DNA from: a bacterium | GTDB lineage: Bacteria; Patescibacteriota; Patescibacteriia; UBA1558; UBA10009 | Reading direction: 5' to 3' | NCBI GenBank assembly: GCA_018672055.1 | Contig: JABHGM010000001.1 | Span: forward strand, 264,884 to 328,883 | DNA: 64,000 bases | Shown here: piece after piece, positions 1 to 64,000 of the stretch | How the letters are laid out: each line of letters begins with the position of its first letter | Position numbering within the stretch: position 1 is the first letter of the stretch | The notes under the pieces: generated by a model | What the model saw: only the letters and a program-made list of their open reading frames with translations | The model's database searches: none | What the model was told of the DNA's origin: nothing | Position numbers and translations under genes: made by a program

Positions 1-340
1 ATAATCCTAGAGGTAATGTGTTTAAATAGCTATCTATATTTAACTTATTTTCTATAAATATTTTATTTATTATTTGATTATCAGTTAAATCATTTAATTG
101 AATCTTTGATAAGTTTGTTTTTTGTAAATCATATTCTAAAGCAATTTGATAATCATCAATTAATAGATTTTTTAATTCATACTTTTCATTATAATATTCT
201 TTATATAATATATAGCCTACAAAAATAAGTAGAACTATTAAAAATATAATTAAAATAGGGTAGCCATATTTAGGCCATAGGTTTGAAGTTCTAGCTTTAA
301 GCTCACTTCTTAAAAAATTAGGATTTATTATTTCTGCCAT
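1..340 (-). CDS. hypothetical membrane protein, 5'-partial in window (N-terminus MAEIINPNFLRSELK..., one TM helix)
   Basis: Open frame on minus strand from ATG at 340 running off the window start; hydrophobic segment YPILIIFLIVLLIFVGYILY; not in ORF track because incomplete. Confidence 0.35.
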   Translation of the reverse strand, partial: MAEIINPNFLRSELKARTSNLWPKYGYPILIIFLIVLLIFVGYILYKEYYNEKYELKNLLIDDYQIALEYDLQKTNLSKIQLNDLTDNQIINKIFIENKLNIDSYLNTLPLGL

Positions 341-421
341 GTACTCCGTATTTTAACATATTATTTGATAATCATTAATAGCTGTGTTAATATAGGATTA
401 ATTGTTCAAAATGGAGAAAAT

Positions 422-610
422 ATGGAAAAAATATTTGGTTTATCTATTATTAAAGTAGCTAATATAGTTACTTCTACTAAGAGAGAAGTTATTGTAGATT
501 CTGGACCAGCATGTCCAAATCAAAACTTTCTTGATTTCGTGCTTGAAGGCGCTGATTTATTACATAATAGATGTGGTGATATATTTGGAAAGGCTATGAA
601 AGCTAAATAA
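422..610 (+). CDS. hypothetical small protein
   Basis: ORF 365..610; internal ATG at 422 preceded by GGAGAA RBS-like sequence; followed by two hairpin terminators (640-720). Confidence 0.35.
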   Translation: MEKIFGLSIIKVANIVTSTKREVIVDSGPACPNQNFLDFVLEGADLLHNRCGDIFGKAMKAK

Positions 611-726
611 TTTAATTTTCTATCTTTAGAAAGTTAAAGATTCACTCTACCCGATTGATTATTGATTAGGTAGAGTTTTTTATTTAAATAAAAAACCGAG
701 TCTTTAAATAAGACTCGGTATAGTAA

Positions 727-1089
727 TTAGCGTGAACTCAAATACCAAAAGAAATATAATACGAAAATCCATGATCCAACCATACATCCATGATATATTG
801 GTTTGAATTGTTTGTAACTTAAGGCTTTATCATAGTATCTAGTATTTTCTAACTTTTTAATTGGCATAAGAAAAATAATAGAATTACCTACTGATACATG
901 GTAAATTATTACTATAAATAAAGTTCCCATACCATATAATATTCCTTGTTCTGATAAATAAATACATATTATTGGAAATATTAAAACTACTAATGTTGTA
1001 AGGATGAATTTAGGAATGTTCCATTTTTTTTCTGACCAATCAAAATTAGTAAAAAGTTTTAATGATTTTGTTACCATTTTTACCTCCAT
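727..1089 (-). CDS. hypothetical membrane protein (3 predicted TM segments)
   Basis: ORF track; hydrophobic stretches; no recognisable motif. Confidence 0.45.
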   Translation of the reverse strand: MEVKMVTKSLKLFTNFDWSEKKWNIPKFILTTLVVLIFPIICIYLSEQGILYGMGTLFIVIIYHVSVGNSIIFLMPIKKLENTRYYDKALSYKQFKPIYHGCMVGSWIFVLYFFWYLSSR

Positions 1090-1164
1090 TTTTTGTCTAG
1101 GTGCGTTTATTATTTATATAACAGATTATCAAAAAAGGTTTTAAATGTCAATGTTTTATTTAAA

Positions 1165-1195
1165 TAAAAAAGCCGGGTATAATACCCGGCTTTTT
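1165..1195. terminator. bidirectional intrinsic terminator downstream of pnp
   Basis: AAAAAAGCCGGGTATAATACCCGGCTTTTT: perfect 8-bp GC-rich stem flanked by A-run and T-run. Confidence 0.75.
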
Positions 1196-1208
1196 ATATA
1201 TATCTTAT

Positions 1209-3455
1209 TTATCTTTTATTAAATGGTCTATTTCCACCTTGATTACCACCACGTCTATTATCATTACTACCATGAGGACGTCTTGGACCACGACTAGGTC
1301 TTCTTTCTTCAACGTAACCTTCTGGTTTAGGTATTAATTCTTTTCTAGATAATTCAATTCTATCTCTTTCTTTATCAACGCCCATTACTTTAACTTTAAC
1401 TGTGTCACCTACGTTTAAGTAATCAGTTACTTTGTTAACACGCTTCCAATCAATATTTGAGATATGAACCATACCATCTCTACCAGGTAATATTTCTACG
1501 ATAGCACCAATTTCATCACCATTGTTTTGGCCTTTAATTATTTGACTTACTGTACCTTCATATTCTTCATTAACCTCAATATCTTTAGTTATATCATTTA
1601 TTCTCTTTACAGCTTTTTCATTACCTTCTTTATCTGTAGCTGTAATGAATACTGAACCATCTTGTTCAATGTCTATTTCAACTTCAAATTCTTCAATCAT
1701 CTTATTAATTATCTTACCGCCAGGACCAATAATGTCTCTAATTTTATCTGGATCAATATGAAGTGTAGTAATTCTTGGAGCATGATCAGATAAATCTTTA
1801 CGTGCCTCAGGTAAAGCTTTGTCCATTGTTTCTAATATTTTAAGTCTAGCTTCCTTTGCTTTAATTAATGTTTCAGCACATACTTCTAAGGTAATACCAC
1901 TTAATTTAATATCAAGTTGTATAGCTGTAATACCATTTTTAGTACCAGCTACTTTAAAATCCATGTCAAAAGCATGATCTTCAATACCTTGAATATCTGA
2001 TAATATCTTATAATTATTCTTATCTTTAAGATCAGTTACGAGTCCCATAGCAATACCAGCTACAGGTGCTTTAATTGGTACACCAGCATCCATTAAGGAA
2101 AGACTAGAACCACAAATTGAAGCTTGTGAGGATGATCCATTAGAACTTAATACTTCAGAAACTACACGAACAGTATACGGAAAGTCTTCTTGACTAGGTA
2201 GAACAGGAATTAAAGCTTTTTCAGCTAAGGCACCATGACCAATATCACGTCTTGAAGGACCTCTATTTGGTCTTACTTCACCTACAGAAAAAGCAGGGAA
2301 GTTATAGTGATGCATGTAACGTTTCTTACCTTCTTCTTCCATACCATCTAAATGTTGTTCTGCGCCAGGACCACCTAAAGTAACTACAGATAATACTTGA
2401 GTTTGACCTCTGGAAAATAATCCAGAACCATGAACTCTAGGTAAAATACCTACTTCTGATGTTAGATCTCTTATCTCATCAATCTTTCTACCATCAACAC
2501 GTATATCTTGAGTCATAACCATTTTACGAGCAGCTTCATTTAGATATTCATCTATCATAGAAACACCTTTAGCTCTTTGTTCTTTAGATACTTCATTATC
2601 TTCTTTTAAGATGTCACTAACTTCAGATTCTAAGTTAGCAATATTAGTTTTAGTTTCATCTTTATTATTATTAAAGACATCATTTACTTTATGTAGTATA
2701 TGACCTTCTACTTTTTTACGAATAGCTGCTAACTCTTCTTTATCATCTTCATTTTCTGATGTCTTTTCTTGACCTATTTTCTTTTGTATATCACCAATTA
2801 ATTTAACAATATCTTTTAAATTTTTGTGTCCAAGATTTAAAGCTTCAGTAGCTGTTTTTTCATCTATTTCTTTACCACTAAGCTCAACCATGACTACCTC
2901 ATCTTTATTACCTGTTAAAAATAGATCAAAATCAGAATTTTCACGTTCTTCGTAATTACTATTTAAAACTAATTTACCATCAACTTGGCCAACACGAATA
3001 GCAGCCACAGGACCATTCCAAGGAATAGATGAAATTGATAGGGCAGTTGAAGCTGCAATTAAAGCAGGTACATCTGGATCATTTTCATTATCAACAGATA
3101 GTACAGTAATTACTACTTGCACATCTTTACGTTCAGCTTCTTTAAAAAGAGGCCTAATTGAACGATCAATAACTCTAGCTGTTAAAACAGCTTCGTCAGT
3201 AGCTCTACCTTCGCGTTTAACCCATCTAGAACCTTTAATCTTTCCAGCTGCGTAAAGCTTTTCTTCGTAATCAACCATAAGAGGAAAGTAATCAATACCT
3301 TCTCTTGGTGTTCTGCCTGTAACAGCAGTTGCTAAAACAACGGTTTCTCCGTACTGAACAGTACAAGAACCGTGTGCTTGTTCGGCTAACTTGCCGATTT
3401 GAATTTTGAGAGGCTTACCAGCATACTCTAATTCAAAATCATGAATTTTTTTCAT
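1209..3455 (-). CDS. pnp: polynucleotide phosphorylase (PNPase), with Arg/Gly-rich C-terminal tail
   Basis: 748 aa; two RNase PH-like domains, KH and S1 domains recognisable (e.g. GPSRRDIGHGALAEKAL, S1 region GTVSQIIKG...GMVHISNI); synteny with rpsO upstream. Confidence 0.95.
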   Translation of the reverse strand: MKKIHDFELEYAGKPLKIQIGKLAEQAHGSCTVQYGETVVLATAVTGRTPREGIDYFPLMVDYEEKLYAAGKIKGSRWVKREGRATDEAVLTARVIDRSIRPLFKEAERKDVQVVITVLSVDNENDPDVPALIAASTALSISSIPWNGPVAAIRVGQVDGKLVLNSNYEERENSDFDLFLTGNKDEVVMVELSGKEIDEKTATEALNLGHKNLKDIVKLIGDIQKKIGQEKTSENEDDKEELAAIRKKVEGHILHKVNDVFNNNKDETKTNIANLESEVSDILKEDNEVSKEQRAKGVSMIDEYLNEAARKMVMTQDIRVDGRKIDEIRDLTSEVGILPRVHGSGLFSRGQTQVLSVVTLGGPGAEQHLDGMEEEGKKRYMHHYNFPAFSVGEVRPNRGPSRRDIGHGALAEKALIPVLPSQEDFPYTVRVVSEVLSSNGSSSQASICGSSLSLMDAGVPIKAPVAGIAMGLVTDLKDKNNYKILSDIQGIEDHAFDMDFKVAGTKNGITAIQLDIKLSGITLEVCAETLIKAKEARLKILETMDKALPEARKDLSDHAPRITTLHIDPDKIRDIIGPGGKIINKMIEEFEVEIDIEQDGSVFITATDKEGNEKAVKRINDITKDIEVNEEYEGTVSQIIKGQNNGDEIGAIVEILPGRDGMVHISNIDWKRVNKVTDYLNVGDTVKVKVMGVDKERDRIELSRKELIPKPEGYVEERRPSRGPRRPHGSNDNRRGGNQGGNRPFNKR

Positions 3456-3546
3456 ATTATTTTTCTTTCTTATTAAGCTGGTAATCAGATTACAGACCGT
3501 TCTATTAGAATAGTCTATCTATCTAACTACCAACTAATTAATTAAT

Positions 3547-4047
3547 TTATTTTATCTTCATTAAATATCTTTTCTTATCACGTGATAGATCAGTAAAGTC
3601 ATCACATATTTCAAGTAAGTTATGTGAAGAGCTTTCTTTAAAAGCAATTACTTCTACTTGTATTCCATTATTTTGTAAATATTCAACAAGTGGTACATAA
3701 TCACCATCACCTGATACTATAACTACGACATCAAGCTTAGATGACATTTTAATTGTATCCATAGCAAGACCTACATCCCAATCAGCTTTTTTAGCACCGC
3801 CAGCAAAGATTTGTAAATCTTTGGTTTTAATTTTAAAACCAGATTTTTCTAAGGCTCCAAAAAACATAGCTTCATCTTTATTTGGTGAAGTTATGACATA
3901 GGCCATAGCATTAACTAGTTTTCTGCCGGATACTGATTGTTTTAGTACTTCTTTAAAGTTCACTCTAGAATTATATATATTCTTAGCAGAGTGATACATG
4001 TTTTGCACATCAACGAATACGCCAATGCGCTGTTCTGGATGCTTCAT
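3547..4047 (-). CDS. NYN-domain (LabA-like, PIN-like fold) protein
   Basis: 166 aa; N-terminal IGVFVDVQNMYHS and VVIVSGDGDY acidic motifs typical of NYN/LabA domains. Confidence 0.75.
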   Translation of the reverse strand: MKHPEQRIGVFVDVQNMYHSAKNIYNSRVNFKEVLKQSVSGRKLVNAMAYVITSPNKDEAMFFGALEKSGFKIKTKDLQIFAGGAKKADWDVGLAMDTIKMSSKLDVVVIVSGDGDYVPLVEYLQNNGIQVEVIAFKESSSHNLLEICDDFTDLSRDKKRYLMKIK

Positions 4048-4048
4048 A

Positions 4049-4417
4049 TTATTTTTTTCCTTTCTTTTCTAATTCTTTTTCTTTGATTACTTTAGCTACT
4101 TCTGATAACTCTTCGTAAACTCTTTTTTTGATCTTAAGTTTTAATTTCTTAGCTAAAGTTTCAAAACTCTTTTCATTTTCTCTCTCTAGATAACGCAAAA
4201 GCTTCCTTCTTAGGGAAACCTTTCTAATTAAACCACGACGAGATGAATAATCTTTTTTGTGGTCTTTTAAATGCTCTGTTAATTCTTTAATTTCAGCAGT
4301 TAATATGGCAATCTGAATTTCGGGACTACCAGTATCATTAGCATGAGTCTTAAATTTTTTAATTATTGCTTGTTTCTTTTTTTTGTCTAACATAGTGTTT
4401 TCCTTATCGATATCCAA
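4049..4417 (-). CDS. rpsO: 30S ribosomal protein S15 with Lys-rich N- and C-terminal extensions
   Basis: Core [53 protein letters not shown] matches the S15 consensus; classic rpsO-pnp neighbourhood. Confidence 0.9.
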
Positions 4418-4564
4418 GTGAAGCTTAAGTTAGACTTATATGCTTTAACCGAGATATCGCTTATTAATTAGTATATATTAAAATAGCAAATATATTTACT
4501 TTTGTCAAGGTCTATTGAGTATAAAAAAAGAGCAGAGGATATCTGCTCTATATTAAGTTGATAT

Positions 4565-4870
4565 TTATGCGACTATTTTTTTTAGTCGGAAGTCCTGCAT
4601 ATGTCTAGAATAACCACTATCTGGGAAATGAACAATGACAAGCCAATTATTAAAATCATTATGATAATTTTGAGTAACTACTCCTTTTTTACCTTTAGAG
4701 CAGAAATCATATCGAGGATCAGCTTTTAGATCTTCAAGATCAACAGCAACTTCAATTTGGTCATTAATAAAGACATACAAACCATTACAGTCAATCCCTA
4801 TAGCTTTTTTTTGGTTTCTGGGATCATATTCATGTCGATTTGATTCATTTACAGTAAATGTATCATTCAT
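4565..4870 (-). CDS. hypothetical protein
   Basis: ORF track, 101 aa; own terminator hairpin at 4527-4551. Confidence 0.45.
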   Translation of the reverse strand: MNDTFTVNESNRHEYDPRNQKKAIGIDCNGLYVFINDQIEVAVDLEDLKADPRYDFCSKGKKGVVTQNYHNDFNNWLVIVHFPDSGYSRHMQDFRLKKIVA

Positions 4871-4962
4871 CTCTTTTCCCTCCTTATTTTTTTAGATTAT
4901 ATATAATTTAAATTTAAAGTCAAGGTATAATTATTTCACGACACTTGTGATATAATATATAT

Positions 4963-5667
4963 ATGCCAAATAGAGTAACAATTAATTTAGTCTTAAGAAA
5001 ATATATAGAAAGTTTAGAAGCACGTGATATGAATGAAAAGACTATTAGTAATTATTCATATTATTTGAATAGGTTTTTTAAATATTCAAATATTACTAAA
5101 CCTATTGATATATCCGAAGAAAAAGTAAAACTATTTAAAACATACTTACTTAAATTAAAAAAGAATAAAACTACTATTAATTATCATTTAATAGCTATAA
5201 GATCATATTTAAAGTATATGAGATTAAATAAGAAGGAAGTATTAAATTTTAAAAAAGTAAAATTATTTAAAACAACTTTTAAATTACAAACTACTACTAA
5301 AATAAAGATTGATAAATTATTAGAGGCACCAAGTAAAATACAAGCAAGTAAGATAATTAAATTAAGAGATAGAGCTATACTTGAAATAATAATTGAGAAA
5401 GGCTATAAAGTATCAAAGATAGCTAAATTAGATAGAAAGAATTTATTAAAGTTTTCAAAGCAATCAAAATATTATTTAAATAAATATTTAGCTTTAAGAA
5501 CTGATGATGCTCCATATTTATTTATAGGGCATGATAGAGCATTAAAAAAAAGAGAAAAGATTAAAGCGTTAAGTCCAAGATCAATACAACGCTTAGTAGA
5601 AAAATATGTTAAAGTCAGCGGTTTAAAAGATATAACACCAGAGACACTCAGACATATAAAAGGTTGA
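4963..5667 (+). CDS. tyrosine recombinase (XerC/XerD-like), C-terminally truncated before the catalytic Tyr; possibly inactive
   Basis: N-terminal SAM-like core-binding region (ISNYSYYLNRFFKY...INYHLIAIRSYLKY), box I Arg (LRDRAILEII) and box II ETLRHIKG present, but ORF stops about 35 aa short of the normal Tyr-containing end, 40 nt before tRNA-Arg. Confidence 0.5.
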   Translation: MPNRVTINLVLRKYIESLEARDMNEKTISNYSYYLNRFFKYSNITKPIDISEEKVKLFKTYLLKLKKNKTTINYHLIAIRSYLKYMRLNKKEVLNFKKVKLFKTTFKLQTTTKIKIDKLLEAPSKIQASKIIKLRDRAILEIIIEKGYKVSKIAKLDRKNLLKFSKQSKYYLNKYLALRTDDAPYLFIGHDRALKKREKIKALSPRSIQRLVEKYVKVSGLKDITPETLRHIKG

Positions 5668-5707
5668 CTTTTAAAGCTAAAAATGCTAATATATGGCGAG
5701 TTATTAT

Positions 5708-5782
5708 GCCCCGGTAGTTCAACGGATAGAACAACGGCCTTCTAAGCCGTGGATCTAGGTTCGATTCCTAGCCGGGGTACCA
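5708..5782 (+). tRNA. tRNA-Arg (anticodon TCT)
   Basis: Cloverleaf read by eye: acceptor GCCCCGG/CCGGGGT, D-arm AGTTCAACGGATAGAAC, anticodon loop CTTCTAA, T-arm GGTTCGATTCC, encoded CCA. Confidence 0.85.
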
Positions 5783-5783
5783 T

Positions 5784-5858
5784 GGTGCCTATGGTGTAGC
5801 GGTAACACACGGGTTTGTGGTACCTGTATCGAGGGTTCAACTCCCTCTAGGCACCCCA
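5784..5858 (+). tRNA. tRNA-His (anticodon GTG) with G-1 and encoded CCA
   Basis: Extra 5' G paired to discriminator C; anticodon loop TTGTGGT; T-arm GAGGGTTCAACTCCCTC; 3' end ...TAGGCACCCCA. Confidence 0.85.
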
Positions 5859-7421
5859 TAAGGAAAGAATAGGACTAAAATCTCTATTCTTTCTTTTATT
5901 TACGGGGTAAAATGACGGTTCTAACCTTTCCATCTGCTTTTCTATCTTTTTTTGATGGTTAGAAATGGGAACTAGCCATTCCATTGGTTTTATTTTGAGT
6001 TCACCATTAGTTAAAGTATAGCTTTGACCAAGGGTTGAAAATATATTTCGTTTAGTTTTTATGTCTCCGTTAATGAAAGATTTTTCTGCAGTAGCTACAA
6101 AATCAAAAGCTTCTTCCATTATATCGTTCCAATTTATAGCTCTATCTTGATTCTGAGATAGTTTTTGTTTTATTTCTGCAATTTCATTTTTTAATTTAGT
6201 TCTTTCGTGCATAAACTCTTCATCAGTTAATAAATCTTTTAATCTAAGTTTAGTAAGGTTGTCTGATTGAAGTTCTAGGCTTTTATATTTCTTCTTTAAA
6301 TTTGAATAAAGTTTATCTGTTATCTTAGTTTCATTTTTATGGTTTTCTGCTAATACTTCCAAAGCTAGTTTAGTAAAACCTGAAGGGATAGTATATTTTT
6401 TTAATTCATTGGTAATTTGTTTTTCTAAATCTTCTATACGAATTGGTTTTTCGTGACAATGAGAATCCTTTTTTCTTCTAGTACAACGATAGTATGTATA
6501 ATGTGCAGTTTTGTTGGTACTAACAATATGTTTATTTTTTGTTTCAGCAGTAATTGAACAACCACAATGACCACATTTTATTATTCCTGTGAAAGCAAAA
6601 TTATGTTTTTGAGGTTTTGGTTTGTTTCTATATCCTAATATTTCTTGTATTTTATTAAATTCATCTATGGTTATCATTGGTTCGTGTATTCCAACATACT
6701 CTTTTCCTTGATAGGTGATAGTCCCTGTATAGAATTTATTTGAGAATATTCTATAAAGACTACTCATTGCTAATGGTTTATTACCACTACGTTTGCTGAC
6801 AGGAGTTTTAAAATGATATTTTTTATTTATGATTGAAAGTATCTTAGGAACATTATGTTTTTCATTAAGCATTAAATTCCAAGCTTCTCTTATAATATTA
6901 AATCTTTCAGGGTCTTTTATAATAGTTTTATTAACTTTGTCATTTAAGTATCCAACTGGAGCTTTAGATATATATCCACCCTTTTCTACTTTTCCTTTAA
7001 GACCTCTTAAAGTATTCTTTCTAAGGTCGAGAATAAATTGGTTTGCCATGCCACTTTCTACACTGAACATCAATACATTATCTTCAGGCTTATATTCTTT
7101 GTCTATTGTTTGAATTGACTTAATAATTCCTTCTTGAAGTAACCATTGTATTCGGGCACTGTCTACAGGATTACGAGAAAGTCTATTAATTTGCCAACAT
7201 AAAATACCATCAGCTTTTCCAGACTCTATTGCTTCTATCATTTTATTGAATATAGGTCTATCATTAGGTTTTTTGGCTGATTTTGACTCTGTAAAGACTT
7301 TTATGACATTAATACCTAAATCATCAGCTAATCGTTTTAGATTACTGATTTGGTCATCAATGGACTGTATTTGTCTATCTTCACTTTCTTGAGATTTTCT
7401 TGCGTATAGATAGTAATTCAT
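5847..7421 (-). CDS. large serine recombinase (integrase), resolvase catalytic domain + recombinase domain + zinc ribbon/coiled coil
   Basis: 524 aa; N-term YLYARKSQESEDRQ...DGILCWQINRLSRN (resolvase/invertase catalytic core), central recombinase domain, CGHCGCS...YYRCTRRKKDSHCHEKP zinc ribbon; stop codon lies 12 nt inside the 3' end of tRNA-His. Confidence 0.9.
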   Translation of the reverse strand: MNYYLYARKSQESEDRQIQSIDDQISNLKRLADDLGINVIKVFTESKSAKKPNDRPIFNKMIEAIESGKADGILCWQINRLSRNPVDSARIQWLLQEGIIKSIQTIDKEYKPEDNVLMFSVESGMANQFILDLRKNTLRGLKGKVEKGGYISKAPVGYLNDKVNKTIIKDPERFNIIREAWNLMLNEKHNVPKILSIINKKYHFKTPVSKRSGNKPLAMSSLYRIFSNKFYTGTITYQGKEYVGIHEPMITIDEFNKIQEILGYRNKPKPQKHNFAFTGIIKCGHCGCSITAETKNKHIVSTNKTAHYTYYRCTRRKKDSHCHEKPIRIEDLEKQITNELKKYTIPSGFTKLALEVLAENHKNETKITDKLYSNLKKKYKSLELQSDNLTKLRLKDLLTDEEFMHERTKLKNEIAEIKQKLSQNQDRAINWNDIMEEAFDFVATAEKSFINGDIKTKRNIFSTLGQSYTLTNGELKIKPMEWLVPISNHQKKIEKQMERLEPSFYPVNKRKNRDFSPILSLWGA

Positions 7422-7423
7422 TT

Positions 7424-7750
7424 TTAAAAAAATATTATTTTAATAATCCAGACACACAAACCTAAAATACCAATTACAATAGCTGGGGTTCCCCAAACTA
7501 AATTTGCACTTGTTTGCATATCTAATGCTTTTTCTTGTGTTTTCTTTGTAGCTATGACTGGGACTATAAATAAAATATCAATTAATAATCCAAAACATGC
7601 ACCAAACAATGCAAAGCTTAAAATATTTTTATTTAAAGCTAATCCCCAAATGCCTATTGAGATTGTCCAATAAATTATAAAAGTAAAACCAACAGTAATT
7701 GCCATAGTTATTGCTTGGCTTCTTGTTATTAGTGTTTGATTTGTTTTCAT
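7424..7750 (-). CDS. small membrane protein (3 TM), co-oriented immediately upstream of the recombinase
   Basis: ORF track 108 aa; hydrophobic; 2-nt gap to recombinase start. Confidence 0.45.
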   Translation of the reverse strand: MKTNQTLITRSQAITMAITVGFTFIIYWTISIGIWGLALNKNILSFALFGACFGLLIDILFIVPVIATKKTQEKALDMQTSANLVWGTPAIVIGILGLCVWIIKIIFF

Positions 7751-7756
7751 ATGATA

Positions 7757-7906
7757 TTAATTAATTAATTTATTTAAGTCTTCTTCTTTTATCCTCCATT
7801 GCCCAATTTTAGTAGCTTTTAATTTACCGCTTTTAATATATCTATAAACAGATTTTTCAGATACTTTAAGTATTTTTGCTACTTCTTGTAATGTATATAA
7901 TTTCAT
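7757..7906 (-). CDS. excisionase-family / MerR-like HTH DNA-binding protein (candidate recombination directionality factor)
   Basis: Unlisted 48-aa ORF translated by hand: MKLYTLQEVAKILKVSEKSVYRYIKSGKLKATKIGQWRIKEEDLNKLIN; matches the excisionase-family HTH pattern (T..EVA..L.VS..TVYR.I..G.L.A.KIG..WRI...DL). Confidence 0.6.
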   Translation of the reverse strand: MKLYTLQEVAKILKVSEKSVYRYIKSGKLKATKIGQWRIKEEDLNKLIN

Positions 7907-7910
7907 GTTT

Positions 7911-8114
7911 CTATTTTTTTTTATCGGGTTTAACCCAAAAATAAATTAATAATATTCCTAAAAATATCCACCAGGTTATTTGAGCTAATTCTACTCTTGA
8001 TTCATACTCTGGTCTTTGCAAGCATCCTATCATTACTATTATAAAGATAAAAAACCAGGCTTTAAGGAGCCAACCAATTATTATTGCAAAAAATTTTCTA
8101 TCTATTTTTTTCAT
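7911..8114 (-). CDS. small membrane protein
   Basis: ORF track 67 aa; two hydrophobic helices. Confidence 0.4.
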   Translation of the reverse strand: MKKIDRKFFAIIIGWLLKAWFFIFIIVMIGCLQRPEYESRVELAQITWWIFLGILLIYFWVKPDKKK

Positions 8115-8158
8115 AAATTACTATTTTAGTATTTCATGCATGTCCAGTTTTGTCCAGT

Positions 8159-8482
8159 CTAGTTATCCACCTTCTTTAAGACTGAATATTTAGAAGCTTG
8201 TTTAAGTAAGGGACGCAAAATTATATATTTTGGAATGGAATAATAATCATTTACATTTACTAGTTTGAAAGCTGAATATACTTCATTTTTACAAAACGCC
8301 AAATTTAATTCCTCTAAGCAAACAATTATTGAATTTAATAATACTAAATCACTCCAACCTTTATATAGTTTTCTTTTTCTAAGTATATTGAATATTCTCC
8401 TAATACGGTATCTCTTTTTTCTAAACTTCTTTAAATCTTTTTTTAAGTATTCAAGTATACTTTCTATTTTTAACTCTAACAT
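8159..8482 (-). CDS. hypothetical basic protein
   Basis: ORF track 107 aa; Lys/Arg-rich N-terminus; direct-repeat motifs upstream (8517-8580). Confidence 0.4.
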   Translation of the reverse strand: MLELKIESILEYLKKDLKKFRKKRYRIRRIFNILRKRKLYKGWSDLVLLNSIIVCLEELNLAFCKNEVYSAFKLVNVNDYYSIPKYIILRPLLKQASKYSVLKKVDN

Positions 8483-8584
8483 ATGTTACTTTATTATTAT
8501 TATTTGTTATTAGATGATATAGGAATAAACTATATAGTTACATACATACATGTGACACTATATAGTAACCTAGTTACATATAGG

Positions 8585-8950
8585 CTAGAAAGGAATACTT
8601 TCTTCTTCTGTTTCATTATTTTCAATTTGGAATTTATTCTTATAATATTCTTTAGTAACCTTTTCGTATTCTTCAACAATTCTTTTTTGTAGTTGTTTCC
8701 ATATACCTTCATCATCTATTACTACTTGGGGTCTCCATTTACCATAAGCATATACGCATGGGGGAGTAATCCAGTATTTACTTCCATCTTCTGTTGGCTT
8801 GTCTAAACGAATTACACGATATCCCTTCAGTATGAGCTTTTTATAGGTACATATGACTCGAGCTAGCACCTTGCCCTCTTCCTTGATTTCTACGCCAATT
8901 TTGAATTGATTTATATCAATATTGGTGATGTTATTTTCTTCTTGCTTCAT
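8585..8950 (-). CDS. hypothetical protein
   Basis: ORF track 121 aa. Confidence 0.45.
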   Translation of the reverse strand: MKQEENNITNIDINQFKIGVEIKEEGKVLARVICTYKKLILKGYRVIRLDKPTEDGSKYWITPPCVYAYGKWRPQVVIDDEGIWKQLQKRIVEEYEKVTKEYYKNKFQIENNETEEESIPF

Positions 8951-9193
8951 TGTTTCTTTGATTAGTTTTTAAATTATGATAAATTATTGTTTCTATAAAC
9001 AAAATAAGTTGGTTTAAAGCATCACTTGCATCATCATAGCTAGGTTCATATCCAAAGTATGTTGAATGGAGTTTTTGGTATCCTTTAATTTGTTTTTCTG
9101 TTAGCATATTTTCATATTAACAAAAATAAAAAAGATTACGGGCGTAATCTTGTTAGTTCATACTATCTATGTATTATTTCATATTATTTCATA

Positions 9194-10135
9194 CTATTTC
9201 TTTTTTGGTTTTATGTCTCTTATAATTTTTTTCAAATCAATATTTTTAGTTTTATTAACTGTTACAGGATTGATTAATTTAATAGCATCTTTTGAACTAC
9301 TAGGGAAAAACCATTTTTTAAGTTCTTTCTTAAATCCTAAATCAGCTATTACTTTGGTTAAATCTTTTGTATAATCTTTTTCTTGCTTAGCGATTTCTTT
9401 CCTTCTAACCTTTTTATTTGCATGTTCGAAAATATATTCAAATGCTTGCTGATTTGGGCTATCGAAATTTGGTCTTGATAGTAAAATCCCATTTATTCTT
9501 ATTTCTTGATTTAACTCATCATAATCAACCTCAACCTTAAGAGATTCTTTATGTATGATACTGGAAATTTTTGCATTAAGTTTAGTATTTACGTCTTTTT
9601 TTTCGATTAACGATTTTATTTTTTCGAATAATAAATTCTTTGATTGTACTTGAAAGTCAACATTTATTTCATACAGTAATTCGTCTGTTGGTACTATCTT
9701 ATATTTTTTTACATTTTCTATAAGTGATTTCACGAGTATTTCAGTTTTAGCAGGATTAGCAATGCCAGACATTATTTTTTTTAGCTTTGATATTTTATTA
9801 CTTTTGCCACGGGATATTATTTTTTCTTCTGATAATTCTGTAAGAATAGAGTCAAATAAATTTCTATTAATCACAAATTGTGTATTGTTTATTCTAAAAA
9901 AGTTAGATAAGGAATGTCCTTTTACTATTCCAAGTTTATTAAGTGTAACTGACTTTGTAGGATAGTTGTCATTTATTTCATTAATTTTACTTAGTATATG
10001 ATGAATAGCTTCATCTTTAGATTTAGATGAGAAGTAAAATAAACCTCCTTGTTCAAGTATTTTAATATGTTGGTTAACAACATCCTCGTTCGCCTTAGTT
10101 TGTGTATTTTTATTTACCATACATATACTGTACAT
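9194..10135 (-). CDS. hypothetical protein (313 aa, Lys-rich)
   Basis: ORF track; terminator hairpin AAGATTACGGGCGTAATCTT just downstream on minus strand. Confidence 0.5.
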   Translation of the reverse strand: MYSICMVNKNTQTKANEDVVNQHIKILEQGGLFYFSSKSKDEAIHHILSKINEINDNYPTKSVTLNKLGIVKGHSLSNFFRINNTQFVINRNLFDSILTELSEEKIISRGKSNKISKLKKIMSGIANPAKTEILVKSLIENVKKYKIVPTDELLYEINVDFQVQSKNLLFEKIKSLIEKKDVNTKLNAKISSIIHKESLKVEVDYDELNQEIRINGILLSRPNFDSPNQQAFEYIFEHANKKVRRKEIAKQEKDYTKDLTKVIADLGFKKELKKWFFPSSSKDAIKLINPVTVNKTKNIDLKKIIRDIKPKKK

Positions 10136-10584
10136 TTTTGTCTTAATTTAGGCAATATGTACGCGTGCAAGTCTACTATCAAAAACAATATTATCATATT
10201 TTACTGGTTAAAATGTATGTGTATCAGATAAAATCATTAGTTTTTTATAACAATAAAACTAGACATAAGTGCTAATTTTAAGACAAAAGAGTTTAAAACT
10301 GCTGTAAAGTATAGACAAAATATTGGTATAGTGTTGTGACTATGTAGTACCTTACCATAGTGGAAATTAGGATGTGGTTCTACCCCCCCCCTCTAATTCA
10401 TTTATTTAAAGATTGCGAAATTTAATAGTTAATAGTAATATAAAATAGAAGACAAATTGACAAGATAATAAGACTACATGGCTTATTTGTCGAGTCCAAA
10501 GTATTTATCACAATAATGATTAGGGGGGGATTGATGAAAATCATATATTGTGTAATAATTTAATTTATTAAACTTATTAAAAAT

Positions 10585-11319
10585 ATGAGTGATTACACTA
10601 AAAATTTTTTAACAGACGTTATTTTTAAAGTAGATTTCCCAGTTATTTTAGATTTACAAGATAGTCCGCCAAAGGAGTTTCAAAATGCAATCAAAGAAGA
10701 ATACCCTATTTTAGAGCCGTTTCAACAATTTAGTTTTATGATGGATAAGGAGTCAGAAGAACCCCCTCAGAATCTTAACAGAACTATATGGAAGTTTATG
10801 TCAAAAGATAAAAATAGGTCTATTGAACTTAGCTATCAGTCTTTAATAATAGTTTTTAAAGATTATCAAAGTTATGAAGATTTTAGAGAAATCATAGAAA
10901 AGATAATGGCTATATTTAATGAATTATATAAGAATGTTATAGTAGATAGAATAGGCTTACGATACATTAATCAAATAGAGTTGGAAGAAGAAGATATTTT
11001 TAATTGGGGTGATTATATTAATGACTGTTTGATATCTAATATAGATTTCTTAGAAAACAAAAATCAGATTAAAAGAACCATAGACATATTGGAGCTATCT
11101 TTAGATGATGAAGTTACACTAAATTTCCGATGGGGAATATATAATAGTTTATATCCTAGTGAAGTATCAAAGAAAGAATTCCTTCTAGACTTTGATTGTT
11201 TTACTCGTGTACAGATTGAAAGTGACCAGGTTATTGGAAAATTAGATATTTTTAATAGTATCATAACAGGATATTTTGAGAAAAGCATAGAAGATAAGTT
11301 TAGAGAATTATTAAGATAA
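10585..11319 (+). CDS. uncharacterised protein, resembles the sporadically distributed TIGR04255 family (RIGLRYIN motif)
   Basis: 244 aa; motif ...VDRIGLRYINQIEL... recalled from TIGR04255-type proteins; first gene of a 3-gene co-directional module. Confidence 0.5.
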   Translation: MSDYTKNFLTDVIFKVDFPVILDLQDSPPKEFQNAIKEEYPILEPFQQFSFMMDKESEEPPQNLNRTIWKFMSKDKNRSIELSYQSLIIVFKDYQSYEDFREIIEKIMAIFNELYKNVIVDRIGLRYINQIELEEEDIFNWGDYINDCLISNIDFLENKNQIKRTIDILELSLDDEVTLNFRWGIYNSLYPSEVSKKEFLLDFDCFTRVQIESDQVIGKLDIFNSIITGYFEKSIEDKFRELLR

Positions 11320-11329
11320 TTAAAAAAAT

Positions 11330-11536
11330 ATGTTTAATGGAAATATAAAACTTTCGTCTGCAGAAGAACTTTCGGATTTATCAAAAATCGAAAAGACTGA
11401 ACCAAGCAAAAGAAACACCAATGAATCAAATGATAATGAACTCTCTAGAGATTATGATGTGGTAGGCAGGGAAGAACTAAAATACTATAAATCTAAATCA
11501 TTAAAAGCCAGCCGAATCGTTATAAAACTAGATTAG
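11330..11536 (+). CDS. small hypothetical protein
   Basis: ORF track 68 aa; 10-nt gap from upstream gene, 4-nt gap to downstream gene. Confidence 0.4.
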   Translation: MFNGNIKLSSAEELSDLSKIEKTEPSKRNTNESNDNELSRDYDVVGREELKYYKSKSLKASRIVIKLD

Positions 11537-11540
11537 TGTT

Positions 11541-12113
11541 ATGTTTATAAAGTCCAATAGCGAGAGAATATGTCAAGGGGATATTTTAGAAGATATTGAG
11601 TATTTGTCTCCTATAAGAAATAAAAATGATATTATAATAAATAAATTCATATTACCTTACATAGTAGTTTTGACTCAAGATTGCGATTTGAAGCAAGATT
11701 ATGGAACAAGAAACGATACCACTAGTCAAGATAATGATAAGTTTCTTAAATCATTATTAGTTTGTCCTGGTTATATAGCTAAACAAGTCAAACAAGGCAC
11801 ACATCTGGAAAGTCTGAATTTAAAAATGGGCTATTTAGGGAGTGATATCTGGAAGAGAGTAACTAGAAATGAAGACAAAAGGTATCATTACTTAGAAGGT
11901 AGGAAAAAAGTTGGCGAAGAATTAGTCGATATAGAAGATATAGTCTTAGATTTTAAGCATTATTATACTATACCTTGGGAAACTATGTATGAGCATCATA
12001 AAGATAAATATTTGATATCTTTAGATAAATTATATAGGGAAGATTTATCGCATCGTTTCTCACATTTTTTATCTAGAATTGGATTGCCTGATTTGAAGAC
12101 TAAAGATGAATAA
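11541..12113 (+). CDS. hypothetical protein, third gene of module (acidic motifs QGDIL...VLTQDCDL)
   Basis: ORF track 190 aa; no family recognised by eye. Confidence 0.45.
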   Translation: MFIKSNSERICQGDILEDIEYLSPIRNKNDIIINKFILPYIVVLTQDCDLKQDYGTRNDTTSQDNDKFLKSLLVCPGYIAKQVKQGTHLESLNLKMGYLGSDIWKRVTRNEDKRYHYLEGRKKVGEELVDIEDIVLDFKHYYTIPWETMYEHHKDKYLISLDKLYREDLSHRFSHFLSRIGLPDLKTKDE

Positions 12114-12328
12114 TGATAAAGAAGAAATCAGTAATTTTTTAAATATATGACATCAAAACTGTTTGCATATTTAGGATTAGGTATAATTGTTTATGTTATT
12201 GCTTGTTTTGTTACACAAACTTGGTTGGGCTTAGGCGGTTTTTTAGGAACTTTGTTTGTGGCAGGAATTATCTCTTTTCTTGTAGAAGAAACCGAGAAAA
12301 ATTAGATATTAAGTATTGCAACTAATCA

Positions 12329-12400
12329 ATTTAGTTCGAACATCCTCTACGAAGGGACCCCAAATTACCATCTATATTTATAGGTGGTTTTTTGATATAC
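12329..12400 (+). repeat. intergenic repeat unit R1 (core TTAGTTCGAACATCCTCTACGAAGGGACCCCA + hairpin type a + T-run)
   Basis: Seen directly; hairpin CCATCTATATTTATAGGTGG followed by TTTTTTGATATACT, 28 nt before start of next gene. Confidence 0.85.
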
Positions 12401-12427
12401 TTAATTTATATTATTAAATAAAAATTT

Positions 12428-13486
12428 ATGAAGAAAGTAATTATTTTTGTCTTAGCCTTAACTTTGTTATTAGGTAATTTTAGTTATGTTAAAGCGGAAG
12501 ACTTAGGTCAAAAATTAAAAGGTAGAATCCTTTTACAAGTAGAATCACGTGGTGAAGCTTGGTATGTTAATCCAGAGGATGGTACTAGAATGTATATGAA
12601 GGATGGTAATACAGCTTATTCAATGATGAGAAATTTAGGTCTAGGTATTACTAATGCTAATTTAGAGAAAATACCTATTGGTTTAGAAGAAAGATTTGAA
12701 GAATTGGATTCAGATAACGATGGTTTAAGTGATAAATTAGAAGAAGCTTTAGGTTCAGATAAATACGATACTGATACCGATAATGATGGATATTTGGACG
12801 GTGATGAGGTTAAAAATGGGTATGACGTATTAAGTAGTAACATCACTAAATTAAGTTATGATAATAATTTAGTGAATAACTTGAAAGGAAAAATACTCCT
12901 GCAGGTAGAATCACGTGGTGAAGCATGGTATGTTCACCCTGTTGATGGTAAAAGATATTATATGACAGATGGACCTGCTGCTTATCAAATAATGAGATAT
13001 TTGAGTTTAGGTATTACAAATAGCGATTTAAGAACAATAAGCTATAATAGAGAATATACTAATTGGTCAACATATTCTGACGAAAACTATAATTTTATAA
13101 TTAACTATCCTGAGGATTGGGAATTTTCAGAAATAGAGCTACATTACCAAGATAACTCAAGTCCATATATGATAGGTCTTAGACCTACTACCGTTGTCCA
13201 CGATTTTCAGTGGGGAGTTAATGTTTATGATAAAAATTATGTAGACATTCAAGAAGTAGCTGGCATGGGTGGAACTCAGTTTGAGGATAGAATAGTAAAA
13301 GAAAATGAGCTAATGGTTGGCGGTTTGCCAGCTTTAAGATACATTGTAACAACTGAAAGCATTCCAGATTGGTATTCTGAACAGATAGTTATTGAGGATG
13401 AGGATTATATATATACTATAGGTAATGGTGCTGTTGAAGATGATTTATTTACTGATTTTTATAATAGTTTTAGAATTCAGAAATAA
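12428..13486 (+). CDS. secreted protein with signal peptide, two copies of a ~55-aa internal repeat and Asp-rich Ca-binding-like linker
   Basis: MKKVIIFVLALTLLLGNFSYVKA signal; repeats KGRILLQVESRGEAWYVNPEDGTRMYMKDG... / KGKILLQVESRGEAWYVHPVDGKRYYMTDG...; DSDNDGLSD...DTDTDNDGYLDGDE. Confidence 0.6.
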   Translation: MKKVIIFVLALTLLLGNFSYVKAEDLGQKLKGRILLQVESRGEAWYVNPEDGTRMYMKDGNTAYSMMRNLGLGITNANLEKIPIGLEERFEELDSDNDGLSDKLEEALGSDKYDTDTDNDGYLDGDEVKNGYDVLSSNITKLSYDNNLVNNLKGKILLQVESRGEAWYVHPVDGKRYYMTDGPAAYQIMRYLSLGITNSDLRTISYNREYTNWSTYSDENYNFIINYPEDWEFSEIELHYQDNSSPYMIGLRPTTVVHDFQWGVNVYDKNYVDIQEVAGMGGTQFEDRIVKENELMVGGLPALRYIVTTESIPDWYSEQIVIEDEDYIYTIGNGAVEDDLFTDFYNSFRIQK

Positions 13487-13498
13487 TAACTCATCAAC

Positions 13499-13569
13499 TT
13501 AGTTCGAACATCGTCTACGAAGGGACCCCAAATTACCATCTATGTGTATAGGTGGTTTTTTGATATACT
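13499..13569 (+). repeat. intergenic repeat unit R2 (core with CATCGTC variant + hairpin type a)
   Basis: Seen directly; begins 12 nt after stop of upstream gene. Confidence 0.85.
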
Positions 13570-13597
13570 AAATACATATTATTAAACATTAAATTAT

Positions 13598-14131
13598 ATG
13601 AAAAAATCAGTTAAGTATTTATTAACATTTTTTGGCTTTTTATTAATAGTAGTTACCATTTTTTATTTATATGATATATTAAATGTTGACAACTATAAGG
13701 AGTTTACAAAAGAATTTCAACTAAAAAATTCTCCTTATAATAAATTATGTACAGAATTGAATAGAAAAGAATGTACTGATAATGAAAAATGCATTGTTTT
13801 TTCTACATCGAGTGATAAATATACCATGGATGTAGTATTTGATGGGTGTTATGGGTTAACTGATGAACAGATTGAAAAGCATAGAGAGAACAAGAAATTA
13901 TGTTCTACAGAAAATGGTAATTGGTTGGACTCTCGAGAATGTATCTGCAAAAATGATTCCATAAATAGCATGTACCAGATTTTTAGGGAAGGTTATGGTT
14001 GTATTGATTTTGATAAAGAATGTGAATTGGCTGGAGGAACTTGGTCTAAAAATAGTGCAATGTATTCGTCTAACCGAAACTGTATTTGCTCTAATGGAGA
14101 GCCATACTCTTATAAAACTAGGTGTGAATAA
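13598..14131 (+). CDS. secreted/membrane-anchored Cys-rich protein
   Basis: N-terminal hydrophobic anchor; 14 Cys in mature part (CTELNRKECTDNEKC...). Confidence 0.5.
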   Translation: MKKSVKYLLTFFGFLLIVVTIFYLYDILNVDNYKEFTKEFQLKNSPYNKLCTELNRKECTDNEKCIVFSTSSDKYTMDVVFDGCYGLTDEQIEKHRENKKLCSTENGNWLDSRECICKNDSINSMYQIFREGYGCIDFDKECELAGGTWSKNSAMYSSNRNCICSNGEPYSYKTRCE

Positions 14132-14183
14132 TTATATTGGTAATTTATTAAACTCTACTGATTATAACTCATAACTTATCAAC

Positions 14184-14250
14184 TTAGTTCGAACATCCTC
14201 TACGAAGGGACCCCACAGAAATCTCTCCTGAAATATGGAGGGATTTTTGT
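14184..14250 (+). repeat. intergenic repeat unit R3 (core + hairpin type b ATCTCTCCTGAAATATGGAGGGAT + T-run)
   Basis: Seen directly; followed by a second hairpin (AGCCTATTAAAATTATAGGCT) serving the convergent minus-strand gene. Confidence 0.85.
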
Positions 14251-14309
14251 ATAAAAAAGCCTATTAAAATTATAGGCTCTTTGTTTTAATAAATTTATTA
14301 TTTAACGAA

Positions 14310-15995
14310 TTAGTTAATTATTTCCATAAATTTAAAGAAGTTTTCAGATACAGGTCTTGAATAAAGAATTTCTTCATTTTCTAAATTTATAATTGAAGTA
14401 GTTCTACTACCGTCTAGTATTAAGTGGTCGTCATCAGTCCATGATAATGTAAACGATTCAGGTATAGTTGCAATATTTGATATTTCTGAAGTCTCTAAAT
14501 TAAAACTATATAAGTAATTTTGTTTTATATAGTATATTGAATCATCGTTTCTTGAGAAAATTGGTGATTTAATACTTGTACCATTGTCTAGTTCTTTATA
14601 ATTACTACCATCTATATCAGATATACTTAGATGATAATTATTATTATCTTTAAAAGTGAATATCACTTTGTCACCAGAAGATGAGAAGTTAACATCATAA
14701 AAACTCATGCCTCCTAAATTAAATGTTTCAGCAATGTTTTGTGAATTTTTTATATTGTCAGATATAATCCAAAGTCCTACGCCACTATAACCTCCATCAT
14801 TAGCCTTTGCTAAAGTGTTACCTATAGGGCTCCAGGTTACTGTTTTTAAACCATTACCCAATCTTAAATTAGTATATTCATTATTCTTAATATTAATAAC
14901 GCCTATGAATGAACCTTCATGTAGAGATTGACTAAAGCTAATATACTGGCTATCAGATGACCATTTTGGATGAAATAAATGATAAGCTTCTAAGTCTGTA
15001 ATTGACCAACTAGGCATTCCAGGATAATTATCATCTATTTTACTTATTATTGTTGTTGTATTTTTATTTAATAAATCGTAAATTTTTAGACCTTCTTGGT
15101 CAATAAAGGCTAAAGAATTATTGTCAGGAGATAAGGATATACTAGGTTTAGATTTTGTCCACCAACTACCACTTGATTCTGCTTTCTTAAATTCATTATA
15201 TTCTAAAATTATTTCTTGAGAATCAGTTTGTAGACTTTTTTTATATACAGTTACAGTGAAGTCTTTTTTTGTTGCGTATAATAAATTGTTTTTTTCTAGC
15301 GAAACATTACTTTTAGATTCTTGGTCAGATAGATTAATTATCCAATCAGAACTTAATGTTTCTTGATTTCCAAGAAATCGGAAGGTTGAAGCTGTTTGTT
15401 TAAATAGATCGAAATCAAAATTATTATCTTCTAGATTTAATCTAATACCTCTATATTTTGTATCTTTTGATTTTGGTTCAAAATATGCCAGTGTGCTAAT
15501 TACTGTCTCATCTTGAGTATATATCTCATTTGGAGTATAAGTTCTTTTACATTTTGATATATAGCCTAGTGTTGTATTATTATCAACTAATTTCTCAAAT
15601 AAAATATTTGTACCTCCTACCATACCACCTGATAAGCATTCGTTATGAATGTAATCTTCAAGAGATTGTTTTGAGGTTTCAATTGGTGCTGTAGTACCTA
15701 TATGAAATAAAGTGTTATTATCACCTTCTATTTTATTCATAAAGTGTGTACCACCATCGATGCCAGTATCAACATAAAACCATTCAGTAGGATAATCAAT
15801 TTGGAAATTATATTTATAATTTATGTAAGTTTTCAAGTTTTCATCAATTACCTTATTTTCAGATGATTTATTATCTGATTGTTCGGTATGAGTTATTTCA
15901 TTATTTTGATTAGTAATCTCTTCTTTAGATTGTTTTAGAATACAACCAGTTGAGATTATGACTATTACAATTAAGATAATAATAATTTTTTTCAT
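14310..15995 (-). CDS. lipoprotein with TolB-like/PD40 beta-propeller repeats
   Basis: Lipobox ...ISTGC; repeated W-S-x-D/N motifs (WSSDSQYISF, WSPIGNTLA, SPDNNSLAF) typical of beta-propeller blades. Confidence 0.55.
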   Translation of the reverse strand: MKKIIIILIVIVIISTGCILKQSKEEITNQNNEITHTEQSDNKSSENKVIDENLKTYINYKYNFQIDYPTEWFYVDTGIDGGTHFMNKIEGDNNTLFHIGTTAPIETSKQSLEDYIHNECLSGGMVGGTNILFEKLVDNNTTLGYISKCKRTYTPNEIYTQDETVISTLAYFEPKSKDTKYRGIRLNLEDNNFDFDLFKQTASTFRFLGNQETLSSDWIINLSDQESKSNVSLEKNNLLYATKKDFTVTVYKKSLQTDSQEIILEYNEFKKAESSGSWWTKSKPSISLSPDNNSLAFIDQEGLKIYDLLNKNTTTIISKIDDNYPGMPSWSITDLEAYHLFHPKWSSDSQYISFSQSLHEGSFIGVINIKNNEYTNLRLGNGLKTVTWSPIGNTLAKANDGGYSGVGLWIISDNIKNSQNIAETFNLGGMSFYDVNFSSSGDKVIFTFKDNNNYHLSISDIDGSNYKELDNGTSIKSPIFSRNDDSIYYIKQNYLYSFNLETSEISNIATIPESFTLSWTDDDHLILDGSRTTSIINLENEEILYSRPVSENFFKFMEIIN

Positions 15996-16050
15996 ATGTT
16001 TAGTATAAATATTAAGCTCTCTTTGCTTCGAACTTAGCAGATTAATTAAG

Positions 16051-16157
16051 TTTTGTCAATCCTAGCTCATATTGTATTAACTTAGTTCGAACATCGTCTA
16101 CGAAGGGACCCCAAATTACCATCTATGTATATAGGTGGTTTTTTGATATACTTAAAT
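16051..16157 (+). repeat. intergenic repeat unit R4 (TTTTGTCAAT -35-like box + core + hairpin type a)
   Basis: Seen directly; upstream part TTTTGTCAATCCTAGCTCATATTGTATTAAC aligns with R7. Confidence 0.85.
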
Positions 16158-16173
16158 TAATTATTAATAAAAT

Positions 16174-16593
16174 ATGGATAATCTAAAAACAATATTAAAG
16201 AATTATATAATCTCCTATTTATTTTTTTATATTCTTACTCTTATTATAATTTATTTTTATTTATTTTCTGTATTTTCAGATGTTATACCAGAAATGGATT
16301 TTTCAAGTTATATGATGTTCAATCTACTTGGGGGCATTATAGCAGTAACAGTATATATTTTAATTCATTCATTATTATCGATAAAATTTAAAGATATTTT
16401 CGATATGAAGAAAAATATATTACTTGTTTTAGTTCCCGTAATTGCATATCAGATTGTTGAGAATTATAATTTTAAATGGTTTAATCTTGATTTGCCTTTG
16501 CATTATTATTACTACATAAATTATGCAATGTGGTGCATAGTTTTTCTCATTCTTTATAATTTTGTTAAAAATAAAGTTATTATAAAGATATAA
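16174..16593 (+). CDS. membrane protein (4 TM)
   Basis: ORF track 139 aa, strongly hydrophobic. Confidence 0.45.
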   Translation: MDNLKTILKNYIISYLFFYILTLIIIYFYLFSVFSDVIPEMDFSSYMMFNLLGGIIAVTVYILIHSLLSIKFKDIFDMKKNILLVLVPVIAYQIVENYNFKWFNLDLPLHYYYYINYAMWCIVFLILYNFVKNKVIIKI

Positions 16594-16621
16594 AAATATC
16601 TAGAACAACATCAGAAAATCT

Positions 16622-16840
16622 ATGAAAAAGATAAAAAATATTAATATTTCCTGGGAACTTCTACTAATAATAAACCTTTTGTTTATTATTAGTATAATCT
16701 TTTTTATAGGAGAAGCTACTACTTATTTTAATAAAAGGACTTATTATACAATAGCCCAAGTAATACAATTAGGCTCTTTTTTCTCAACAATATTATTTTT
16801 ATATTTTTTCAATAAATATTTTAGAAAAAAAATTAAATAA
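16622..16840 (+). CDS. small membrane protein
   Basis: ORF track 72 aa. Confidence 0.4.
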   Translation: MKKIKNINISWELLLIINLLFIISIIFFIGEATTYFNKRTYYTIAQVIQLGSFFSTILFLYFFNKYFRKKIK

Positions 16841-16860
16841 TTCAACAATTTCAATATCAA

Positions 16861-16927
16861 TGGTTCTGAACTCATCCCGTAGGGGACCCCACAAAGACAT
16901 CTTCCTTAATTGGGAGGTGTTTTTTTT
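16861..16927 (+). repeat. intergenic repeat unit R5 (diverged core TCTGAACTCATCCCGTAGGGGACCCCA + hairpin + T8)
   Basis: Seen directly; homologous but diverged from the R1 core. Confidence 0.7.
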
Positions 16928-16986
16928 GTGTATGGTTGACATAAACAATAATAAAGTATAAAATACTTTTTTATTTAATTAAAATT

Positions 16987-18438
16987 ATGTCTGAAGAAGT
17001 AATATTAAGATTTAACAAAGTTGATTTTGAATATGAGCATAAAAAACCGATTTTACATCAGGCTAGCTTTAGTATTCGTCAGGGAGCTAAATTTACTTTA
17101 ATGGGTCAAAATGGAGCTGGTAAAAGTACTATCTTTAGTTTAATTAAAGGCAAACTTAAAGCCGATAGTGGTATGATTTCAGTGACAGGCAATGCTTCTA
17201 TTGGTATAGCTAATCAAGTAATAAGTCGTGCTGATTATCCTTTAACTTTGGAAGAGTATTTTGCCAAAGCTTTTAATTCAATACCTGGTGATTTAAAGAG
17301 TAGGATTGCTAAAGTAATGGATGCTGTTAATTTAGAAATACCTTTCGAAAGAATAATTGGAGAATTATCTGGCGGACAACAAGCTAGAATTTTGTTAGCT
17401 TACGCTTTAATTCAGAATCCAGATGTTTTATTACTGGATGAACCAACAAATAATTTAGACAGAGCTGGCATAGATCATTTAATTGGTTTCTTATTAAGTT
17501 ACTCTAAGACAGTCTTAGTAATTTCACACGATGCTGACTTTTTAAACTTATTTACAGAAGGAGTTATTTATTTAAATAATTTTAATCATGAAACTGAAAT
17601 GTATGTTGGAGATTACTACTCAGTAGTAGATGAAATTAAGGCTAGAGTTGATAGAGAAGAAAAACTTAATGCACAATTAGAGAAGAAAATCCGTGATCGT
17701 AAAGATAAGGTAAACTTCTTTGCTAATAAAGGTGGTAAAATGAGGCAGCTTGCTAAGAAGTTAAAAGAAGAAACTAAGGTAATGGAAGAAAACAAAGTTG
17801 AGGTTAGAAAAGAAGATAAGGTCATTAGAAATTTTAATATACCTGCACAAGATATTACTGGCACTATTGTTAATTTAACAAAGATAAAAATTATAGCAGA
17901 TCATCAACCTATTATAAAAAAGGTAGATATTGAATTAAAGAGAAGAAGTAGAATGTTAATAGTTGGTCCTAATGGTATTGGCAAGAGTACATTATTACGC
18001 AATCTATTAGCTCAAAAAGAAGATGGGTTAATTATCTCTCCTGATGTTGTTGTTGGCTATTACAGTCAAGATTTTGCATCATTAGATTTTGATCAAAAGG
18101 TTTTTGATTCTTTAAAAGAAGCTAGTTTAAATTCTACTGATGAGCAAGTTATTCGTTCTGTTGCAGCAAAGTTTTTACTAACCAGTGATTTAATGGATAA
18201 GCTAATTTCTGCTTTATCAGAAGGACAAAAAGGTTTACTTTCTTTAGCTAGATTAGTATTGATGAAACCCGGCCTATTGATTTTAGATGAACCAACTAAT
18301 CATATTAACTTCAGACATTTACCAATAATAATTGAAGCTTTAAATAGCTATGATGGAGCTTTGATGATGGTTAGTCATATGCCAGAGTTTGTAGAGAAGA
18401 TTGAATTTAATCAACAACTAGATTTAAGTAAGCTTTAA
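16987..18438 (+). CDS. ABC-F family ATPase (tandem ABC domains, no transmembrane domain)
   Basis: Two Walker A (GQNGAGKST, GPNGIGKST), two signature motifs (LSGGQQ, LSEGQKG), Walker B LLLDEPTN/LILDEPTN, charged inter-domain linker. Confidence 0.85.
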   Translation: MSEEVILRFNKVDFEYEHKKPILHQASFSIRQGAKFTLMGQNGAGKSTIFSLIKGKLKADSGMISVTGNASIGIANQVISRADYPLTLEEYFAKAFNSIPGDLKSRIAKVMDAVNLEIPFERIIGELSGGQQARILLAYALIQNPDVLLLDEPTNNLDRAGIDHLIGFLLSYSKTVLVISHDADFLNLFTEGVIYLNNFNHETEMYVGDYYSVVDEIKARVDREEKLNAQLEKKIRDRKDKVNFFANKGGKMRQLAKKLKEETKVMEENKVEVRKEDKVIRNFNIPAQDITGTIVNLTKIKIIADHQPIIKKVDIELKRRSRMLIVGPNGIGKSTLLRNLLAQKEDGLIISPDVVVGYYSQDFASLDFDQKVFDSLKEASLNSTDEQVIRSVAAKFLLTSDLMDKLISALSEGQKGLLSLARLVLMKPGLLILDEPTNHINFRHLPIIIEALNSYDGALMMVSHMPEFVEKIEFNQQLDLSKL

Positions 18439-18525
18439 AAGTTTTATTATAAATTTTTATAGCCTTTATTTTATCCTTAACATTAGTCATATATTCTCTA
18501 TCAGATAGAATAGTTATAATATCAT

Positions 18526-18578
18526 TCTGACACTCACCCCAACAGAAATCTCTCCTGAAATATGGAGGGATTTTTTTA
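18526..18578 (+). repeat. intergenic repeat unit R6 (CTGACACTCACCCCA variant + hairpin type b)
   Basis: Seen directly; followed by GGGGCAGACTATTGTCTGCCCC hairpin for the convergent gene. Confidence 0.75.
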
Positions 18579-18629
18579 TATAAAAAAGGGGGCAGACTAT
18601 TGTCTGCCCCATTGAATATAACTTTGTTG

Positions 18630-19163
18630 TTATTTTAGAGGAATTTCGATTTCCATAGCTTTGATAATACTCGAACATCGTTTATAGTATGGATCTTTTT
18701 TTTCGAATTCTTCTAATTTCTTTTTCATTGCTTCTGTAGCATTGAGTTTTTTGAGAATCAATCCTATTATACCGTAATTCCAGAAATAATTTTTCATAAA
18801 CATTTCAGGAATTATTTCGATAAGATGGTCAGAGATTTTTTGATTCCATTCATCAGAAAGCTGAATGCATTCTTCATTTAATAGGAAGATAATAGTTTTG
18901 TGATGCCACTCTTGATAAGTTTTTTTTTCAAGTGAGCTACAGAAATTACTATATACTCCAGTTAAATAATTAAAGATTATTTCTCCAATATCTTTATTGA
19001 AGAAATAAATCTGTGCGGTAATGAAATTTCCGAAGTGGATAGTATCATTAATGGTGTATGAGTGGGATTCTTCTTGAGAAGAACAGTCAATCCAGTTGTT
19101 GGTAATAACCCATTTACCTTCCATCATTTTTTTGAGTAAATCTTCTATTTTATCATGATTCAT
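18630..19163 (-). CDS. hypothetical protein
   Basis: ORF track 177 aa. Confidence 0.5.
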   Translation of the reverse strand: MNHDKIEDLLKKMMEGKWVITNNWIDCSSQEESHSYTINDTIHFGNFITAQIYFFNKDIGEIIFNYLTGVYSNFCSSLEKKTYQEWHHKTIIFLLNEECIQLSDEWNQKISDHLIEIIPEMFMKNYFWNYGIIGLILKKLNATEAMKKKLEEFEKKDPYYKRCSSIIKAMEIEIPLK

Positions 19164-19243
19164 AATGCCCTCTTTCTTTTTTTGTTGAATTTTATTATGT
19201 TAAAGAACAGATTATAATACCTCATATTAACTATTTTGTCAAC

Positions 19244-19330
19244 CCTATCTCATAATGTATCAATTTAGTTCGAACATCGTCTACGAAGGGACTCCACAGA
19301 AATCTCTCCTGAAATATGGAGGGATTTTTG
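19244..19330 (+). repeat. intergenic repeat unit R7 (TTTTGTCAAC box + core + hairpin type b)
   Basis: Seen directly. Confidence 0.85.
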
Positions 19331-19379
19331 TATAAAAAAGCCCACGAAAATTTTGTGGGCTTGTTAGTGATGTCACATA

Positions 19380-19622
19380 TTATTTTTTAATAATTTTTGC
19401 GTTTTTGAAATTTATTCTCTTCAATAGACCATTTCTTTCGTATACAATCATGCTTCCAATATTTTGCAGCTCTTCTTCAGGGAGTCCAGGGAATTTACAG
19501 ATAAATCTGTTAAATCCTGGATTTTGGATCCTGCTAATTACTTCAATTATTTTACCATCATTAAGTAAGATATTGTATTTTTTTGGGTCCATTGATTCCC
19601 ATTGTTTTTCAGTGATACTCAT
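19380..19622 (-). CDS. hypothetical small protein
   Basis: ORF track 80 aa; terminator AAAAAGCCCACGAAAATTTTGTGGGCTT downstream on minus strand. Confidence 0.45.
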   Translation of the reverse strand: MSITEKQWESMDPKKYNILLNDGKIIEVISRIQNPGFNRFICKFPGLPEEELQNIGSMIVYERNGLLKRINFKNAKIIKK

Positions 19623-19698
19623 TTGAGCATCCTTTCATTTATGCGTTATTAATTTGTTATTGTTTTTACGTAATATGCAATAATAGTATATTTATACT

Positions 19699-19835
19699 AT
19701 TTTGTCAATCATAGCTTAAAATCTTCTCATATTCCTTCCAAATATCTTTGAATGTATTACATAGGAAGATTTTAATAAAGTTACGACTGCCACCCCATCA
19801 AAAAATCATTCCATCAGGGATGGTTTTTTGTTATA
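19699..19835 (+). repeat. intergenic repeat unit R8 (TTTTGTCAAT box + second-family core ...TTTTAATAAAGTTACGACTGCCACCCCA + short hairpin + T6)
   Basis: Seen directly; same subfamily as R10. Confidence 0.8.
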
Positions 19836-19864
19836 CTGAAAGTGTAATAATTAATAGAAAAATT

Positions 19865-20383
19865 ATGAAAAAAGTAATAATAATATTTATCTTATTAATT
19901 ACTGTGGTTGCTATTTATTTATTGATGAATAATGATTCTGATCAAAATGAATTAGTTAATGATAAACGAGAAAATGGTATGGTAGTAAGTAATGTAGTTG
20001 ACGCCATGCCTGAAGAATTTAAAGCTAATTTTGAAGATGATATTCTTACAGATTCTGACACAGAAGTAGCTAGTCTAGTAGCAGTTGATAGTAGTGAGTC
20101 ATCAGGCACAGCATATCGTTTAGTTAAAGATGGCAAATTATATCATAGAGTAGTAGCAGATTTACCAGATTTGATGGACAATAATAAGTATGAAGGATGG
20201 TTAGTACAAAAAAGTCCATTAAAGTTTTTTTCAACAGGAGTAATGGAAAAAATTGAAGATGGTAAGTGGTTTTTAGAATATCAAGCAAATAACGAATATC
20301 CAACATATTTAACTATAGTAATTACTTTAGAAACTATTGTTGATACTACTCCAGAGAAACATATTATTGAAGGGGATTTTTAG
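19865..20383 (+). CDS. secreted hypothetical protein (signal peptide MKKVIIIFILLITVVAIYLL)
   Basis: ORF 19748..20383 shortened to ATG 19865: the upstream 39 codons run through repeat unit R8 and its hairpin. Confidence 0.5.
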   Translation: MKKVIIIFILLITVVAIYLLMNNDSDQNELVNDKRENGMVVSNVVDAMPEEFKANFEDDILTDSDTEVASLVAVDSSESSGTAYRLVKDGKLYHRVVADLPDLMDNNKYEGWLVQKSPLKFFSTGVMEKIEDGKWFLEYQANNEYPTYLTIVITLETIVDTTPEKHIIEGDF

Positions 20384-20390
20384 AGATCAA

Positions 20391-20457
20391 CCTAGTTCGA
20401 ACATCCTCTACGAAGGGGCCCCCAACAAAAAACAAGGTTATTAAGCCTCGTTTTTTG
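20391..20457 (+). repeat. intergenic repeat unit R9 (core CTAGTTCGAACATCCTCTACGAAGGGGCCCCCA + A/T-stem hairpin)
   Basis: Seen directly; begins 8 nt after stop of upstream gene. Confidence 0.8.
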
Positions 20458-20478
20458 ATTATCTAGATTTAAATTAAA

Positions 20479-20676
20479 TTAAGCTCTAGTAACATTGATT
20501 GCGTTTAATCCTTTGTCAGATTCTTCAGTATCAAAAGTGACAGTATCACCTTCTTGAAGTTCATTATATTGAACATCAACTAAAGAGTTGCTGTGAAAGA
20601 AAATGCCTTTTTCTTGACCTTCAGCGGCAATAAAGCCAAAGTTTTTATCAGTCAATTTTTCAATTTTTCCATTCAT
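20479..20676 (-). CDS. cold-shock protein (CspA family)
   Basis: 65 aa; KLTDKNFGFIAAEGQEKGIFFHSNSL... matches the CSD RNP1/RNP2 pattern. Confidence 0.85.
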   Translation of the reverse strand: MNGKIEKLTDKNFGFIAAEGQEKGIFFHSNSLVDVQYNELQEGDTVTFDTEESDKGLNAINVTRA

Positions 20677-20782
20677 TGATTTGATTGTTATTTATTTAGA
20701 TGTGTAAATTTGATAGAATTAAAATTCGACTATGTTTTTAAAAATATTTTCTACGAGAGAATCATATCATATTATAATAAAT

Positions 20783-20912
20783 ATGTCAACCCTAAATAAT
20801 AACCTTCATATACTGTTTCCAAACATCTCTGAATATACTATTTAAGAAAATTTTAATAAAGTTACGACTGCCACCCCACAGAAATCTCTCCTGAAATATG
20901 GAGGGATTTTTT
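20783..20912 (+). repeat. intergenic repeat unit R10 (ATATGTCAAC box + second-family core + hairpin type b)
   Basis: Seen directly; followed by ACACCCAGTTTAGTAATACTGGGTGT hairpin for the convergent gene. Confidence 0.8.
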
Positions 20913-20965
20913 GTAAAAAAATACACCCAGTTTAGTAATACTGGGTGTATACTTTATTTAGTTTA

Positions 20966-22255
20966 TCAAGTAATAGCAGGTGCTCTCTCCCAATTGTTCT
21001 TGACAGTCAAGCCAAGTTTTTTAAGAGTTTTTATTGCTTGTTCATATAAACCATTTTTGGCTAGCCAGACATCAGTCTCTCTTGGTTTTTCTTTTACCAA
21101 TAGATTACGTAAGTTTTTTTTCATTTTCTCATAGAAACTCTTTTTAGGTGGCGGAAATAGGCCTGCCTTTATTAGCAAAGGCACAAATTCACCTATTGTT
21201 TCTTTGGTTAAAAAACTACGAAAGTCATTTAAGTTAAAAGTATAGAGATAGGCTACTGTTCCTTGTTTGAAAACCAAATCACCATGCTGGAAAATTTTCC
21301 CATCTTTAGGCATTGTTTTTAACATTTCTGTAGTTTTTGGTTCATTGAGAAATTCAATAGCATAAAAAACATAAATACCGATTTGTTTTTCCTCTCGATC
21401 AACAAAAAGTGATAACTGCCAACTACACATTTTATCGATATTGACAGAAATATGAGGCTTGAATTGAAGCCATTCTTCAGGGGTTCCATGATTTATAACG
21501 ACCATCTCATAATCTTCCTTGGTTTGAAATATATAATCCACATCATTACAACTGATTTTCATTGGTTCTCGACCTGCATTCAAAGCATAAGCATAATAAT
21601 AACATAGTCCTATATCACCAATTAACAAAAAGCCCTGGTCAAATCTGATGCGTTCATAGGAGTCAAACGCACCCTCGCCTGGAGCAAACGATCCATTATA
21701 ACTTGGCTCAACTTCTATGAATGTGATATAGATGTATTCAAGTAGTAGACATAAAAGATCTAGTCTATTATTTGATCTGATTTTGTTCATGGCTACATCT
21801 ACATGGTTTAGGGTCCAGATTTTAGTTAGTTCTCTATAATCGTCTGGTAGTAAGCGGAAGTGTTTGGGTAATGTATTGTCATGCAAACTTTTCAGATCTT
21901 TAAGACTTGTAGCTAGTGACAAGAGTCTACTATAAACCCAAATCATTTTTTCATTATGAGCTTTTTTGAATATAACTTGCAGTTGTTCATTCAGTTGCTC
22001 ATTGGATTCATAGATTGCTTTTACTCTTTTATAGTACTTAGACCAAATTGCGACTAGTGTCTTATAATTATCATCATCTGGTAATAGACGAAGGTGTTTA
22101 TGAAACATAAAGCTAAGGCCCATTGTTAAATGATCTAGATCTTTGGTAGCGGAATTTAATAATAATTCATGATAAGCTATTATTTCTTCCTCTTTCAAAC
22201 AATCTTTAAATGCTTCTTTAAGATGTTCATATTTAAGGCGTTCATACTTTGTCAT
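20966..22255 (-). CDS. hypothetical protein (429 aa)
   Basis: ORF track; no motif recognised. Confidence 0.5.
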   Translation of the reverse strand: MTKYERLKYEHLKEAFKDCLKEEEIIAYHELLLNSATKDLDHLTMGLSFMFHKHLRLLPDDDNYKTLVAIWSKYYKRVKAIYESNEQLNEQLQVIFKKAHNEKMIWVYSRLLSLATSLKDLKSLHDNTLPKHFRLLPDDYRELTKIWTLNHVDVAMNKIRSNNRLDLLCLLLEYIYITFIEVEPSYNGSFAPGEGAFDSYERIRFDQGFLLIGDIGLCYYYAYALNAGREPMKISCNDVDYIFQTKEDYEMVVINHGTPEEWLQFKPHISVNIDKMCSWQLSLFVDREEKQIGIYVFYAIEFLNEPKTTEMLKTMPKDGKIFQHGDLVFKQGTVAYLYTFNLNDFRSFLTKETIGEFVPLLIKAGLFPPPKKSFYEKMKKNLRNLLVKEKPRETDVWLAKNGLYEQAIKTLKKLGLTVKNNWERAPAIT

Positions 22256-22512
22256 TGTATTCTCCTAGGTTTGTTTTAATATTTAATTAGTAAAGTGCTA
22301 TTTGTACCCTATCATATTAACGATTGAAGTCAATTCAATCCTAATGTATTAGATATATTTTAAAAATGAAGAGATTCTTCCTAATAATAATCTATATAAA
22401 TAGGTGATTCTTTGATTAAGAAGTTATACACTTGACATATATGTTAGAATAATATAACATAAAGATAGATATAAATAACATATTGTTATAATTAATTAAC
22501 TAATTAAAAAAT

Positions 22513-22947
22513 ATGAATAATGAAAAGAAAAAGATAACTATGATGTTTATTCTTATAGCTACACTATTATTTGGCTTAGTTCCGTTTATTCTCCTTACAA
22601 AAAGAAGCGGAGAACTTCAAACAGGAAATATGCTAGGTATATTAGTTGTTATTATAATTGCTCTATTAGCAGCAGTAATTGGTGTAAAAAGGATTAAAGA
22701 CTTAAAACAAGGTCAGCCTGTTGAAGATGAATTATCTAAAAAAGTATTAAATGTAGCTGGTGCTAGGTCATTTTATATGAGTTTATACTGGTTACTTGCT
22801 ATAATGTTATTACAGCCAGTTATTGCTGATATACTTTTTGATAGCGAAATGTTAGATGCAGAACAAGCTTTAGGCGGTGGTATCACTGGAATGGCAATTA
22901 TATGGTTTTTAAATTGGCTCTATTATCAAAAAAAAGGTGTAAATTAA
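22513..22947 (+). CDS. membrane protein (4 TM)
   Basis: ORF track 144 aa; 1-nt gap to downstream HTH gene. Confidence 0.5.
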
Positions 22948-22948
22948 T

Positions 22949-23140
22949 ATGAAAAATAAGATTAAAGAATTAAGAGCTAGGTATAATTTAACTCAAGAAG
23001 ATTTAGCTAAAAAGACTGGAGTAAGACGTGAAACAATTGTATTTTTAGAAAAGGGTAAATACAATCCTTCGCTTAAACTTGCACACGATGTTGCTAAGGT
23101 TTTAAAAACATCTATTGAGGAATTATTTTTATTTGATTAG
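22949..23140 (+). CDS. XRE-family (Cro/CI-type) HTH transcriptional regulator
   Basis: 63 aa; [45 protein letters not shown] is a canonical HTH_XRE. Confidence 0.8.
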
Positions 23141-23161
23141 TTAATAATTAAAGTAAAAAAT

Positions 23162-23836
23162 ATGAAGAAAGGAATTTTATTAGTTATTTTTCTTTTTCTA
23201 GCAGGATGTTCTGTATCAAATAATATAGATAAGAGATCATATAATAATGATGCTGGTGATATAATACAGACAAAACCATTAGAAGATGTTTGTTTAACTA
23301 ATGAGGAGTATAGTGAAGTAGCCAAGTTAAACGTGCCAGTATTAACCTTGCCTTTTGATATGGATGATTTTTCTTCAAAGTTTTGGGGAGCTATTCCCTT
23401 TTGTGCAGATCAATGGGAAATAGGGAAACTTCATAATGCACTTGATTTTGAGGTAAAGCCTGATTCTAAGATTTATGCTGCTGTAGACGGAGAAATTCGT
23501 TTTATAAAAGTAGGTGAAGATGAAGGTGCTGGAGATGTTATTGATGTTGAAATAGGTAATTTAAAGATAGGTTATGCAGGGCTTACAAACGTTCAAGTTA
23601 AGATAGGTGATCATATAAGTAGAGGGGATTATTTAGGAGATGCTGCTATAACTCCATATGGTGAATATCATCTACATTTAGGCATATCAACTAATGGTAA
23701 TTTTGAGTGTCCCATAAAATATATGGATCAAGAGTTTATTGAAGCTACCAGACAAATGTTTGCAGAATCTCATTATCCAAGTCAGTTAGAGTTTCCTTGT
23801 GCTTGTAATTGTGAATATATGCCCTCGAGTAATTAA
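23162..23836 (+). CDS. lipoprotein, M23/LytM-like peptidase domain (tentative)
   Basis: Lipobox FLAGC; C-terminal region with GDHISRGDYLG and YHLHLGIS resembling M23 HxH/HLH zinc-binding motifs. Confidence 0.5.
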   Translation: MKKGILLVIFLFLAGCSVSNNIDKRSYNNDAGDIIQTKPLEDVCLTNEEYSEVAKLNVPVLTLPFDMDDFSSKFWGAIPFCADQWEIGKLHNALDFEVKPDSKIYAAVDGEIRFIKVGEDEGAGDVIDVEIGNLKIGYAGLTNVQVKIGDHISRGDYLGDAAITPYGEYHLHLGISTNGNFECPIKYMDQEFIEATRQMFAESHYPSQLEFPCACNCEYMPSSN

Positions 23837-23919
23837 AGAATATATTTAAATAATTTTTTAACTATTGATTTTATTTCCATAACAAGCTAGGATACATTAT
23901 AATAATTTAAATTATATAT

Positions 23920-24042
23920 ATGGCAAAAAGAAGAAAAGCTGCTGGTAGAAAGCAGAAATCAAATTCACGTAAAACTCCAAAAAGACTTGAAATAAAGAGA
24001 CTTATGCTTGAAGAAAAAGCTAAGAAAAAGAAGCGTAAGTAA
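23920..24042 (+). CDS. small Lys/Arg-rich protein (40 aa), unlisted
   Basis: Hand translation MAKRRKAAGRKQKSNSRKTPKRLEIKRLMLEEKAKKKKRK; followed by hairpin terminator AAAAATCATTCTTAAAAAGAATGGTTTTTTG. Confidence 0.3.
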   Translation: MAKRRKAAGRKQKSNSRKTPKRLEIKRLMLEEKAKKKKRK

Positions 24043-24400
24043 GATTACGTTAATTATTCTATTTAAAAATCATTCTTAAAAAGAATGGTTTTTTGTTTAG
24101 ACGTTTAATAAAAAAAGGAGCAACTTATATATGCTCCTTTATGGATAATTTATTGATCATTGTCGAGTCTTTCAAGATATCTTTTATCAAGAGTTTTTTT
24201 AACTATGTTATTACCTTCTTGAATATGTTTATCATCAAATTGTTCGTATAATATTCTAGGTATGTGCTTTGGACGATCGATTTCTTGAATTTTAGTATTT
24301 GTTATATTAAATTTTTTTATTAAACTTATCACTTAAATTATACTTTCTAAAGTATAATAAATAAGGTATAATAGTAATATAACCATTAAATAACAAAAAA

Positions 24401-24613
24401 ATGGGTAAAAAGAACCTTGCCATACTATTATTAGTATTAGGCATCATTTTAATCTTAGTTGGTCCAGTATTTGGCTGGGTAGCTTCATCATATGTTTGGA
24501 TTATTGGTTTAATCTTGATTGTGGTAGCTATAATTATGCTTGTTATGGAAAAAAAAGGAGATAAGCCAGATATGACTCCTCCAACTCCTCCTCAGAATCC
24601 TCCAGTACAGTAA
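24401..24613 (+). CDS. small membrane protein with Pro-rich C-terminus
   Basis: ORF track 70 aa, two TM helices, PPTPPQNPP tail. Confidence 0.4.
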   Translation: MGKKNLAILLLVLGIILILVGPVFGWVASSYVWIIGLILIVVAIIMLVMEKKGDKPDMTPPTPPQNPPVQ

Positions 24614-24626
24614 AGAATTTTTAAAA

Positions 24627-24655
24627 ACAAAAAACCCCTGAAACGGGGTTTTTTG
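24627..24655. terminator. bidirectional intrinsic terminator
   Basis: AAAAACCCCTGAAACGGGGTTTTTT between convergent genes. Confidence 0.75.
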
Positions 24656-24670
24656 ATTAATATCGAAATT

Positions 24671-24844
24671 TTAGAAATTTCTATCTGGTCTTGAACCTTT
24701 TCTATTACGATGACAATCGCGACAGAAAAGAGGTCTATCACCGTCTGGTTCGAAAGGAAGTTCCTTGATTTCTGCTTTACATTCTGAACATTTCCAATCT
24801 CCTTGTACCATTTGACGTTGACCAAAATTGCTTTGGTTATCCAT
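24671..24844 (-). CDS. small zinc-ribbon protein (CxxC...CxxC), 57 aa, unlisted
   Basis: Hand translation MDNQSNFGQRQMVQGDWKCSECKAEIKELPFEPDGDRPLFCRDCHRNRKGSRPDRNF; sits cleanly between terminator and promoter, unlike the listed 77-aa ORF that spans the terminator. Confidence 0.45.
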   Translation of the reverse strand: MDNQSNFGQRQMVQGDWKCSECKAEIKELPFEPDGDRPLFCRDCHRNRKGSRPDRNF

Positions 24845-25282
24845 TTTAAGATACCTTTTTCTTAATTTTGTGATAATTCATCTCTAAAGCAACTTTAGTA
24901 AAAATCTAATGATCGTTATTTAAGTATATATTAGATTAAACTATACAAAATTATTAATTAATTATGCCGTGAGTATACACTATATGGCTATTTTTGTCAA
25001 GGGCTATAGAATGTATAAAAAAAGAAGAGCTTCAGCATAATAAATGTGGGACATTTTATGATGAAGCTCTATGAGGCAGCGAGATTGTTGTTCAGCGATA
25101 TGGAGGGTTGAGTGCAGAGAGAGTTCTTATAAATTCCTCTTAGTTGAATAGTAAAACTTATCACTATTTAATTACGATTATATTTTAATATTAGAGTAAT
25201 TCAATATTTAAGTCAAATAGTAAAGTAAATAAAAAAAGACCAATGTTAGCATTGGTCTCCTGCTCGGTGCATAATTGAAATA

Positions 25283-26065
25283 TTATGACTGGCAAGTAAT
25301 GAACTGCAAAGATAGCGTGTTCCTATCTTGGATCAGTTCGGTTGATGTGAAAGAATTGATGTAATTGATGTTGAATTCACTGCTAATATCTATATAATCA
25401 ATATTCTCGATATTTCTTGCAGCTTCTTCTAAATCTGAAATTGATGAAATTGGATACTTCATTACCGGTGTATACACTTTCTTGTAGGCACCAATGTCGT
25501 ATTCAACATAGTTCGCAGTTTGAGTATCTATATCTGCTTTATATGTTCTTACATCCTTTGCCACCTCCGAACCAATATAACTTAGTGAACAACTTCTGCA
25601 AGATGCGTTTAAAACATCAATTGGGATTTTGAGTGCACTACTTTCATTTATTGCATGTATCTGAGCTACATTACAAATCGTCCAATCGTTTGACATAAAT
25701 GAATCGTCAGAATTTTTTGAATTAGTGTTTCTGTCGCGAGTATTGCTTATAACTGAGTTATGATTCTCTGCCTTGGATGTAGTTGCAACCTCATTATGCC
25801 CAAAAGCATCAGTTAACGTGGTAGCGGTTACTATAATATCTTTACTCATATTACTTGGCAATCTGTTATTGGTTTGTATTAATGAGTACTCAACTACATT
25901 TACTGTTACTGCTATATCAGTTAATATAATTTCATCAACTTCAATAACGGCAATATCATTTACATATTCATTTGAAACAACTTGTGTGACATCTTGATGA
26001 TTTGCTGTAAACAGTAAACATGATCCTATTAGTAAGAGAAGAATGAATTTAAATTGATTCATCAA
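25283..26065 (-). CDS. secreted hypothetical protein
   Basis: Signal peptide MMNQFKFILLLLIGSCLLFTA; 260 aa. Confidence 0.5.
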   Translation of the reverse strand: MMNQFKFILLLLIGSCLLFTANHQDVTQVVSNEYVNDIAVIEVDEIILTDIAVTVNVVEYSLIQTNNRLPSNMSKDIIVTATTLTDAFGHNEVATTSKAENHNSVISNTRDRNTNSKNSDDSFMSNDWTICNVAQIHAINESSALKIPIDVLNASCRSCSLSYIGSEVAKDVRTYKADIDTQTANYVEYDIGAYKKVYTPVMKYPISSISDLEEAARNIENIDYIDISSEFNINYINSFTSTELIQDRNTLSLQFITCQS

Positions 26066-26252
26066 TATTTCCCTTCTTTTTTATTGTTAAGAACAGTATA
26101 TGAATATTGTGAGTTACCTCACTCACTTAATATGTATTATTACATAATTCATATTAGATTAAATATAATATAATTGTGCTAGGCTGTCAATATATTTTAT
26201 GTTATTGTATATAAATGATATAATATAATTAGATTAATTAATAATAAATAAT

Positions 26253-27323
26253 ATGTTTGATTTTTTAAACTTAGATTTTATACCAGATTACTCTATTTTT
26301 GGTAATAGTTTAGTTGATTATTTTAAAGCTTTACTTGTTTTTCTTATAGCTTTGATTGTTCTTAAAGTCTTTAAGACCATAATAATAGCTAGATTTAAGA
26401 AAATAGCTTTAAAAACCGTAACTGATTTTGATGATGCTGTAGTGGCTATGCTGGAATATATTAGTTGGCCTTTTTACTTACTTATTTCTATTTATATTGG
26501 ACTTAGATATTTGAGTTTACCAGAGCTTATTGATCGAATAATAAATGGAGTATTTTTAGTAATTATTGTTTATTACGTAGTTAAGATGATTAGTATGCTC
26601 GTTGATTATATTGCTAAGAATGCTTTGCTTAAGGATCAAGAAGATGATACTCGTGATAATCAAACTGTTATTAGTGTAATTAGTAAAATAGTTAAAATAG
26701 GTCTATGGGCTACTGCTCTTATTCTACTTCTTTCTAATTTTGGCTATAATGTTACTTCCTTAGTTGCTGGACTTGGTATTGGTGGTATTGCTATTGCTCT
26801 AGCTGCTCAGAATGTTTTGAGTGATTTATTTAGCTCTATTTCTATTTACTTTGATAAGCCATTTAAGATAGGTGACTTCATTGTAGCTGGTAAAGAAAAA
26901 GGCACTGTTAAAAGAATAGGTATTAAGACTACACGTATTCAATCAGTAAATGGTGAAGAGCTTATTATTTCTAATCAGGATTTAACTAATGCTCGGGTTC
27001 AGAATTTTAAGACTATGGAAAAAAGAAGAACTACTTTTTTACTTGGCGTTACATATGAAACACCTAAAGCTAAACTTGAAAAAATACCTCTAATGATTGA
27101 AGGGATAATTAAAAAAGTTAAAGGTACTGAAGTAGAAAGAGTTCATTTTAAAACGTTTGGAGATTCTAGTTTAATTTTTGAAGTTGTTTACTTAGTTGAT
27201 ACTATTGAATATGTTAAGTTTTTAGATATTCAACAAGAAATTAACTTTGCTATAATAGCAGAATTTGAAAAAGAAAAGATTGAATTTGCTTATCCAACGC
27301 AAACAATCTTTGTTAAAAAATAA
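26253..27323 (+). CDS. small-conductance mechanosensitive channel (MscS family)
   Basis: TM helices followed by LVAGLGIGGIAIALAAQNVLSDLFSSISIYFDKPFKIGDFI pore/beta-domain signature. Confidence 0.85.
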   Translation: MFDFLNLDFIPDYSIFGNSLVDYFKALLVFLIALIVLKVFKTIIIARFKKIALKTVTDFDDAVVAMLEYISWPFYLLISIYIGLRYLSLPELIDRIINGVFLVIIVYYVVKMISMLVDYIAKNALLKDQEDDTRDNQTVISVISKIVKIGLWATALILLLSNFGYNVTSLVAGLGIGGIAIALAAQNVLSDLFSSISIYFDKPFKIGDFIVAGKEKGTVKRIGIKTTRIQSVNGEELIISNQDLTNARVQNFKTMEKRRTTFLLGVTYETPKAKLEKIPLMIEGIIKKVKGTEVERVHFKTFGDSSLIFEVVYLVDTIEYVKFLDIQQEINFAIIAEFEKEKIEFAYPTQTIFVKK

Positions 27324-27346
27324 TTAATCATTAATAAAATAAGTTT

Positions 27347-27595
27347 ATGTTTATACCAGCTTTAATTATCATCGTTGGTTTAATATGGCTGTTTACTAAT
27401 CTTGGTATTATATCTACAAGTGCTTGGGATGTTATATTACCCCTAGCAGTTATCTTGTTTGGTATATCAATGTATGCTAAACATGGTAAATGTTGTAAGC
27501 CAGGATTACCTAAAGGTCAAGCTCCTCATGAAGGACATGGTCACGAAGGTCATGATCATGAAGGACATGGTCATAAATGTTGTCAGGATAAGTAA
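27347..27595 (+). CDS. small membrane protein with His-rich metal-binding tail
   Basis: Two TM helices then HEGHGHEGHDHEGHGHKCCQDK. Confidence 0.45.
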   Translation: MFIPALIIIVGLIWLFTNLGIISTSAWDVILPLAVILFGISMYAKHGKCCKPGLPKGQAPHEGHGHEGHDHEGHGHKCCQDK

Positions 27596-27679
27596 TTAGA
27601 CTGTAATATTATTAAAAACAGTGTCAATTTTTTTGACATTGTTTTTATTTACATAAATATTACGAATTGATATAATGTT

Positions 27680-27901
27680 ATGTATATGAAGATAGAAATA
27701 GATCAAGAAAATTGTATAGGCTGTGGTAGCTGTTCTGCACTAGCTCCTGAAACTTTTGCCATGAATGATGATGGAAAGGCAGAAGTTAAAAATCAAGAGG
27801 GTAGTAGTGATGAAGACACGCTTGAAGCAGCTAAATCATGCCCGGTTAGTGTTATTCATTTAACAAACGAAGAGGATAAAAAAATATATCCTGAGGATTA
27901 A
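27680..27901 (+). CDS. ferredoxin (single [4Fe-4S]/[3Fe-4S] type)
   Basis: CIGCGSCSALAP ... CPVSVI motif pair. Confidence 0.8.
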   Translation: MYMKIEIDQENCIGCGSCSALAPETFAMNDDGKAEVKNQEGSSDEDTLEAAKSCPVSVIHLTNEEDKKIYPED

Positions 27902-27904
27902 TCT

Positions 27905-29608
27905 ATGGAGCATATCAATATTAAAATTGGTGGCCAGGCTGGGTATGGAGTTATGGTAACTGGTAAAATGATTGCTAAAGCTTGTATGAGGCAAGGCTGG
28001 TCTGTTTTTTGTTATACGGAGTATCCCTCTTTAATACGTGGCGGTCATAATACATATCAAGTTTATGCAAATAAAGAAAAAGCATATTCTCAAAGAGGTG
28101 ATATTCAAGTCTTAATCGCTTTAGATGAAGAGACTATTAAAGAGAATGGCAAGGAAGTAATAGATGGGGGTATTATTATCTATGATTCATCTAGTGTTAA
28201 TTTAAAGGATAAAAGAGGTGATGTTGAATATATTGACGTGCCTATGATTGAGATGTCTAAGGAGGTGCATGGTACTGACTTAATGAAAGATACTGCAGCT
28301 TTGGGTGCAGTTTTAGCTCTTTATCAAATTCACTTTGTTACAATTGAAGATATCATTAAAGATGCTTTTAAAATTAAAGATGAAGAAATAATTAAACAAA
28401 ATATTGAAGTTGCTAGAAAAGGCTATGAGTATATTACTCAAAAAACTAAGACTAAATTTTTAAATATAAAGTTAAATAAGATAGAAGGAATTGAAAGAAT
28501 ATTAATTACTGGTAATGAAGCAATTGGTTTAGGAGCTCTAGCTTCTGGTTGTAAATTCTATGTTGCTTACCCTATGACACCAGCTACTGCTATACTTCAT
28601 TTTATGGCAGCTAACGCTAGAGATTATGATTTAGTAGTTAAACAAGCAGAAGATGAGATATCAGTTATTAATATGGCTATTGGCGCTTCCTTTACTGGCG
28701 TTAGATCAATGTGTGCTACCTCTGGAGGAGGCTTTGCCTTAATGAATGAAACTATTGGTTTTGCTGCTATTTCTGAGACACCTTTAGTAATTGTTGAAGC
28801 TCAAAGAACTGGTCCAGCTACTGGACTGCCAACTTGGTCTGGTCAAGGAGAATTACTTTATGCTATTCATGCTTCTCATGGCGAGTTCTTAAGAGTTGTT
28901 ATTGCTCCAGGAGATGCAGAGGAATCATACGAAGCTACGATTCATGCTTTTAACTTAGCTGATAAGTATCAGTTACCTGTTATTTTACTAACTGATAAAT
29001 ATAATGCAGAAAGTCCATGTTCAGTTGAACCTTTTAGTACTAAGAATGTAAAAATTGATAGGGGACAAATGATAAGTCAAAAAGAATTAGATAAGATAAA
29101 AGATTTTAAAAGATATCAATTAACTCCGTCAGGTATTTCTCCAAGATCAATACCTGGTCAAAAGAATGGAGTCTATCAAGCAAATAGTGATGAACATGAT
29201 GAATATGGATATTCTACAGAAGAAGTTGATATGAGGAATAAGATGATGGAAAAGAGATATGGAAAATTAGCAGCTCTTAAAAAAGACATGCCTGAACCAA
29301 AAATATATGGTAATGAGAAAGCTAAGAAGACTATTCTCTGCTGGGGTTCTACTAAGCTAACTGCTTTAGAAGCCTTAAAAGATTTAGATGATGTTAGAGT
29401 AGTTCATATGCAATATATGAATCCATTTCCAGTCGAGTTTATAAAGAAAAATATTGATCCAAAAACTACTATTATAATAGAAGGAAATCAAACAGCTCAG
29501 TTACAACAATTAATACGTCAGCAAACAGGAATGCTTATTGAAAAAACATTACTTAAATATGATGGTAGACCATTTTATCCAGAAGAAATAATTAAAGCTT
29601 TAAAATAA
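27905..29608 (+). CDS. 2-oxoacid:ferredoxin oxidoreductase, alpha subunit (fused gamma-alpha)
   Basis: 567 aa; N-terminal GGQAGYGV gamma-like domain, then pyrimidine-binding domain (ITGNEAIGLGALASGCKFYVAYPMTPAT). Confidence 0.9.
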   Translation: MEHINIKIGGQAGYGVMVTGKMIAKACMRQGWSVFCYTEYPSLIRGGHNTYQVYANKEKAYSQRGDIQVLIALDEETIKENGKEVIDGGIIIYDSSSVNLKDKRGDVEYIDVPMIEMSKEVHGTDLMKDTAALGAVLALYQIHFVTIEDIIKDAFKIKDEEIIKQNIEVARKGYEYITQKTKTKFLNIKLNKIEGIERILITGNEAIGLGALASGCKFYVAYPMTPATAILHFMAANARDYDLVVKQAEDEISVINMAIGASFTGVRSMCATSGGGFALMNETIGFAAISETPLVIVEAQRTGPATGLPTWSGQGELLYAIHASHGEFLRVVIAPGDAEESYEATIHAFNLADKYQLPVILLTDKYNAESPCSVEPFSTKNVKIDRGQMISQKELDKIKDFKRYQLTPSGISPRSIPGQKNGVYQANSDEHDEYGYSTEEVDMRNKMMEKRYGKLAALKKDMPEPKIYGNEKAKKTILCWGSTKLTALEALKDLDDVRVVHMQYMNPFPVEFIKKNIDPKTTIIIEGNQTAQLQQLIRQQTGMLIEKTLLKYDGRPFYPEEIIKALK

Positions 29609-29609
29609 T

Positions 29610-30476
29610 ATGAGTGATTTAAATGTAAAACAATACGAAACTTGTAATAGTCCTACTTGGTGTCCAGGTTGTGGTAATAATCCAATACTTATTGCTGTTA
29701 GAAAAGCTTTAGTTAATTTAGGTATAGAACCACATGAAGTAGCTTTTACTTTTGATATTGGTTGTAATAGTAATGGAGCTAACTTTTTAAATGGCTATAT
29801 TTGTCATGCCTTACATGGTAGATCACTACCACCTGCTGAAGCTATACGTTTAGCTAATCATAATTTAAAAGCAATTATCTCATTTGCTGGTGATGGTGGT
29901 GGTTTTGGTATTGGTATTGGACATTTTATACATGCTTGTCGTAGGAATATAGATATATTGTATTTAACACATGATAATCAGATATATGGTTTAACTACAG
30001 GTCAAACATCACCTACTTCTTCAAAAGGTGTTAAAACAAAATCAACGCCATTTGGTAATCCAGAAGAACCAGTTAATCCACCAGCCTTAGCTTTGTCATC
30101 AAGTGCTACTTGGGTAGCCAGAGGTTTTGCAGGTGAAATAAATCATTTAACTTCTTTAATAGAAAAAGGTATTAAACATCCAGGTTTTGCTCATTTAGAT
30201 GTATTTCAACCATGTGTTACTTTTAATAAGTTAAATACATTTGATTGGTTTAGAAAAAGAGTCTATAAATTAGAAGAAACAGATTACAAGCCTAATGACA
30301 AGAAAAAAGCTTGGAGTAAAGCATGGGAATTAGATGAGAAATTACCACTCGGAGTATTATATGAAGAAAAAAAAGAAACATATAAAGATCAATTACCTCA
30401 ACTTGCCAATGAAGCTTTAGTTGAGAAGAAGTTAGGTTCAGTTGACTTAACTAAAGCAATGGAAGAGTATAAATAA
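29610..30476 (+). CDS. 2-oxoacid:ferredoxin oxidoreductase, beta subunit (TPP-binding)
   Basis: WCPGCGN motif and GDGGGFGIG TPP-binding motif. Confidence 0.9.
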   Translation: MSDLNVKQYETCNSPTWCPGCGNNPILIAVRKALVNLGIEPHEVAFTFDIGCNSNGANFLNGYICHALHGRSLPPAEAIRLANHNLKAIISFAGDGGGFGIGIGHFIHACRRNIDILYLTHDNQIYGLTTGQTSPTSSKGVKTKSTPFGNPEEPVNPPALALSSSATWVARGFAGEINHLTSLIEKGIKHPGFAHLDVFQPCVTFNKLNTFDWFRKRVYKLEETDYKPNDKKKAWSKAWELDEKLPLGVLYEEKKETYKDQLPQLANEALVEKKLGSVDLTKAMEEYK

Positions 30477-30538
30477 AAAAAGGTTAGTTAGACTAACCTT
30501 TTCAGTTAAGAAATATTAAGGAATTATTATTCCTTATT

Positions 30539-30916
30539 TTATTTTGTTTGAGATAAATGAATTCCGAGTATATCTGAGAGTTCAATTAAGCGATTAGTCT
30601 CATATTCTCCCCAGGCAATATTTTTATCTTCGTAAACTCTATTAATAGCTTCTTTTTGATTCATCTCAACCAATGCCTTTGCAACTGATTCGTTTGTACC
30701 ATTATTTTGTACACGTACACAGGTCATTACCAATATTTCTGCCATTTTTTTAGTATCTTTTTTAGGTACAGCACTTAAATCACTATTTGCCAAGCATTCT
30801 GAAATCAAGCTTACAATATACTGGATAGGTATATCAAGATTGATTCTTGTTGTTGCATCATATCCTGGCAAAATTTTCATCATGAACTGATGTATCTTTG
30901 GTTTTATTTCTGACAT
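30539..30916 (-). CDS. hypothetical protein, paralog family A (single domain)
   Basis: 125 aa; homologous to 31081..31716 and 31860..32219 products (shared helical pattern with conserved Cys and Gln-Lys-Asp/Glu-Ala region, e.g. LVEMNQKEA / LISMNQKDA / ILALDQKDY). Confidence 0.5.
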   Translation of the reverse strand: MSEIKPKIHQFMMKILPGYDATTRINLDIPIQYIVSLISECLANSDLSAVPKKDTKKMAEILVMTCVRVQNNGTNESVAKALVEMNQKEAINRVYEDKNIAWGEYETNRLIELSDILGIHLSQTK

Positions 30917-31080
30917 TTCTTTCTCCTATTGTTATTTAAGAACGTATTTATTAGTTCCATTGTAGTATATGATACTAACAGATTTGCTATTTTTAGTCAA
31001 CCTATCTTAAATAAAAAAAGGCTAGACTTGCTAACCTTTTAAATTGAGAAATATGAAGGAATTATTATTCCTTCTTTGTT

Positions 31081-31716
31081 TTAGATATAATTATCAATTC
31101 TATGACATATATCTTCTAAAACAGCAATATTTTTATCAGTACTTAAGTCAAATTTTTTAGATGCTCTTTTTGGAGCGTCTTTCTGATTCATTGATATAAG
31201 TGTTTGGATTACTGCTGAAGTAGATTTTTTTGCATTACATAAAGTAGTTGAGAATACAAAATCTGATGCTATTTCTTCGCGGGATTTTTCAGGGGTATGA
31301 CCTTCAGTACATAGATATGCTATAAAAGTGATTACATCTTCCATTGGTACTTTTACTGGCATATCAGGTAATTTAAGTTTTTCCAGAAGCATGTTTGTAA
31401 ATACTTGATGCATGGGTTGTGTCTTGATTTTCTTCAACATATTTTGATTATCAACATAACTTTCTTCCAGGCGAGTAATCCTATTCATATCTAACATGGC
31501 ATGTTCTGCTGGGCCACGATTTGATAGGGGTATCAACTTATAATTTTCTAAGAATATTTTTACCATTTTTTTACGAGCTGTTATGGGTAAAAATCCGGAT
31601 CTGCAGAAGAAAAATATCATAATTTGCATATTTATTTCTGATATATCAGGTAATTCACATTTTTTAAGAAATACATTAATAAAAATTTTATGCATTGGTG
31701 GATTTATTTTAGACAT
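31081..31716 (-). CDS. hypothetical protein, paralog family A (tandem duplication of the domain)
   Basis: 211 aa; two copies of the family-A domain (PMHKIFINVFLKKCELPD... and PMHQVFTNMLLEKLKLPD...). Confidence 0.5.
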   Translation of the reverse strand: MSKINPPMHKIFINVFLKKCELPDISEINMQIMIFFFCRSGFLPITARKKMVKIFLENYKLIPLSNRGPAEHAMLDMNRITRLEESYVDNQNMLKKIKTQPMHQVFTNMLLEKLKLPDMPVKVPMEDVITFIAYLCTEGHTPEKSREEIASDFVFSTTLCNAKKSTSAVIQTLISMNQKDAPKRASKKFDLSTDKNIAVLEDICHRIDNYI

Positions 31717-31859
31717 TTTTGTCTCCTATTTGTTTATGAGCGAAATATTATTTATATTAATAATATAAAATAATAGCAGATTCATTATTTTTAGTCAATT
31801 TAGTATAAATAAAAAAAGACCAGATAAAGCACTGGTCTTTTGTAATTCAAGGGATAGGA

Positions 31860-32219
31860 CTATTTAAGAAAGCCAATAATATTTTTGATTTGAGATATCT
31901 TCTTATCTTGGCTTTTGTTTATCAACTTAACAAAGTAATCCTTTTGGTCTAGAGCTAAAATAGCTTTAGCAGTGGCTCGAGCAATCGTTGGATGAATATT
32001 GCGTGATTCGACAGAAGATAAAATGTTCGTAAACAGTACGTCAGCAAAGTTTTTCTGACTTTTTTTTGGTATTTTATTTTCTGTCAATAAATGGCAGATC
32101 AAAAGTAAAATTGTACAGTTATTCAGATACGGTTGATTTTCTTTAAGCCAAGGATCTTCTTTTTTAAGTATGGCGAGAAGACCTTCATGTAATAGTATTT
32201 TATCTGATGTATTTTTCAA
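31860..32219 (-). CDS. hypothetical protein, paralog family A (diverged)
   Basis: 119 aa; related to the two upstream paralogs. Confidence 0.45.
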   Translation of the reverse strand: MKNTSDKILLHEGLLAILKKEDPWLKENQPYLNNCTILLLICHLLTENKIPKKSQKNFADVLFTNILSSVESRNIHPTIARATAKAILALDQKDYFVKLINKSQDKKISQIKNIIGFLK

Positions 32220-32365
32220 TACTTTCCCCTTTATTTTATTAAGAACATTAAATAATACATAACAGTAGCATTGTAGGCATATTTAGTCAATGGTTTGAAA
32301 GCTTTGCTTATCATGCGCGTCTTAATAACTAAGTAGATATATTCTATTTAATTAATAAGATAAAT

Positions 32366-32554
32366 ATGGCTAAAATTAGTAAAAAAATTGGATTATCATT
32401 TATAGCTAGCGTAATTATAATAATAGGTATGCTAGCTTTAACATTTCCATTAATCCCTGGATTTTTACTTATATTCCTAGGTGCTTCCTTAATGCCTAGT
32501 GATAGATTTAAGGTAAAAGTTCGTGAATTAAGGGAAAGAATGGTCATATTTTAA
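32366..32554 (+). CDS. small membrane protein
   Basis: ORF track 62 aa. Confidence 0.35.
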   Translation: MAKISKKIGLSFIASVIIIIGMLALTFPLIPGFLLIFLGASLMPSDRFKVKVRELRERMVIF

Positions 32555-32669
32555 GAATTACTAATTAGTTCTTCTAAAGACTCAAAAGCTTTGGCTTTTG
32601 AGTCTTTTAGTTACTTGACTAAATTGACTATTTAGACTATGATACTTTATCAATTAAGGAGGAGTAATA

Positions 32670-32912
32670 ATGATTCCGTACATAGTATATAAGAAGATTG
32701 ATAGTTTGGAGGAAATAGCAAAATTAAAAGATTTAGTTTTAAAATTACTGGGTTCAGGAAAAAAATTAATTGAATATCCTTCAGGCATAGCATTAGTTTT
32801 AAGTAAGGAAGAATATGAAATTTTATTCAAAAATAAATGGCAGATTCAGTCTTTAACTAATGTTTTAGATCCATATGGTCTAGTTGAACAAGTTTTAACC
32901 AAATCACCTTAG
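32670..32912 (+). CDS. hypothetical small protein
   Basis: ORF track 80 aa; RBS AGGAGG 8 nt upstream. Confidence 0.45.
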   Translation: MIPYIVYKKIDSLEEIAKLKDLVLKLLGSGKKLIEYPSGIALVLSKEEYEILFKNKWQIQSLTNVLDPYGLVEQVLTKSP

Positions 32913-32987
32913 TTTTGCTAAGGTGATTTTTTATGACTTGACATATATTTACTACATGATACTATTGATAATGATTATCAATAACAT

Positions 32988-33401
32988 ATGATTTTAAAAG
33001 TACCACAAGGAAAAAGGCTTACTAAGCAAAGGAGTATAATACTTGAAGAATTAAAAAAGAATAGGATTCATCCAACTGCTTTAGAGGTTCATAAATTAGT
33101 AAAAAAAAGGTTACCTAAAATTAGTTTAGCTACTATTTATCGTAATCTTAAATTTTTACAAAGTAATGGATATATAATGAGTATTAACTGTGAAAGTTGT
33201 AATTCAGAACGCTTTGATGGTTTTACTGATCACCATCAACATTTTTCTTGTAAAGTTTGTCAAAAAGTATATGATATGAATAAGTCTAAATCAGACGAAG
33301 TTAAGGTTAATAAAAAGGAAGGTCATCAGGTTGATGACTATCAAATAATATTTAATGGAATTTGTAAAATATGTCTAAAGAAAGAAAAACAATATATTTA
33401 G
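32988..33401 (+). CDS. Fur-family metalloregulator (Fur/PerR-like)
   Basis: 137 aa; HPTALEVHKLVKKRLPKISLATIYRNLKFLQSNGYI winged-helix region and C-terminal Cys/His cluster. Confidence 0.8.
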   Translation: MILKVPQGKRLTKQRSIILEELKKNRIHPTALEVHKLVKKRLPKISLATIYRNLKFLQSNGYIMSINCESCNSERFDGFTDHHQHFSCKVCQKVYDMNKSKSDEVKVNKKEGHQVDDYQIIFNGICKICLKKEKQYI

Positions 33402-34549
33402 ATCACGCTGCTACTACATATGTAAGAGATGAAGTAGTTAAAGCTATGGAACCATATTGGCAAGATATATATGGTAATCCATCTTCAATATATTTTAAAG
33501 GACAAGAAGCTAAACGAGCTTTAAATGATGCTAGATCAAAAGTAGCTAGTATTTTTAATTGTGAATCCTCTGAGATTATATTTGAAGGTTCTGGTTCTGA
33601 ATCAGATAATCATGCTTTAATTGGTACGGCTTTAGCTAATCAAGGGAATGGTAAACATTTAATAACTACAGCTATAGAACATCATGCAGTACTTCATGCT
33701 ATGGCATATTTAGAAACTCTAGGTTTTGAAGTTACTTACTTACCTGTAGATAAAGATGGTTTAGTTAAAGAGCAAGATTTAAAAGATGCTATAACTCCAA
33801 AAACTATTTTAGTTTCCATAATTCATGGTCATAATGAAATAGGTACAGTACAAGATATTAAAAAATTAAATAAAATATCTAAAGAAGTAAATAAAGATAT
33901 TATTTTTCATACTGATGCTTGTCAATCAGCTGCTTTCTATAATCTAGATGTTAAAGATTTAGACATTGATCTTATGACTATAAATGGTTCTAAGATATAT
34001 GGTCCTAAAGCTACTGGTGTTTTATATATTAAAAAAGGAACTATAGTTAACCCTATTATCCACGGTGGTGGTCAAGAAAAAGGTAAAAGAGCTGGTACAG
34101 AGAATATTCCAGGTATTATTGGTTTAGCTAAAGCTTTAGAACTTATTCAAACTGATATGAAAGAAGAGAATAAGCGATTAATAGAATTAAGAGATAAATT
34201 AATTAAAGGGTTACTTACTATACCTAAAGTTATTTTAAATGGGCATCCTGAAAAAAGATTACCTAACAATGTTAATGTTACTATTAAAGATATTGAAGGT
34301 GAAGCTATGTTACTTCACTTAGATGAACTTGGTATTTGTGCTTCTTCTGGTTCTGCTTGTACTTCAGGTAGTTTAGAGCCTTCTCATGTTATTCTAGCTT
34401 TAGGTCATCCATATGAAATGGCTCATGGTAGTATGCGTTTTAGTTTAGGTAGAGCTAATACAGAAGAAGATATTGAATTATTGCTTAAAGAGTTTCCATC
34501 AATAATTGAAAAATTAAGGGCAATGAGCCCAGTAAATTTAAAAGATTAA
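33371..34549 (+). CDS. cysteine desulfurase (NifS/IscS family)
   Basis: 392 aa; PLP-Lys region INGSKIYGPKATG and active-site SSGSACTSGS. Confidence 0.9.
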   Translation: MSKERKTIYLDHAATTYVRDEVVKAMEPYWQDIYGNPSSIYFKGQEAKRALNDARSKVASIFNCESSEIIFEGSGSESDNHALIGTALANQGNGKHLITTAIEHHAVLHAMAYLETLGFEVTYLPVDKDGLVKEQDLKDAITPKTILVSIIHGHNEIGTVQDIKKLNKISKEVNKDIIFHTDACQSAAFYNLDVKDLDIDLMTINGSKIYGPKATGVLYIKKGTIVNPIIHGGGQEKGKRAGTENIPGIIGLAKALELIQTDMKEENKRLIELRDKLIKGLLTIPKVILNGHPEKRLPNNVNVTIKDIEGEAMLLHLDELGICASSGSACTSGSLEPSHVILALGHPYEMAHGSMRFSLGRANTEEDIELLLKEFPSIIEKLRAMSPVNLKD

Positions 34550-34552
34550 TAT

Positions 34553-35221
34553 ATGAATATATTTAAAAAGAAAATTAAAGAAGAAGAAGTTGAATCTGAC
34601 GGAGTTGATCAAACTGGTGCAGATTGGGCCTATTCTGATGAGGTTAGAAAACATTTTTTTGAACCTCAAAATTTTGTTACTGAAACACCTAAAGATTTTA
34701 ATGGTTTAGGTATGGTTGGTTCTCCAGCTTGTGGTGACATGATGAAAGTTTGGATTAAAGTAGATCCAAAGAAAGAGGTAATTGAAAACTTTAGTTGGCA
34801 AACTTTTGGTTGCGCATCAGCCATTGCTTCTACTTCTATGCTATCTGTAATGGTTGTAGAAAATGGTGGCAGAACAATTGATGAAGCTTTAGCTATTACT
34901 CCTAAAGATATTATGGATAGATTAGCTGGTTTACCATCACGTAAAGTTCATTGTAGTGTTTTAGGTGACAAAGCTTTAGAAGCTGCAATAAATGATTACT
35001 TTAGAAGAACTAATCAAAAAGATAGGATGAAGCAAGCTGGTTCTAGGATAATAGATAAGGAATTAAGAATTACAGATAAAGATATTGAAACAGCTGTTAA
35101 GGATGGTGCTAAAACTTTCGAAGAAGTTCAAGCTAAAACTAAAGTTGGTACTGGTGATCCAGATTGTCTTATTGAAGCTAAAGAGTTGGTAAACTTTTAC
35201 GTCGAGAAATATTACTTATAA
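34553..35221 (+). CDS. NifU/IscU-type Fe-S cluster scaffold protein with C-terminal extension
   Basis: GSPACGDMMKVWIKVD ... FGCASAIASTS scaffold cysteines; C-terminal BFD-like region. Confidence 0.8.
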   Translation: MNIFKKKIKEEEVESDGVDQTGADWAYSDEVRKHFFEPQNFVTETPKDFNGLGMVGSPACGDMMKVWIKVDPKKEVIENFSWQTFGCASAIASTSMLSVMVVENGGRTIDEALAITPKDIMDRLAGLPSRKVHCSVLGDKALEAAINDYFRRTNQKDRMKQAGSRIIDKELRITDKDIETAVKDGAKTFEEVQAKTKVGTGDPDCLIEAKELVNFYVEKYYL

Positions 35222-35251
35222 TAGTTAATAAATTAAATAGATAAAACATAT

Positions 35252-35437
35252 ATGGCAAAAACTATGTACAAAGTAGATGATGTTGTACCTAAAACAGGAA
35301 ATTATCGTTGTGTTATCTGTGATCATATCATGGAGTTTAAAGAAGGCGATAAATTCGTTGTTTGTCCAGTTTGTTTAGCTGGTCAAGAAGGTGGTCCAAC
35401 AGAACCCCATGAAGATTTCTGGGAGATAGTAGAATAA
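35252..35437 (+). CDS. rubredoxin-like zinc-ribbon protein
   Basis: 61 aa; CVICDH ... CPVCLAG two CxxC knuckles. Confidence 0.5.
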   Translation: MAKTMYKVDDVVPKTGNYRCVICDHIMEFKEGDKFVVCPVCLAGQEGGPTEPHEDFWEIVE

Positions 35438-35477
35438 ATAGATTATATACATAATAAATAATTAATTAAAAAACAAT

Positions 35478-35894
35478 ATGGAGAAAGAAGAATTAATAAA
35501 ACTTTTAAATGAAGATTTGGCTAAAGAATTTGCAGCTGCTGTACAATACATACAACATGCAGCTACTATCACTGGAGCCAAGTATCAATCTATACAAAAA
35601 GAATTAGTTATTCACGCTACAGAAGAGATGGAACATGCTAATCAATTAGCAATTCAAATCGATTTCTTAGGTGGTGTACCAACTACTGATGTTGATACTC
35701 GTTATACTAGTGATGATTCTGAAGAAATGTTGAAACAAGATTTAACTGGTGAAAAAGGAGCTATAGCTCGTTATAAGACTAGAGTTAAACAGGCTAATGA
35801 GCTTGGTGAATATGGTTTAGAAAATGTTTTAAAGAATATTCTAAGTATGGAAGAAGAGCATCAGCAAGATCTAGAAACAGCGTTAAATGATTAA
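35478..35894 (+). CDS. ferritin-like protein (bacterioferritin/rubrerythrin-type four-helix bundle)
   Basis: E..AA.QY.QHA ... HATEEMEHANQLAIQIDFLGGVP ... MEEEHQQDL paired ExxH di-iron motifs. Confidence 0.6.
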   Translation: MEKEELIKLLNEDLAKEFAAAVQYIQHAATITGAKYQSIQKELVIHATEEMEHANQLAIQIDFLGGVPTTDVDTRYTSDDSEEMLKQDLTGEKGAIARYKTRVKQANELGEYGLENVLKNILSMEEEHQQDLETALND

Positions 35895-35917
35895 AAAAAA
35901 GAAAGGAAAAAAATAAT

Positions 35918-36433
35918 ATGATTAAAATTGGACAACCTGCTCCAGAGTTTACTTTGGAAGCAGCATATAAAGACAAATTTGAAAAAGTATCACTTAAAGA
36001 TTATAAAGGAAAATGGACAGTACTATTTTTCTATCCATTAGATTTTACTTTTGTTTGTCCTACAGAAATTACAGAGTTTAGTAAACGAACTAAAGAATTT
36101 GATGAATGTGATACTAAAGTATTAGGCGCTAGCGTTGATAGTGTTCATTCACATAAGGCTTGGCTTAAAGATTTAGGTGAACTTAATTATCCATTACTCT
36201 CTGATATGACAAAGCAAGTATCACGTGATTATGGAGTTTTACTTGAAGAAGAAGGTATTACTTTAAGAGGAACCTTTATTATTGATCCTGAAGGTATTGT
36301 TAGGTATCAGTTAATTCATGATAATAATATTGGACGTAATGTAGAAGAGATATTAAGAGTGCTTAAAGCTTTACAATCAGGTGGTTTATGTCCAGCAGGC
36401 TGGCAACCAGGTGATGACAATCTAAAAGGTTAA
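35918..36433 (+). CDS. peroxiredoxin (AhpC/Prx family, 2-Cys type)
   Basis: Peroxidatic Cys motif FTFVCPTEI and resolving Cys GGLCPAGWQPGD. Confidence 0.85.
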   Translation: MIKIGQPAPEFTLEAAYKDKFEKVSLKDYKGKWTVLFFYPLDFTFVCPTEITEFSKRTKEFDECDTKVLGASVDSVHSHKAWLKDLGELNYPLLSDMTKQVSRDYGVLLEEEGITLRGTFIIDPEGIVRYQLIHDNNIGRNVEEILRVLKALQSGGLCPAGWQPGDDNLKG

Positions 36434-36451
36434 TTATTAATAAATAAATAT

Positions 36452-36748
36452 ATGGAACCACAAGTTGAACCTAAAGAAAAACATATTCCAGTTATTGAAA
36501 AACTTGAAGATAATAAAGTAATAGTTAAAGTAGGTGCTGTAGAGCATCCTATGACTGAAGAACACTTTATTGAATGGATTGAATTATATAAGTCAGGTGA
36601 ACTCGTTAAACATGTTGATTTAAAACCTAGTGATAAGCCAGAAGCTACTTTTGAAGTAGAGTTTGAGTCATTAGATGATTTAATGGCTAAAGAGCATTGT
36701 AATCTACATGGTACTTGGCAGAGTGATAAGGAAGAAATGGTAGTTTAA
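36452..36748 (+). CDS. superoxide reductase (neelaredoxin-type, 1Fe-SOR)
   Basis: 98 aa; EKHIPVIE (E-K-H-V/I-P), HPMTEEHFIEWI and CNLHGTWQ motifs typical of SOR centre II. Confidence 0.8.
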   Translation: MEPQVEPKEKHIPVIEKLEDNKVIVKVGAVEHPMTEEHFIEWIELYKSGELVKHVDLKPSDKPEATFEVEFESLDDLMAKEHCNLHGTWQSDKEEMVV

Positions 36749-36817
36749 GTAGTATATAGAAAAATTGAATATATAAAAAAATCCTTGGTACTAGTTAGTC
36801 CCAAGGATTATATCTGT

Positions 36818-37156
36818 TTAAGAGTGTTTAAATGAGTTACTTTTTGGAGGAACTTCATTTAGTTTTACATGATATATTTTTTCTATTTCAGAAAAAGTTA
36901 GAAAGAAAAATAAATCCTTTGGAAAATTTGCCATCACCTCGTCGTATATTGGTTTTCTACCGAGATTAGAGTTCATTATCTGTCTTTCTATCTCTTTATA
37001 CTTACGAGCACCTTCAGCATTGAAGTATCCATTTATGTCTATCTCATTACCATCTTTATCAATAACAATGTGAGGGTTGTCAGTCTTAAATTTTACTTTG
37101 GTTGATTTATTTTGGGGTTTTTTATTCTTTTTTTTAGTTCCTCTGATAATATCCAT
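36818..37156 (-). CDS. hypothetical basic protein
   Basis: ORF track 112 aa. Confidence 0.4.
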   Translation of the reverse strand: MDIIRGTKKKNKKPQNKSTKVKFKTDNPHIVIDKDGNEIDINGYFNAEGARKYKEIERQIMNSNLGRKPIYDEVMANFPKDLFFFLTFSEIEKIYHVKLNEVPPKSNSFKHS

Positions 37157-37268
37157 TATATCCTCCTATCATTTTAATATTGTCCAAGAACATAAGTTAC
37201 CTTATATAATGAAATGGTATTTGTCAATTAAAGCTTGACTTATTTCTTCAAAGGGTTAAGTTGAATAT

Positions 37269-37940
37269 ATGGAGTATCAAGGTTTAAAAATAGAACATTT
37301 TAGCCATGACTGCTTTCAGCTATCATATATGGATAAGGTAATATATATTGATCCATATCATCTAACTGCTAGTCAGGCTGTTAGGGCTGATTATATTTTT
37401 ATAACTCATGGGCATTTTGATCATTGTAGTCCAAATGATATTAAAAAGATAATTAGCGTTGATACTATTATAATAGCTTTAGCTGAATGCATGGAACAGT
37501 TACAAAGCTTAAGAGTTAAAGAAGTAAATTATGTTGAGCCTAATCAACAATTAACTTTACCTGACTTTAATGTTGAAACTATACCTGCATATAATTTAGA
37601 TAAGTTTAGATCTCCTGGAGTACCATATCATCCAAAAGAAGAAAAAAAGGTAGGTTATGTATTAGATTTCAATGGTTTGAAATTGTTTCACACTGGTGAT
37701 GCGGATAATATACCTGAGTTTGCTAGTTTAAAAGATATTGATATAGCCTTACTACCTGTTTCTGGTACATATGTTATGACTCCTGAAGAAGCTGTTCAAG
37801 CCACACGTGTTATTAAGCCTAAAATGGTAATACCAATGCATTATGGTAGTATTATAGGTAGTAAAGATGATGCTATAAAGTACAAGGAAGGTGTTAATAA
37901 TAGCCCTGACTTAACTGGTATAGAAGTCAATATTATTTAA
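37269..37940 (+). CDS. metallo-beta-lactamase-fold hydrolase
   Basis: ITHGHFDHCS His-x-His-x-Asp-His motif. Confidence 0.7.
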   Translation: MEYQGLKIEHFSHDCFQLSYMDKVIYIDPYHLTASQAVRADYIFITHGHFDHCSPNDIKKIISVDTIIIALAECMEQLQSLRVKEVNYVEPNQQLTLPDFNVETIPAYNLDKFRSPGVPYHPKEEKKVGYVLDFNGLKLFHTGDADNIPEFASLKDIDIALLPVSGTYVMTPEEAVQATRVIKPKMVIPMHYGSIIGSKDDAIKYKEGVNNSPDLTGIEVNII

Positions 37941-38141
37941 TAGTTGCATATACTTTGTAGTTGAGTTATAATAGATAAGCACCAGAATTTTCAATCTTGT
38001 CCACAGTTACAAAAATCAACATCTTGTGATATAATCATAAGGTAGACTACTACATGTAGTGGTAGTAGAATATATTTAAAGAAAAGCGATGTGTTAATTA
38101 ATTAGTAACTCATATTTTTTTTCGCTAAAATTTATATATAT

Positions 38142-41006
38142 ATGACCAACCCAAATTCTAATTTTGATTCAGAAACTGAGACAAAAACATCAGATTTTGA
38201 TATTGCAAAAGAGCCTAAGACAGAAAAAGCTCCTTTTTTATTTAAAAAAAGTAAATCAGGCCTTGAATTTAATAGATATTTTACTAAAAAAGATATTCAT
38301 CCTTATGATGAGATTACTTGGGAATCTAGAGATGCTTCCATAACTAATTCTGAGGGTGAAGTAGTATTTTCTCAAAAAGGCGTTGAAATACCTAAGACTT
38401 GGTCACAAACTGCTACTAATATTGCTGTACCTCATTACTTTAGAGGTAGAGTTGGCACTAAAGACAGAGAGACTAGTGCTAAGCAAATGGTTGACAGAGT
38501 AGCTCAAACTGTTTCTAACTGGGGTTTAGAGGGTGATTATTTTAAATCTGAAGATGATGCTAAAATATTTGAAACTGAACTTACAGCTATTCTTATAAAT
38601 CAACGGGCTGCATTTAATAGCCCTGTTTGGTATAACGTAGGAATTGAAGAACATCCACAGTGTAGTGCTTGTTTTATTAATTCTGTTCAAGATGATATGC
38701 GTTCCATTCTTAACTTATCAGTTACTGAAGGAATGCTTTTTAAATTCGGTTCAGGTACAGGTACTAATTTATCTGTACTTCGTTCTTCTAAAGAATATTT
38801 AGCTAATTCTAATGGTAAGGCTTCTGGTCCTGTTTCATTTATGAAGGGCTTTGATGCTTTTGCTGGAGTTATTAAATCTGGTGGTAAAACAAGAAGAGCT
38901 GCTAAGATGGTTATTTTAAATGTAGAGCATCCAGATATTGAAGAGTTTATTAACTGTAAAGCACATGAAGAGAAAAAAGCTTGGGCTTTAATTGAAATGG
39001 GTTATGATGGTTCTTTAAATGGTGAAGCTTATGGTTCTGTATTTTTTCAAAATGCTAACAACTCAGTAAGAGTTGTAGATAATTTCATGCAATCTGTTAA
39101 AGATGAAAAGGATTGGAATACTAAATATGTTTCAACTGGTGAAGTAGCAGATACTTACAAAGCAAAAGATTTAATGGATCAGATTTGTGAAGCTACTTGG
39201 ACTTGTGGTGATCCTGGTTTACAATTTCATACAACTATAAATAAATGGCATACTTGTCCAGAGAGTGCAGTAATTAATGCTTCTAATCCATGTTCTGAAT
39301 ATATGTTTGTTGATGATAGTGCTTGTAACTTATCATCTATTAATTTATTAAAATATAGACAAGAAGATGGTAGTTTTGATGTCGAAGGTTTTAAACACAC
39401 AGTTGAAATAATGATAACTGCTCAAGAAATAATAGTTGAGAATTCAAGTTATCCAACTCCAGCTATTGAACAGAATTCTCATGACTTCAGACCACTTGGT
39501 CTTGGTTATGCTAATTTAGGAGCTATCCTTATGAGTAATGGTTTACCTTATGATAGTATTGAAGGTAGAAATTTTGCAGGAGCTGTTACCTCTCTTATGA
39601 CTGGTTGGGCTAATTATCAATCTGCTAAACTTGCTCAAGTTAAGGAACCATTTAAATATTATGAATTAAATAGTAAATCTATGCTTAATGTTATTAGTAT
39701 GCATAGAGAATTAGCCTATAAATTAGGCGCTTCTGGTGTATCACCAGAACTTTTAAAAGCTTCACAAGATGTTTGGGATAAAGCATATGATTTAGGACAA
39801 GAAGCAGGTTACAGGAATGCTCAAGTTTCTGTATTAGCACCTACTGGTACTATTGGTTTTTTAATGGATTGTGATACTACTGGTATTGAACCTGATATTG
39901 CTTTAGTTAAGTATAAATGGTTAGTTGGTGGTGGTATGCTTAAGATTGTAAATCAAACTGTACCATTAGCTCTTAAAACTCTAGATTACAAAGATGAAGA
40001 AATTGACAGTATTTTAGAATATATTGATAAGAATGAAACTATTGAAGGGGCTCCTAAATTAAAAGAAGAACATATTCCAATATTTGATTGTGCTTTTAAA
40101 CCTAAAAATGGTGATAGGACTATTCATTATATGGGTCATATTAGAATGATGTCAGCAGCTCAACAATTTTTATCAGGTGCTATTTCTAAGACAGTTAATT
40201 TACCTGAAGATGCTACTGTAGCAGATATTAAAGAAGTATATATGACAGGTTGGGAACTTGGACTTAAAGCTATTGCAGTATATCGTGATAATTCAAAGAG
40301 AACTCAACCACTTACCCTTAAAGATAGTGAAGTAGGTGCTATAAAGAGTGATGTAATTAAACCGGCTCGTCATAGAATGCCTATGGAAAGAACTGCTATA
40401 ACTCATAAGTTTTCTATTGCCAGCCATGAAGGTTATTTAACAGTTGGATTATATGAAGATGGACAGCCTGGAGAATTATTTATTTCTATGTCTAAAGAAG
40501 GTAGTGTTATATCTGGACTTATGGATTCATTTGCTGTTTCCATATCAGTTGGTTTGCAATACGGAGTACCTCTTCCAGTTTTAGTTAATAGATTTATTCA
40601 TACACGTTTTGAACCATCAGGTTTTACTAATAATCCAAATATTAGAATAGCTAAATCAATTGTTGATTATATTTTTAGATGGTTAGCTATTAAATTTTTA
40701 CCTGCTGAAGATTTAATGAAAGTAGGTTTAAATAATATTGAATCATTAACTAATGGTGATAGCAAAGGTGATTTAGAGAAGTTAACTAAGCTTGCTAGTA
40801 AAGAGGAAAAAGTAGAAGATGATAAAGAAGATGAAGTGGCTTATCAACAAACAGCTTTAAATTTAGAAAAAGAAGATAGTAGTGATAATACAACATTTGA
40901 CATGCAAGCTGATGCCCCTATTTGTGATACTTGTGGTAGTATGATGGTAAGAAGCGGTGCTTGTTACAAATGTATGAACTGTGGAAGCTCATCTGGTTGT
41001 AGTTAG
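38142..41006 (+). CDS. nrdJ: adenosylcobalamin-dependent (class II) ribonucleotide reductase
   Basis: 954 aa; typical NrdJ core and C-terminal zinc ribbon CDTCGSMMVRSGACYKCMNCGSS. Confidence 0.9.
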   Translation: MTNPNSNFDSETETKTSDFDIAKEPKTEKAPFLFKKSKSGLEFNRYFTKKDIHPYDEITWESRDASITNSEGEVVFSQKGVEIPKTWSQTATNIAVPHYFRGRVGTKDRETSAKQMVDRVAQTVSNWGLEGDYFKSEDDAKIFETELTAILINQRAAFNSPVWYNVGIEEHPQCSACFINSVQDDMRSILNLSVTEGMLFKFGSGTGTNLSVLRSSKEYLANSNGKASGPVSFMKGFDAFAGVIKSGGKTRRAAKMVILNVEHPDIEEFINCKAHEEKKAWALIEMGYDGSLNGEAYGSVFFQNANNSVRVVDNFMQSVKDEKDWNTKYVSTGEVADTYKAKDLMDQICEATWTCGDPGLQFHTTINKWHTCPESAVINASNPCSEYMFVDDSACNLSSINLLKYRQEDGSFDVEGFKHTVEIMITAQEIIVENSSYPTPAIEQNSHDFRPLGLGYANLGAILMSNGLPYDSIEGRNFAGAVTSLMTGWANYQSAKLAQVKEPFKYYELNSKSMLNVISMHRELAYKLGASGVSPELLKASQDVWDKAYDLGQEAGYRNAQVSVLAPTGTIGFLMDCDTTGIEPDIALVKYKWLVGGGMLKIVNQTVPLALKTLDYKDEEIDSILEYIDKNETIEGAPKLKEEHIPIFDCAFKPKNGDRTIHYMGHIRMMSAAQQFLSGAISKTVNLPEDATVADIKEVYMTGWELGLKAIAVYRDNSKRTQPLTLKDSEVGAIKSDVIKPARHRMPMERTAITHKFSIASHEGYLTVGLYEDGQPGELFISMSKEGSVISGLMDSFAVSISVGLQYGVPLPVLVNRFIHTRFEPSGFTNNPNIRIAKSIVDYIFRWLAIKFLPAEDLMKVGLNNIESLTNGDSKGDLEKLTKLASKEEKVEDDKEDEVAYQQTALNLEKEDSSDNTTFDMQADAPICDTCGSMMVRSGACYKCMNCGSSSGCS

Positions 41007-41274
41007 ATTTTTAACAAAATATTTTTAAATTAAGGAACAGGGTTAAAATCCTTGGCAGTCGCGCTACTGTAACTTAAATATTATTTAAGAAGTCAGGAAC
41101 TTAATTTAAGATTTATTTAATCATGTCTCTTCGCGAAAAAGAGTAGGTGATGATTTCTATTTTGAAAATGATCTTGAATAATTTGAGGTTATTCAAAAAT
41201 AGAAATTAAATCCCTCTTCTTTTTAGAAGAGGGATTTTGTTTAAGTATTGCAAATTAAAATAAAGGAGAGAGAA

Positions 41275-41613
41275 TTGAAAAGAAATAACTTTATCTACTT
41301 AATATTAGTTAGTTTATTTGGATATCTATTTGGTTTCCATAGAATAAATTATCGTACTATTAGAGATATACTTGATGAGCATCATCCAGGTTGGCAAGCT
41401 TGGGATTATCCAGGTATTAATGGTCAGGGTATTTTGTCTGCGCCAGGTTTGGGTAGTAATGGAATTTTTGAGATTAAAGTAAATGGTCAGCATATATTAG
41501 GATCATCAGCAAATATTGATTTTCCTATTACCAGATTTGATCATTTAGAAATTAATAACTGGATATATCGTGGTCAAAAAAATAATCAAGCTAAACCAAA
41601 TCAAGTTCGTTAA
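41275..41613 (+). CDS. hypothetical secreted/membrane-anchored protein
   Basis: ORF 41248..41613; AAGGAGAG RBS lies inside the listed N-terminus, so TTG at 41275 is the more likely start; N-terminal hydrophobic helix. Confidence 0.4.
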   Translation: MKRNNFIYLILVSLFGYLFGFHRINYRTIRDILDEHHPGWQAWDYPGINGQGILSAPGLGSNGIFEIKVNGQHILGSSANIDFPITRFDHLEINNWIYRGQKNNQAKPNQVR

Positions 41614-41661
41614 GGGGGAGGCCTTTCCCCCTTTCTTTACCTATTATTAAATTATATATAT

Positions 41662-43440
41662 ATGAAAAAGAAATTTATTATTTTAACTATCCTTTGCTTA
41701 GTTTTAAGCTTTAGTTTAGTTAGAGCAGAAGTAGATCAATCAACTATTGATTATTTAGTTAGTGAATCTCAGAATCAATGGATTACTATGGCTCTTAGCG
41801 CTGTTGGTTATTCTAATCCTGATATTAGTTATATAGATTCTCTTAATTTAATTACAGCTAATGATTATTCAAAAACTATTTTAGCTTTAACTTCTGTAAA
41901 TGAGAACCCCTATGATTATAATAGTAAAAATTATGTATCATATGTAGAAGATTTTGTAAATAATAATCAAATTGGTGATCCTACTTTATTAAATGATGAT
42001 TTTTGGGGTGTTATGGCTTTAAGATCATCAGGTTATGATGTAAATAATAGTGTTATTCAAGGAAGTAAAGATTTTCTTTTAAGTAATCAAAATTCTGACG
42101 GTGGTTTTAGTTATGTAGTTGGAGGATCTAGTGATACTAATGATACTGCCGCTGCTATCATGGCTTTACTTGAAGCAGGTTTAGAAAATAGTTCTTCTGA
42201 ACTTCAAAATGCTATTAATTATCTTCAAAGTTTTCAAAATTCTGATGGTGGATTTCCATATGTATCTGGCAGTGTTTCTGATTCTGGTAGTACTGCTTGG
42301 GTTATATCAGCTCTCTCTAAATCTGGTATTGATATTAATAGTTTAGATCAAGATGGTAATACACCTTTTACTTTTTTAGATAGCCTTTTTAATGAAGATG
42401 GTTCATATAAGTGGGTTTTAGATGATGAACAAGGTTCTGCTATGATGACATCATATGTAGCTGTAGCTCTATCAGATAGTACCTATCCTGTTAATTACTA
42501 TACTCCCGAGGTTGTAACTAATGAGTTAGTTAATTTAAGAATTGAAAGTAGTAGTGAAACAGTTTGTGATATTCAGCTTGAAGCTAGTGATGCTTTAGAA
42601 GTTGTAGTTAATGCTTCCTCAATTTGTGGTTTTGATTATAATATAGAAGAAACAGGTTATGGTCCATATTTAAATATGATAGATGGTGAAGTGGCAGAGG
42701 GTGAATCTGGTTGGCTCTATTTGGTAAATTGGCTATCACCTCCTGTAGGAGCTAGTGAATATGAATTATTAAATGGTGACTCAGTTCTTTGGTATTATGG
42801 TGGGTGGGATATTCAACCACTTCGTTTAACTTTAAGTGATGAACAAATAGAATTAAGTGAAAGTGTTACTATTCTAGTTGAATATTTTAATGGCATAGAT
42901 TGGTTTGTAGCTAACGAAGCTTCAGTAAGTGTAAATAATGAAATTCATTTAACTGATGATACAGGGCAGGTAGTTTTAAATTTAGCTTCAAATGGTAGTT
43001 ATGATGTTTATGCTTCTAAAGAGAATTTTATACGTAGTAATACAGAAGAATTAATAGTTGGTTCAAGTAATAATTCTCAAACAGTTAACTTAACAGTTAA
43101 TATTGATAATCCAGGAGGAGGCGGTGGAGATGATGTAATATCTTTTATAGTTGATACTAATAGTTTTGATTTTGGAACTATGCAACCTGGTGGTGAAGCT
43201 ATTCAATCATTAAATGTTACTAATAATGGTACTACAGCTCTTTACTTAGAAGTAACTGCTACAGGTGATGATGTTTTTCAAGATAACCTATATGTAGATA
43301 ATGAATTTTGGGAAAATTATTCAGATGACTATGGCTTAAGTCAAACAAAAGAGGTAGAATTAAAATTACAAATTCCTACTAATTATGCAGGAAGTGGTCA
43401 AAAACAAGGTGACCTAATTTTCTGGGCTAATGGTAATTAA
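41662..43440 (+). CDS. secreted protein with prenyltransferase/squalene-cyclase-type alpha-alpha toroid repeats and C-terminal Ig-like region
   Basis: Signal peptide; repeated QNSDGGF...AAA.MAL motifs (NQNSDGGFSYVVGG...AAAIMALLEAG; FQNSDGGFPYVSGS...TAWVISALSKSG). Confidence 0.6.
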   Translation: MKKKFIILTILCLVLSFSLVRAEVDQSTIDYLVSESQNQWITMALSAVGYSNPDISYIDSLNLITANDYSKTILALTSVNENPYDYNSKNYVSYVEDFVNNNQIGDPTLLNDDFWGVMALRSSGYDVNNSVIQGSKDFLLSNQNSDGGFSYVVGGSSDTNDTAAAIMALLEAGLENSSSELQNAINYLQSFQNSDGGFPYVSGSVSDSGSTAWVISALSKSGIDINSLDQDGNTPFTFLDSLFNEDGSYKWVLDDEQGSAMMTSYVAVALSDSTYPVNYYTPEVVTNELVNLRIESSSETVCDIQLEASDALEVVVNASSICGFDYNIEETGYGPYLNMIDGEVAEGESGWLYLVNWLSPPVGASEYELLNGDSVLWYYGGWDIQPLRLTLSDEQIELSESVTILVEYFNGIDWFVANEASVSVNNEIHLTDDTGQVVLNLASNGSYDVYASKENFIRSNTEELIVGSSNNSQTVNLTVNIDNPGGGGGDDVISFIVDTNSFDFGTMQPGGEAIQSLNVTNNGTTALYLEVTATGDDVFQDNLYVDNEFWENYSDDYGLSQTKEVELKLQIPTNYAGSGQKQGDLIFWANGN

Positions 43441-43443
43441 AAT

Positions 43444-44007
43444 ATGAAGAAACTATTCTTAATCTTATTACTTTTTTTCTTTAGTTTTAATGTTGCTTTA
43501 GCAGCTGGTTTGGCTGTTACTCCTGATAACCTATATATTGAGACTAAAGTAGATAAGATAGCTGAAACAAGCTTAATGGTTAAGAATATATCTACTAAAG
43601 CCGCTCTTTACAGTATCTATACTGATGAACTTGCTGATCAGATTGAAATAATACCTAATTTATTTCAATTAATGCCTAATGAAAGTATGAATGTTATAAT
43701 TCAAGCTAAGCCTAATAATTCTGGTATTCAAGCTACAGTTATTTCAGTTATTGCTCAAGATTTAAATAGGAAAGAGTTTAATGCTGGTACTGGTGTTAAA
43801 GTAGATTTAGTAATTAAAGCATTAGCACAAGATAATGTGGTAAGATCTATTATTAAATTATGGTTACTTATCATCATAACTATTTTAGTAATTATTATTG
43901 TTTATTTAATAACTAGATACAGGCAAAGACAAAGTTTTTGGTATAAGGTAAAGCATCCGGTAGAGTTGATGCATAAGAAACCTTGGTATAAAAAAATATT
44001 TAAATAA
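43444..44007 (+). CDS. surface protein with C-terminal transmembrane anchor
   Basis: Signal peptide, beta-rich region, TM helix LWLLIIITILVIIIVYLI then basic tail. Confidence 0.45.
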   Translation: MKKLFLILLLFFFSFNVALAAGLAVTPDNLYIETKVDKIAETSLMVKNISTKAALYSIYTDELADQIEIIPNLFQLMPNESMNVIIQAKPNNSGIQATVISVIAQDLNRKEFNAGTGVKVDLVIKALAQDNVVRSIIKLWLLIIITILVIIIVYLITRYRQRQSFWYKVKHPVELMHKKPWYKKIFK

Positions 44008-44008
44008 T

Positions 44009-44551
44009 ATGGAGGACGCTCAAATACAAGTATATACTGGAGAAGGCAAGGGTAAAACTACAGCATCTTTAGGACTAGCTATTAGAGCCTTAGGCAGAGA
44101 TAAGAAAGTGATTACCATTTACTTTGATAAGGGTGGTGATCATTATGGTGAAAGAAAGATTTTAGATGAATTAAAAAGTGATAAGTTTAATTATTTAGTA
44201 ACTGGTTTAGAAAGATTTGATTCAAAGACTAAGAAGTTTAGATTTGGAGTAATCGACAGAGATGTAACTGAAGCTAAAAGAGGTTTAGAACTCATTACTA
44301 ATGAATTTAAAAAAAATAGTGTTGATTTATTAATTTTAGATGAGATTAATAATTCAATTAAATTAGGTATGTTAGACATTGAAGATGTATTAGAGGTATT
44401 AAAAATGAAACCAAAGAATATGGAACTTGTTTTAACTGGCAGAGATGCTCATCCAAAAATTATTGAACTTGCAGATTTAGTTACTGAAATGAAAATGATA
44501 AAACATTATTATAATAAAGGCTTAGATGCTAGAGAGGGAATTGAATATTAA
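44009..44551 (+). CDS. cob(I)yrinic acid a,c-diamide / corrinoid adenosyltransferase (CobO/BtuR family)
   Basis: IQVYTGEGKGKTTASLGLAIRALG ... LILDEI pattern of CobA/CobO. Confidence 0.75.
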   Translation: MEDAQIQVYTGEGKGKTTASLGLAIRALGRDKKVITIYFDKGGDHYGERKILDELKSDKFNYLVTGLERFDSKTKKFRFGVIDRDVTEAKRGLELITNEFKKNSVDLLILDEINNSIKLGMLDIEDVLEVLKMKPKNMELVLTGRDAHPKIIELADLVTEMKMIKHYYNKGLDAREGIEY

Positions 44552-44562
44552 AATTTTAACTT

Positions 44563-44997
44563 ATGAAATTATTTAAATTATTATTAATTGCTCTTATTTT
44601 CTTTATTGCTGGATTTTTTGTAGGACAAGGATATAATTTGCCAGTGAATAATGAAAGTAATGAAAATATTGAGATTGGGCAATTATCTAATTTAACAATA
44701 GCTATTTCTTTTTCAGACATTAATGTAATGGAAATTCAAAATTTAGTTATTGATAGTAATAAATCAGTTTTAGATTTATTAAGTTTAGTTGTTGAGGAAA
44801 ATAATATAGAATTTAGTCTTAGAGACTATGGTGACTTAGGTTATTTAGTTGAAAGAATCGGTGACATGAAAAATGGTGATGATAATAAGTTTTGGCAATT
44901 CTGGATTAATGGAGAATATTCTCAAATTGGAGCAGCTGATTACTTAGTTCAAAGTAATGACTTAATTGAATGGAAGTTTACGGATAATCAATATTAA
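44563..44997 (+). CDS. secreted DUF4430-like protein (putative cobalamin-binding, transcobalamin-like)
   Basis: Signal anchor; C-terminal FWQFWINGEYSQIGAADYLVQSNDLIEWKF matches the remembered DUF4430 W-x-F-x-VNG...GA...L..GD.I.W pattern. Confidence 0.5.
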   Translation: MKLFKLLLIALIFFIAGFFVGQGYNLPVNNESNENIEIGQLSNLTIAISFSDINVMEIQNLVIDSNKSVLDLLSLVVEENNIEFSLRDYGDLGYLVERIGDMKNGDDNKFWQFWINGEYSQIGAADYLVQSNDLIEWKFTDNQY

Positions 44998-45021
44998 ATT
45001 ATAATTAATATATATAACATT

Positions 45022-45561
45022 ATGAAAAAACAGTATTTAATCTTAATTCTGGGCTTAGCAATATTAGGGGTTTTAATGCGTTTAATGCCTCATCCTGCTA
45101 ATTTCTCACCACTTATTGCCATATCTTTGTTTGCTGGCTATTATTTGCCTCGTAAATGGGCAATTATCTTACCTATGGGTATTATGTTTTTAACTGATAT
45201 GTTTTTAGGCTTTTATGAGCTCCCTATTATGTTAACAGTTTATGGTTGTTTCTTGATGTCAGTTTTTATTGGTAAGTATCTAAAATCAAGAGGTAATGCT
45301 TTAACTATCTTAACATCTACCTTAGCCTTATCTATTCTTTTCTTTTTAGCTACTAATTTTGCTGTTTGGTTTTTTAGTCCTTGGTATAGTCATGATTTAA
45401 ATGGATTGTTAATGACTTTTACTTTAGCTATACCATTCTTTAAGAATAGTTTAATGGGTAATGTATTTTTTACCTCTGTTCTATTTGGTGGTTTTGAAAT
45501 AGTTAAAATAGCTAGATTTAGTTTAGTTACTAAACTTAGAGAAAATAAATTAAAAGTATAG
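45022..45561 (+). CDS. membrane protein, possible ECF-type transporter substrate-specific (S) component
   Basis: 179 aa, 5-6 TM helices; size and topology consistent with an S component; position in the cobalamin-related cluster. Confidence 0.4.
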   Translation: MKKQYLILILGLAILGVLMRLMPHPANFSPLIAISLFAGYYLPRKWAIILPMGIMFLTDMFLGFYELPIMLTVYGCFLMSVFIGKYLKSRGNALTILTSTLALSILFFLATNFAVWFFSPWYSHDLNGLLMTFTLAIPFFKNSLMGNVFFTSVLFGGFEIVKIARFSLVTKLRENKLKV

Positions 45562-45564
45562 TCT

Positions 45565-46578
45565 ATGTGGTTTGTATTTATAATATTAATATTACTATCA
45601 GCGTTTTTCTCAGCTTCAGAAATTGCTTTCTTTTCACTTGGTCCAGCTCAAGTAAAAATGATGATTCAAAAAAAAGAATCTAAAGCTAATTTAATATATC
45701 GTTTAAAGAAAAAACCTCAAGAATTATTAATTACTATTTTAATTGGTAATAATGTAGTAAATATATTAGGTGCTTCTTTAGCTGCTGTTATTTCTGTTGA
45801 AATATTTGGTAGTTTGGGAATTGGTATTGCTACTGGTATGGTTACTTTGTTTGTTTTAATCTTTGGTGAGATTATTCCAAAATCTATTGCTCAGAAAAGA
45901 AATAAAGAGTTTGCTAGATTAAGTGCTCCTTGGCTTTACTTAATATCTATTATCTTATGGCCAGTTACTAAAGTGTTAGTTTTTGTAAATAATATATTAT
46001 TAAAGAAATTATTTAAAGACAAAGGTAATAAATTAGTTACTGAAGAAGAGATTAAATCATTAACTAGGCTTGGCGTAGAAACTGGTGCAATTCAGTACAA
46101 GGAAAGAGAAATGATTGAAAATGTATTTAGTTTTAATGATATTAAAGTTGGTGAAATAATAACTCCAAGGTATAAGGTGACGTCATTAAATGGTGAAGTG
46201 CCAATCGAACAGATAACATATTTTGCTGGTCAAGAAGGTCATTCAAGATATCCAGTTTATGAAAATGATGAGGATAATGTAATTGGTTATGTTCATAGTA
46301 ATGATTTAATGAGATTTTTAAATAGTGATGAACGTGAAAAGCTAGTTAAAGAAATAGTAAGACCTGTATCAAAAGTATCAGAAGAGAGAAAGATAGAGCA
46401 GATTTTTAGAAAAATGATTAGTCTTAAAGAGCATTTATTTTTAGTAACCCGCAGGGAAGATAAAGATGAGATTATTGGTATTGTTACTATGGAAGACATT
46501 TTAGAGGAATTAGTTGGGGAAATTGAAGACGAAATAGATGCTTTAAATAATAATCAAAAAAAAGCGAATAATACATAA
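45565..46578 (+). CDS. CNNM/CorC-HlyC family transporter (DUF21 + CBS pair)
   Basis: N-terminal DUF21 membrane domain and two CBS-like repeats (ITPRYKV..., VRPVSKV...). Confidence 0.8.
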   Translation: MWFVFIILILLSAFFSASEIAFFSLGPAQVKMMIQKKESKANLIYRLKKKPQELLITILIGNNVVNILGASLAAVISVEIFGSLGIGIATGMVTLFVLIFGEIIPKSIAQKRNKEFARLSAPWLYLISIILWPVTKVLVFVNNILLKKLFKDKGNKLVTEEEIKSLTRLGVETGAIQYKEREMIENVFSFNDIKVGEIITPRYKVTSLNGEVPIEQITYFAGQEGHSRYPVYENDEDNVIGYVHSNDLMRFLNSDEREKLVKEIVRPVSKVSEERKIEQIFRKMISLKEHLFLVTRREDKDEIIGIVTMEDILEELVGEIEDEIDALNNNQKKANNT

Positions 46579-46689
46579 AATAAATAGCTAATATTAGCTA
46601 AATACTTAATGATTCTAAGTCTTTACATTATTGCTATTTTATGTTAAATTTAGGGAAGAAATATCCCTTATTTTTTTACCCAAAATATT

Positions 46690-47298
46690 ATGAATATTAC
46701 ATATTACGGAGCTACTTGTTTTAGATTACAGAATAGTAAAATTTCAATATTAATTGATCCGCCTGATAATAAGACAGGTTTAAAGTTACCAAGAATGCAA
46801 AATGATATGGTACTTTTTACTCATGACAAAGATGGTAAAATTAGCGGACAATCATTTATTATAAACTGTCCTGGGGAATACGAAGTTAAAGGTTCCTTTG
46901 TTTATGGTGTTGGAGCTAAATTTGGTAAAGATGCTAAGACTATGTATTTAATAGAAGTCGAGGGAATTAAAATAGTTCATCTTGGCAATATTGATGATGC
47001 TAAATTAAACGAAGATCAATTAGATAAATTAGACGGAGTTGATGTATTAATGGTACCTGTTGGCGGTGGAGATTCTTTAGATAATAAAAAGGCTATGGAA
47101 GTAGTAAATAGTATTGAACCAAGAATAGTTGTACCAATGAATTACAAAGTAAAAGGTTTTAAGACTAAAGTAGAAACAGTTGATAAGTTTAGTAAAGATT
47201 TATCCGCTAAGTCAGAGACAGTAAAAAAGTATAAGATATCTAAAAAAGATTTACCACAAGATGATATAAGATTAGTTATTATTGAACCTTCAAAATAA
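46690..47298 (+). CDS. MBL-fold metal-dependent hydrolase (UPF0173-like)
   Basis: 202 aa; beta-lactamase-fold pattern with HDKDGK and VDVLMVPVGG. Confidence 0.55.
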   Translation: MNITYYGATCFRLQNSKISILIDPPDNKTGLKLPRMQNDMVLFTHDKDGKISGQSFIINCPGEYEVKGSFVYGVGAKFGKDAKTMYLIEVEGIKIVHLGNIDDAKLNEDQLDKLDGVDVLMVPVGGGDSLDNKKAMEVVNSIEPRIVVPMNYKVKGFKTKVETVDKFSKDLSAKSETVKKYKISKKDLPQDDIRLVIIEPSK

Positions 47299-48034
47299 TG
47301 ATATGCCAGAGCCAACGTCAAAACAAAAGCTTGCTATTACTATCTATGTAATAGTTCTGGTTTTAGTAATTGGTTCATTATGGATTTTCTTTTTTAAAAA
47401 GGAATTAAGCAAGAATTTAGTAAATAGTTCCAAAGTAAATATGGCATCTTCCTGGAGTTCATTAACAAGTATATTTTCAGAAGGTAAAAATGCTGTTAAT
47501 CAGTTTCAAGATAATTTAGATAGATTAAATGAAAATCAAGAATTAGATGATGATACAAAGACTAGATTATTAGAAGCAGTTAATAAAAAGTTAGAAGATA
47601 ATAAAATTGATCAATTAAGTTTTTTAGAGAATGATAATTTAAAATTATTTTATCCAAGCAGTTGGTTTATATCAGAAGAAGCTGGAATAATTAATTTAGC
47701 TAGTTATGATTTAGAAAATAATTTATTACCAGATACTAGAGCTGGTTTAGAAATTATTAAGTATAGTAATTCAGAGAGCCTATCAAAAGAGGAATGGTTG
47801 ATAAACTTAGAAAATAATTCATTAGCCTACAGTGTGGAAACATTAACAATTAGTAGTATTGAGTCATTAAAACATGTTACAGATTATCCTGAAAATAATA
47901 CTCAAGTAAATACATATTTAGTGCCATTAGATAATTTTATGCTAGTAATTAGGGTAGATATAGTAAATAGCTATCTTGATGATTATTATAAAATAATTAT
48001 AGAGAATATAATTAATTCAATAATTATAAAATAA
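47282..48034 (+). CDS. hypothetical membrane-anchored protein
   Basis: ORF track 250 aa; N-terminal TM helix. Confidence 0.45.
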   Translation: MNLQNNDMPEPTSKQKLAITIYVIVLVLVIGSLWIFFFKKELSKNLVNSSKVNMASSWSSLTSIFSEGKNAVNQFQDNLDRLNENQELDDDTKTRLLEAVNKKLEDNKIDQLSFLENDNLKLFYPSSWFISEEAGIINLASYDLENNLLPDTRAGLEIIKYSNSESLSKEEWLINLENNSLAYSVETLTISSIESLKHVTDYPENNTQVNTYLVPLDNFMLVIRVDIVNSYLDDYYKIIIENIINSIIIK

Positions 48035-48192
48035 AAATATGAAGTTTAAACACATTCCAGCAGTTATAGTTATTGCGCTTGCTATCTCATGTTTTTGCGT
48101 CTTAGTTGCCGTATTAACATTTGCATTCGCTTAAAGTATAACAAAATAAATAAATTAGAGGGTATAATTATATAAAATATTTGATTTTTAAT

Positions 48193-50721
48193 ATGCCAAA
48201 AAAAGCTAGAAAAAAAAGTATAAAAAAAGTAATTAAGAAAAAAGATGCTACTCCTGTTAGCGCTGAGATTTTAGAATTAAATAGAGGTAAAATAGAAGAC
48301 CAGGGTATTGTAGAAGAAATGCAAAGCTCATATTTAGACTATGCTATGAGTGTTATTGTATCTCGCGCTTTGCCTGATGTTCGTGATGGTTTAAAACCTG
48401 TTCATAGACGTATTCTTTATGCTATGTGGACTATTGGTTTAAAAGCTAATGCTAAGTTTAGAAAATCTGCAACAGTAGTTGGTGAAGTTTTAGGTAAGTA
48501 TCATCCTCATGGTGATGTTGCTGTCTATGATTCTATGGTTAGAATGGCTCAAGATTTTGCTATGCGTTACCCTCTAGTTAATGGACAGGGTAACTTTGGT
48601 TCTATGGATGGTGATAGAGCAGCTGCTATGAGATATACTGAAGCTAAATTAACTCATCTATCAGAAGAGCTATTATATGATTTAGATAAAGATACTGTAG
48701 ATTTTATTCCTAATTATGATGGTTCACAACATGAACCTTTAGTATTTCCTGCTAGACTGCCTAATTTACTTTTAAATGGCTCTGTAGGTATTGCTGTTGG
48801 TATGGCTACAAATATTCCACCACATAATTTAACTGAACTCATAGATGGTACTACACATTTAATTAATCATCCAAATGCTTCAGTTGATGATTTAATGGAA
48901 TATATTAAAGGACCTGATTTTCCAACTGGAGCTACTATATATAATATAAAAGAAATAAGAGCAGCCTATACTACTGGTAAAGGCGCAGTAGTAATGAGAG
49001 CTAACTCTGAGATTATTGAAGCTAAAAAAGGTTTCTTTCAAATTATTATTACTGAAATACCATATCAAGTAAATAAATCTAATTTACTTGAAAAGATAGC
49101 TGACCTTGTAAAGAATAAAAAATTAGATGGTATTCGTGATTTAAGAGATGAATCTGATAAAGATGGTGTTAGAATTGTTGTTGATTTAAAACGCGATGCT
49201 TATCCTAAAAAAGTTTTAAATGCATTATATAAACATACTCAATTACAAGATACTTTTCACGTTAACCTTTTAGCCTTAGTTGATGGTATTCAACCAAAGG
49301 TTTTGAATTTAAAAACTATTTTAGAAGAATATATTAAGCATAGAAAGATAGTAATAACCAGAAGGGTTCAATTTGAATTAAATAAAGCTAAAGATAGAGC
49401 ACATATTTTAGAAGGCTTAGCTATGGCTTTAGAATCAATTGATAAGATAATTGCTATAATTAAAAAATCTAAAGATAAAGAAGCTGCTAAAGTAAACTTA
49501 ATGAAAAAGTTTAAGTTTTCTGAAAGACAAGCTATAGCTATTTTAGAAATGAAGTTGCAGCAACTTGCTAATTTAGAAAGATTAAAAGTTGAAGAAGAAT
49601 TAAAAGAAAAGAAAAAGTTGATTAAAGAATTAAAAGGTATTTTAAAAGATCCAAAGAAAGTCTTAGCCATGATAAAGGATGACTTAAAAGAAATTAGAGA
49701 AAAATATGGTGATGAACGTAAGACTAAAGTTGTTAAATCAGCAGTGGGTGAATTTTCTATGGAAGATTTAATTGCTAATGAACCAACTGTAGTTATGGTA
49801 ACTAATGATGGCTATATTAAACGCTTACCACCAGACACCTTTAAAGTACAAGGCAGAGGCGGTAAAGGCGTTGCTGGCTTAACTACTAAGGAAGAAGATA
49901 TTGTAGATCATCTATTTACTACAATGACTCATGTTGATTTAATGTTTTTTACTACACGTGGTCGTTTATTCCAGCTTAAAGCTTATGAAATACCGCAAAC
50001 TTCACGTACTGCTAAGGGGCAAGCTATTGTTAATTTCTTACAGCTTGCACCAGAAGAAAAAGTTTCTGCAATTCTTTCCGTTGAAGATGTATCTTCATTT
50101 AAGAATTTAGTAATGGTAACGAGAAAAGGTTTAATTAAAAAAGTAGAACTTGAAAAATTCCAAAATGTTAGAAGAACCGGTTTAATTGCAATTAAATTAA
50201 AAGATGGTGATCAGCTTGAATGGGTTAAACCATCTGCTGGTAAAGATAATATTGTTTTAATATCAGCACATGGCCAAGCAATACGTTTTAGAGAGAAAGA
50301 TGTTAGAGCTATGGGTAGAGGCGCTGCTGGTGTTCGTGGTATCAAATTTAAAAAAGAAGATGATGAAATAGTAGGTATGGATATTTTAGATAATGGTAAG
50401 GCAACGCCTACTGAACAATTATTAGTTGTTATGTCTAATGGTTATGGTAAGAGAACTCCACTTACTCAATACAAAGTACAAGGTAGAGGCGGTACTGGTA
50501 TTAAAACAGCTACTGTAACTGACAAGACAGGTCCTATTGAAGCTGCTTTTATTGTTAACGCCAAGCTAGTTGATGAAGATTTAGTTATAATCTCAAATAA
50601 AGGACAAGTAATACGTTTACCACTTAAGTCTGTAAATGTAATTGGTAGAGCTACTCAAGGTGTTAAACTTATGAGTTTCAAAGAAAAAGGTGATGAAGTT
50701 GCTTCAGTAACCTTTATATAA
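48193..50721 (+). CDS. gyrA: DNA gyrase subunit A
   Basis: QRDR/active-site region [10 protein letters not shown], GyrA-box QGRGGKG, six C-terminal beta-pinwheel blades; ATG at 48193 preferred over listed TTG at 48181. Confidence 0.95.
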
Positions 50722-50739
50722 TAATTAATAGATAAATAT

Positions 50740-51708
50740 ATGATGACTGGAAAACAGATCTACAAATTAGCTATTGATCTTGGTATAAAGAATGATTTAA
50801 GAGGATCAAAATTAGTTAAAGATAGATTAAAAAGAACTAATGATAAGTATAATAAGTTAGGTGATGATGAAAAAAATGAATTTGATAATGAATTATTAAA
50901 TAATCCATATTCTGATACCAGATATTTTGGTGACTTAGATAAAAAAGTAAAAAGAGTTTTAACCGGTATTGATATTGGTACTGGTGAAGTAATGTTAGCA
51001 AATAAATTATCTGAAAAAAAATCTATTGATCTAATTATAGCTCATCATCCTGAAGGCTCAGGACTCGCCGCTCTAGGTGAAGTAATGAGTATGCAAGCAG
51101 AAGTACTAGCAACTTACGGCGTACCTATAAACATAGCTGAGAATTTAATTAAAATGAGAATGAGTGAAGTAGGCAGAGCTGTAGCTCCGGCTAATCATTA
51201 TCAAGCCATTGATGCAGCTGAGTTACTTGATATGCCACTTATGTGTTGCCATACTCCAGCAGATAATCTGGTAGCTACTTTTTTAAGTAACTATATTAAA
51301 AAGAATCAAAAGAAATTAACTTATGTTGAAGATTTAGTTAGCCTCTTAAAAGATATTCCAGAGTATAAGCAAGCAATTCAAATGAAAGCTGGTCCTAGAT
51401 TATTTACTGGTAAAAATGATAATTATTTAGGTAAGATTGCAGTAACTGAAATAACTGGCGGTACTTCAGGGCATAAGGATATATATAAGCATATGGCAAA
51501 TGCAGGCATTGGTACTATTGTAGCTATGCATATGAAAGAAGAGCATAGAGAAGAAGCTTCTAAAGCTCATTTAAATATTGTTATAGCGGGACATATGTCT
51601 TCTGATTCAATTGGTATGAATCTATTCTTAGATGAACTGGAAAAGAAAGGTGTAGAAGTAATACCATGTTCTGGAATAATACGTCATAAGAGATTTAAGA
51701 AAAAATAA
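50740..51708 (+). CDS. hypothetical protein, possibly Nif3-like dinuclear metal centre family
   Basis: IIAHHPEG and IAGHMSSDSIG motifs reminiscent of NIF3/YqfO; weak. Confidence 0.4.
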   Translation: MMTGKQIYKLAIDLGIKNDLRGSKLVKDRLKRTNDKYNKLGDDEKNEFDNELLNNPYSDTRYFGDLDKKVKRVLTGIDIGTGEVMLANKLSEKKSIDLIIAHHPEGSGLAALGEVMSMQAEVLATYGVPINIAENLIKMRMSEVGRAVAPANHYQAIDAAELLDMPLMCCHTPADNLVATFLSNYIKKNQKKLTYVEDLVSLLKDIPEYKQAIQMKAGPRLFTGKNDNYLGKIAVTEITGGTSGHKDIYKHMANAGIGTIVAMHMKEEHREEASKAHLNIVIAGHMSSDSIGMNLFLDELEKKGVEVIPCSGIIRHKRFKKK

Positions 51709-51799
51709 TATATATAAAAAATGATCATTCAAAACGGTCATTTTTTGATTAAAAAAACCACTCAATAAATGAGTGGTTCTGTAGATCAAATTGATCTAT

Positions 51800-52171
51800 T
51801 TAATTTAGTTTTGCTCCAGGGCTTGTTGCTATTTGAACTTCTTCAAGTAGCAGTGAAGGAATTAATGTAAGCATACTAAATGTTCCGGCTACCAGAAGTT
51901 CGACTTCCCCTGCCTCTACTAATCTTTCAGCCATTGGAACATTCAGAAGAATGATTATTGGGATATTTTTAGCTAATTTTTTTAACTCTTCTGCTTTTCT
52001 TATCCGACCCCTTAAGATGAGGACAATATTATTTTTTTGTTCCAGTAATTTTTTTGCTTCATTAATATTTTCGCATTGAATCATTTCGTAACCATGTCGA
52101 TAAAAAATTTCAACATAAGTTCCCATTGAGGTAGAATTTCCTACCCATAGTATTTGTTTGTATTCTTTCAA
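51800..52171 (-). CDS. hypothetical protein with degenerate receiver-like (CheY-like) pattern lacking the phospho-acceptor Asp
   Basis: ILWVGNS...IVLILRG aligns to the receiver-domain beta1/beta3 positions but without acidic residues. Confidence 0.35.
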   Translation of the reverse strand: MKEYKQILWVGNSTSMGTYVEIFYRHGYEMIQCENINEAKKLLEQKNNIVLILRGRIRKAEELKKLAKNIPIIILLNVPMAERLVEAGEVELLVAGTFSMLTLIPSLLLEEVQIATSPGAKLN

Positions 52172-52295
52172 TGTGCTTTCTCCTTTTATTTACTTTTATT
52201 TTAATTTATTGTATATAATATACTATATTAGTGTATTTGTCAAGAGTATTAGGTATTGCTTGTAAATAAGATAAAAAAATGATAATCTTGGGTAT

Positions 52296-53321
52296 ATGTC
52301 AGATGAAAAACTTACCTCTGCTAAGACCAGAGAAGAAGATAAAAGTTTAGATGCTACCTTAAGACCTAATAACCTTAAAGAGTATTTTGGTCAGGAAAAA
52401 ATTAAAGGAAATCTCCTTATCTTCATGGAAGCTGCTAAACAGAGAAAAGAACCTATTGAACATGTCTTATTATATGGTCCGCCTGGACTTGGCAAAACAA
52501 CTCTAGCTCATATTATCGCTAAAGAGATGAATGTTAATATTCGAGTTACTTCAGGACCTGCTATTGAAAGAGCTGGTGATTTAGCTGCTATTCTAACAAA
52601 TTTAGAAGATGGTGATATTCTATTTATTGACGAAATACATAGATTAAATAAATTAATAGAAGAAGTACTGTATCCAGCTATGGAAGATTATGCTTTAGAT
52701 ATTGTGGTGGGTAAAGGGCCTTCAGCTCGTACTCTAAGGCTAGATTTGCCCAAATTTACCATTATTGGGGCTACTACTAGGTATAATCTATTATCTTCTC
52801 CATTACGTGATAGATTTGGTTCTACCTATCGTTTGAATTACTATAATCACCCTGAAATAGAGCAGATTATAAATAGAAGTGCTCGTATATTAGATATAGA
52901 TATAGAAGATATTGAATCAGCTAAAATGTTAGCTAAAAGAAGCAGGTTAACACCAAGAATAGCAAATAGGCTATTAAAAAGAGTTAGAGATTTTGCTCAG
53001 GTAAAAGGTACTGGTAAATTGAATAAAGATATAACTAGAGCTGCTTTAAAATTATTGGAAGTAGATAATCAAGGACTTGATGATTTAGATAGAAAAATAA
53101 TGGAAATTATTATTGAAAGATTTAAAGGTGGTCCAGTAGGTTTAAATTCCATAGCTGCTTCTGTTCAAGAAGAAGATGGTACTATCGAAGAAATATATGA
53201 ACCATATTTAATGCAACTTGGTTTTTTAATTAGAACTCCTAGAGGCAGAGTAGTAACTGAACATGGTTACAAACATTTAGGTTTAGAAGTGCCTAGTGAA
53301 TTACAAGAAAAATTATTATGA
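52296..53321 (+). CDS. ruvB: Holliday junction DNA helicase RuvB
   Basis: Walker [13 protein letters not shown]+ core, C-terminal winged helix. Confidence 0.95.
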
Positions 53322-53962
53322 AAAAGTTTAAAGCTATAATATTTGATATGGATGGAGTTATTGTTAACTCTGAAGAGCTTTGGGAAAAAAGTGGAATTGA
53401 TTTTTATAAAAAACATGTTCCTAATATTACACCTGAAGTATGTGCTAAGTTTCCAGGTTTAAATATGCGTGGCGTTTATCAATTAGTTAAGAAGGAATTC
53501 AAAATAAATGTTATTGAAGAAGATTTTGTAAATGACTTTAGTAATTTTGGAGTGGATAATATTTATTATAACGTTGAATTAGTACCAGGGGTTAAAGAAT
53601 TAATTATTGAATTATCTAAAGAATATGATTTAGCTATAGCTAGTGCTGCTCCTTGGGCTTGGATTAATGTAGTATTTGAGCGCTTTAAATTAGAGAAATA
53701 TTTTAAAGTATCTCTGTCAGCTAATGATGATATATCGGGACGTGGCAAACCTGAACCTGATATATATTTAGAAACAGCTAAAAGATTAGGTCTTGAACCA
53801 GAGGATTGTTTAGTGATTGAAGATGCTAAAAACGGGGTTTTATCTGGTATTGCAGCCGGTATGACTGTTTATGGTTTTCAGAATTCTAGAATAAGGATTC
53901 CTCAAGATGTTTCTATGGCTAATAAAGTTTTTACGGACTTCAAAGATTTTCCTAAGATATGA
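53318..53962 (+). CDS. HAD-superfamily hydrolase (beta-phosphoglucomutase-like subfamily IA)
   Basis: [13 protein letters not shown] motif I and GKPEPDIY motif; 4-nt overlap with ruvB. Confidence 0.8.
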
Positions 53963-54492
53963 AAAAGTTATTACTTCATACATGTTGCGCGCCTTGTGCT
54001 ATATATGTAGCCATGAAATTAAAAGAAGATTACAAGGTAACCTTGTTTTTTTATAACTCAAATATATATCCAGAAACAGAGTATTTAAAAAGATATAATG
54101 AAATAAAGAAATGGGCAGAGAAAGAAAAAATAGTTATGATTCAAGGTGAATTTGATCAAGAAAATTGGTTTTCTAAAGTAAAAGGTCTAGAGCAAGAACC
54201 AGAAGGCGGAGTTAGATGCGCTGTTTGTTATAAGAAACGTTTAGAAGAAACAGCTAAATATGCCAGTGAAAATGATTTTCATATATTTACCACTACTTTA
54301 ACTATAAGCCCGCATAAGAAAGCAAGTATTATCAATTCTATTGGCTTAAAGTTATCAGAAGATTATAATATAGAATTTATTGAAGCTGATTGGAAGAAAC
54401 AAGATGGTTTTAAAAAAGCTTGCGAATTATCTCGTCAGCAAGGTTTTTATAGGCAAGAGTATTGTGGTTGTAAATTTAGTATAAGGGAATAA
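53959..54492 (+). CDS. queH: epoxyqueuosine reductase QueH (DUF208)
   Basis: LLLHTCCAPCA ... CAVCYKKRL ... EYCGCKFS cysteine pattern; next to queA. Confidence 0.75.
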   Translation: MKKLLLHTCCAPCAIYVAMKLKEDYKVTLFFYNSNIYPETEYLKRYNEIKKWAEKEKIVMIQGEFDQENWFSKVKGLEQEPEGGVRCAVCYKKRLEETAKYASENDFHIFTTTLTISPHKKASIINSIGLKLSEDYNIEFIEADWKKQDGFKKACELSRQQGFYRQEYCGCKFSIRE

Positions 54493-54524
54493 AAAAACTC
54501 GTTAACTTTTGTAGCTTAACGAGT

Positions 54525-55313
54525 TTATATTGTGTATTCATTATTTGCTTTTTCAATATCTTCTAATGTTCCTAGATCAAAGCGTCCTAAGATTTTAAAG
54601 GTTTTAAGTTTAAAACCTTTTTTTGTTAGCCATTGGATAAAGAATCCAGGGGCATCATTATTAGATAATTCAGGTATTTCATTTAGGAAGGTAGTAAGTT
54701 GCTTAATAACATTTTGCTTTAAGTAGCAAAGTGAAGGATAAGCAAATTTACTTAATGGCTTACTAGGTTTTTCAATGAAGTCTATTAATGTTTCATTTTC
54801 AATTATTAAATTACCTTTTTGAACCATAATATCTTGATTGAACTCTTCATAATAAGTAATAGCACCATTAGCAGAGCTTTGTGCAAATTTAATGAATTTG
54901 TTTAGATTTAGATTTTTAAACAGGGTATCACCAGCTAAGATCATAATATCATCTTGAATATTTTTTTGATCTAAAGCAAATTGAGTATCCTTATTTGAAC
55001 CTAATCTATTTTCATTACAAGCAGTATTATCATTAATGATATTAGTAATTGGAAAATCGAACTTTTCTGCCCAATCAGTAAATAATGAGCAGAAAGCTTG
55101 ATTAGTTATTATATATATATCATTAATATCTAATCCTGCATTTTGTAATTTTTGTATTAAGTGCTGTACAACTGGTATTTCTTTAATAGGTATCAAGGCT
55201 TTAGAGATGCCTTTGTTATCTATAGATATTCTATTAAATGAATTATCATTTAATATTTCTAAAGATTTTTGTAGCCTTGTACCGTAGCCAGCTGCTTGAA
55301 TTAGTATTTTCAT
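54525..55313 (-). CDS. sugar-phosphate nucleotidyltransferase (NTP_transferase family)
   Basis: MKILIQAAGYGTRLQ N-terminal G-x-G-T-R motif. Confidence 0.7.
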   Translation of the reverse strand: MKILIQAAGYGTRLQKSLEILNDNSFNRISIDNKGISKALIPIKEIPVVQHLIQKLQNAGLDINDIYIITNQAFCSLFTDWAEKFDFPITNIINDNTACNENRLGSNKDTQFALDQKNIQDDIMILAGDTLFKNLNLNKFIKFAQSSANGAITYYEEFNQDIMVQKGNLIIENETLIDFIEKPSKPLSKFAYPSLCYLKQNVIKQLTTFLNEIPELSNNDAPGFFIQWLTKKGFKLKTFKILGRFDLGTLEDIEKANNEYTI

Positions 55314-55399
55314 AATTCTCCTTCTAGTTTGGACTTTAGTTTTTTACTAAAACTACTATTTCTTGTAATTTTTGTCAAATACTATAGAATAATAGAGAT

Positions 55400-56437
55400 A
55401 TGAAATTAGATGATTTTAATTACAATTTACCTCATAAATTAATAGCTCAGAAATCTATTAAACCTAGAGATCACTCTAAATTAATGGTTATTAGCAGGAA
55501 AAAGAAGAGTATAGAGCATAAACGCTTTTTTAATATTTTAGAATATTTAAATAAAGGTGATGTTTTAGTTTTAAATAATACTAAAGTATTTCCAGCAAGA
55601 CTTATTGGTAAACGTAAAGACACTGGTGGCAAAGTAGAAATATTTCTTTTAAATAGTATTACTTCAAATAAGTGGCACGTATTAATTGGTAATAAAAGAA
55701 AAAAAGTAGGGCAAGTTATTTCTTTTGCTAAAGATCTTGAGTGTATTATAGAAAAACAAGTTGATGAATCTATTTGGCTGGTTAAATTTAATAAGCAAGG
55801 TAATATTTTAAATAAACTAATTGATGATATTGGACAAGTACCTACACCACCATATATTAATATTCCTGAAGCTAAGAAAAAGAGCAAAAGTTTAAAAGAG
55901 GAATATCAAACTGTTTATGCTACGAACAGAGGTTCAGTTGCAGCACCTACTGCTGGGTTTCATTTTACTAAGAGTTTAATAAATAGGTTAAAGAAAAAAG
56001 GTATTAAGTTTGAGTATGTTACTTTGCATGTAGGGTTTGGTACATTTGAACCTATTAAAATAGATAATGTTAAAAAACATAAGATGCATTCTGAACTAGC
56101 AATGATTGATAAAAAAACAGCTACTAGTTTAAATAAAGCAAAAAAAGATAATAAACGTATTATAGCTGTTGGTACTACCACTGTACGCACTTTAGAAGCT
56201 TTTAGCGTTAAGAATAAAATAAGCTCAGGCAGTAAACAAGTAACTATATTTATTTATCCAGGTTATAAATTTAAATTTGTTGATGCTTTAATAACAAACT
56301 TCCATTTACCAAAATCTACTCTATTAATGTTAGTATCAGCTTTTTCTTCAAGACCTTTTATATTAAAAATCTATAATATAGCTGTTAAGAAAAAATATAG
56401 ATTCTTTTCTTTTGGTGATGCTATGTTTATAGAATAA
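55400..56437 (+). CDS. queA: S-adenosylmethionine:tRNA ribosyltransferase-isomerase
   Basis: MKLDDFNYNLPHKLIAQKSIKPRDHSKLMV N-terminus characteristic of QueA; 345 aa. Confidence 0.9.
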   Translation: MKLDDFNYNLPHKLIAQKSIKPRDHSKLMVISRKKKSIEHKRFFNILEYLNKGDVLVLNNTKVFPARLIGKRKDTGGKVEIFLLNSITSNKWHVLIGNKRKKVGQVISFAKDLECIIEKQVDESIWLVKFNKQGNILNKLIDDIGQVPTPPYINIPEAKKKSKSLKEEYQTVYATNRGSVAAPTAGFHFTKSLINRLKKKGIKFEYVTLHVGFGTFEPIKIDNVKKHKMHSELAMIDKKTATSLNKAKKDNKRIIAVGTTTVRTLEAFSVKNKISSGSKQVTIFIYPGYKFKFVDALITNFHLPKSTLLMLVSAFSSRPFILKIYNIAVKKKYRFFSFGDAMFIE

Positions 56438-56659
56438 AAAGTATCAGATAACAAAAACTCCGTTTTTTAGACGTGAGCTTTTGTTTTTATTTTTATTTTT
56501 GAGTAATTCACTTGATTCTTATTAAGGTACAAATCGATGGATAGTCGATTAAGTTAAAAAGTATAAACTTATTTAACGGTTGTAAGTCCCTTCTTATTGT
56601 TTTTAACCAATGAGTTACTCATTTTATATGTAAATATACAAATAACAAATTAAAAAGGC

Positions 56660-56863
56660 TTATCTAATAAGATAGCCGTCTTCTAAAAGATTACTAGTTT
56701 GATTTAAATTAACCTTTTCAGGTAATTCATAAATTGTTTCAGCTATAACTTTATTTACTTGAACGTTTTCTAAGGTTACAGACATAAGCTTAGAAACGCC
56801 GATTACTATTAGGAAGCAGATAGTAATAGCTAAAATAGTATTAGTTTTTGAATCATTTTTCAT
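56660..56863 (-). CDS. small membrane protein
   Basis: ORF track 67 aa. Confidence 0.35.
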   Translation of the reverse strand: MKNDSKTNTILAITICFLIVIGVSKLMSVTLENVQVNKVIAETIYELPEKVNLNQTSNLLEDGYLIR

Positions 56864-57332
56864 TTTATTTTTGTTTTGGTGGTTTTTACCTTTTTATTTT
56901 TGAGTAAAAACCTTTTTGTTTTATTTGGCTAAGGCATCAAAAAAAGACTTGTATTCATAGCCTTATAATTACAGTATAGCATACATTTATGAAAAAGTCA
57001 AGAAAAAACCGTCAAATAATGACGGTTTTGAAAATAATTATTTAAATTGGGAACGTAGAATTTAAATAATATTATGTAATGAGACAGAGAAGATTACCTC
57101 CTTTAAGCTTTACTTGTTCCCCAGCTGAAACCTAAGTGATCTGTCATGTGTTCCTCCTTTAGCTATTATGATACGTGGTATCGATTTTAGTAAATGAGTA
57201 AAATGTTTTATTCTCCAAAATCGATTACTATTAGTATACTTTTGAAAAGTTTTCAAGCCATCCTCCTTATTATGTTATAGAAATTTAGTAATTTAATTAT
57301 ACGAATTAATTTATATTTTGAAAAGTGGATAA

Positions 57333-58400
57333 TTATGTATTAAATAGGAAATAGACTGTTTCGCCATCTTTCATGATATAATCTTTACCTTCAGTCCTTA
57401 TTAAGCCTTTTTCTTTAGCTTGAGCTTCACCGCCAGTTTCAATTAAATCTTGCCAATTTACTATTTCAGCTCTAATGAAACCTTCTTCAAAATCGGTATG
57501 TATTTTGCCTGCTGCTTGAGGGGCATTAGAACCTTGCTTAATTGTCCAAGCATGTGCTTCTTTAGGTCCTGCTGTGAAAAAAGTAATTAAATCAAGAAGC
57601 TCATATGATTTTAATATTAATTTATCAAGTCCTGTTTCAGAAATATTTAATTCATTTAAATATTCTTTTACTTCTTTTTCTTCCATTGAAGCAAGTTCTG
57701 ATTCTAATTTAGCACATATTGTTAAATATGGTTCTTTAGCATCTGGTATTTTTTTAGTAATATCATTTTCTGATACATTGTATACGTATAGTATTGGTTT
57801 ATATGTTAAGAGGCTAAAACTTTTTATATATCCTTTATCTTCTTCATTTACTTCGTAGTTAATAGCGAATTTTTCTTCTTCTAAGGTTTCTTTTAAACCT
57901 CTTAGTATTTCTAATTGTTTTAGTAGTTGCTTATCACTACTACTCTTACCTTGTTTTTCTAATTTACTTAAACTTGTAGTTACTGTTTCTAAGTCAGATA
58001 AAATTAATTCTAAATTTAATGTTTTAATATCATCTGTTGGATCTATTTTTCCATGAACATGAATAATATCATCATTTTTAAAATCTCTAACTACTTCTAC
58101 TATTGCATCTACTTCTCTTATATGTGACAAAAACTTATTACCTAAGCCTTCTCCCTTAGAAGCTCCTTTAACTAGACCAGCAATATCAACAAATTCAATA
58201 GTAGTAGGTACATATTTTTCTGAATTATATAGTTTAGCTAGTTTATCTAGTCTGTTATCTGGTACAGCTACTATACCTACGTTAGGTTCAATAGTGCAAA
58301 ATGGGTAATTAGAAGCATCTACCTGTTTTTTAGTTAGAGCTGTAAATAATGTTGATTTTCCTACGTTGGGTAAACCAACGATACCTATACTAAATGACAT
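57333..58400 (-). CDS. ychF: ribosome-binding ATPase YchF (Obg-like ATPase)
   Basis: GIVGLPNVGKSTLF G1 motif, coiled-coil insertion, C-terminal TGS domain. Confidence 0.9.
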   Translation of the reverse strand: MSFSIGIVGLPNVGKSTLFTALTKKQVDASNYPFCTIEPNVGIVAVPDNRLDKLAKLYNSEKYVPTTIEFVDIAGLVKGASKGEGLGNKFLSHIREVDAIVEVVRDFKNDDIIHVHGKIDPTDDIKTLNLELILSDLETVTTSLSKLEKQGKSSSDKQLLKQLEILRGLKETLEEEKFAINYEVNEEDKGYIKSFSLLTYKPILYVYNVSENDITKKIPDAKEPYLTICAKLESELASMEEKEVKEYLNELNISETGLDKLILKSYELLDLITFFTAGPKEAHAWTIKQGSNAPQAAGKIHTDFEEGFIRAEIVNWQDLIETGGEAQAKEKGLIRTEGKDYIMKDGETVYFLFNT

Positions 58401-58479
58401 ATTAGTTTAAAGAATACTACTTATATATGGTATTTGTCAAATAAATTGAAAAGCTACTCATATGAGTAGCTTTTATAAA

Positions 58480-58737
58480 TTAGTCCATCCCGACCATTTT
58501 ATTGCACAGTATACAAAAGTGTCCACCACCAGCAGATCTTTCTCTTAAATTTTCAGGGTGAGCACACTGGTCTTCTGGAATATTTAGTTCAGAACAAGTT
58601 TTAAGAATATTATCTTCAACCTGCTCTTGTTCAATGATCATTCTTTGAATCATTTCTCTTTTTTCCAAAAGTACTAAAAGTTGTTCCTTTTCAGTATCTG
58701 GTATTAAGTGAAGCATCTGCGCTAATTCAGAATTCAT
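58480..58737 (-). CDS. small protein with C-terminal Cys/His zinc-binding motif, paralog family B
   Basis: 85 aa; C-terminus CAHPENLRERSAGGGHFCILCNKMVGMD. Confidence 0.45.
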   Translation of the reverse strand: MNSELAQMLHLIPDTEKEQLLVLLEKREMIQRMIIEQEQVEDNILKTCSELNIPEDQCAHPENLRERSAGGGHFCILCNKMVGMD

Positions 58738-58879
58738 AACTCCTCCGGATTATGGTTATCATCAAATATATGACAATTCATTAACAAATTAGCACGTATA
58801 TTATTTTCAGTCAATAGTAGATTTATAAATAAAAAAGCTACTTTTTGAGTAGCTTTATTGAAAAATGGGAAACAGTCAT

Positions 58880-59269
58880 TTAGTCTCCATAACGTTGACC
58901 GCACAATATACATTGTCGAAAATCTGTATTATCTTGAACAAAATCTTTTGGATGTGAGCAATCAGATTCTTTAATTGGATATTGAGATGTTACATTTCCT
59001 ATCAACCAATTCAAATCTTTTAATGACTCATCAGTTTTTGCTAATGTTTTTTGGAGGCCCTTTTTTATTTTTTCAGCACTTACTTTTTGAGATATTATGA
59101 TCATCAGATGGGTCTGTACTTCCTCTGGGAATTGTTTGATTATTTTATTCAAATCATCTCTATCTTCAATTTTTTCAAAGAAACTAAATTCTACAGTACT
59201 TGCAAATTCTTCTGGTGAATCCATTCTTTTTGATTTATCTGACTTTACTTTCTTCTTATCATCTGACAT
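58880..59269 (-). CDS. small protein with C-terminal Cys/His zinc-binding motif, paralog family B
   Basis: 129 aa; C-terminus CSHPKDFVQDNTDFRQCILCGQRYGD, same pattern as the neighbour. Confidence 0.45.
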   Translation of the reverse strand: MSDDKKKVKSDKSKRMDSPEEFASTVEFSFFEKIEDRDDLNKIIKQFPEEVQTHLMIIISQKVSAEKIKKGLQKTLAKTDESLKDLNWLIGNVTSQYPIKESDCSHPKDFVQDNTDFRQCILCGQRYGD

Positions 59270-59408
59270 TATTCTCTCCTTTATATATTTAAGGTACTAA
59301 TTATGTATTGGCACCTTAGCAAAATGTAGTCTTTTGGTCAATAGTTAGCTAACTAGCTTTTTTTAGAGCTTTAACCTATAATGGAATAACTAAATATTAA
59401 ATAAATAT

Positions 59409-59981
59409 ATGATTAAAAAAACATTTTTATCTCAAATTAAAAAGGATTTAATATCTTTTAATAAAGAGCGTAATGAAATATTCAGAGAAACTAGAACTGT
59501 ATTACAAAGCTCTAAATCAGCTATTTTTGCTATGCATAGAAATGACATGGCACAGGCTAAGAAAGATATTAAAAATGCAGAAGCTATTTTAAAGAGTTTA
59601 AACACTAAGTTTAAGAAAGATCAAAGGTTAAGATTTGAAGGTAGTTATAGGGCTGCTGCTGAAGAATATGTTGAAGCTAAAGTATTTATGAATGCTTTAA
59701 CTGATAAGCCAATTGATAAGTTACCTATTAGCACTATTGGACCAGAAGAATATATTGGGGGACTGGCTGATTTAACTGGTGAACTTGTTAGGCAAGCTAT
59801 TTTACAATCTACTAGTGGTGATTTTAAAGTATTAGAGAAATATAAGTTGATTACTGAGGAAATTGTAGCTTTTTTAATGACTCTTTACTTAGGTGGTCAA
59901 TCACGTCATAAGTCGGATGATGCTAAAAGAAATTTAAAAAGATTAGAACAAATAATATATGAAGTCAACCTCAGGAAATAA
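59409..59981 (+). CDS. hypothetical helical protein
   Basis: ORF track 190 aa. Confidence 0.45.
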   Translation: MIKKTFLSQIKKDLISFNKERNEIFRETRTVLQSSKSAIFAMHRNDMAQAKKDIKNAEAILKSLNTKFKKDQRLRFEGSYRAAAEEYVEAKVFMNALTDKPIDKLPISTIGPEEYIGGLADLTGELVRQAILQSTSGDFKVLEKYKLITEEIVAFLMTLYLGGQSRHKSDDAKRNLKRLEQIIYEVNLRK

Positions 59982-60097
59982 AAAATTAGCAAGATCTGTT
60001 AAGAAATATATTCGTCGTGAAAAGTCTAGAATACGTCATACTTATTCTAGTACTAAGGATATAGAAAATAAGATTAAAGAGTTAATGAATAGATTTA

Positions 60098-62146
60098 ATG
60101 GCTAAAACTTTTGTTTTAAAAAATGAATCAGATAAAAAGCTCAAAGTAGATTATAAGTCAGAATTAAATGATGAGCAATACAAGGTCGTAACTTCAGGTG
60201 AAGGACCTTGTTTAGTCTTAGCTGGAGCTGGTTCTGGTAAAACACGTACCATAACTTATCGTGTTGCTTATTTAATAGAAAAAGGCATTAAAGAAGAGAA
60301 TATATTATTGGTTACTTTTACTAATAAAGCAGCTGGTGAAATGTTAAAAAGGGTTTCTGCTTTAATAGGTAAACAACCAGATAAATTATGGGGTGGTACT
60401 TTTCATCACATTGGGAATAGAATATTAAGAAAATATGCTAAGTTGCTCGGCTATCAGTCTAACTTTACTATTCTTGATGAAGGTGATAGTAAAGATTTAT
60501 TAAAATTATGTATTAAAGAAGAAGGAGTTGATGTTAAAGCACGACGTTTTCCTTCAGCAGCTATTTTAAAAGATATAATAAGTTATACTAAGAATTCAGA
60601 ACAAGCCTTAGAGAAAGTAATAGAACTTAGACATCCTAAATGGTTAGAGCTGGAAAATCAAATTCAAAATATTGCTGAGAGGTATAAGTTAAAGAAGAAA
60701 GATAACAATGCTATGGATTTTGATGATCTTTTAGTAAATTGGCTTAAACTTTTAAAAGATAATCCACGTATTAAAGATAGATTAGCTGCTCAATTTCATT
60801 ATATTTTAGTAGATGAATATCAAGATACAAATTATATTCAAGCAGCTATTATAAAAGAACTTGCTTCTGTTCATCATAATGTATTAGTAGTTGGTGATGA
60901 TGCTCAAAGTATTTATTCTTTTAGAGCTGCAGATATAGGTAACATTTTAAATTTTTCTGATAGTTTTAAAGGAGCTTCTATTTTTAAATTAGAAATAAAT
61001 TATAGATCTACTCCTGAAATATTAAAAGTTGCTAACGAAGTTATTAAATATAATGTAGATCAATATCCTAAAATATTGAAAGCTAAGTTAAGTAATTTTG
61101 TTAAACCAAATGTAGTACCAGCTCATAGCGCTGCTCAAGAAGCCAAGTTTATATCAGAACAAATATTAAAATTAAGAGATGAAGGTATTAAGTTAAATAA
61201 AATAGCTGTATTATTTAGAGCAGCTTATCACTCTCAAGAATTAGAGTTTCAACTTACTAAAAAAGATATACCTTACGATTATAGAGGTGGGGTAAGATTT
61301 TTTGAAAGAGCTCATATTAAAGATGTGGTTGCATTTTTAAAAGTAATGACTAATCCTAAAGATGAAGCTGCTTGGCATAGAATATTACAATTACAAGTAG
61401 GTGTAGGCATTGAAACTGCTGCAAAGATTTTTAACAGGATTAAAGACTTAGATTGCCCTATTAAATGTGTTGAAGCTGATTTGTCTGATATATTATCTGT
61501 ACGAGCTAAAATGGGTTGGCAGAATATAGTAAATATATATTTAAAAGATATTGGAATAAAAAAACTTAAGAATTTAAATGATCCAGCTTCTTTTATACGT
61601 TCAATAGCTAAATCTGATTATAGGGAATATTTACAAGCTCAATTTCCTAATTATCAAGAAAGAATTGAAGACTTAGAACAGTTTGCTAAGTTTGCCGAAA
61701 ATTATGAGGATCTAAATGCATTTTTAACAGAAATTACTCTTCAAGAAGCATTTGCTGTAGAAAGGGCTACTCCAGATAATTCAGATGAAGAAAAATTAGT
61801 TTTAAGTACTATCCATCAAGCTAAAGGTTTAGAATGGGAAGTAATTTTTGTAATAAACTTAGTAGATAATGCTTTTCCAAATCAAAGAGCTTTAGCAGAG
61901 GACAATGGTTTAGAAGAAGAAAGAAGATTATTTTACGTAGCTATAACTCGCGCTAAAAAACAATTATTCCTATCATACCCATTAGTAAGTAATCATTCAT
62001 CAATGTATTTAAATACACCTTCTCAGTTTTTACAAGAAACACCTGATGAGCTATTAGAAGAAATTAAATTAATAGAAGGTTTTAGTTCTAAAAGTGATTA
62101 TAATGATTTAAATGGTGATGGTGTACAGTACTTGCCTGAGGTATAA
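60098..62146 (+). CDS. ATP-dependent DNA helicase, UvrD/PcrA/Rep family
   Basis: Motif I AGAGSGKT, motif II VDEYQDTN, motif IV/V/VI pattern. Confidence 0.9.
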   Translation: MAKTFVLKNESDKKLKVDYKSELNDEQYKVVTSGEGPCLVLAGAGSGKTRTITYRVAYLIEKGIKEENILLVTFTNKAAGEMLKRVSALIGKQPDKLWGGTFHHIGNRILRKYAKLLGYQSNFTILDEGDSKDLLKLCIKEEGVDVKARRFPSAAILKDIISYTKNSEQALEKVIELRHPKWLELENQIQNIAERYKLKKKDNNAMDFDDLLVNWLKLLKDNPRIKDRLAAQFHYILVDEYQDTNYIQAAIIKELASVHHNVLVVGDDAQSIYSFRAADIGNILNFSDSFKGASIFKLEINYRSTPEILKVANEVIKYNVDQYPKILKAKLSNFVKPNVVPAHSAAQEAKFISEQILKLRDEGIKLNKIAVLFRAAYHSQELEFQLTKKDIPYDYRGGVRFFERAHIKDVVAFLKVMTNPKDEAAWHRILQLQVGVGIETAAKIFNRIKDLDCPIKCVEADLSDILSVRAKMGWQNIVNIYLKDIGIKKLKNLNDPASFIRSIAKSDYREYLQAQFPNYQERIEDLEQFAKFAENYEDLNAFLTEITLQEAFAVERATPDNSDEEKLVLSTIHQAKGLEWEVIFVINLVDNAFPNQRALAEDNGLEEERRLFYVAITRAKKQLFLSYPLVSNHSSMYLNTPSQFLQETPDELLEEIKLIEGFSSKSDYNDLNGDGVQYLPEV

Positions 62147-62151
62147 AAAAA

Positions 62152-62176
62152 GACCCAGTCGATTTTGACTGGGCTT
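62152..62176. terminator. intrinsic terminator after helicase gene
   Basis: AAAAAAGACCCAGTCGATTTTGACTGGGCTTTGTT. Confidence 0.6.
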
Positions 62177-63284
62177 TGTTAACATCTAAGTTAACCGAAC
62201 CTGCATATTATGCAAACAATAACTCTACTGTACTGTGGTTATTTATTTGCATGGGTTTGATCATCAATAACAGGTTGTTCTTTTGCGCTATTCGTCATGT
62301 TCAATAAAAATAAGTTCACCATAAGGTGTACCTCCTATTTTATTAACTATTATTTGAGTTACTAGCCTCAACTATTTAATTATCGAACAGCTAGTCTCAA
62401 TTAATAGTATATTATATGTTATTTACTTTAATGTCAAATAGAAAGGCCTGATACAAGAATCAGGCCTTTTATAACGAATCTATTTTTTACTTTTTTTATA
62501 AGTTCTTTTATTTCTTAAGAATTTATTTTGTATTGTATAATACCATTTTCGTCTTTTAATTTGACTAGTATTATTAATCTGTAAAAAATAACTTATGCTG
62601 TTAATATTAAGCATTAGTTTTTATGGTTATGTTATGTAAAGCTTTTAATGGAATTATCTTAAAATATAAAAAGCTTTTTAAAATTTATTTTAAGATCTCT
62701 TTTTTAAAATGTACAAATCATTAAATACTATAGCTTATATAATAGGTTTAGTCAAAGAGAGAAGGTCCAGAAAATACTCTGGACCTTCGATTTTTGCCTG
62801 CCTCCGCAGGTCTTTATCATTTAAACCATTGTGTTGATTAACTGTTATTTTGCATTTTTTCATCTGAAATGCACATTTCTAGACTGTTTAATGATACAAT
62901 CAAGAGCTCATCTCCTTTTGCGTTTCTAACGCTTTTTTTGTTTGGACTCAAGTCACAATGACTATTCCATTAATATTATATTAACTCATATAATATACTT
63001 AGTCAATAAAAAAATGGGTCGAATGAAATATTCGACCCACTCGTGCCATTAAAACCCTACTCCCTATAAGAGTATTTGCACATGAGACCTTCTTTAATAT
63101 GATAGCCTAATTCCCAATGTCAATAAAAGATTTAGGTTTTTATTTATCTATTATTAAAGACTATATCTCTGACCTTATTTAACACAATTTAAATCAAATA
63201 AGATAATAAAAATCTATCAAATTAAGAGTTATTTGTCAATAACTTTAGTAAATAGCTATTTTATGCTAAAATAGAAATCACATT

Positions 63285-63629
63285 ATGAAAATACTTGGTA
63301 AAGTAATAAATGGAGATGGCGAGGGTAAAGGCTTAGGTTTTCCTACTGCTAATCTTAAGTTAGAAAATAGTTTAAATTTAGAAGATGGTGTATATATTGG
63401 TGAAGTTAATTTTAATAAAAAGTTATTTAAAGCTTTAGTAATAAAAGGAGTTAGAAATGAATTAGAAGTATGGCTTTATGATTTTACAGGGGATTTGTAT
63501 GGTGAAGTATTAGAAGTAGTAATAGGTAATAAGATTAGTAAAGTTGAAAAAATAGAAGATAAGGAACAATTAATTGAGAAAATTAAAAATGATATTAATA
63601 TAGCTAAAAGTGTATGGGAGATAAATTAG
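63285..63629 (+). CDS. riboflavin kinase (stand-alone RibF C-terminal-like domain)
   Basis: GDGEGKGLGFPTANL motif near N-terminus. Confidence 0.65.
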   Translation: MKILGKVINGDGEGKGLGFPTANLKLENSLNLEDGVYIGEVNFNKKLFKALVIKGVRNELEVWLYDFTGDLYGEVLEVVIGNKISKVEKIEDKEQLIEKIKNDINIAKSVWEIN

Positions 63630-64000
63630 TTTTAGATTTAGAAACCAAAAAATCATTTGAAGAAGTAGGTGGTTACCATAATAATAAAGATCTTGGTGTT
63701 TCTTTGTGTGGTGTTTATTCATATGATAGAGATAAGTATAAAGCGTTTAGAGAAGAAGAATTTAAAGAGATGGCTACCTGGTTAAAAGAAGCTGAGCTAA
63801 TAATAGGTTTTAATTCAAAAAGTTTTGATTTTGCAGTACTACAACCATACTATAAATTTAATCTATCAAAATTACCTCACTTAGATATATTAGAAGAAAT
63901 AACTCATGCTTTGGGTCATAGATTAAAATTAGAGACATTAGCTCAGGCAACACTTGGTGAAGGTAAATCAGGTTCTGGTTTAGATGCTTTGTGGTATTAT
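63614..64000 (+). CDS. RNase H-like fold 3'-5' exonuclease-like protein, 3'-partial (runs off window)
   Basis: Hand translation MGDKLVLDLETKKSFEEVGGYHNNKDLGVSLCGVYSY...; VLDLET acidic motif typical of DEDD/RNase-H-like exonucleases; overlaps end of upstream gene in another frame. Confidence 0.4.
   Translation, partial: MGDKLVLDLETKKSFEEVGGYHNNKDLGVSLCGVYSYDRDKYKAFREEEFKEMATWLKEAELIIGFNSKSFDFAVLQPYYKFNLSKLPHLDILEEITHALGHRLKLETLAQATLGEGKSGSGLDALWYY

Follow-up and report, generated by a model that had tools for sequence, protein, structure and literature searches.

Serine integrases join attP to attB on integration and need a recombination directionality factor (RDF) for excision through attL x attR recombination. 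Characterized serine integrases mostly target protein-coding genes, tRNA targets being typical of tyrosine integrases, and they are widely used in genome engineering, each valued for its fixed, unique target. In SCCmec, the large serine recombinases (LSRs) CcrAB/CcrC target the 3' end of rlmH, a conserved housekeeping gene, for insertion, and tandem arrays occur there that include recombinase-less pseudo-elements bounded by the same att-type sites. Integration of mycobacteriophage BPs yields a C-terminally shortened protein with different properties. CPR bacteria have tiny genomes and few known mobile elements. The integration-dependent immunity of BPs involves an attP inside a gene (PMC4557955), integrases whose own gene holds the site occur only in archaea according to a review (PMC8371274), and 27/937 tycheposons carry a large serine recombinase (10.1101/2020.12.28.424599).

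In this study, we describe an LSR encoded in a 64,000-nt stretch of bacterial DNA (GCA_018672055.1 JABHGM010000001.1:264884-328883, hereafter the window). It is the integrase of a mobile element whose family, large and undescribed, occurs in ultra-small CPR bacteria (Patescibacteria) and has tRNA gene 3' ends as its insertion sites. We consider it likely that positions 5784-7906 hold attL and the recombination module of an integrated CPR LSR element, that the attP of this element lies in the LSR, and that the element forms part of a composite island of ~15 kb (Table 1). The tRNA-proximal end (attL) of an LSR-driven integrative element had already been recognized in a first-pass annotation, and the evidence below supports that assignment.

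Table 1. Positions of the tRNA genes, predicted recombination sites, genes and distal half-sites, counted from the first nucleotide of the window. T1 to T4 are the four terminator hairpins.
Feature	Position	Strand	Remarks
tRNA-Arg(TCT)	5708-5782	+	ARAGORN; Rfam tRNA score 70.5 bits; host side
tRNA-His(GTG)	5785-5858 by ARAGORN, encoded G-1 at 5784	+	encoded CCA; Rfam 60.3 bits
Predicted B arm of attL	about 5830-5858	+	3' part of tRNA-His
Core common to attL and distal sites	5849-5858	+	AGGCACCCCA vs AGGGACCCCA; crossover must lie within
Predicted P' arm of attL	5859-5903	+	10-bp hairpin GAAAGAATAG/CTATTCTTTC, then T-run
Large serine recombinase (LSR)	5847-7421	-	524 aa; integrated tail-less form, ending ...SLWGA-stop
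108-aa ORF	7424-7750	-	2 nt upstream of LSR; without family match
HTH_17/TIGR01764 excisionase-family ORF	7757-7906	-	49 aa
Rest of LSR-strand operon	7911-10135	-	ORFs of 67, 107, 121, 58 and 313 aa
Divergent cargo operon of LSR unit	10585-12305	+	TIGR04255-family 244 aa (6.6e-37), then ORFs of 68, 190 and 52 aa
P-type half-site 1	12325-12362, with T1 to 12394	+	joined at CCCCA; nearest candidate attR, 6.5 kb from tRNA
P-type half-site 2	13493-13530, with T1 to 13562	+	closes 1.17-kb unit: 352-aa secreted repeat protein
P-type half-site 3	14178-14215, with T2 to 14248	+	closes 0.69-kb unit: 177-aa Cys-rich secreted protein
P-type half-site 4 (r16076)	16076-16113, with T1 to 16145	+	closes 1.9-kb unit: 561-aa lipoprotein (-)
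Variant P-type half-site 5 (r16854)	16854-16891, with T3 to 16924	+	closes unit: 139-aa and 72-aa membrane ORFs
ABC-F ribosomal-protection-like ATPase	16987-18438		carried in unit closed by the site ending at 18542
Degenerate P-like site	18505-18542 (end CACCCCA), with T2 to 18575	+	closes ABC-F unit
P-type half-site 6 (r19259)	19259-19296, with T2 to 19329	+	closes unit: 177-aa ORF (-)
P-type half-site 7	20386-20423, with T4 to 20460	+	closes unit: 80-aa ORF (-), 187-aa ORF (+)
Outermost degenerate P-like site	20843-20880 (...TACGACTGCCACCCCA), last T2 to 20911	+	closes cold-shock-protein unit

The first-pass annotation had placed the stop codon of a 524-aa minus-strand LSR 12 nt inside tRNA-His, and ARAGORN, Rfam and Pfam confirm it. 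The TAG (5847-5849) lies within the 3' acceptor strand of the tRNA, so that the overlap spans 12 nt (5847-5858); the final codons of the gene, W-G-A-stop, are CTAGGCACCCCA read in antisense. The tRNA-His start given there, 5784, is the position of the encoded G-1, separated by 1 nt (5783) from a tRNA-Arg, and this Arg-His tRNA pair is also found beside related LSRs in other genomes. Three Pfam domains score above their cut-offs in the LSR, namely Resolvase (PF00239, 5e-21, residues 4-149), Recombinase (PF07508, 3e-08) and Zn_ribbon_recom (PF13408, 2e-12). The catalytic motif YARKS (S10) is intact; in 36 homologues this motif, R8 and further residues of the catalytic domain vary hardly or not at all, and the four Cys of the C-terminal domains are invariant in the homologue alignment. 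An AF2 model of a homologue (P0099) has long paired helices (354-458) inserted after the zinc ribbon; the junction falls within its C-terminal helix and the end of the tail is disordered, so the model gives no functional hint. The domain set and the 5-bp motif shift between P-type and B-type sites (see below) fit a serine integrase.

The membrane protein previously proposed upstream of the LSR corresponds to the 108-aa ORF, which is hydrophobic and which we too judge from its sequence to be a membrane protein; the ORFs at this position differ in L007, the 77%-identical element. The sequence of the next small ORF is exactly as first reported, with a length of 49 aa rather than 48, and its excisionase-type HTH signature holds up against PF12728 HTH_17 (1e-18, 67.7 bits, cut-off 27) and TIGR01764 'excise' (2e-11, 44 bits, cut-off 28.8); PHROGs groups it with excisionases too. 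Its product is 86% identical to the counterpart beside the LSR P0002. Small HTH_17-like ORFs occur on the element side in 25/81 loci and on the host side in none. Only five of these loci have the ORF on the same strand and at most 3 kb upstream of the LSR, the remainder being of a different subfamily, on the opposite strand and 3-8 kb off. The 49-aa protein is a candidate regulator or RDF, the latter role being plausible. The gaps among the LSR, the 108-aa, the 49-aa and the next ORF are 2, 6 and 4 nt, which fits a single operon of the LSR and its small upstream ORFs. Homologues of the operon's further ORFs recur in the family: that of the 107-aa ORF in the P0002 element, those of the 121-aa and 58-aa ORFs directly upstream of the LSR in L059, and others of the 121-aa ORF in L058, L078 and L087.

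A search at E <= 1e-20 returned 3376 LSR homologues; the best 120 of these are 46-77% identical to the window's LSR, with at least 96% query coverage in 116. In 66/80 GTDB species-level loci the 3' end of the LSR gene overlaps a convergent tRNA gene (31 His, 11 Asn, 9 Gln, 8 Trp, 2 Asp, 2 Ile, 2 Ser and 1 Met), and several further loci have tRNA-antisense LSR tails. A conserved C-terminal Trp codon (W522) is the antisense of the tRNA CCA. Since the overlap recurs in 66 of 80 independent loci, it has not arisen by chance. More distant LSR relatives, 31-32% identical, stand at the ends of 35-60 kb IMG/VR contigs, where they likewise overlap tRNA-Gly or tRNA-Thr. Among the cargo seen in the family are genes for ABC-F, Doc, HEPN, a reverse transcriptase and type III R-M.

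The junction at the far end of these elements is a conserved P-type half-site of ~38 nt, the last 6-9 nt of which copy the end of the target tRNA. Reading relatives over 10 kb upstream of each LSR, an HMM of the window repeat found the same site in 23 other loci, at most two per locus and 3.5-11.2 kb from the tRNA. All 35 HMM matches lie on the tRNA-parallel strand and on the element side, none on the host side, and in each relative the last 6-9 nt match the tRNA end of that very locus. The two junction types are thus conserved family-wide, and they differ in the placing of an outer GTTC motif. In tRNAs, including tRNA-His of the window (G at 5835), the G of the T-loop GTTC stands 23 nt from the terminal A, and in 19/25 scorable P-sites this distance is 28 nt, which is greater by exactly 5 bp. 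The LI integrase model places the ZD motif 5 bp closer to the crossover in attB than in attP (Rutherford 2013; PMC3783163), and the GTTC shift, as read from the alignments, is this classical attP/attB spacing of the ZD motif.

The attB of the LSR clade would accordingly be placed at the 3' end of a tRNA gene, with crossover within its last ~10 bp. In the window, a crossover centered near 5853-5854 is predicted from the symmetry of the CACGA/TCGTG motifs and from where GTTC lies. On the minus strand the P' arm encodes the last LSR residues before W522; on the plus strand its hairpin (-14.3 kcal/mol, z = -5.05) and T-run appear to form a terminator for tRNA-His, replacing the tRNA's own. For the P' alignment without gaps, the consensus from RNAalifold had just 4 bp, and an 8-bp helix was then tested explicitly. 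Across the family, 77% of its cells are paired versus 61% in shuffles, and changes on both sides are seen in 92 cells versus 44, neither value being reached in 500 shuffles (0/500). The right-hand half-sites (P' and B') show little sequence symmetry with the left ones, and therefore the site model is incomplete. The predicted attP junction would read ...CTACGAAGGGACCCCA followed directly by TAAGGAAAGAATAGG, and the predicted restored attB ...CCCTCTAGGCACCCCA followed by CAGAAATCTCTCC or by AATTACCATCTAT.

Read in the LSR frame, the P arm encodes in relatives a conserved tail of 25-30 aa (W-x-x-V-V-E-D-V-R-T ... Y-I-Y-I-P-D-L), and attP therefore lies inside the integrase gene. The tail is conserved in frame at 20/28 sites outside the window, with codon-position entropies of 0.75/0.68/1.45; third positions about twice as variable as the others indicate, at the level of the alignment, that the tail is under coding constraint. 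About 8/119 database homologues have an uninterrupted tail. Genes in the attP state exist, moreover, in metagenome contigs L107-L109, in which P, core and P' are contiguous and no tRNA is present, and a second P-arm subtype is fused to the LSR in L110/P0019. Integration would carry the P arm to the far end of the element and swap the tail of 25-30 residues for a few tRNA-encoded ones (WGA-stop in the window), as follows from attP being inside the LSR ORF. Either the HTH_17 protein or this tail swap may set directionality. The P-sites of the window retain only WGPFV[ED]DVRTKLI, then diverge and reach a stop after 17-23 codons without YIYIPDL; they may thus be decayed or kept only as DNA sites. 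The longest in-frame tail among the standard copies, of 23 codons, is that of site 4, and variant site 5 has 30.

Seven good P-type sites and two degenerate P-like sites are present in the window. All nine are in the tRNA orientation, each joined at ...CCCCA to one of four terminator hairpins. The LSR unit adjoining the tRNA would extend 6.5 kb to 12362, or to a later site as far as 16113 (10.3 kb), and beyond it would stand about eight units that lack an LSR, measure 0.5-1.9 kb and carry one or two accessory genes apiece. The island would then run from 5859 to ~20.9 kb, and we propose the outermost site, at 20880, as its distal end. Site 5 belongs to the second P-arm subtype known from L110/P0019, which argues for independent arrivals. 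Most likely, successive rounds of LSR-type recombination at tRNA-His assembled the island, each newer unit displacing the older ones outward; this order of accretion is what we infer from the arrangement, and the small units may or may not still be mobile. Tandem accretion is seen in L007, where a second element of 9.5 kb with an exact 13-bp flanking repeat lies between tRNA-His and the LSR, and again in L110, and in L039 two P-sites enclose a unit of 0.7 kb with a Doc/Fic toxin.

A displaced tRNA-His 3' end sought as a direct repeat (25-mer, <=3 mismatches) matched only itself, a 13-mer search with tRNA-His gave chance-level matches only, and exact repeats of at least 11 nt of the attL region are absent upstream of nearly all relatives. 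A 24-nt tRNA-Asn fragment in L059 was considered as a crossover marker and discarded, as its position is 90 nt past the real P-site and it stems from some other event. The idea that plus-strand promoters drive the repeats as small RNAs proved wrong too: the strong TTGACA-17-TATTAT sequences beside r16076 and r19259 turned out to be minus-strand promoters of neighboring genes. PHROGs, PADLOC and Pfam assigned no function to most element proteins.

We found no evidence that the element still moves in this species. Its 24 long contigs all have the same, identical island, and there is a single context (24/24) for the LSR, for the flanking genes on either side and for the ABC-F unit. Whichever gene was used to look for strain-level empty sites (LSR, Xer-like, MscS or ABC-F), the loci were all filled and identical in context, and no related genome without the recombinase was found. 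The predicted attP junction had 0 matches in JGI metagenome contigs, the empty tRNA-His site of the species was not found in metagenome contigs, and a metagenome scan for the tRNA-His 3' end joined to non-LSR sequence gave three matches, all in unrelated organisms. No excised circle was found, and the D3 repeat pattern had 0 matches in viral contigs. On the host side, the neighboring Xer-like tyrosine recombinase gene is truncated.

Such uniformity would also be expected if the locus were an immobilized relic, that is, an old, fixed integration inherited vertically, whose LSR moves nothing and whose array is mainly made of copies of one attR region, produced by local duplication or gene conversion rather than by serial integrations; we regard this as possible, if somewhat doubtful. 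It would accommodate the identical island in every contig read, the failure to find attP and attB junctions in metagenome contigs and the degenerate P-site tails, and local duplication or gene conversion could explain the 89-98% identity of the junction modules. Moreover, several species share an Xer/PNPase host flank at their LSR-tRNA-His loci, and across these the divergence of the LSR (47-58%) is similar to that of PNPase (53%). However, the LSR ORF is unbroken and keeps every conserved catalytic residue, and its closest relative is 77% identical (HTH 86%), whereas the best non-self match of a host gene, MscS, is 57%. Duplication of one attR also sits poorly with the different P-arm subtype of r16854 and with four different right halves joined to the same left half, and the cargo is completely different between species that share the host flank. 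We favor the composite island.

As to its extent, the first-pass annotation had envisaged one island of ~20 kb from the LSR to ~26.1 kb, with a right boundary that sequence could not fix, serine integrases leaving no long repeats. Genes between 20.9 and 26.1 kb are indeed accessory-looking too: a 429-aa protein of the right flank is an ORFan with no homologue but itself, most small ORFs there have no Pfam match, and recognizable core genes (MscS, ferredoxin, OFOR) begin only at 26.25 kb. This extent is nevertheless improbable, as the family does leave a recognizable distal half-site, at 3.5-11.2 kb from the tRNA in relatives, and the copies in the window, seven of them good, all fall within 12.3-20.9 kb, with no att-type junction past 20.9 kb or near 26 kb. 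Because these sites delimit a 6.5-kb LSR unit and about eight short ones, the island would end near 20.9 kb and not at 26.1 kb. That the 38-nt repeats are instead local modules, regulatory or of the 3'-UTR/terminator kind, or else a small RNA, so that the actual distal end of the element is unmarked or lost, is very improbable: although an intrinsic terminator follows each repeat, three copies form a conserved 110-nt module ~60 nt upstream of a start codon and population variation is not seen, the motif occurs in 23 other genomes only on the LSR element side and only in the tRNA orientation, its inner bases vary with the tRNA abutted by the local LSR, it encodes the conserved C-terminal tail of the LSR in frame and is fused to LSR genes in attP-state contigs, and Rfam at gathering thresholds had no match in the array.

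More speculatively, the composite island may reflect an integron-like capture of genes by LSRs in CPR bacteria, in which a tRNA 3' end is the primary site, units with P-sites are stacked and reshuffled, the tail swap sets direction, and 6-9 bases of the P arm allow retargeting; this remains a tentative proposal. If true, bacteria would have in this LSR a serine-recombinase counterpart to the 'suicidal' integrases of archaea, a switch from one tRNA to another would require changes only in the 6-9 inner P-arm bases, the outer motif being the universal T-loop, and the small units would each be equipped with a promoter, a terminator and one P-type site. In a clade with thousands of members, the target appears to be modular, with the T-loop as universal outer motif and, further in, a short block whose bases vary with the tRNA, over at least ten tRNA species (eight at the GTDB loci, and Gly and Thr in viral contigs), and target switching is thus directly testable. 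The clade would overturn two generalizations, that tRNA targets belong to tyrosine integrases and that an att site within its own integrase gene occurs only in archaea. The family also provides a handle on how CPR bacteria gain accessory and defense genes, and the conserved P-site gives annotators a way to delimit such islands from sequence alone.

Compared with described systems, the locus falls outside several classes that it resembles. The LSR scored 72 against a cut-off of 900 bits for CcrB, 67/900 for CcrC and 55/700 for CcrA (NCBIfam equivalog), and 109 versus 375 bits for XisF. As in SCCmec, recombinase-less units are bounded by att-type sites; the island differs in its tRNA target, in place of rlmH, and in its single-gene-sized units. 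The resemblance to integrons, which are defined by a tyrosine recombinase (IntI) acting at attI and attC, is one of architecture only, the recombinase being a serine enzyme and the repeats LSR P-type half-sites with terminators. Nor does it look like a prophage: no virion or packaging genes and no Pfam structural domains were found in the element, and among the ten of its proteins searched PHROGs matched only the LSR, the HTH ORF and the 244-aa ORF (phrog_5464, E = 6e-05, a function-unknown family). In tycheposons and tRNA-seeded islands of Prochlorococcus, new arrivals likewise push older ones outward and leave partial sites and cargo. Tycheposons mostly use tyrosine integrases and are flanked by partial tRNA copies, whereas the distal P-type half-site of the window island shares only 6-9 nt with the tRNA, its units are very short and regular, and the hosts are CPR bacteria.

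The LSRs of phages and ICEs (A118/LI, phiC31, Bxb1, phiFC1) share with the window's enzyme the catalytic, recombinase and zinc-ribbon domains and the long coiled-coil insertion, the 5-bp displacement of the outer motif between P-type and B-type sites, as in the LI model, and an integrase gene at the end of the element, at no more than ~27% identity to any LSR in GenBank phages. In contrast to them, the clade described here would use a tRNA gene 3' end as attB, with the T-loop as outer motif, and its attP lies inside the integrase ORF, so that integration alters the C-terminus of the enzyme. In phage BPs the split gene encodes the repressor and the integrase is a tyrosine recombinase, whereas in this clade it is the integrase itself that is shortened. 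The archaeal 'suicidal' SSV-type tyrosine integrases likewise have the att site in their own gene, a tRNA target and an ORF split by integration. The clade differs from these in being bacterial, in its serine chemistry and in that only the last 17-30 residues are split off; because the catalytic and DNA-binding domains stay in one piece, the integrated LSR gene is probably still functional.

The most interesting content of this locus is an architecture at the level of the recombinase family, extending beyond the locus itself, and no prior description of it was found in the literature searched. As read from the sequences, attB of these large serine recombinases (LSRs) would be the 3' end of a tRNA gene with the T-loop as outer motif, attP would lie within the integrase ORF and entail a tail swap on integration, a terminator appears to be embedded antisense in the final integrase codons, and the island seems to be a regular series of small units, all bounded by the same sites.

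In the window, the TAG stop of the LSR lies inside the 3' acceptor strand of the convergent tRNA-His gene (12-nt overlap), and its final codons, W-G-A-stop, are antisense to CTAGGCACCCCA. The Resolvase, Recombinase and Zn_ribbon_recom domains all score above their Pfam cut-offs; Ccr or XisF equivalog status was rejected on NCBIfam equivalog scores. Upstream are ORFs of 108 aa (hydrophobic), 49 aa and 67 aa, with spacings of 2, 6 and 4 nt. The tRNA calls, ORFs and Pfam domains thus bear out the overlap and the upstream small ORFs reported in the first-pass annotation, which was also right in its general interpretation of an attL (tRNA-proximal) end of a serine-integrase element. It had quoted the small HTH ORF exactly but counted 48 aa instead of 49; the search that it proposed against excisionase models places this ORF above the cut-offs of both PF12728 (HTH_17, 67.7 bits) and TIGR01764 (excisionase family, 44 bits), and PHROGs matches are consistent with this assignment. 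HTH_17-like genes occur on the element side in 25 of 81 loci, at varying positions, and on the host side in none; family membership and this restriction make the HTH protein a candidate recombination directionality factor. Directly upstream of tRNA-Arg is a C-terminally truncated Xer-like tyrosine recombinase (234 aa, ending ...TLRHIKG, without the second catalytic His and Tyr); its orthologues at the equivalent position in L011, L017, L021, L034 and L085 have 305-332 aa, and the missing piece was found nowhere else in the window.

Coordinates of features in the window and, where named, in related loci
Feature	Position	Strand or orientation	Remark
tRNA-Arg(TCT)	5708-5782		one of two window tRNA genes
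tRNA-His(GTG)	5785-5858		encoded G-1 at 5784
LSR ORF	5847..7421	minus	524 aa
Xer-like gene	4963-5667	+	truncated
First unit	5859-12362
Good P-type sites (seven), ends	12362, 13530, 14215, 16113, 16891, 19296, 20423	tRNA-His	16891 (r16854), variant subtype
Degenerate P-type sites (two), ends	18542, 20880	tRNA-His
AdoCbl riboswitch	41008-41155	+	74.6 bits
25-nt inverted repeat	4044-4068 / 35897-35921		31.8 kb apart
15-nt tandem periodicity	27526-27580
Intergenic repeats	30470-32220		75-nt and 64-nt
L007 second element	3217-12701		9.5 kb
L017 terminator-arm copy	1826-1866		40 nt
L059 tRNA-Asn fragment	3288-3311		24 nt

The database holds 3376 LSR homologues at E <= 1e-20; the best 120 of these are 46-77% identical and nearly all full-length, and the named ones among them come from Patescibacteria/CPR metagenome bins. 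A one-genome-per-species scan gave 80 LSR loci (46-58% identity), covered to 10 kb upstream of each LSR. In 66 of these the LSR 3' end overlaps a convergent tRNA 3' end (31 His, 11 Asn, 9 Gln, 8 Trp, 2 Asp, 2 Ile, 2 Ser, 1 Met), and several further loci have C-terminal peptides recognisable as tRNA antisense. The nearly invariant C-terminal Trp, W522, has the codon TGG, antisense of the encoded CCA. The LSR/tRNA overlap is therefore a family trait. The same overlap, with tRNA-Gly or tRNA-Thr, is shown by LSRs of only 31-32% identity located terminally on IMG/VR contigs of 35-60 kb, and among GenBank phages no LSR was found above about 27% identity. Many GTDB records with this CPR-type LSR (L011, L016-L019 and others) are titled 'uncultured Gammaproteobacteria', Methanosarcinaceae, Scalindua etc., and presumably represent mislabelled bins or contaminant contigs.

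At the distal junction, a displaced tRNA-His end was searched for as a direct repeat and not found. The 38-nt core of the window "repeat array", ATCAACTTAGTTCGAACATCCTCTACGAAGGGACCCCA, aligns with the 3' part of tRNA-His with about 5 extra bases, and an HMM built from it also picked up this motif at 23 further LSR loci. Each of the 35 hits lies on the tRNA-parallel strand, to the element side of the LSR and 3.5-11.2 kb from the tRNA, with none on the host side. At every site the final 6-9 nt repeat the 3' terminus of whichever tRNA adjoins the LSR of that locus (His, GACCCCA or CACCCCA; Asn, GGAGCCA; Gln, TAACCA or GAGCCA; Trp, CCTGCCA), and a hairpin terminator follows, as expected of the host's original tRNA terminator. 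From the G of GTTC to the terminal A there are 28 nt in 19 of 25 scorable sites, and 23 nt in the tRNA counterpart (G53 to A76); exactly this 5-bp displacement of the zinc-ribbon-domain motif separates attP from attB half-sites (Rutherford et al., 2013; PMC3783163). The tRNA-end copy, the terminator and the GTTC shift thus lead us to read the repeat as a putative P arm and the T-arm of the tRNA, together with its acceptor end, as the B arm; the block common to both junctions (AGGSACCCCA in the window) would be the core with the crossover. We infer a crossover centre some 4-5 nt inward from the CCA terminus, because of the symmetric CACGA...TCGTG around the core and the outer-motif register of 16-24 vs 11-19. 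Two LSR elements occur in the genome of L059 (OZ246416.1), one at tRNA-His and one at tRNA-Asn; 90 nt beyond the P-site of the LSR element in L059 is a tRNA-Asn 3'-end fragment (T-loop to CCA), probably left by a different, T-loop-crossing integration into this tRNA.

On the element side (P' arm), a hairpin and then a T-run directly follow CCA in all family members, with stem sequences that vary while pairing is kept. Across 63 sequences, 77% of cells in the 8-bp helix are paired vs 61% in shuffles, and double changes number 92 vs 44; none of 500 shuffles attained either observed value, and slid controls gave 32-56% pairing. The window hairpin, GAAAGAATAG/CTATTCTTTC and then TTTTATTT, folds at -14.3 kcal/mol (z = -5), so that one stretch of 45 nt codes on one strand for the LSR residues leading up to W522 and on the other forms the tRNA terminator. 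L017 has a copy of the LSR-end terminator arm (39/40 identical) 0.5 kb past the element's P-site, joined to sequence only loosely like a tRNA-His end.

Translated across the junction in the LSR frame, the P arm yields W-x-x-[VI]-V-[ED]-D-V-R-T-[IA]-[IF]-...-Y-[IV]-Y-I-P-[DN]-L with a stop within a few codons, and such an in-frame tail is present at 20 of 28 non-window P-sites. The YIYIPDL block is 50-70 nt away from the crossover, outside any LSR half-site; variability within it is about twofold higher at third codon positions than at the other two (entropy 0.75/0.68/1.45), reflecting constraint at the protein level. The tail is uninterrupted in about 8 of 119 database homologues, and contigs L107-L109, where P arm, core and P' are contiguous without a tRNA, represent the unintegrated state. 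In an AF2 model of one full-tail LSR (pLDDT 82.8), the junction falls mid C-terminal helix (residues 516-543) and the final ~19 residues are disordered. Integration would therefore exchange the last 17-30 LSR residues for a few tRNA-encoded ones and leave all domains intact. The window P-sites are conserved across the ~38-nt site and then diverge, without the YIYIPDL motif; they may be relics or kept solely as DNA sites. The conserved TACTCAT near P-sites of L040, L041, L045, L058 and L059 (~45 nt upstream of the core) corresponds to N-E-Y codons of the tail, and window P-sites keep its CTCAT though the tail ORF is broken there.

The right halves of the window sites are four terminator hairpins (T1 three times, T2 four times, T3 and T4 once each), so a common left half meets differing right halves at ...CCCCA. 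The first unit comprises two operons: that of the LSR, which includes the HTH_17 gene and ORFs of 107, 121, 58 and 313 aa, and a divergent one with a TIGR04255-family protein; the 107-, 121- and 58-aa proteins have homologues at the equivalent position in other elements. Later units (0.5-1.9 kb) have their own promoter or terminator and 1-2 genes each, encoding secreted and membrane proteins, a lipoprotein, a cold-shock protein and an ABC-F protein of ribosomal-protection type (320.9 bits on NF000355, below the 380-bit cut-off). The first-pass annotation had extended the island to 26.1 kb and held its boundary not findable from sequence; recognisable distal P-type sites contradict the latter, and the former lacks support from the sites, as none of att type was found in the window past 20.9 kb. 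Genes as far as 26 kb are likewise poorly conserved.

Elsewhere in the window, the AdoCbl (cobalamin) riboswitch covers the full model. Both copies of the perfect inverted repeat (gene strand AAAAGAAAGGAAAAAAATAATATGA) resemble identical RBS/start regions of two genes. The 15-nt tandem periodicity, directly after the MscS gene, encodes a His/Glu/Gly-rich repeat, HEGHGHEGHDHEG..., and the intergenic repeats (77-83% identical) lie between three small paralogous genes on the minus strand (125, 211 and 119 aa), which look like a local tandem gene family.

Serial insertion at the tRNA is seen directly in two relatives. In L007, whose LSR and HTH protein are 77% and 86% identical to those of the window, the LSR ends on a 13-bp relic, TTAGCCACCCCAT, which matches the tRNA-His end of that host exactly, and the tRNA is 9.5 kb off. 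Between them lies a second element with an exact 13-bp flanking repeat, carrying ImmA/HTH_3, DUF2188, ADP-ribosylglycohydrolase, AAA_25 and a distinct LSR of 460 aa. The L007 LSR is carried by four contigs, whose starts coincide about 1.64 kb upstream of the gene. In L110, the P arm of an adjoining defence-rich unit (HEPN, Panacea, type III R-M) is fused to the LSR, whose own attR-type site is 9.9 kb upstream. In L039, two P-sites flank a 0.7-kb Doc/Fic toxin unit. The window array was probably built by such serial insertion; the P-arm subtype common to r16854 and L110 points to independent arrivals, and near-identical junction modules could stem from duplication or gene conversion. No sign of current movement was found in this species, gene order being identical in every long contig read, and neither the attP junction of the window element nor the empty tRNA-His site was found in metagenome contigs (those of JGI for the former).

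SCCmec composite islands are an LSR analogue of such composite arrays. Among described processes, the one nearest to the window array is tRNA-seeded accretion as in tycheposon islands (10.1101/2020.12.28.424599). According to a review (PMC8371274), an att site within the integrase gene itself is found only in archaea, in the tyrosine-type "suicidal" integrases; compared with these, the present LSRs would be a milder, bacterial, serine-type counterpart.

Follow-up and report, generated by a model that had tools for sequence, protein, structure and literature searches.

A mirror-oriented pair of C9 and G7 tracts at the borders of the central block of a divergent control region in a Patescibacteria-like genome

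A run of nine C and a run of seven G face each other in mirror orientation within a single divergent intergenic region of a Patescibacteria-like genome, and the pair is real, exceptional for this genome and beyond chance. The two tracts sit exactly at the borders of an operator/promoter block carried on a mobile island (Table 1). The reading tentatively put forward here is that they are slippage-prone cis-regulatory spacers bordering the central block of a divergent control region. The stronger claim that they make up a working phase-variation device, by dual slippage or by inversion, toggling the TIGR04255 cassette on one side and the winged-helix regulator on the other, is quite unlikely. 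An earlier note on this DNA had likened the arrangement both to invertible promoter switches and to tracts that vary by slipped-strand mispairing; that interpretation is partly supported, in that the anatomy is right and would suit either mechanism, and switching is possible and unproven.

Table 1. Features of the control region, its flanking genes and the island, with the assemblies that hold further copies (positions in the window)
Feature	Position	Strand	Remarks
tRNA-His	5785-5858		island start
Large serine recombinase, 524 aa	5847-7421	-	island edge; stop codon overlaps tRNA-His 3' end
313-aa orphan gene	9194-10135	-	C-terminal winged-helix model
Divergent intergenic region	10136-10584		449 bp; between the 313-aa gene and the TIGR04255 gene
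AGACAAA, four copies	10137-43	-	candidate regulator site
	10281-87, 10313-19, 10450-56	+	candidate regulator sites
C9 tract	10383-10391		G9 on - strand; left inverted-repeat arm with TCTAAT (10392-10397)
AT-rich segment between C9 and G7	10392-10522		131 nt
Operator-like quasi-palindrome TTGACAAGATAATAAGAC-tacat-GGCTTATTTGTCGA	10457-10493		in bracketed segment
TCGACA-17-TATTAT	10465-10493	-	best sigma-70-like match (10/12) in 9900-10800
G7 tract	10523-10529		right inverted-repeat arm with ATTA (10519-10522)
TTGATG-17-AATAAT with TG extension (TTGATG-17-TGtAATAAT)	10531-10559	+	best + strand match
Three-gene TIGR04255 cassette, conserved	10585-12113	+	
TIGR04255 protein, 244 aa	10585-11319	+	first cassette gene
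68-aa protein	11330-11536	+	second cassette gene
190-aa 'QDCDL' protein	11541-12113	+	third cassette gene
Further copies			ERZ27237618 (L001-L003); JGI 3300004277 (L004); JGI 3300025656 (L005); ERZ27246020 (L006); ERZ4201015 (L091); ERZ4200980 (L094)
G7-only fragment			ERZ23491215 (L092)

The left tract reads CCCCCCCCC and runs on into TCTAAT, which on the minus strand gives an arm of ATTAGAGGGGGG; the right arm, at 10519-10530, is ATTAGGGGGGGA. The arms share ATTAG[A/G]GGGGG (11 of 12 positions), their single mismatch being A/G (ATTAGnGGGGG). Both homopolymers and the inverted repeat around them are thus present as the earlier note described them, as are a bracketed segment and a divergent intergenic region, although the lengths of these last two, put there at about 125 bp and 440 bp, come to 131 nt and 449 bp when measured. 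In the window, by which is meant the whole 64-kb stretch of DNA that was analysed, C9 is the sole run of at least six C and G7 the sole run of at least six G, so that the tracts are indeed as conspicuous in a low-GC genome as had been remarked. With a G+C content of 29%, composition predicts 5.8e-4 runs of at least nine C and 0.17 runs of at least seven G, which argues against the chance feature that had been allowed for as a dismissal of the pair. In some 480 kb drawn from other loci with less than 40% GC, just two G/C runs of at least 7 occur, each of length 7 and none longer. The 12-mer ATTAGRGGGGGG, allowing up to one mismatch, occurs at the C9 and G7 sites alone in the 64-kb window. Extending the inverted repeat inward past ATTA (AATAA-TGA-TTAG...) yields no significant gain (p about 0.07-0.2), and the statistical signal resides in both homopolymers and their closeness. 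Ungapped inverted repeats of comparable length are frequent in this AT-rich DNA.

The window and six further assemblies, all seven spanning both tracts, have identical tract sequence; with the fragment that holds G7 only, C9 is unchanged in seven assemblies and G7 in eight. The further copies come from an exact-protein look-up in which near-identical places were merged, six further assemblies being examined, and they match the window at 99.8-100% identity over 1-20 kb. Since the same sequence recurs in seven assemblies, it is not an assembly artefact, the other dismissal that the earlier note had entertained; MEGAHIT, SPAdes and JGI assemblies, independently made, agree on it. Two-colour Illumina chemistry is known to produce poly-G artefacts, and a short segment bounded by inverted repeats on a mobile island has the look of a miniature transposable element. 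Nonetheless, it is extremely improbable that the tracts are a sequencing or assembly artefact or the terminal inverted repeats of such an element. The agreement among independent assemblies speaks against the former. Against the latter, the window, the fetched loci and the viral and metagenome collections hold no other copies, and the flanks (...GGTTCTA and ATTGATG...) show no target-site duplication. The 131-nt interior likewise has no second copy in the window, the fetched loci or the scanned collections, and exact-pattern scans for the left flank in metagenome and viral contigs, and for the interior in metagenome contigs, returned zero matches.

These assemblies are not independent populations but samples of one clonal population, taken at least in part from the same fjord. 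At least assembly 3300004277 and the HAWL17 sample SAMN05224530 stem from the 2012 time series at Saanich Inlet (PMC5663217). The assemblies were compared at the consensus level, and because a single clonal population is seen as consensus, minority orientations or tract lengths would be invisible. At this level, the search for length heterogeneity and for both orientations that had been proposed as a check gave a uniform answer. No tract-length polymorphism occurs at C9 in the seven assemblies or at G7 in the eight, the flipped orientation is absent from all seven consensus sequences spanning both tracts, and no contig breaks at the repeats in the assemblies that span them. The HAWL17 scaffolds L007 and L092 were considered as rearrangements and rejected: L092 has a tail that does not match, in which a eukaryotic myosin motif (22 residues) is encoded, and the scaffolds were therefore judged chimeric and discarded as evidence.

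Could the pair be no more than a neutral relic? A G:C run would have grown by slippage, a mirror copy that includes ATTAG would have arisen through an inverted-repeat template switch or an insertion, and the functionless pair would merely persist in a very young clonal population. The identity of about 100% among assemblies over 3-20 kb fits a population too young for decay, and since the population is too clonal, conservation of the tracts carries no signal. The lack of variation among assemblies, the unequal length of the arms and their one mismatch point the same way. So do the relatives: none of five related TIGR04255 cassette loci has a G/C run of at least 7, an absence that the earlier note had named in advance as counting against its proposal. 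However, two tracts that lie 131 nt apart and are otherwise absent from 64 kb are very unlikely without a common cause, G:C runs erode in AT-biased genomes, and these tracts mark the very edges of the promoter/operator block, beside a -35-like box. Template switching across a 131-nt loop is also unusual. On balance, a functionless relic is not very likely. A further locus, P0048, was tried as a same-genome paralogue and rejected; it belongs to a different genome with 37% GC and is therefore unusable for the tract census.

The best promoter-like site of the region, TCGACA-17-TATTAT, lies between the tracts and is directed at the 313-aa gene, and the best plus-strand match, TTGATG-17-AATAAT, lies immediately 3' of G7 and faces the TIGR04255 cassette; a transcript from the latter would start at about 10566 and have a leader of about 19 nt. 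G7 itself is 56-62 nt 5' of the cassette ATG and ends 1 nt before the TTGATG -35-like hexamer, and C9 is 248-256 nt from the start codon of the 313-aa gene and 194 nt from that of the cassette. Both promoters are putative, because sigma-70-like matches in the region are no commoner than in shuffles (7 vs 6.2 expected). The promoter-like boxes singled out in the earlier note, TTGACA at 10457-10462 on the plus strand and TTGTCA-17-TATTAC on the minus strand, are present, but as matches that occur at the same chance frequency, and TATTAC does not have the conserved final T. The ends of the quasi-palindrome coincide with the -35-like hexamers TTGACA (plus strand) and TCGACA (minus strand), and in predicted folds the element makes a hairpin. 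AGACAAA recurs across the region: 4 of the window's 20 matches fall within the 449 bp, against an expectation of about 0.14. Two exact inverted 11-mers, TTAAGACAAAA, at 10136-46 and 10278-88, lie within the AGACAAA set. This pair was considered as a second related module, its interior having the same 131-nt length, and was rejected; because its interior is unrelated to that between C9 and G7, the equal size is taken as coincidence.

Genes of this genome have no Shine-Dalgarno sequences, several carrying a -10-like box just 5' of the ATG, and G7 is for that reason not a ribosome-binding site. It was also considered as the Shine-Dalgarno sequence of a 9-codon mini-ORF at 10534, a candidate rejected on the same ground; the ORF is probably meaningless.

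The divergent 313-aa gene offers a candidate for the protein that would act on this block. No close homologues were found among 5.8 billion proteins, and the C-terminal stretch of about 100 aa (residues ~195-305) is a domain common to 527 remote cluster representatives. The model of this domain has a pLDDT >90, and Foldseek relates it to the DNA-binding domains of ToxR, SaeR, AdeR and PhoP, with TM scores to the target of 0.5-0.63 and weak E-values of 0.1-1. Judging from this predicted structure, the gene probably encodes a DNA-binding regulator with an OmpR/PhoB-like winged helix.

A static role for the tracts is another reading, with each of the paired ATTAG-G(6+) boxes acting as a half-site that an island regulator or a host factor would recognise. 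Binding to both would loop or insulate a control block of about 140 bp, in the way that an AraC dimer spans I1 and O2. The AraC I1-O2 and GalR OE-OI sites are looping operator pairs, about 100-200 bp apart, that bracket a promoter and have a divergent regulator gene. The present locus likewise has two distant putative sites around a predicted promoter, and a divergent gene that probably encodes a regulator. Paired sites would account for the pairing and for the mirror orientation, and are consistent with tract lengths and an orientation that do not vary, with a motif that is unique in the window and would be highly specific in an AT-rich genome, and with the divergently encoded winged-helix protein. 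Even so, unlike the operators of AraC and GalR, each box is a single G-run half-site, and the arms are of unequal length, a G9 with an A interruption against a G7. There are no more copies of the motif in the 64 kb, and the AGACAAA repeats are better candidates for the sites of the 313-aa protein. Moreover, the usual targets of OmpR/PhoB-type domains are direct repeats in tandem near the -35 element. A pair of static binding sites is an unlikely explanation.

The tentatively favoured reading, slippage-prone spacers, gives each tract a part in setting the architecture of the region. A regulator, probably the 313-aa protein, would bind the central block, and the length of each G:C run would set how far that block lies, and with what helical phasing, from the promoter or sites on the run's own side. 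G:C runs of 7-9 are by nature liable to replication slippage, and rare +/-1 changes would retune or switch expression of the cassette through G7, or of the regulator side through C9. The tracts would occur as a pair because the two-sided control block has one tract per side. Several observations agree with such a role: no other G/C run of at least 6 occurs in 64 kb, and the tracts are identical in 7-8 assemblies; G7 holds a promoter-class position and is not a ribosome-binding site; and a winged-helix protein is encoded divergently, with four AGACAAA copies in the region and a quasi-palindrome in the block. C9, whose length falls within the range of known mutable tracts, is by its nature prone to slip. 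Counting against spacers of this kind are the lack of length polymorphism, the distance of C9, promoter matches at chance frequency and related cassettes that have no tracts. At seven nucleotides, G7 would be among the shortest of the known mutable tracts, and the -35/-10 pair beside G9 on the minus strand (TAGAAC-17-TATGGT) scores just 7/12. The likeness to slipped-strand tracts drawn in the earlier note thus stands as far as the homopolymers exceed composition and G7 abuts a -35-like hexamer, but the assemblies show no variation in length that would be positive evidence for it.

The mode of action would be that of the C-stretch in Bordetella fim promoters. The C-stretch of Bordetella pertussis fim2, fim3 and fimX and the bhuR tract are intergenic G:C homopolymers in promoter regions, adjoining or just upstream of the core promoter (PMC1891110), a setting that is predicted for the tracts here. 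In that system the tract separates an activator-binding element from the promoter, and its length sets transcription; the bhuR tract lies 5 nt upstream of the -35 box, the fim C-stretch being described in the same survey (PMC1891110). Tracts 21-80 nt upstream are the class most likely to overlap a promoter, and those more than 150 nt upstream are considered unlikely to regulate (PMC1891110). At 56-62 nt 5' of the cassette ATG, G7 is inside the first class, and C9, more than 190 nt from either start codon, is beyond the 150-nt range (PMC1891110). The Bordetella tracts measure 10-19 nt and vary among strains (PMC1891110), whereas those here measure 7 and 9 nt and are invariant. Unlike in Bordetella, there are two tracts in mirror orientation, and the activator site and transcription start are predicted ones.

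G/C runs mark hypermutable loci in Campylobacter and Helicobacter, at about one locus per 60 kb, a density similar to that found here. Most of these tracts are intragenic and vary among isolates and within cultures. In contrast, both tracts at the present locus are intergenic, paired and invariant, and their host is Patescibacteria-like. The likeness to the poly-G/C contingency loci of those genera (PMC8355987) lies in a small genome of about 30% GC from which G/C runs of at least 8 are otherwise absent. The literature search found no such contingency-locus system in Patescibacteria.

Inversion, in the manner of fim, is the weaker half of the earlier note's interpretation. A recombinase would flip the 131-nt segment between repeats of 11-12 bp, redirecting the internal TCGACA-17-TATTAT from the 313-aa gene to the cassette, and the flipped junction on the left flank would read CCCCCCCTAATCATTATTG.... 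The repeats of E. coli fimS are reportedly just 9 bp long, and repeats of the length seen here would not be too short by that standard. The geometry of a fim-like switch is in place, with arms that match at 11 of 12 positions around a 131-nt segment. Inverton segments are usually <300 bp and intergenic (PMC11602134), and the segment here, flanked by inverted repeats, has that typical size and setting. In fimS and other invertons (PMC11602134), a segment of <300 bp that carries a promoter is enclosed by short inverted repeats, with divergent or adjacent genes; the arrangement here is alike, its promoter being a putative one. The best promoter-like site lies inside the segment (10/12, such matches being at chance frequency), and a serine recombinase is present on the same island. 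However, all 7 sequences that span both tracts share one orientation, and no contig breaks at the repeats. The arms of 11-12 bp are mostly homopolymer and have no recombinase-site substructure, and extension of the repeat is not significant. Adjacent to the tracts there is no dedicated small invertase, either of the Hin-type serine or of the FimB/RecV-type tyrosine kind. The recombinase nearby is a 524-aa protein at the island border, of the integrase type (phrog_95, E = 3.9e-78) and 3 kb from the tracts, not a small invertase; a nearby 234-aa tyrosine-recombinase-like ORF covers profile positions 71-135 of 172 only, a part of the catalytic domain. The locus thus departs from fimS and other invertons in its single observed orientation, its lack of an adjacent dedicated invertase and a repeat that is in essence a homopolymer. 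An invertible segment is improbable here.

The same two tracts could also act in RNA, C9 pairing with G7 in one transcript and closing a structured leader or small RNA of about 150 nt. Minimum-free-energy and centroid folds both pair the tracts, the plus strand has a z of -2.6, with 2 of 200 shuffles folding as well, and the 226-nt context has a z of -1.9. Yet it is trivial for a C-run to pair with a G-run, and G7 is not a ribosome-binding site that such a structure could sequester. On neither strand is there a promoter-like site that would give a transcript with both tracts, save two in the cassette coding sequence. Rfam gave zero matches at the gathering score or at E<=10, and no homologous intergenic sequences were found in which C9:G7 covariation could be followed. 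An RNA element has accordingly low probability.

The implications of the leading possibilities differ. Patescibacteria are ultra-small, mostly uncultured and thought to live attached to host cells, and to our knowledge nothing is known of how they generate phenotypic heterogeneity. If the paired tracts do form a phase-variation device, Patescibacteria (CPR) would gain their first described example of a programmed stochastic switch, and contingency-locus strategies would not be confined to pathogens and gut commensals. Such a device would further provide a first functional handle on the TIGR04255 cassette, whose TIGR04255, small and 'QDCDL' proteins would then serve a costly function that needs gating, for example defence or a toxin. 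If the tracts are static, the locus is nonetheless a divergent control region that is compact and marked with unusual clarity.

The host is a tiny marine, Patescibacteria-like bacterium of about 29% GC from Saanich Inlet. Its PNPase is at most 61-62% identical to those of species-representative genomes, and the best matches are Patescibacteria/CPR MAGs, Saanich Inlet bins among them. Beyond the recombinase, the island continues with small orphan genes that include one HTH_17 protein, and PADLOC and PHROGs returned nothing informative on the neighbouring genes. The setting between the divergent 313-aa gene and a TIGR04255-like module, as the earlier note had it, is confirmed by the 244-aa ORF, which passes the TIGR04255 NCBIfam model over residues 4-243 with 127.7 bits against a cut-off of 30. 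The literature search found no mention of this family, and a protein-seeded scan of genome contigs with the TIGR04255 protein gave zero matches. Its model has a pLDDT of 93, and the best PDB matches are weak, to TBP-like and AdoMetDC-like folds (TM ~0.3). The three-gene cassette recurs in other lineages at 43-48% identity, and one of these recurring cassettes also adjoins a large serine recombinase.

The exact 11-mer TTAAGACAAAA occurs at only two sites in the 64 kb, both in the 449-bp divergent intergenic region that also holds the C9 and G7 tracts. Its copies form an inverted pair around 131 nt, an interior exactly as long as that of the C9/G7 tracts, and the two interiors are unrelated in sequence. 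The heptamer AGACAAA is about 30-fold enriched in this intergenic region. Could these repeats be read by the product of the neighboring 313-aa gene? The ~100-aa C-terminal domain of that protein (C-terminal half, encoded within 9194-9800) models as an OmpR/PhoB-like winged helix, and TTAAGACAAAA and AGACAAA are possible binding sites for it. The same domain recurs in 527 cluster representatives, which together form a large unannotated family; most of these proteins are 220-260 aa long, and in one (P0200) the domain is fused to a reverse transcriptase (RVT_1). Pfam searches with the family returned no match except a faint one to DUF7430 in a single member.

In two HAWL17 scaffolds, L092 (494-604) and L007 (1-837), the locus is joined to unrelated DNA. 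These were rejected as rearrangements and are chimeric assemblies with unrelated DNA attached, the tail of L092 coding for a eukaryotic myosin-head motif. Contigs from the independent low-coverage assemblies L006 (MEGAHIT) and L091 (SPAdes) start within 10 bp of each other, at 10191 and 10201, both in the left half of the intergenic DNA; a third assembly, L094, is continuous through both positions. Rather than marking a structural breakpoint, the two starts may come from a drop in coverage where the DNA is extremely AT-rich.

The cassette on the other side of the intergenic region encodes three proteins: a TIGR04255 protein, one of 62-88 aa and one of ~195 aa in which a QDCDL motif is invariant. 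All three genes are kept across lineages at 43-48% identity (loci L088 and L090 in the table), and in two cases a large serine recombinase lies on the same island. The TIGR04255 protein model (pLDDT 93) gave only weak fold matches, TBP-like and AdoMetDC-like. In L006 and L091 the TIGR04255 gene shows D214G (A>G, 11225) and a nonsense change, Q215* (C>T, 11227), 2 nt apart, and one of these assemblies has E90G (11809) in the 190-aa cassette gene. Some NCBI MAGs annotate the latter gene as an N-terminally shortened 147-aa product (P0062). These variants and the short annotation could mean that the cassette is inactivated in part of the population, or they could be low-coverage errors.

What looks like a recombination hot spot (4963-5858) adjoins the tRNA pair. 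At its stop codon the large serine recombinase gene extends into the final 12 nt of tRNA-His, and a 234-aa tyrosine-recombinase-like ORF, which covers only profile positions 71-135 of the 172 in the catalytic domain, stops just short of tRNA-Arg.

Coordinates of the features in the window and of related cassettes
Feature	Position	Strand	Score
TTAAGACAAAA, two copies	10136-10146, 10278-10288		
AGACAAA	10137, 10281, 10313, 10450		
Three-gene cassette, window	10585-12113	+	
Three-gene cassette, L088	4001-5541		
Three-gene cassette, L090	4001-5566		
~100-nt element, five copies	12322-12412, 13490-13580, 14167-14262, 16070-16160, 19248-19343	+	
~100-nt element, shorter pieces	near 18536-18586, 19736-19804, 20873-20921		
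AdoCbl (B12) riboswitch	41008-41155		74.6 bits

Five copies of a ~100-nt element share a near-invariant core of ~32 nt (TTAGTTCGAACATCsTCTACGAAGGGACyCCA), followed 3' by a hairpin and then a T-run. Hairpins of two subtypes are present, ACCATCTAT...ATAGGTGGT and CTCTCC...GGAGGG, with compensatory changes between them. Lipoprotein-like genes lie directly downstream of three of the five copies. The element matches no Rfam family and may be a leader, a small RNA or a mobile promoter-terminator module.

Throughout the window, almost all genes lack a Shine-Dalgarno sequence, and in many a -10-like box lies 5-8 nt 5' of the ATG, as in TGATATAAT-N6-ATG at 4963 (4938-4965). Such a layout suggests that leaderless or very short-leader mRNAs are frequent in the source organism. 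The AdoCbl riboswitch occupies the gap between a 954-aa gene (38142-41006) and the next genes (41248-41613 and 41662-43440).

What the first reader, a model, noticed from the sequence alone, without database searches (positions are those of the whole stretch)
12329..20912. Repeat-delimited cassette-like array: ten unrelated ORFs on both strands, each separated by a conserved ~32-nt core plus terminator hairpin
A conserved core occurs at 12329, 13499, 14184, 16082, 19265 and 20393. The common sequence is TTAGTTCGAACATC[C/G]TCTACGAAGG, with a variable tail GGACCCCA / GGACTCCA / GGGCCCCCA; the full TTAGTTCGAACATC[C/G]TCTACGAAGGGACCCCA form is in R1-R4 only. A diverged copy sits at 16861. A second related core, ...GTTACGACTGCCACCCCA or ...CTGACACTCACCCCA, occurs at 18526, 19783 and 20866. 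Every copy is in the same orientation on the + strand. Every copy lies in intergenic DNA. Each is followed directly by one of two interchangeable hairpin+T-run modules. Type a is CCATCTAT..ATAGGTGG-T6; type b is ATCTCTCC-TGAAATA-TGGAGGGAT-T5. The genes between copies are unrelated cargo-like ORFs in mixed orientation. They are a secreted repeat protein, a Cys-rich secreted protein, a beta-propeller lipoprotein, membrane proteins, an ABC-F ATPase, a cold-shock protein and several hypotheticals. The core starts only 8-12 nt after the stop codon of the preceding + strand gene. This is not a CRISPR array, because the spacing is irregular and contains ORFs. It is not a canonical integron either: no GTTRRRY core is present and gene orientation is mixed. 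The whole array lies inside an island bounded by a serine recombinase at tRNA-His. The pattern suggests a locus that accretes or shuffles genes by recombination at the repeats. It could be a new kind of cassette system or a local burst of a miniature mobile element.
Basis: seen in the sequence. Interest (0 to 1): 0.85.

Follow-up and report, generated by a model that had tools for sequence, protein, structure and literature searches.

The report
Serine-integrase attachment-site array at tRNA-His
The repeats are the element-side halves of attachment sites left by mobile elements that a large serine integrase inserted one after another at the end of a tRNA-His gene in a tiny-genome (CPR) bacterium, so the "cassette array" is a record of serial gene capture by a known kind of recombination in an unusual place.

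Summary
A ~38-nt core (6 near-identical copies, 1 diverged copy, 3 shorter relatives) lies only at 12.3-20.9 kb, always on the + strand and always followed by a terminator hairpin.

The core is not a new recombination site. It is a stretched mimic of the 3' half of the tRNA-His gene at 5785-5858: the T-loop RGTTY motif sits 5 nt further from the ...ACCCCA end. A 524-aa large serine recombinase (LSR) gene reads into that tRNA, and its 6.5-kb element (with an excisionase-like gene) ends at the first core copy.

All four homologous LSRs found next to a tRNA sit against tRNA-His. One 10.3-kb element ends in a homologous core plus terminator, and another locus shows two elements in tandem. The +5-nt offset matches the known attP versus attB half-site difference of serine integrases.

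Best reading: the cores are attR-type junctions (element P arm + former tRNA-His terminator) piled up by serial integration, as in SCC composite islands or tandem islands at tRNA genes. Still open are how the nine integrase-less 0.5-1.9-kb units arose and whether they still move. All long contigs examined have the same order. Verdict: new variant of a known kind.

The parts
5708..5782 (+). tRNA-Arg(tct), 2 nt upstream of tRNA-His
   Evidence: ARAGORN and Rfam RF00005
5785..5858 (+). tRNA-His(gtg), with G-1 at 5784 and an encoded C73-CCA. Its 3' end is the B (bacterial) half of the attachment site; the attL junction lies in or next to ACCCCA (5853-5858).
   Evidence: The LSR ORF overlaps it by 12 nt.
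5847..7421 (-). Large serine recombinase, 524 aa (Resolvase + Recombinase + Zn-ribbon domains). It reads into the tRNA-His 3' end.
   Evidence: Pfam. Closest solved structure is the A118/LI integrase, 4KIS. Homologues sit against tRNA-His in L007, L030/31 and L036/37.
7757..7906 (-). 49-aa HTH_17 excisionase-like gene, a candidate recombination directionality factor
   Evidence: Gene table; PHROG excisionase families, E = 7e-12
5859..12362 (.). Resident 6.5-kb LSR integrative element: P' arm with terminator 5859-5900, LSR, xis-like gene and ten small ORFs of unknown function. It ends at core copy R1.
   Evidence: No core-like site lies inside it.
12325..12394 (+). R1: type-1 core (P arm, 12325-12362) + type a terminator hairpin (12367-12388) + T run. 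Presumed attR of the resident LSR element.
12428..13486 (+). Unit A cargo: 352-aa secreted protein with TSP3 repeats
13493..13562 (+). R2: type-1 core + type a terminator
13598..14131 (+). Unit B cargo: 177-aa Cys-rich secreted protein, no family match
14178..14250 (+). R3: type-1 core + type b terminator
14310..15995 (-). Unit C cargo: 561-aa lipoprotein-like orphan. Its only homologue (32% identity) lies beside an LSR at tRNA-Pro in another organism.
16076..16145 (+). R4: type-1 core + type a terminator
16174..16840 (+). Unit D cargo: two small membrane-protein ORFs (139 aa and 72 aa)
16856..16930 (+). Diverged core P1' (16856-16891) + terminator. This is the copy most like the tRNA-His 3' half.
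   Evidence: 0 of 5000 shuffles reach its alignment score
16987..18438 (+). Unit E cargo: ABC-F type ATPase, 483 aa, with its own consensus promoter at 16936-16964
18521..18580 (+). Short core P3 (ATCATTCTGACACTCACCCCA) + type b terminator
18630..19163 (-). Unit F cargo: 177-aa protein of unknown function; promoter at 19242-19214
19259..19332 (+). R5: type-1 core (tail GGGACTCCA) + type b terminator
19380..19622 (-). Unit G cargo: 80-aa protein of unknown function; promoter at 19708-19680
19774..19833 (+). Short core P2 (AATAAAGTTACGACTGCCACCCCA) + terminator c. The terminator is homologous to a hairpin in relative L004.
19865..20383 (+). Unit H cargo: ~172-aa membrane-anchored protein
20386..20457 (+). 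R6: type-1 core (tail GGGGCCCCCA) + terminator d
20479..20676 (-). Unit I cargo: cold-shock-domain protein, 65 aa; promoter at 20789-20761
20855..20915 (+). Short core P2 (second copy) + type b terminator. This is the last copy and the right edge of the array.
4963..5667 (+). Degenerate XerC/D-like tyrosine recombinase gene (no catalytic Tyr). It is a conserved neighbour of the tRNA pair and probably not part of the system.

Best explanation
The array is a composite island built by serial site-specific integration at the 3' end of tRNA-His.

**The recombinase.** A clade of large serine recombinases (LSRs) widespread in Patescibacteria uses the tRNA-His 3' end as the B half of its attB site.

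**What each repeat is.** Each repeat is an attR-type junction with two parts.
- The ~38-nt core is the element-encoded P half-site. It mimics the tRNA-His 3' half, with the T-loop-like AGTTC motif placed 5 nt further from the crossover.
- The hairpin and T run to its right are whatever sequence followed tRNA-His when that integration happened. That sequence is always an intrinsic terminator, because the tRNA gene needs one.

**Order of events.** The newest insertion, the 6.5-kb LSR + excisionase-like element at 5859-12362, lies next to the tRNA. Older units have been pushed to the right.

**What is shown**
- The anatomy of the array.
- The LSR/tRNA-His association across genera.
- A homologous P arm at the far end of a related element.
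- Tandem elements in a relative.
- The +5-nt offset.

**What is inferred**
- The LSR catalyses these junctions.
- The crossover lies in GG or ACCCCA.
- The nine integrase-less units are cargo left behind or captured. One route is excision of the LSR module between attL and a proximal attR. Another is mobilisation in trans, as with recombinase-less pseudo-SCC elements.
For: 1. **Position and orientation.** All 10 copies lie downstream of tRNA-His in its orientation and nowhere else in 64 kb.
2. **LSR and its element.** The LSR ORF (Resolvase/Recombinase/Zn-ribbon) overlaps the tRNA-His 3' end by 12 nt. Its element carries an excisionase-like gene and ends at R1.
3. **Resemblance to the tRNA.** With ACCCCA held fixed, only 2 of 5000 shuffles reach the alignment score of the core against the tRNA-His 3' half, and 0 of 5000 for the 16861 copy.
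4. **The offset.** RGTTY starts 25 nt from the 3' end in all six tRNA-His genes compared. It starts at 30 nt in P1, P1' and the L030 P arm, and at 31 nt in the L004, L006 and L025 P arms. Rutherford et al. 2013 (PMC3783163) show that the zinc-ribbon-domain motif of the LI/A118 integrase (TTTAGTATC) is shifted 5 bp between attP and attB. That integrase is the closest solved relative of this LSR. The core contains TTTAGTTCG.
5. **Homologous LSRs.** LSRs of roughly 55-60% identity abut tRNA-His in three other genomic contexts. In L030, 10.3 kb from the tRNA, the far end reads CTCAGTTCCGATACGTTCTACTATGCCACCCCA + terminator, matching the core at 21 of 33 positions.
6. **Tandem elements.** In L025 a 77%-identical LSR has the same P' arm (TGAGGAAAGAATAGG) joined to a P-type arm, and a second mobile element lies between it and tRNA-His.
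7. **Arrays without an LSR.** L004 and L006 show 2 P-type arms each. Both in L006 and one in L004 are followed by the tRNA-His terminator block; in L006 the identity runs 73-77 nt at 92-93%.
8. **Cargo link.** The only homologue of a cargo protein lies beside an LSR at tRNA-Pro.
9. **Precedent.** Tandem integrative-element arrays and ccr-less units in SCC composite islands are documented (PMC7192596; PMC7029136).
Against: - Orthodox serine integrases recombine only attP x attB. After one integration the tRNA carries attL, so repeated integration needs a relaxed partner choice (as reported for Ccr, from my own knowledge), excision/re-integration cycles, or internal attR sites. None of these is shown here.
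- The right arms (hairpins a and b) show no convincing inverted copy of the P-arm motif. I could not establish the dyad symmetry of a reconstructed attP, and different assumptions place the centre 5-6 nt apart.
- Six cores are nearly identical while the cargo is unrelated and no unit retains any LSR remnant. Simple decay of full elements does not explain this.
- Hairpin b occurs four times and hairpin a three times, which plain 'one flank per event' does not predict.
- No excised circle, empty site or strain polymorphism was seen.
- The short cores P2 and P3 are not significantly tRNA-like on their own.
Confidence: 0.62

Rival explanations
1. Classical partial-tRNA island. Each core is a displaced, once-functional 3' half of tRNA-His, left by elements (for example with tyrosine integrases) that crossed over inside the tRNA and supplied a replacement half. 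The copies then decayed.
For: - The cores resemble the tRNA-His 3' half from about position 40 to CCA.
- Each core is contiguous with a terminator, as a native tRNA 3' flank would be.
- Tycheposon islands show exactly such partial tRNAs.
- A Xer-like gene is a conserved neighbour.
Against: - The core is 5-7 nt too long and cannot form a T arm or pair with the tRNA 5' acceptor strand.
- Six copies share the same 'defects', so independent decay is excluded.
- The same stretched frame is conserved in P arms of different genera, whose own tRNA-His sequences differ.
- The Xer orthologue is housekeeping-like in relatives and degenerate here.
Confidence: 0.12
2. A locally homogenised regulatory module. 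A terminator-promoter 'insulator' derived from the tRNA-His 3' flank was copied between genes by duplication, homologous recombination or gene conversion, without any site-specific recombinase.
For: - The 107-110-nt repeat units include a terminator, and for type a also the promoter/5'UTR of the next gene (D1 and D2).
- In L006 the shared block is 73-77 nt long, enough for homologous recombination.
- No polymorphism was seen.
Against: - This does not explain the conserved non-tRNA P arm shared with the far end of LSR elements in other genera.
- It does not explain why copies occur only downstream of tRNA-His.
- It does not explain why some terminators sit where no + strand transcript arrives (R4, R5, 19783, 20866).
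Confidence: 0.09
3. A miniature non-autonomous transposable element (MITE/REP-like) that burst locally into intergenic DNA.
For: Short, highly similar copies in intergenic DNA that contain a hairpin.
Against: - All copies are in one orientation.
- There are no terminal inverted repeats or target-site duplications.
- There are no copies in the other 55 kb of the window.
- Homologous sites in relatives occur only downstream of tRNA-His.
- The exact core is absent from the genome and viral collections.
Confidence: 0.04
4. A structured RNA element (a tRNA-like 3' end, sRNA or 3'UTR signal) that acts at the RNA level.
For: Every copy ends in CCA followed by a terminator, like a tRNA 3' end.
Against: - No Rfam family matches, even at E = 10.
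- The core has no stable or shared fold; only the terminator folds.
- Several copies lie where no upstream + strand gene or promoter is evident.
Confidence: 0.04

Closest known systems
Staphylococcal cassette chromosome (SCC) composite islands at orfX/rlmH
   Same: - Large serine recombinases insert elements at the 3' end of a conserved gene without inactivating it.
- Successive elements pile up in tandem.
- Each unit is demarcated by a short repeat related to the target's 3' end.
- Several units (pseudo-SCC, ACME, the ars operon) lack a recombinase (PMC7029136).
   Different: - The target here is a tRNA gene.
- The host is a CPR bacterium.
- The LSR is a single gene, at most ~28% identical to phage serine integrases in the collection searched, rather than ccrAB/ccrC.
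- The units are far smaller (0.5-1.9 kb, mostly one gene with its own promoter and terminator).
- The repeat is a 38-nt stretched tRNA mimic followed by a terminator, not an 18-bp direct repeat.
Tandem integrative-element arrays and partial-tRNA islands (TIGER/Islander arrays; tycheposon islands of Prochlorococcus)
   Same: - Islands next to a tRNA grow by repeated integration.
- New arrivals push old ones inward.
- att-derived tRNA-like repeats are scattered through the island.
- Remnants without an integrase occur.
   Different: - Those systems mostly use tyrosine integrases and true partial tRNA copies.
- Serine integrases were described as 'not known for targeting tRNA genes' (PMC7192596).
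- Here the repeats are not true tRNA fragments but P-type half-sites offset by 5 nt.
Serine-integrase attP/attB architecture (Listeria A118/LI integrase, Bxb1, phiC31)
   Same: - The domain set is the same (Resolvase, Recombinase, Zn ribbon).
- A118/LI is the closest solved structure.
- The half-site motif resembles the LI ZD motif (TTTAGTTCG against TTTAGTATC).
- The distal motif is 5 nt further out in the P arm than in the B arm, as in the LI model.
   Different: - The crossover dinucleotide and the P'/B' half-sites could not be defined.
- The apparent half-sites are longer than the LI ones.
- No biochemical data exist.
Integron cassette arrays
   Same: An ordered array of mostly single-gene units next to a recombinase, with one recombination-site-like repeat between neighbouring units and the newest unit expected next to the anchor site.
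   Different: - There is no IntI-type tyrosine recombinase.
- There is no attC (R''-L''-L'-R', GTTRRRY).
- The cassettes carry their own promoters and terminators and lie in both orientations.
- The anchor is a tRNA gene.

Membership tests
Large-serine-recombinase integrative element (attL/attR junctions) | Recombinase with an N-terminal resolvase catalytic domain plus Recombinase and zinc-ribbon domains | tested here: met
   Pfam PF00239, PF07508 and PF13408 on 5847-7421; matches the A118 integrase 4KIS at E = 1.8e-11
Large-serine-recombinase integrative element (attL/attR junctions) | Integrase gene at one end of the element, next to the att junction, with the same target used by homologues | tested here: met
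   The ORF end overlaps tRNA-His in the window, L007, L030/31 and L036/37
Large-serine-recombinase integrative element (attL/attR junctions) | attP half-site carries the distal (ZD) motif ~5 bp further from the crossover than the attB half-site | tested here: met
   RGTTY starts at nt 30-31 from the end in seven P arms, against nt 25 in six tRNA-His genes. The rule is from PMC3783163. That this motif is the ZD motif is an inference.
Large-serine-recombinase integrative element (attL/attR junctions) | attL and attR share the central crossover dinucleotide; attP and attB are imperfect dyads | tested here: inconclusive
   attL and R1 share only GG and ACCCCA, so the crossover must lie there. The motif TTTAGTTC in P against TTTAGTCC in rc(P') suggests a centre at GGG|ACCCCA, but LI-like geometry puts it elsewhere. 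The L007 sites do form a clear dyad centred in an 11-nt direct repeat.
Large-serine-recombinase integrative element (attL/attR junctions) | Recombination directionality factor present and excision products detectable | not testable with these tools
   A 49-aa excisionase-like HTH gene is present. No read data were available and no circular junction was found.
SCC-like composite island | Several units in tandem at the 3' end of one conserved gene, each bounded by an att-derived repeat, some without a recombinase | tested here: met
   Ten repeat-bounded units lie downstream of tRNA-His, and only the first has an LSR.
SCC-like composite island | Units differ between strains; individual or joint excision by the recombinase | tested here: not met
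   In three look-ups the 24 longest contigs read each time show one arrangement. Excision was not testable.
Integron | IntI tyrosine recombinase, attI, and attC sites with R''/L''/L'/R' boxes (GTTRRRY) | tested here: not met
   The only tyrosine recombinase is a degenerate XerC/D orthologue. The cores have no attC-like imperfect palindrome; the only fold is the terminator.
REP/MITE-type dispersed repeat | Many dispersed copies in both orientations, with terminal inverted repeats and/or target-site duplications | tested here: not met
   One orientation and one 8.6-kb region. None was found in the other 55 kb, and the exact core is absent from other genomes.
Known structured RNA (Rfam), including tRNA | Match to a covariance model, or a conserved fold | tested here: not met
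   cmscan found nothing at gathering threshold or at E <= 10, and ARAGORN found nothing in the array. The cores have no stable fold.

The most novel reading that the evidence does not exclude
The integrase-less units may be true gene cassettes. Each would be a 0.5-1.9-kb unit with its own terminator and promoter at the left end and a P-type half-site at the right end. A tRNA-His-specific serine integrase would capture them in trans, and could release them, at the tRNA 3' end. That would make this a serine-recombinase analogue of the integron in CPR bacteria, which have very small genomes.
Probability: 0.25. Interest if true: 0.8.

Novelty: new variant of a known kind. Interest (0 to 1): 0.55.

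Why it matters
CPR/Patescibacteria have very small genomes, and little is known about how they gain genes.

- This locus and its relatives point to a large, CPR-wide clade of serine integrases: more than 3000 homologues at E <= 1e-20, with the named top hits mostly from Patescibacteria.
- The clade uses the 3' end of tRNA-His as a landing pad. Serine integrases were 'not known for' this target class (PMC7192596).
- The window shows that the pad can accumulate at least ten units of orphan secreted and membrane proteins.
- The P arm is a 5-nt-stretched copy of the tRNA end. That gives a natural, sequence-readable illustration of the attP/attB half-site rule.
- The same feature offers ready-made att pairs for testing new integrases.

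If the small units prove mobile, this would be an integron-like capture platform run by a serine recombinase.

Tried and rejected
- **Known RNA families.** Rfam at gathering threshold and at E <= 10 found nothing in the array.
- **Folding.** Folding of all ten copies shows only the terminators fold; the core has no shared structure.
- **Exact core elsewhere.** The core was absent from genome contigs and viral contigs. In metagenome contigs the only hit was a 2.3-kb fragment of the same organism.
- **Relatives' element.** A scan of genome contigs for ATATCGAWAAGCCAYCCCA gave one real locus (L020, two copies). The other ten single matches look like chance (my estimate was about 17 chance hits) and were not inspected. 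The element family diverges too fast for exact-pattern searches.
- **LSR in viral contigs.** No relatives were found.
- **Xer as the cassette recombinase.** Rejected. It is a conserved housekeeping-like XerC/D orthologue in relatives, and in the window it is truncated before the catalytic Tyr.
- **Crossover position.** I tried to fix it from dyad symmetry. Different assumptions (the TTTAGT motif pair, LI geometry, the analogy with L007) give centres 5-6 nt apart. Only the constraint 'within GG or ACCCCA' is safe.
- **Inverted motif in the right arms.** I looked for an inverted P-arm motif in hairpins a and b. Nothing was convincing, because the AT-rich loops give easy chance matches.
- **Open reading frame through the core.** A predicted excised circle extends the LSR by 14-20 aa through cores R1-R5 (7 aa through R6), and the C/G polymorphism becomes Glu/Asp. 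I set this aside because homologues show that anything may follow the conserved ...WG end.
- **Strain variation.** Three look-ups of proteins encoded in the window gave only the same arrangement.
- **Profile of P arms.** The profile found no further copies in any fetched locus beyond those used to build it.

Full report
**1.

- The pattern TTAGTTCGAACATCSTCTACGAAGG occurs six times (12331, 13499, 14184, 16082, 19265, 20392). All copies are on the + strand, and no match is expected in shuffled sequence.
- In register the conserved unit is ~38 nt: ATCAAY-TTAGTTCGAACATCSTCTACGAAGGGACCCCA (D3).
- A diverged copy lies at 16856-16891. Three shorter copies end in (G)CCACCCCA or CTCACCCCA, at 18521-18541, 19780-19797 and 20861-20878.
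- Every copy is followed within 1-5 nt by a hairpin and T run that scores as an intrinsic terminator.
- In a scan of the whole window, the only + strand terminators preceded within 12 nt by CCCCA/CTCCA are 9 of the 10 copies and the genuine tRNA-His gene. The hairpin after R6 shows up in folding and in the - strand scan.
- A regular-expression scan and a profile HMM of the cores find no further copy in the other 55 kb.

**2. Setting**

- The window is a ~29% G+C bacterial chromosome carrying PNPase, GyrA, class II RNR, UvrD and YchF.
- The best PNPase matches (74% identity) are Candidatus Komeilibacteria / Patescibacteria MAGs.
- tRNA-Arg(tct) and tRNA-His(gtg) lie at 5708-5858.
- A 524-aa large serine recombinase (LSR) gene on the - strand ends inside the tRNA-His acceptor 3' strand, with a 12-nt overlap.
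- Behind it come a 49-aa excisionase-like gene and ten small ORFs of unknown function. The first core copy, R1, follows at 12325.

**3. What the core is**

- The core is a stretched copy of the tRNA-His 3' half.
  - tRNA: ATCGAGGGTTCAACTCCCTCTAGGCACCCCA
  - Core: ATCAAYTTAGTTCGAACATCSTCTACGAAGGGACCCCA
  - 16861 copy: ATCAATGGTTCTGAACTCATCCCGTAGGGGACCCCA
- With the final ACCCCA held fixed, only 2 of 5000 shuffles reach the alignment score of the core, and 0 of 5000 that of the 16861 copy.
- The core cannot be a functional or merely decayed tRNA half. It is 5-7 nt too long, has no T-arm pairing, and six copies share the same differences.
- The T-loop motif RGTTY starts 25 nt from the 3' end in all six tRNA-His genes compared. 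It starts at 30 nt in the core, the 16861 copy and the L030 site, and at 31 nt in the sites of L004, L006 and L025.
- This matches the serine-integrase rule. In the LI/A118 integrase system the zinc-ribbon-domain motif (5'-TTTAGTATC) is shifted 5 bp toward the centre in attB relative to attP, and minimal attB sites are about 10 bp shorter than attP sites (PMC3783163).
- A118/LI integrase is the closest solved relative of the window's LSR. The core contains TTTAGTTCG.

**4. Relatives tie the core to the LSR**

- All four homologous LSRs found next to a tRNA sit with their 3' end in tRNA-His, in different chromosomal neighbourhoods: the window, L007, L030/31 and L036/37. L025 is the exception described below.
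- In L030 the element is 10.3 kb long. Its far end reads CTCAGTTCCGATACGTTCTACTATGCCACCCCA followed by a terminator. This matches the window core at 21 of 33 positions, although L030's own tRNA-His differs in that stretch. The core is therefore element-encoded: it is the P arm of attR.
- In L007 a 4.3-kb LSR element is flanked by the 11-nt direct repeat CCCCAGTTATG. The reconstructed attP is a dyad (AGCCAAG...26 nt...CTTTGGCT) centred in that repeat.
- In L025 a 77%-identical LSR has the same P' arm as the window (TGAGGAAAGAATAGG). There it is joined to a P-type arm rather than to the tRNA. A second mobile element (another LSR, an M78/HTH_3 pair and an AAA_25 protein) lies between it and tRNA-His. 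This is tandem accretion seen directly.
- L004 and L006 have no LSR nearby but carry two P-type arms each (AAAGTTTGCT....ATATCGAWAAGCCAYCCCA). Both in L006 and one in L004 are followed by the tRNA-His terminator block; in L006 it is 73-77 nt at 92-93% identity to the block after the real tRNA.
- The window's short cores and one of its hairpins are homologous to these.
- The only homologue of the 561-aa cargo protein lies beside a frameshifted LSR at tRNA-Pro in another organism.

**5. Mechanism**

- Integration places the element's P' arm after the tRNA, forming attL. It moves the former tRNA flank to the far end behind the P arm, forming attR.
- Every flank that ever followed tRNA-His had to terminate its transcription. 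This explains why each core is followed by a terminator, including copies where no + strand gene reads into it (R4, R5, 19783, 20866).
- Reading rightward from the tRNA, the array is then a stack of attR-type junctions with the newest element (LSR + xis-like gene) next to the tRNA.
- Tandem arrays formed this way are well known (PMC7192596; the tycheposon preprint).
- The closest analogue is the SCC composite island. There, serine recombinases stack elements at the 3' end of orfX, each bounded by an att-derived repeat, and several lack recombinase genes (PMC7029136).

**6. What remains unexplained**

- Orthodox serine integrases do not use attL as a target, so repeated insertion needs one of three things:
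  - relaxed site choice;
  - cycles in which the LSR module excises with a proximal attR and leaves the distal units behind;
  - elements that already carry internal attR sites.
- The nine units are 0.5-1.9 kb, have no LSR remnant, and fall into families. Units A, B and D share the left end (hairpin a + promoter). Units C, F, G and the unit after the last copy start with hairpin b.
- This looks like cassettes with conserved ends rather than decayed full elements.
- I could not define the crossover beyond 'within GG or ACCCCA'. I also could not find a convincing inverted half-site in the right arms.
- All long contigs of this organism show the same order. The array may therefore be a fossil.

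**7. Rivals**

- True displaced tRNA halves fail on the shared +5-nt frame.
- A MITE/REP burst fails on orientation, location and the lack of inverted ends.
- A structured RNA fails on Rfam and folding.
- An integron-like system run by the neighbouring Xer fails because that gene is a degenerate housekeeping orthologue.
- Spread of a terminator-promoter module by homologous recombination alone cannot explain the P arm shared with LSR element ends in other genera.

**8. Verdict**

The system is a serine-integrase att-site array, a new variant of a known kind.
- It is notable for four things: the tRNA target, the CPR host, the stretched-tRNA P arm, and the unusually small gene-sized units.
- No paper in the searchable library links large serine recombinases with tRNA-His.

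Noticed in passing
window 41008-41155 (+): An AdoCbl (B12) riboswitch (74.6 bits) lies directly after the class II B12-dependent ribonucleotide reductase gene (38142-41006). It precedes a small ORF and a prenyltransferase-like/DUF4430 protein (41248-43440), possibly a B12 uptake or binding module.
   Followed up: no
L004 6932-7381, L005 900-1361, L006 6012-6287 (relatives); window 5783-5784: In three relatives the ~0.5-kb spacer between tRNA-Arg(tct) and tRNA-His holds a free-standing homing-endonuclease ORF, each of a different family (LAGLIDADG, HNH, GIY-YIG). In the window the two tRNAs are only 2 nt apart.
   Followed up: partly
window 4963-5667 (+): The XerC/D-like tyrosine recombinase is conserved upstream of the tRNA pair in all four relatives whose Xer was aligned. 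In the window it is degenerate: it has an 18-aa internal deletion and ends at LRH, without the catalytic tyrosine.
   Followed up: yes
window 5847-5858 and homologues P0123-P0165: LSRs of this clade end in ...WG, encoded by TGGGGT, the complement of the tRNA-His ACCCCA. The tail after WG depends on what lies across the junction. It is the antisense of the tRNA ('GYRELNP') in several database proteins, and 14-20 extra residues through core copies R1-R5 (7 through R6) in a predicted excised circle. Integration therefore changes the C-terminus of the integrase.
   Followed up: partly
L038 1123-4233: A 32%-identical homologue of the window's 561-aa cargo protein lies next to a frameshifted LSR whose end overlaps tRNA-Pro(ggg). 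Related LSR elements may also use other tRNA genes.
   Followed up: partly
window 30470-31824: A second local family of intergenic repeats (64-75 nt, 72-83% identity, containing hairpins) lies among three small - strand genes at 30539-32219 (D10, D14, D16).
   Followed up: no
L036 10001-15592: The contig carries two mirror-image copies of an LSR element plus a tRNA-Arg/Lys/His cluster. This is probably an assembly artefact, because the sister contig L037 has a single copy.
   Followed up: no
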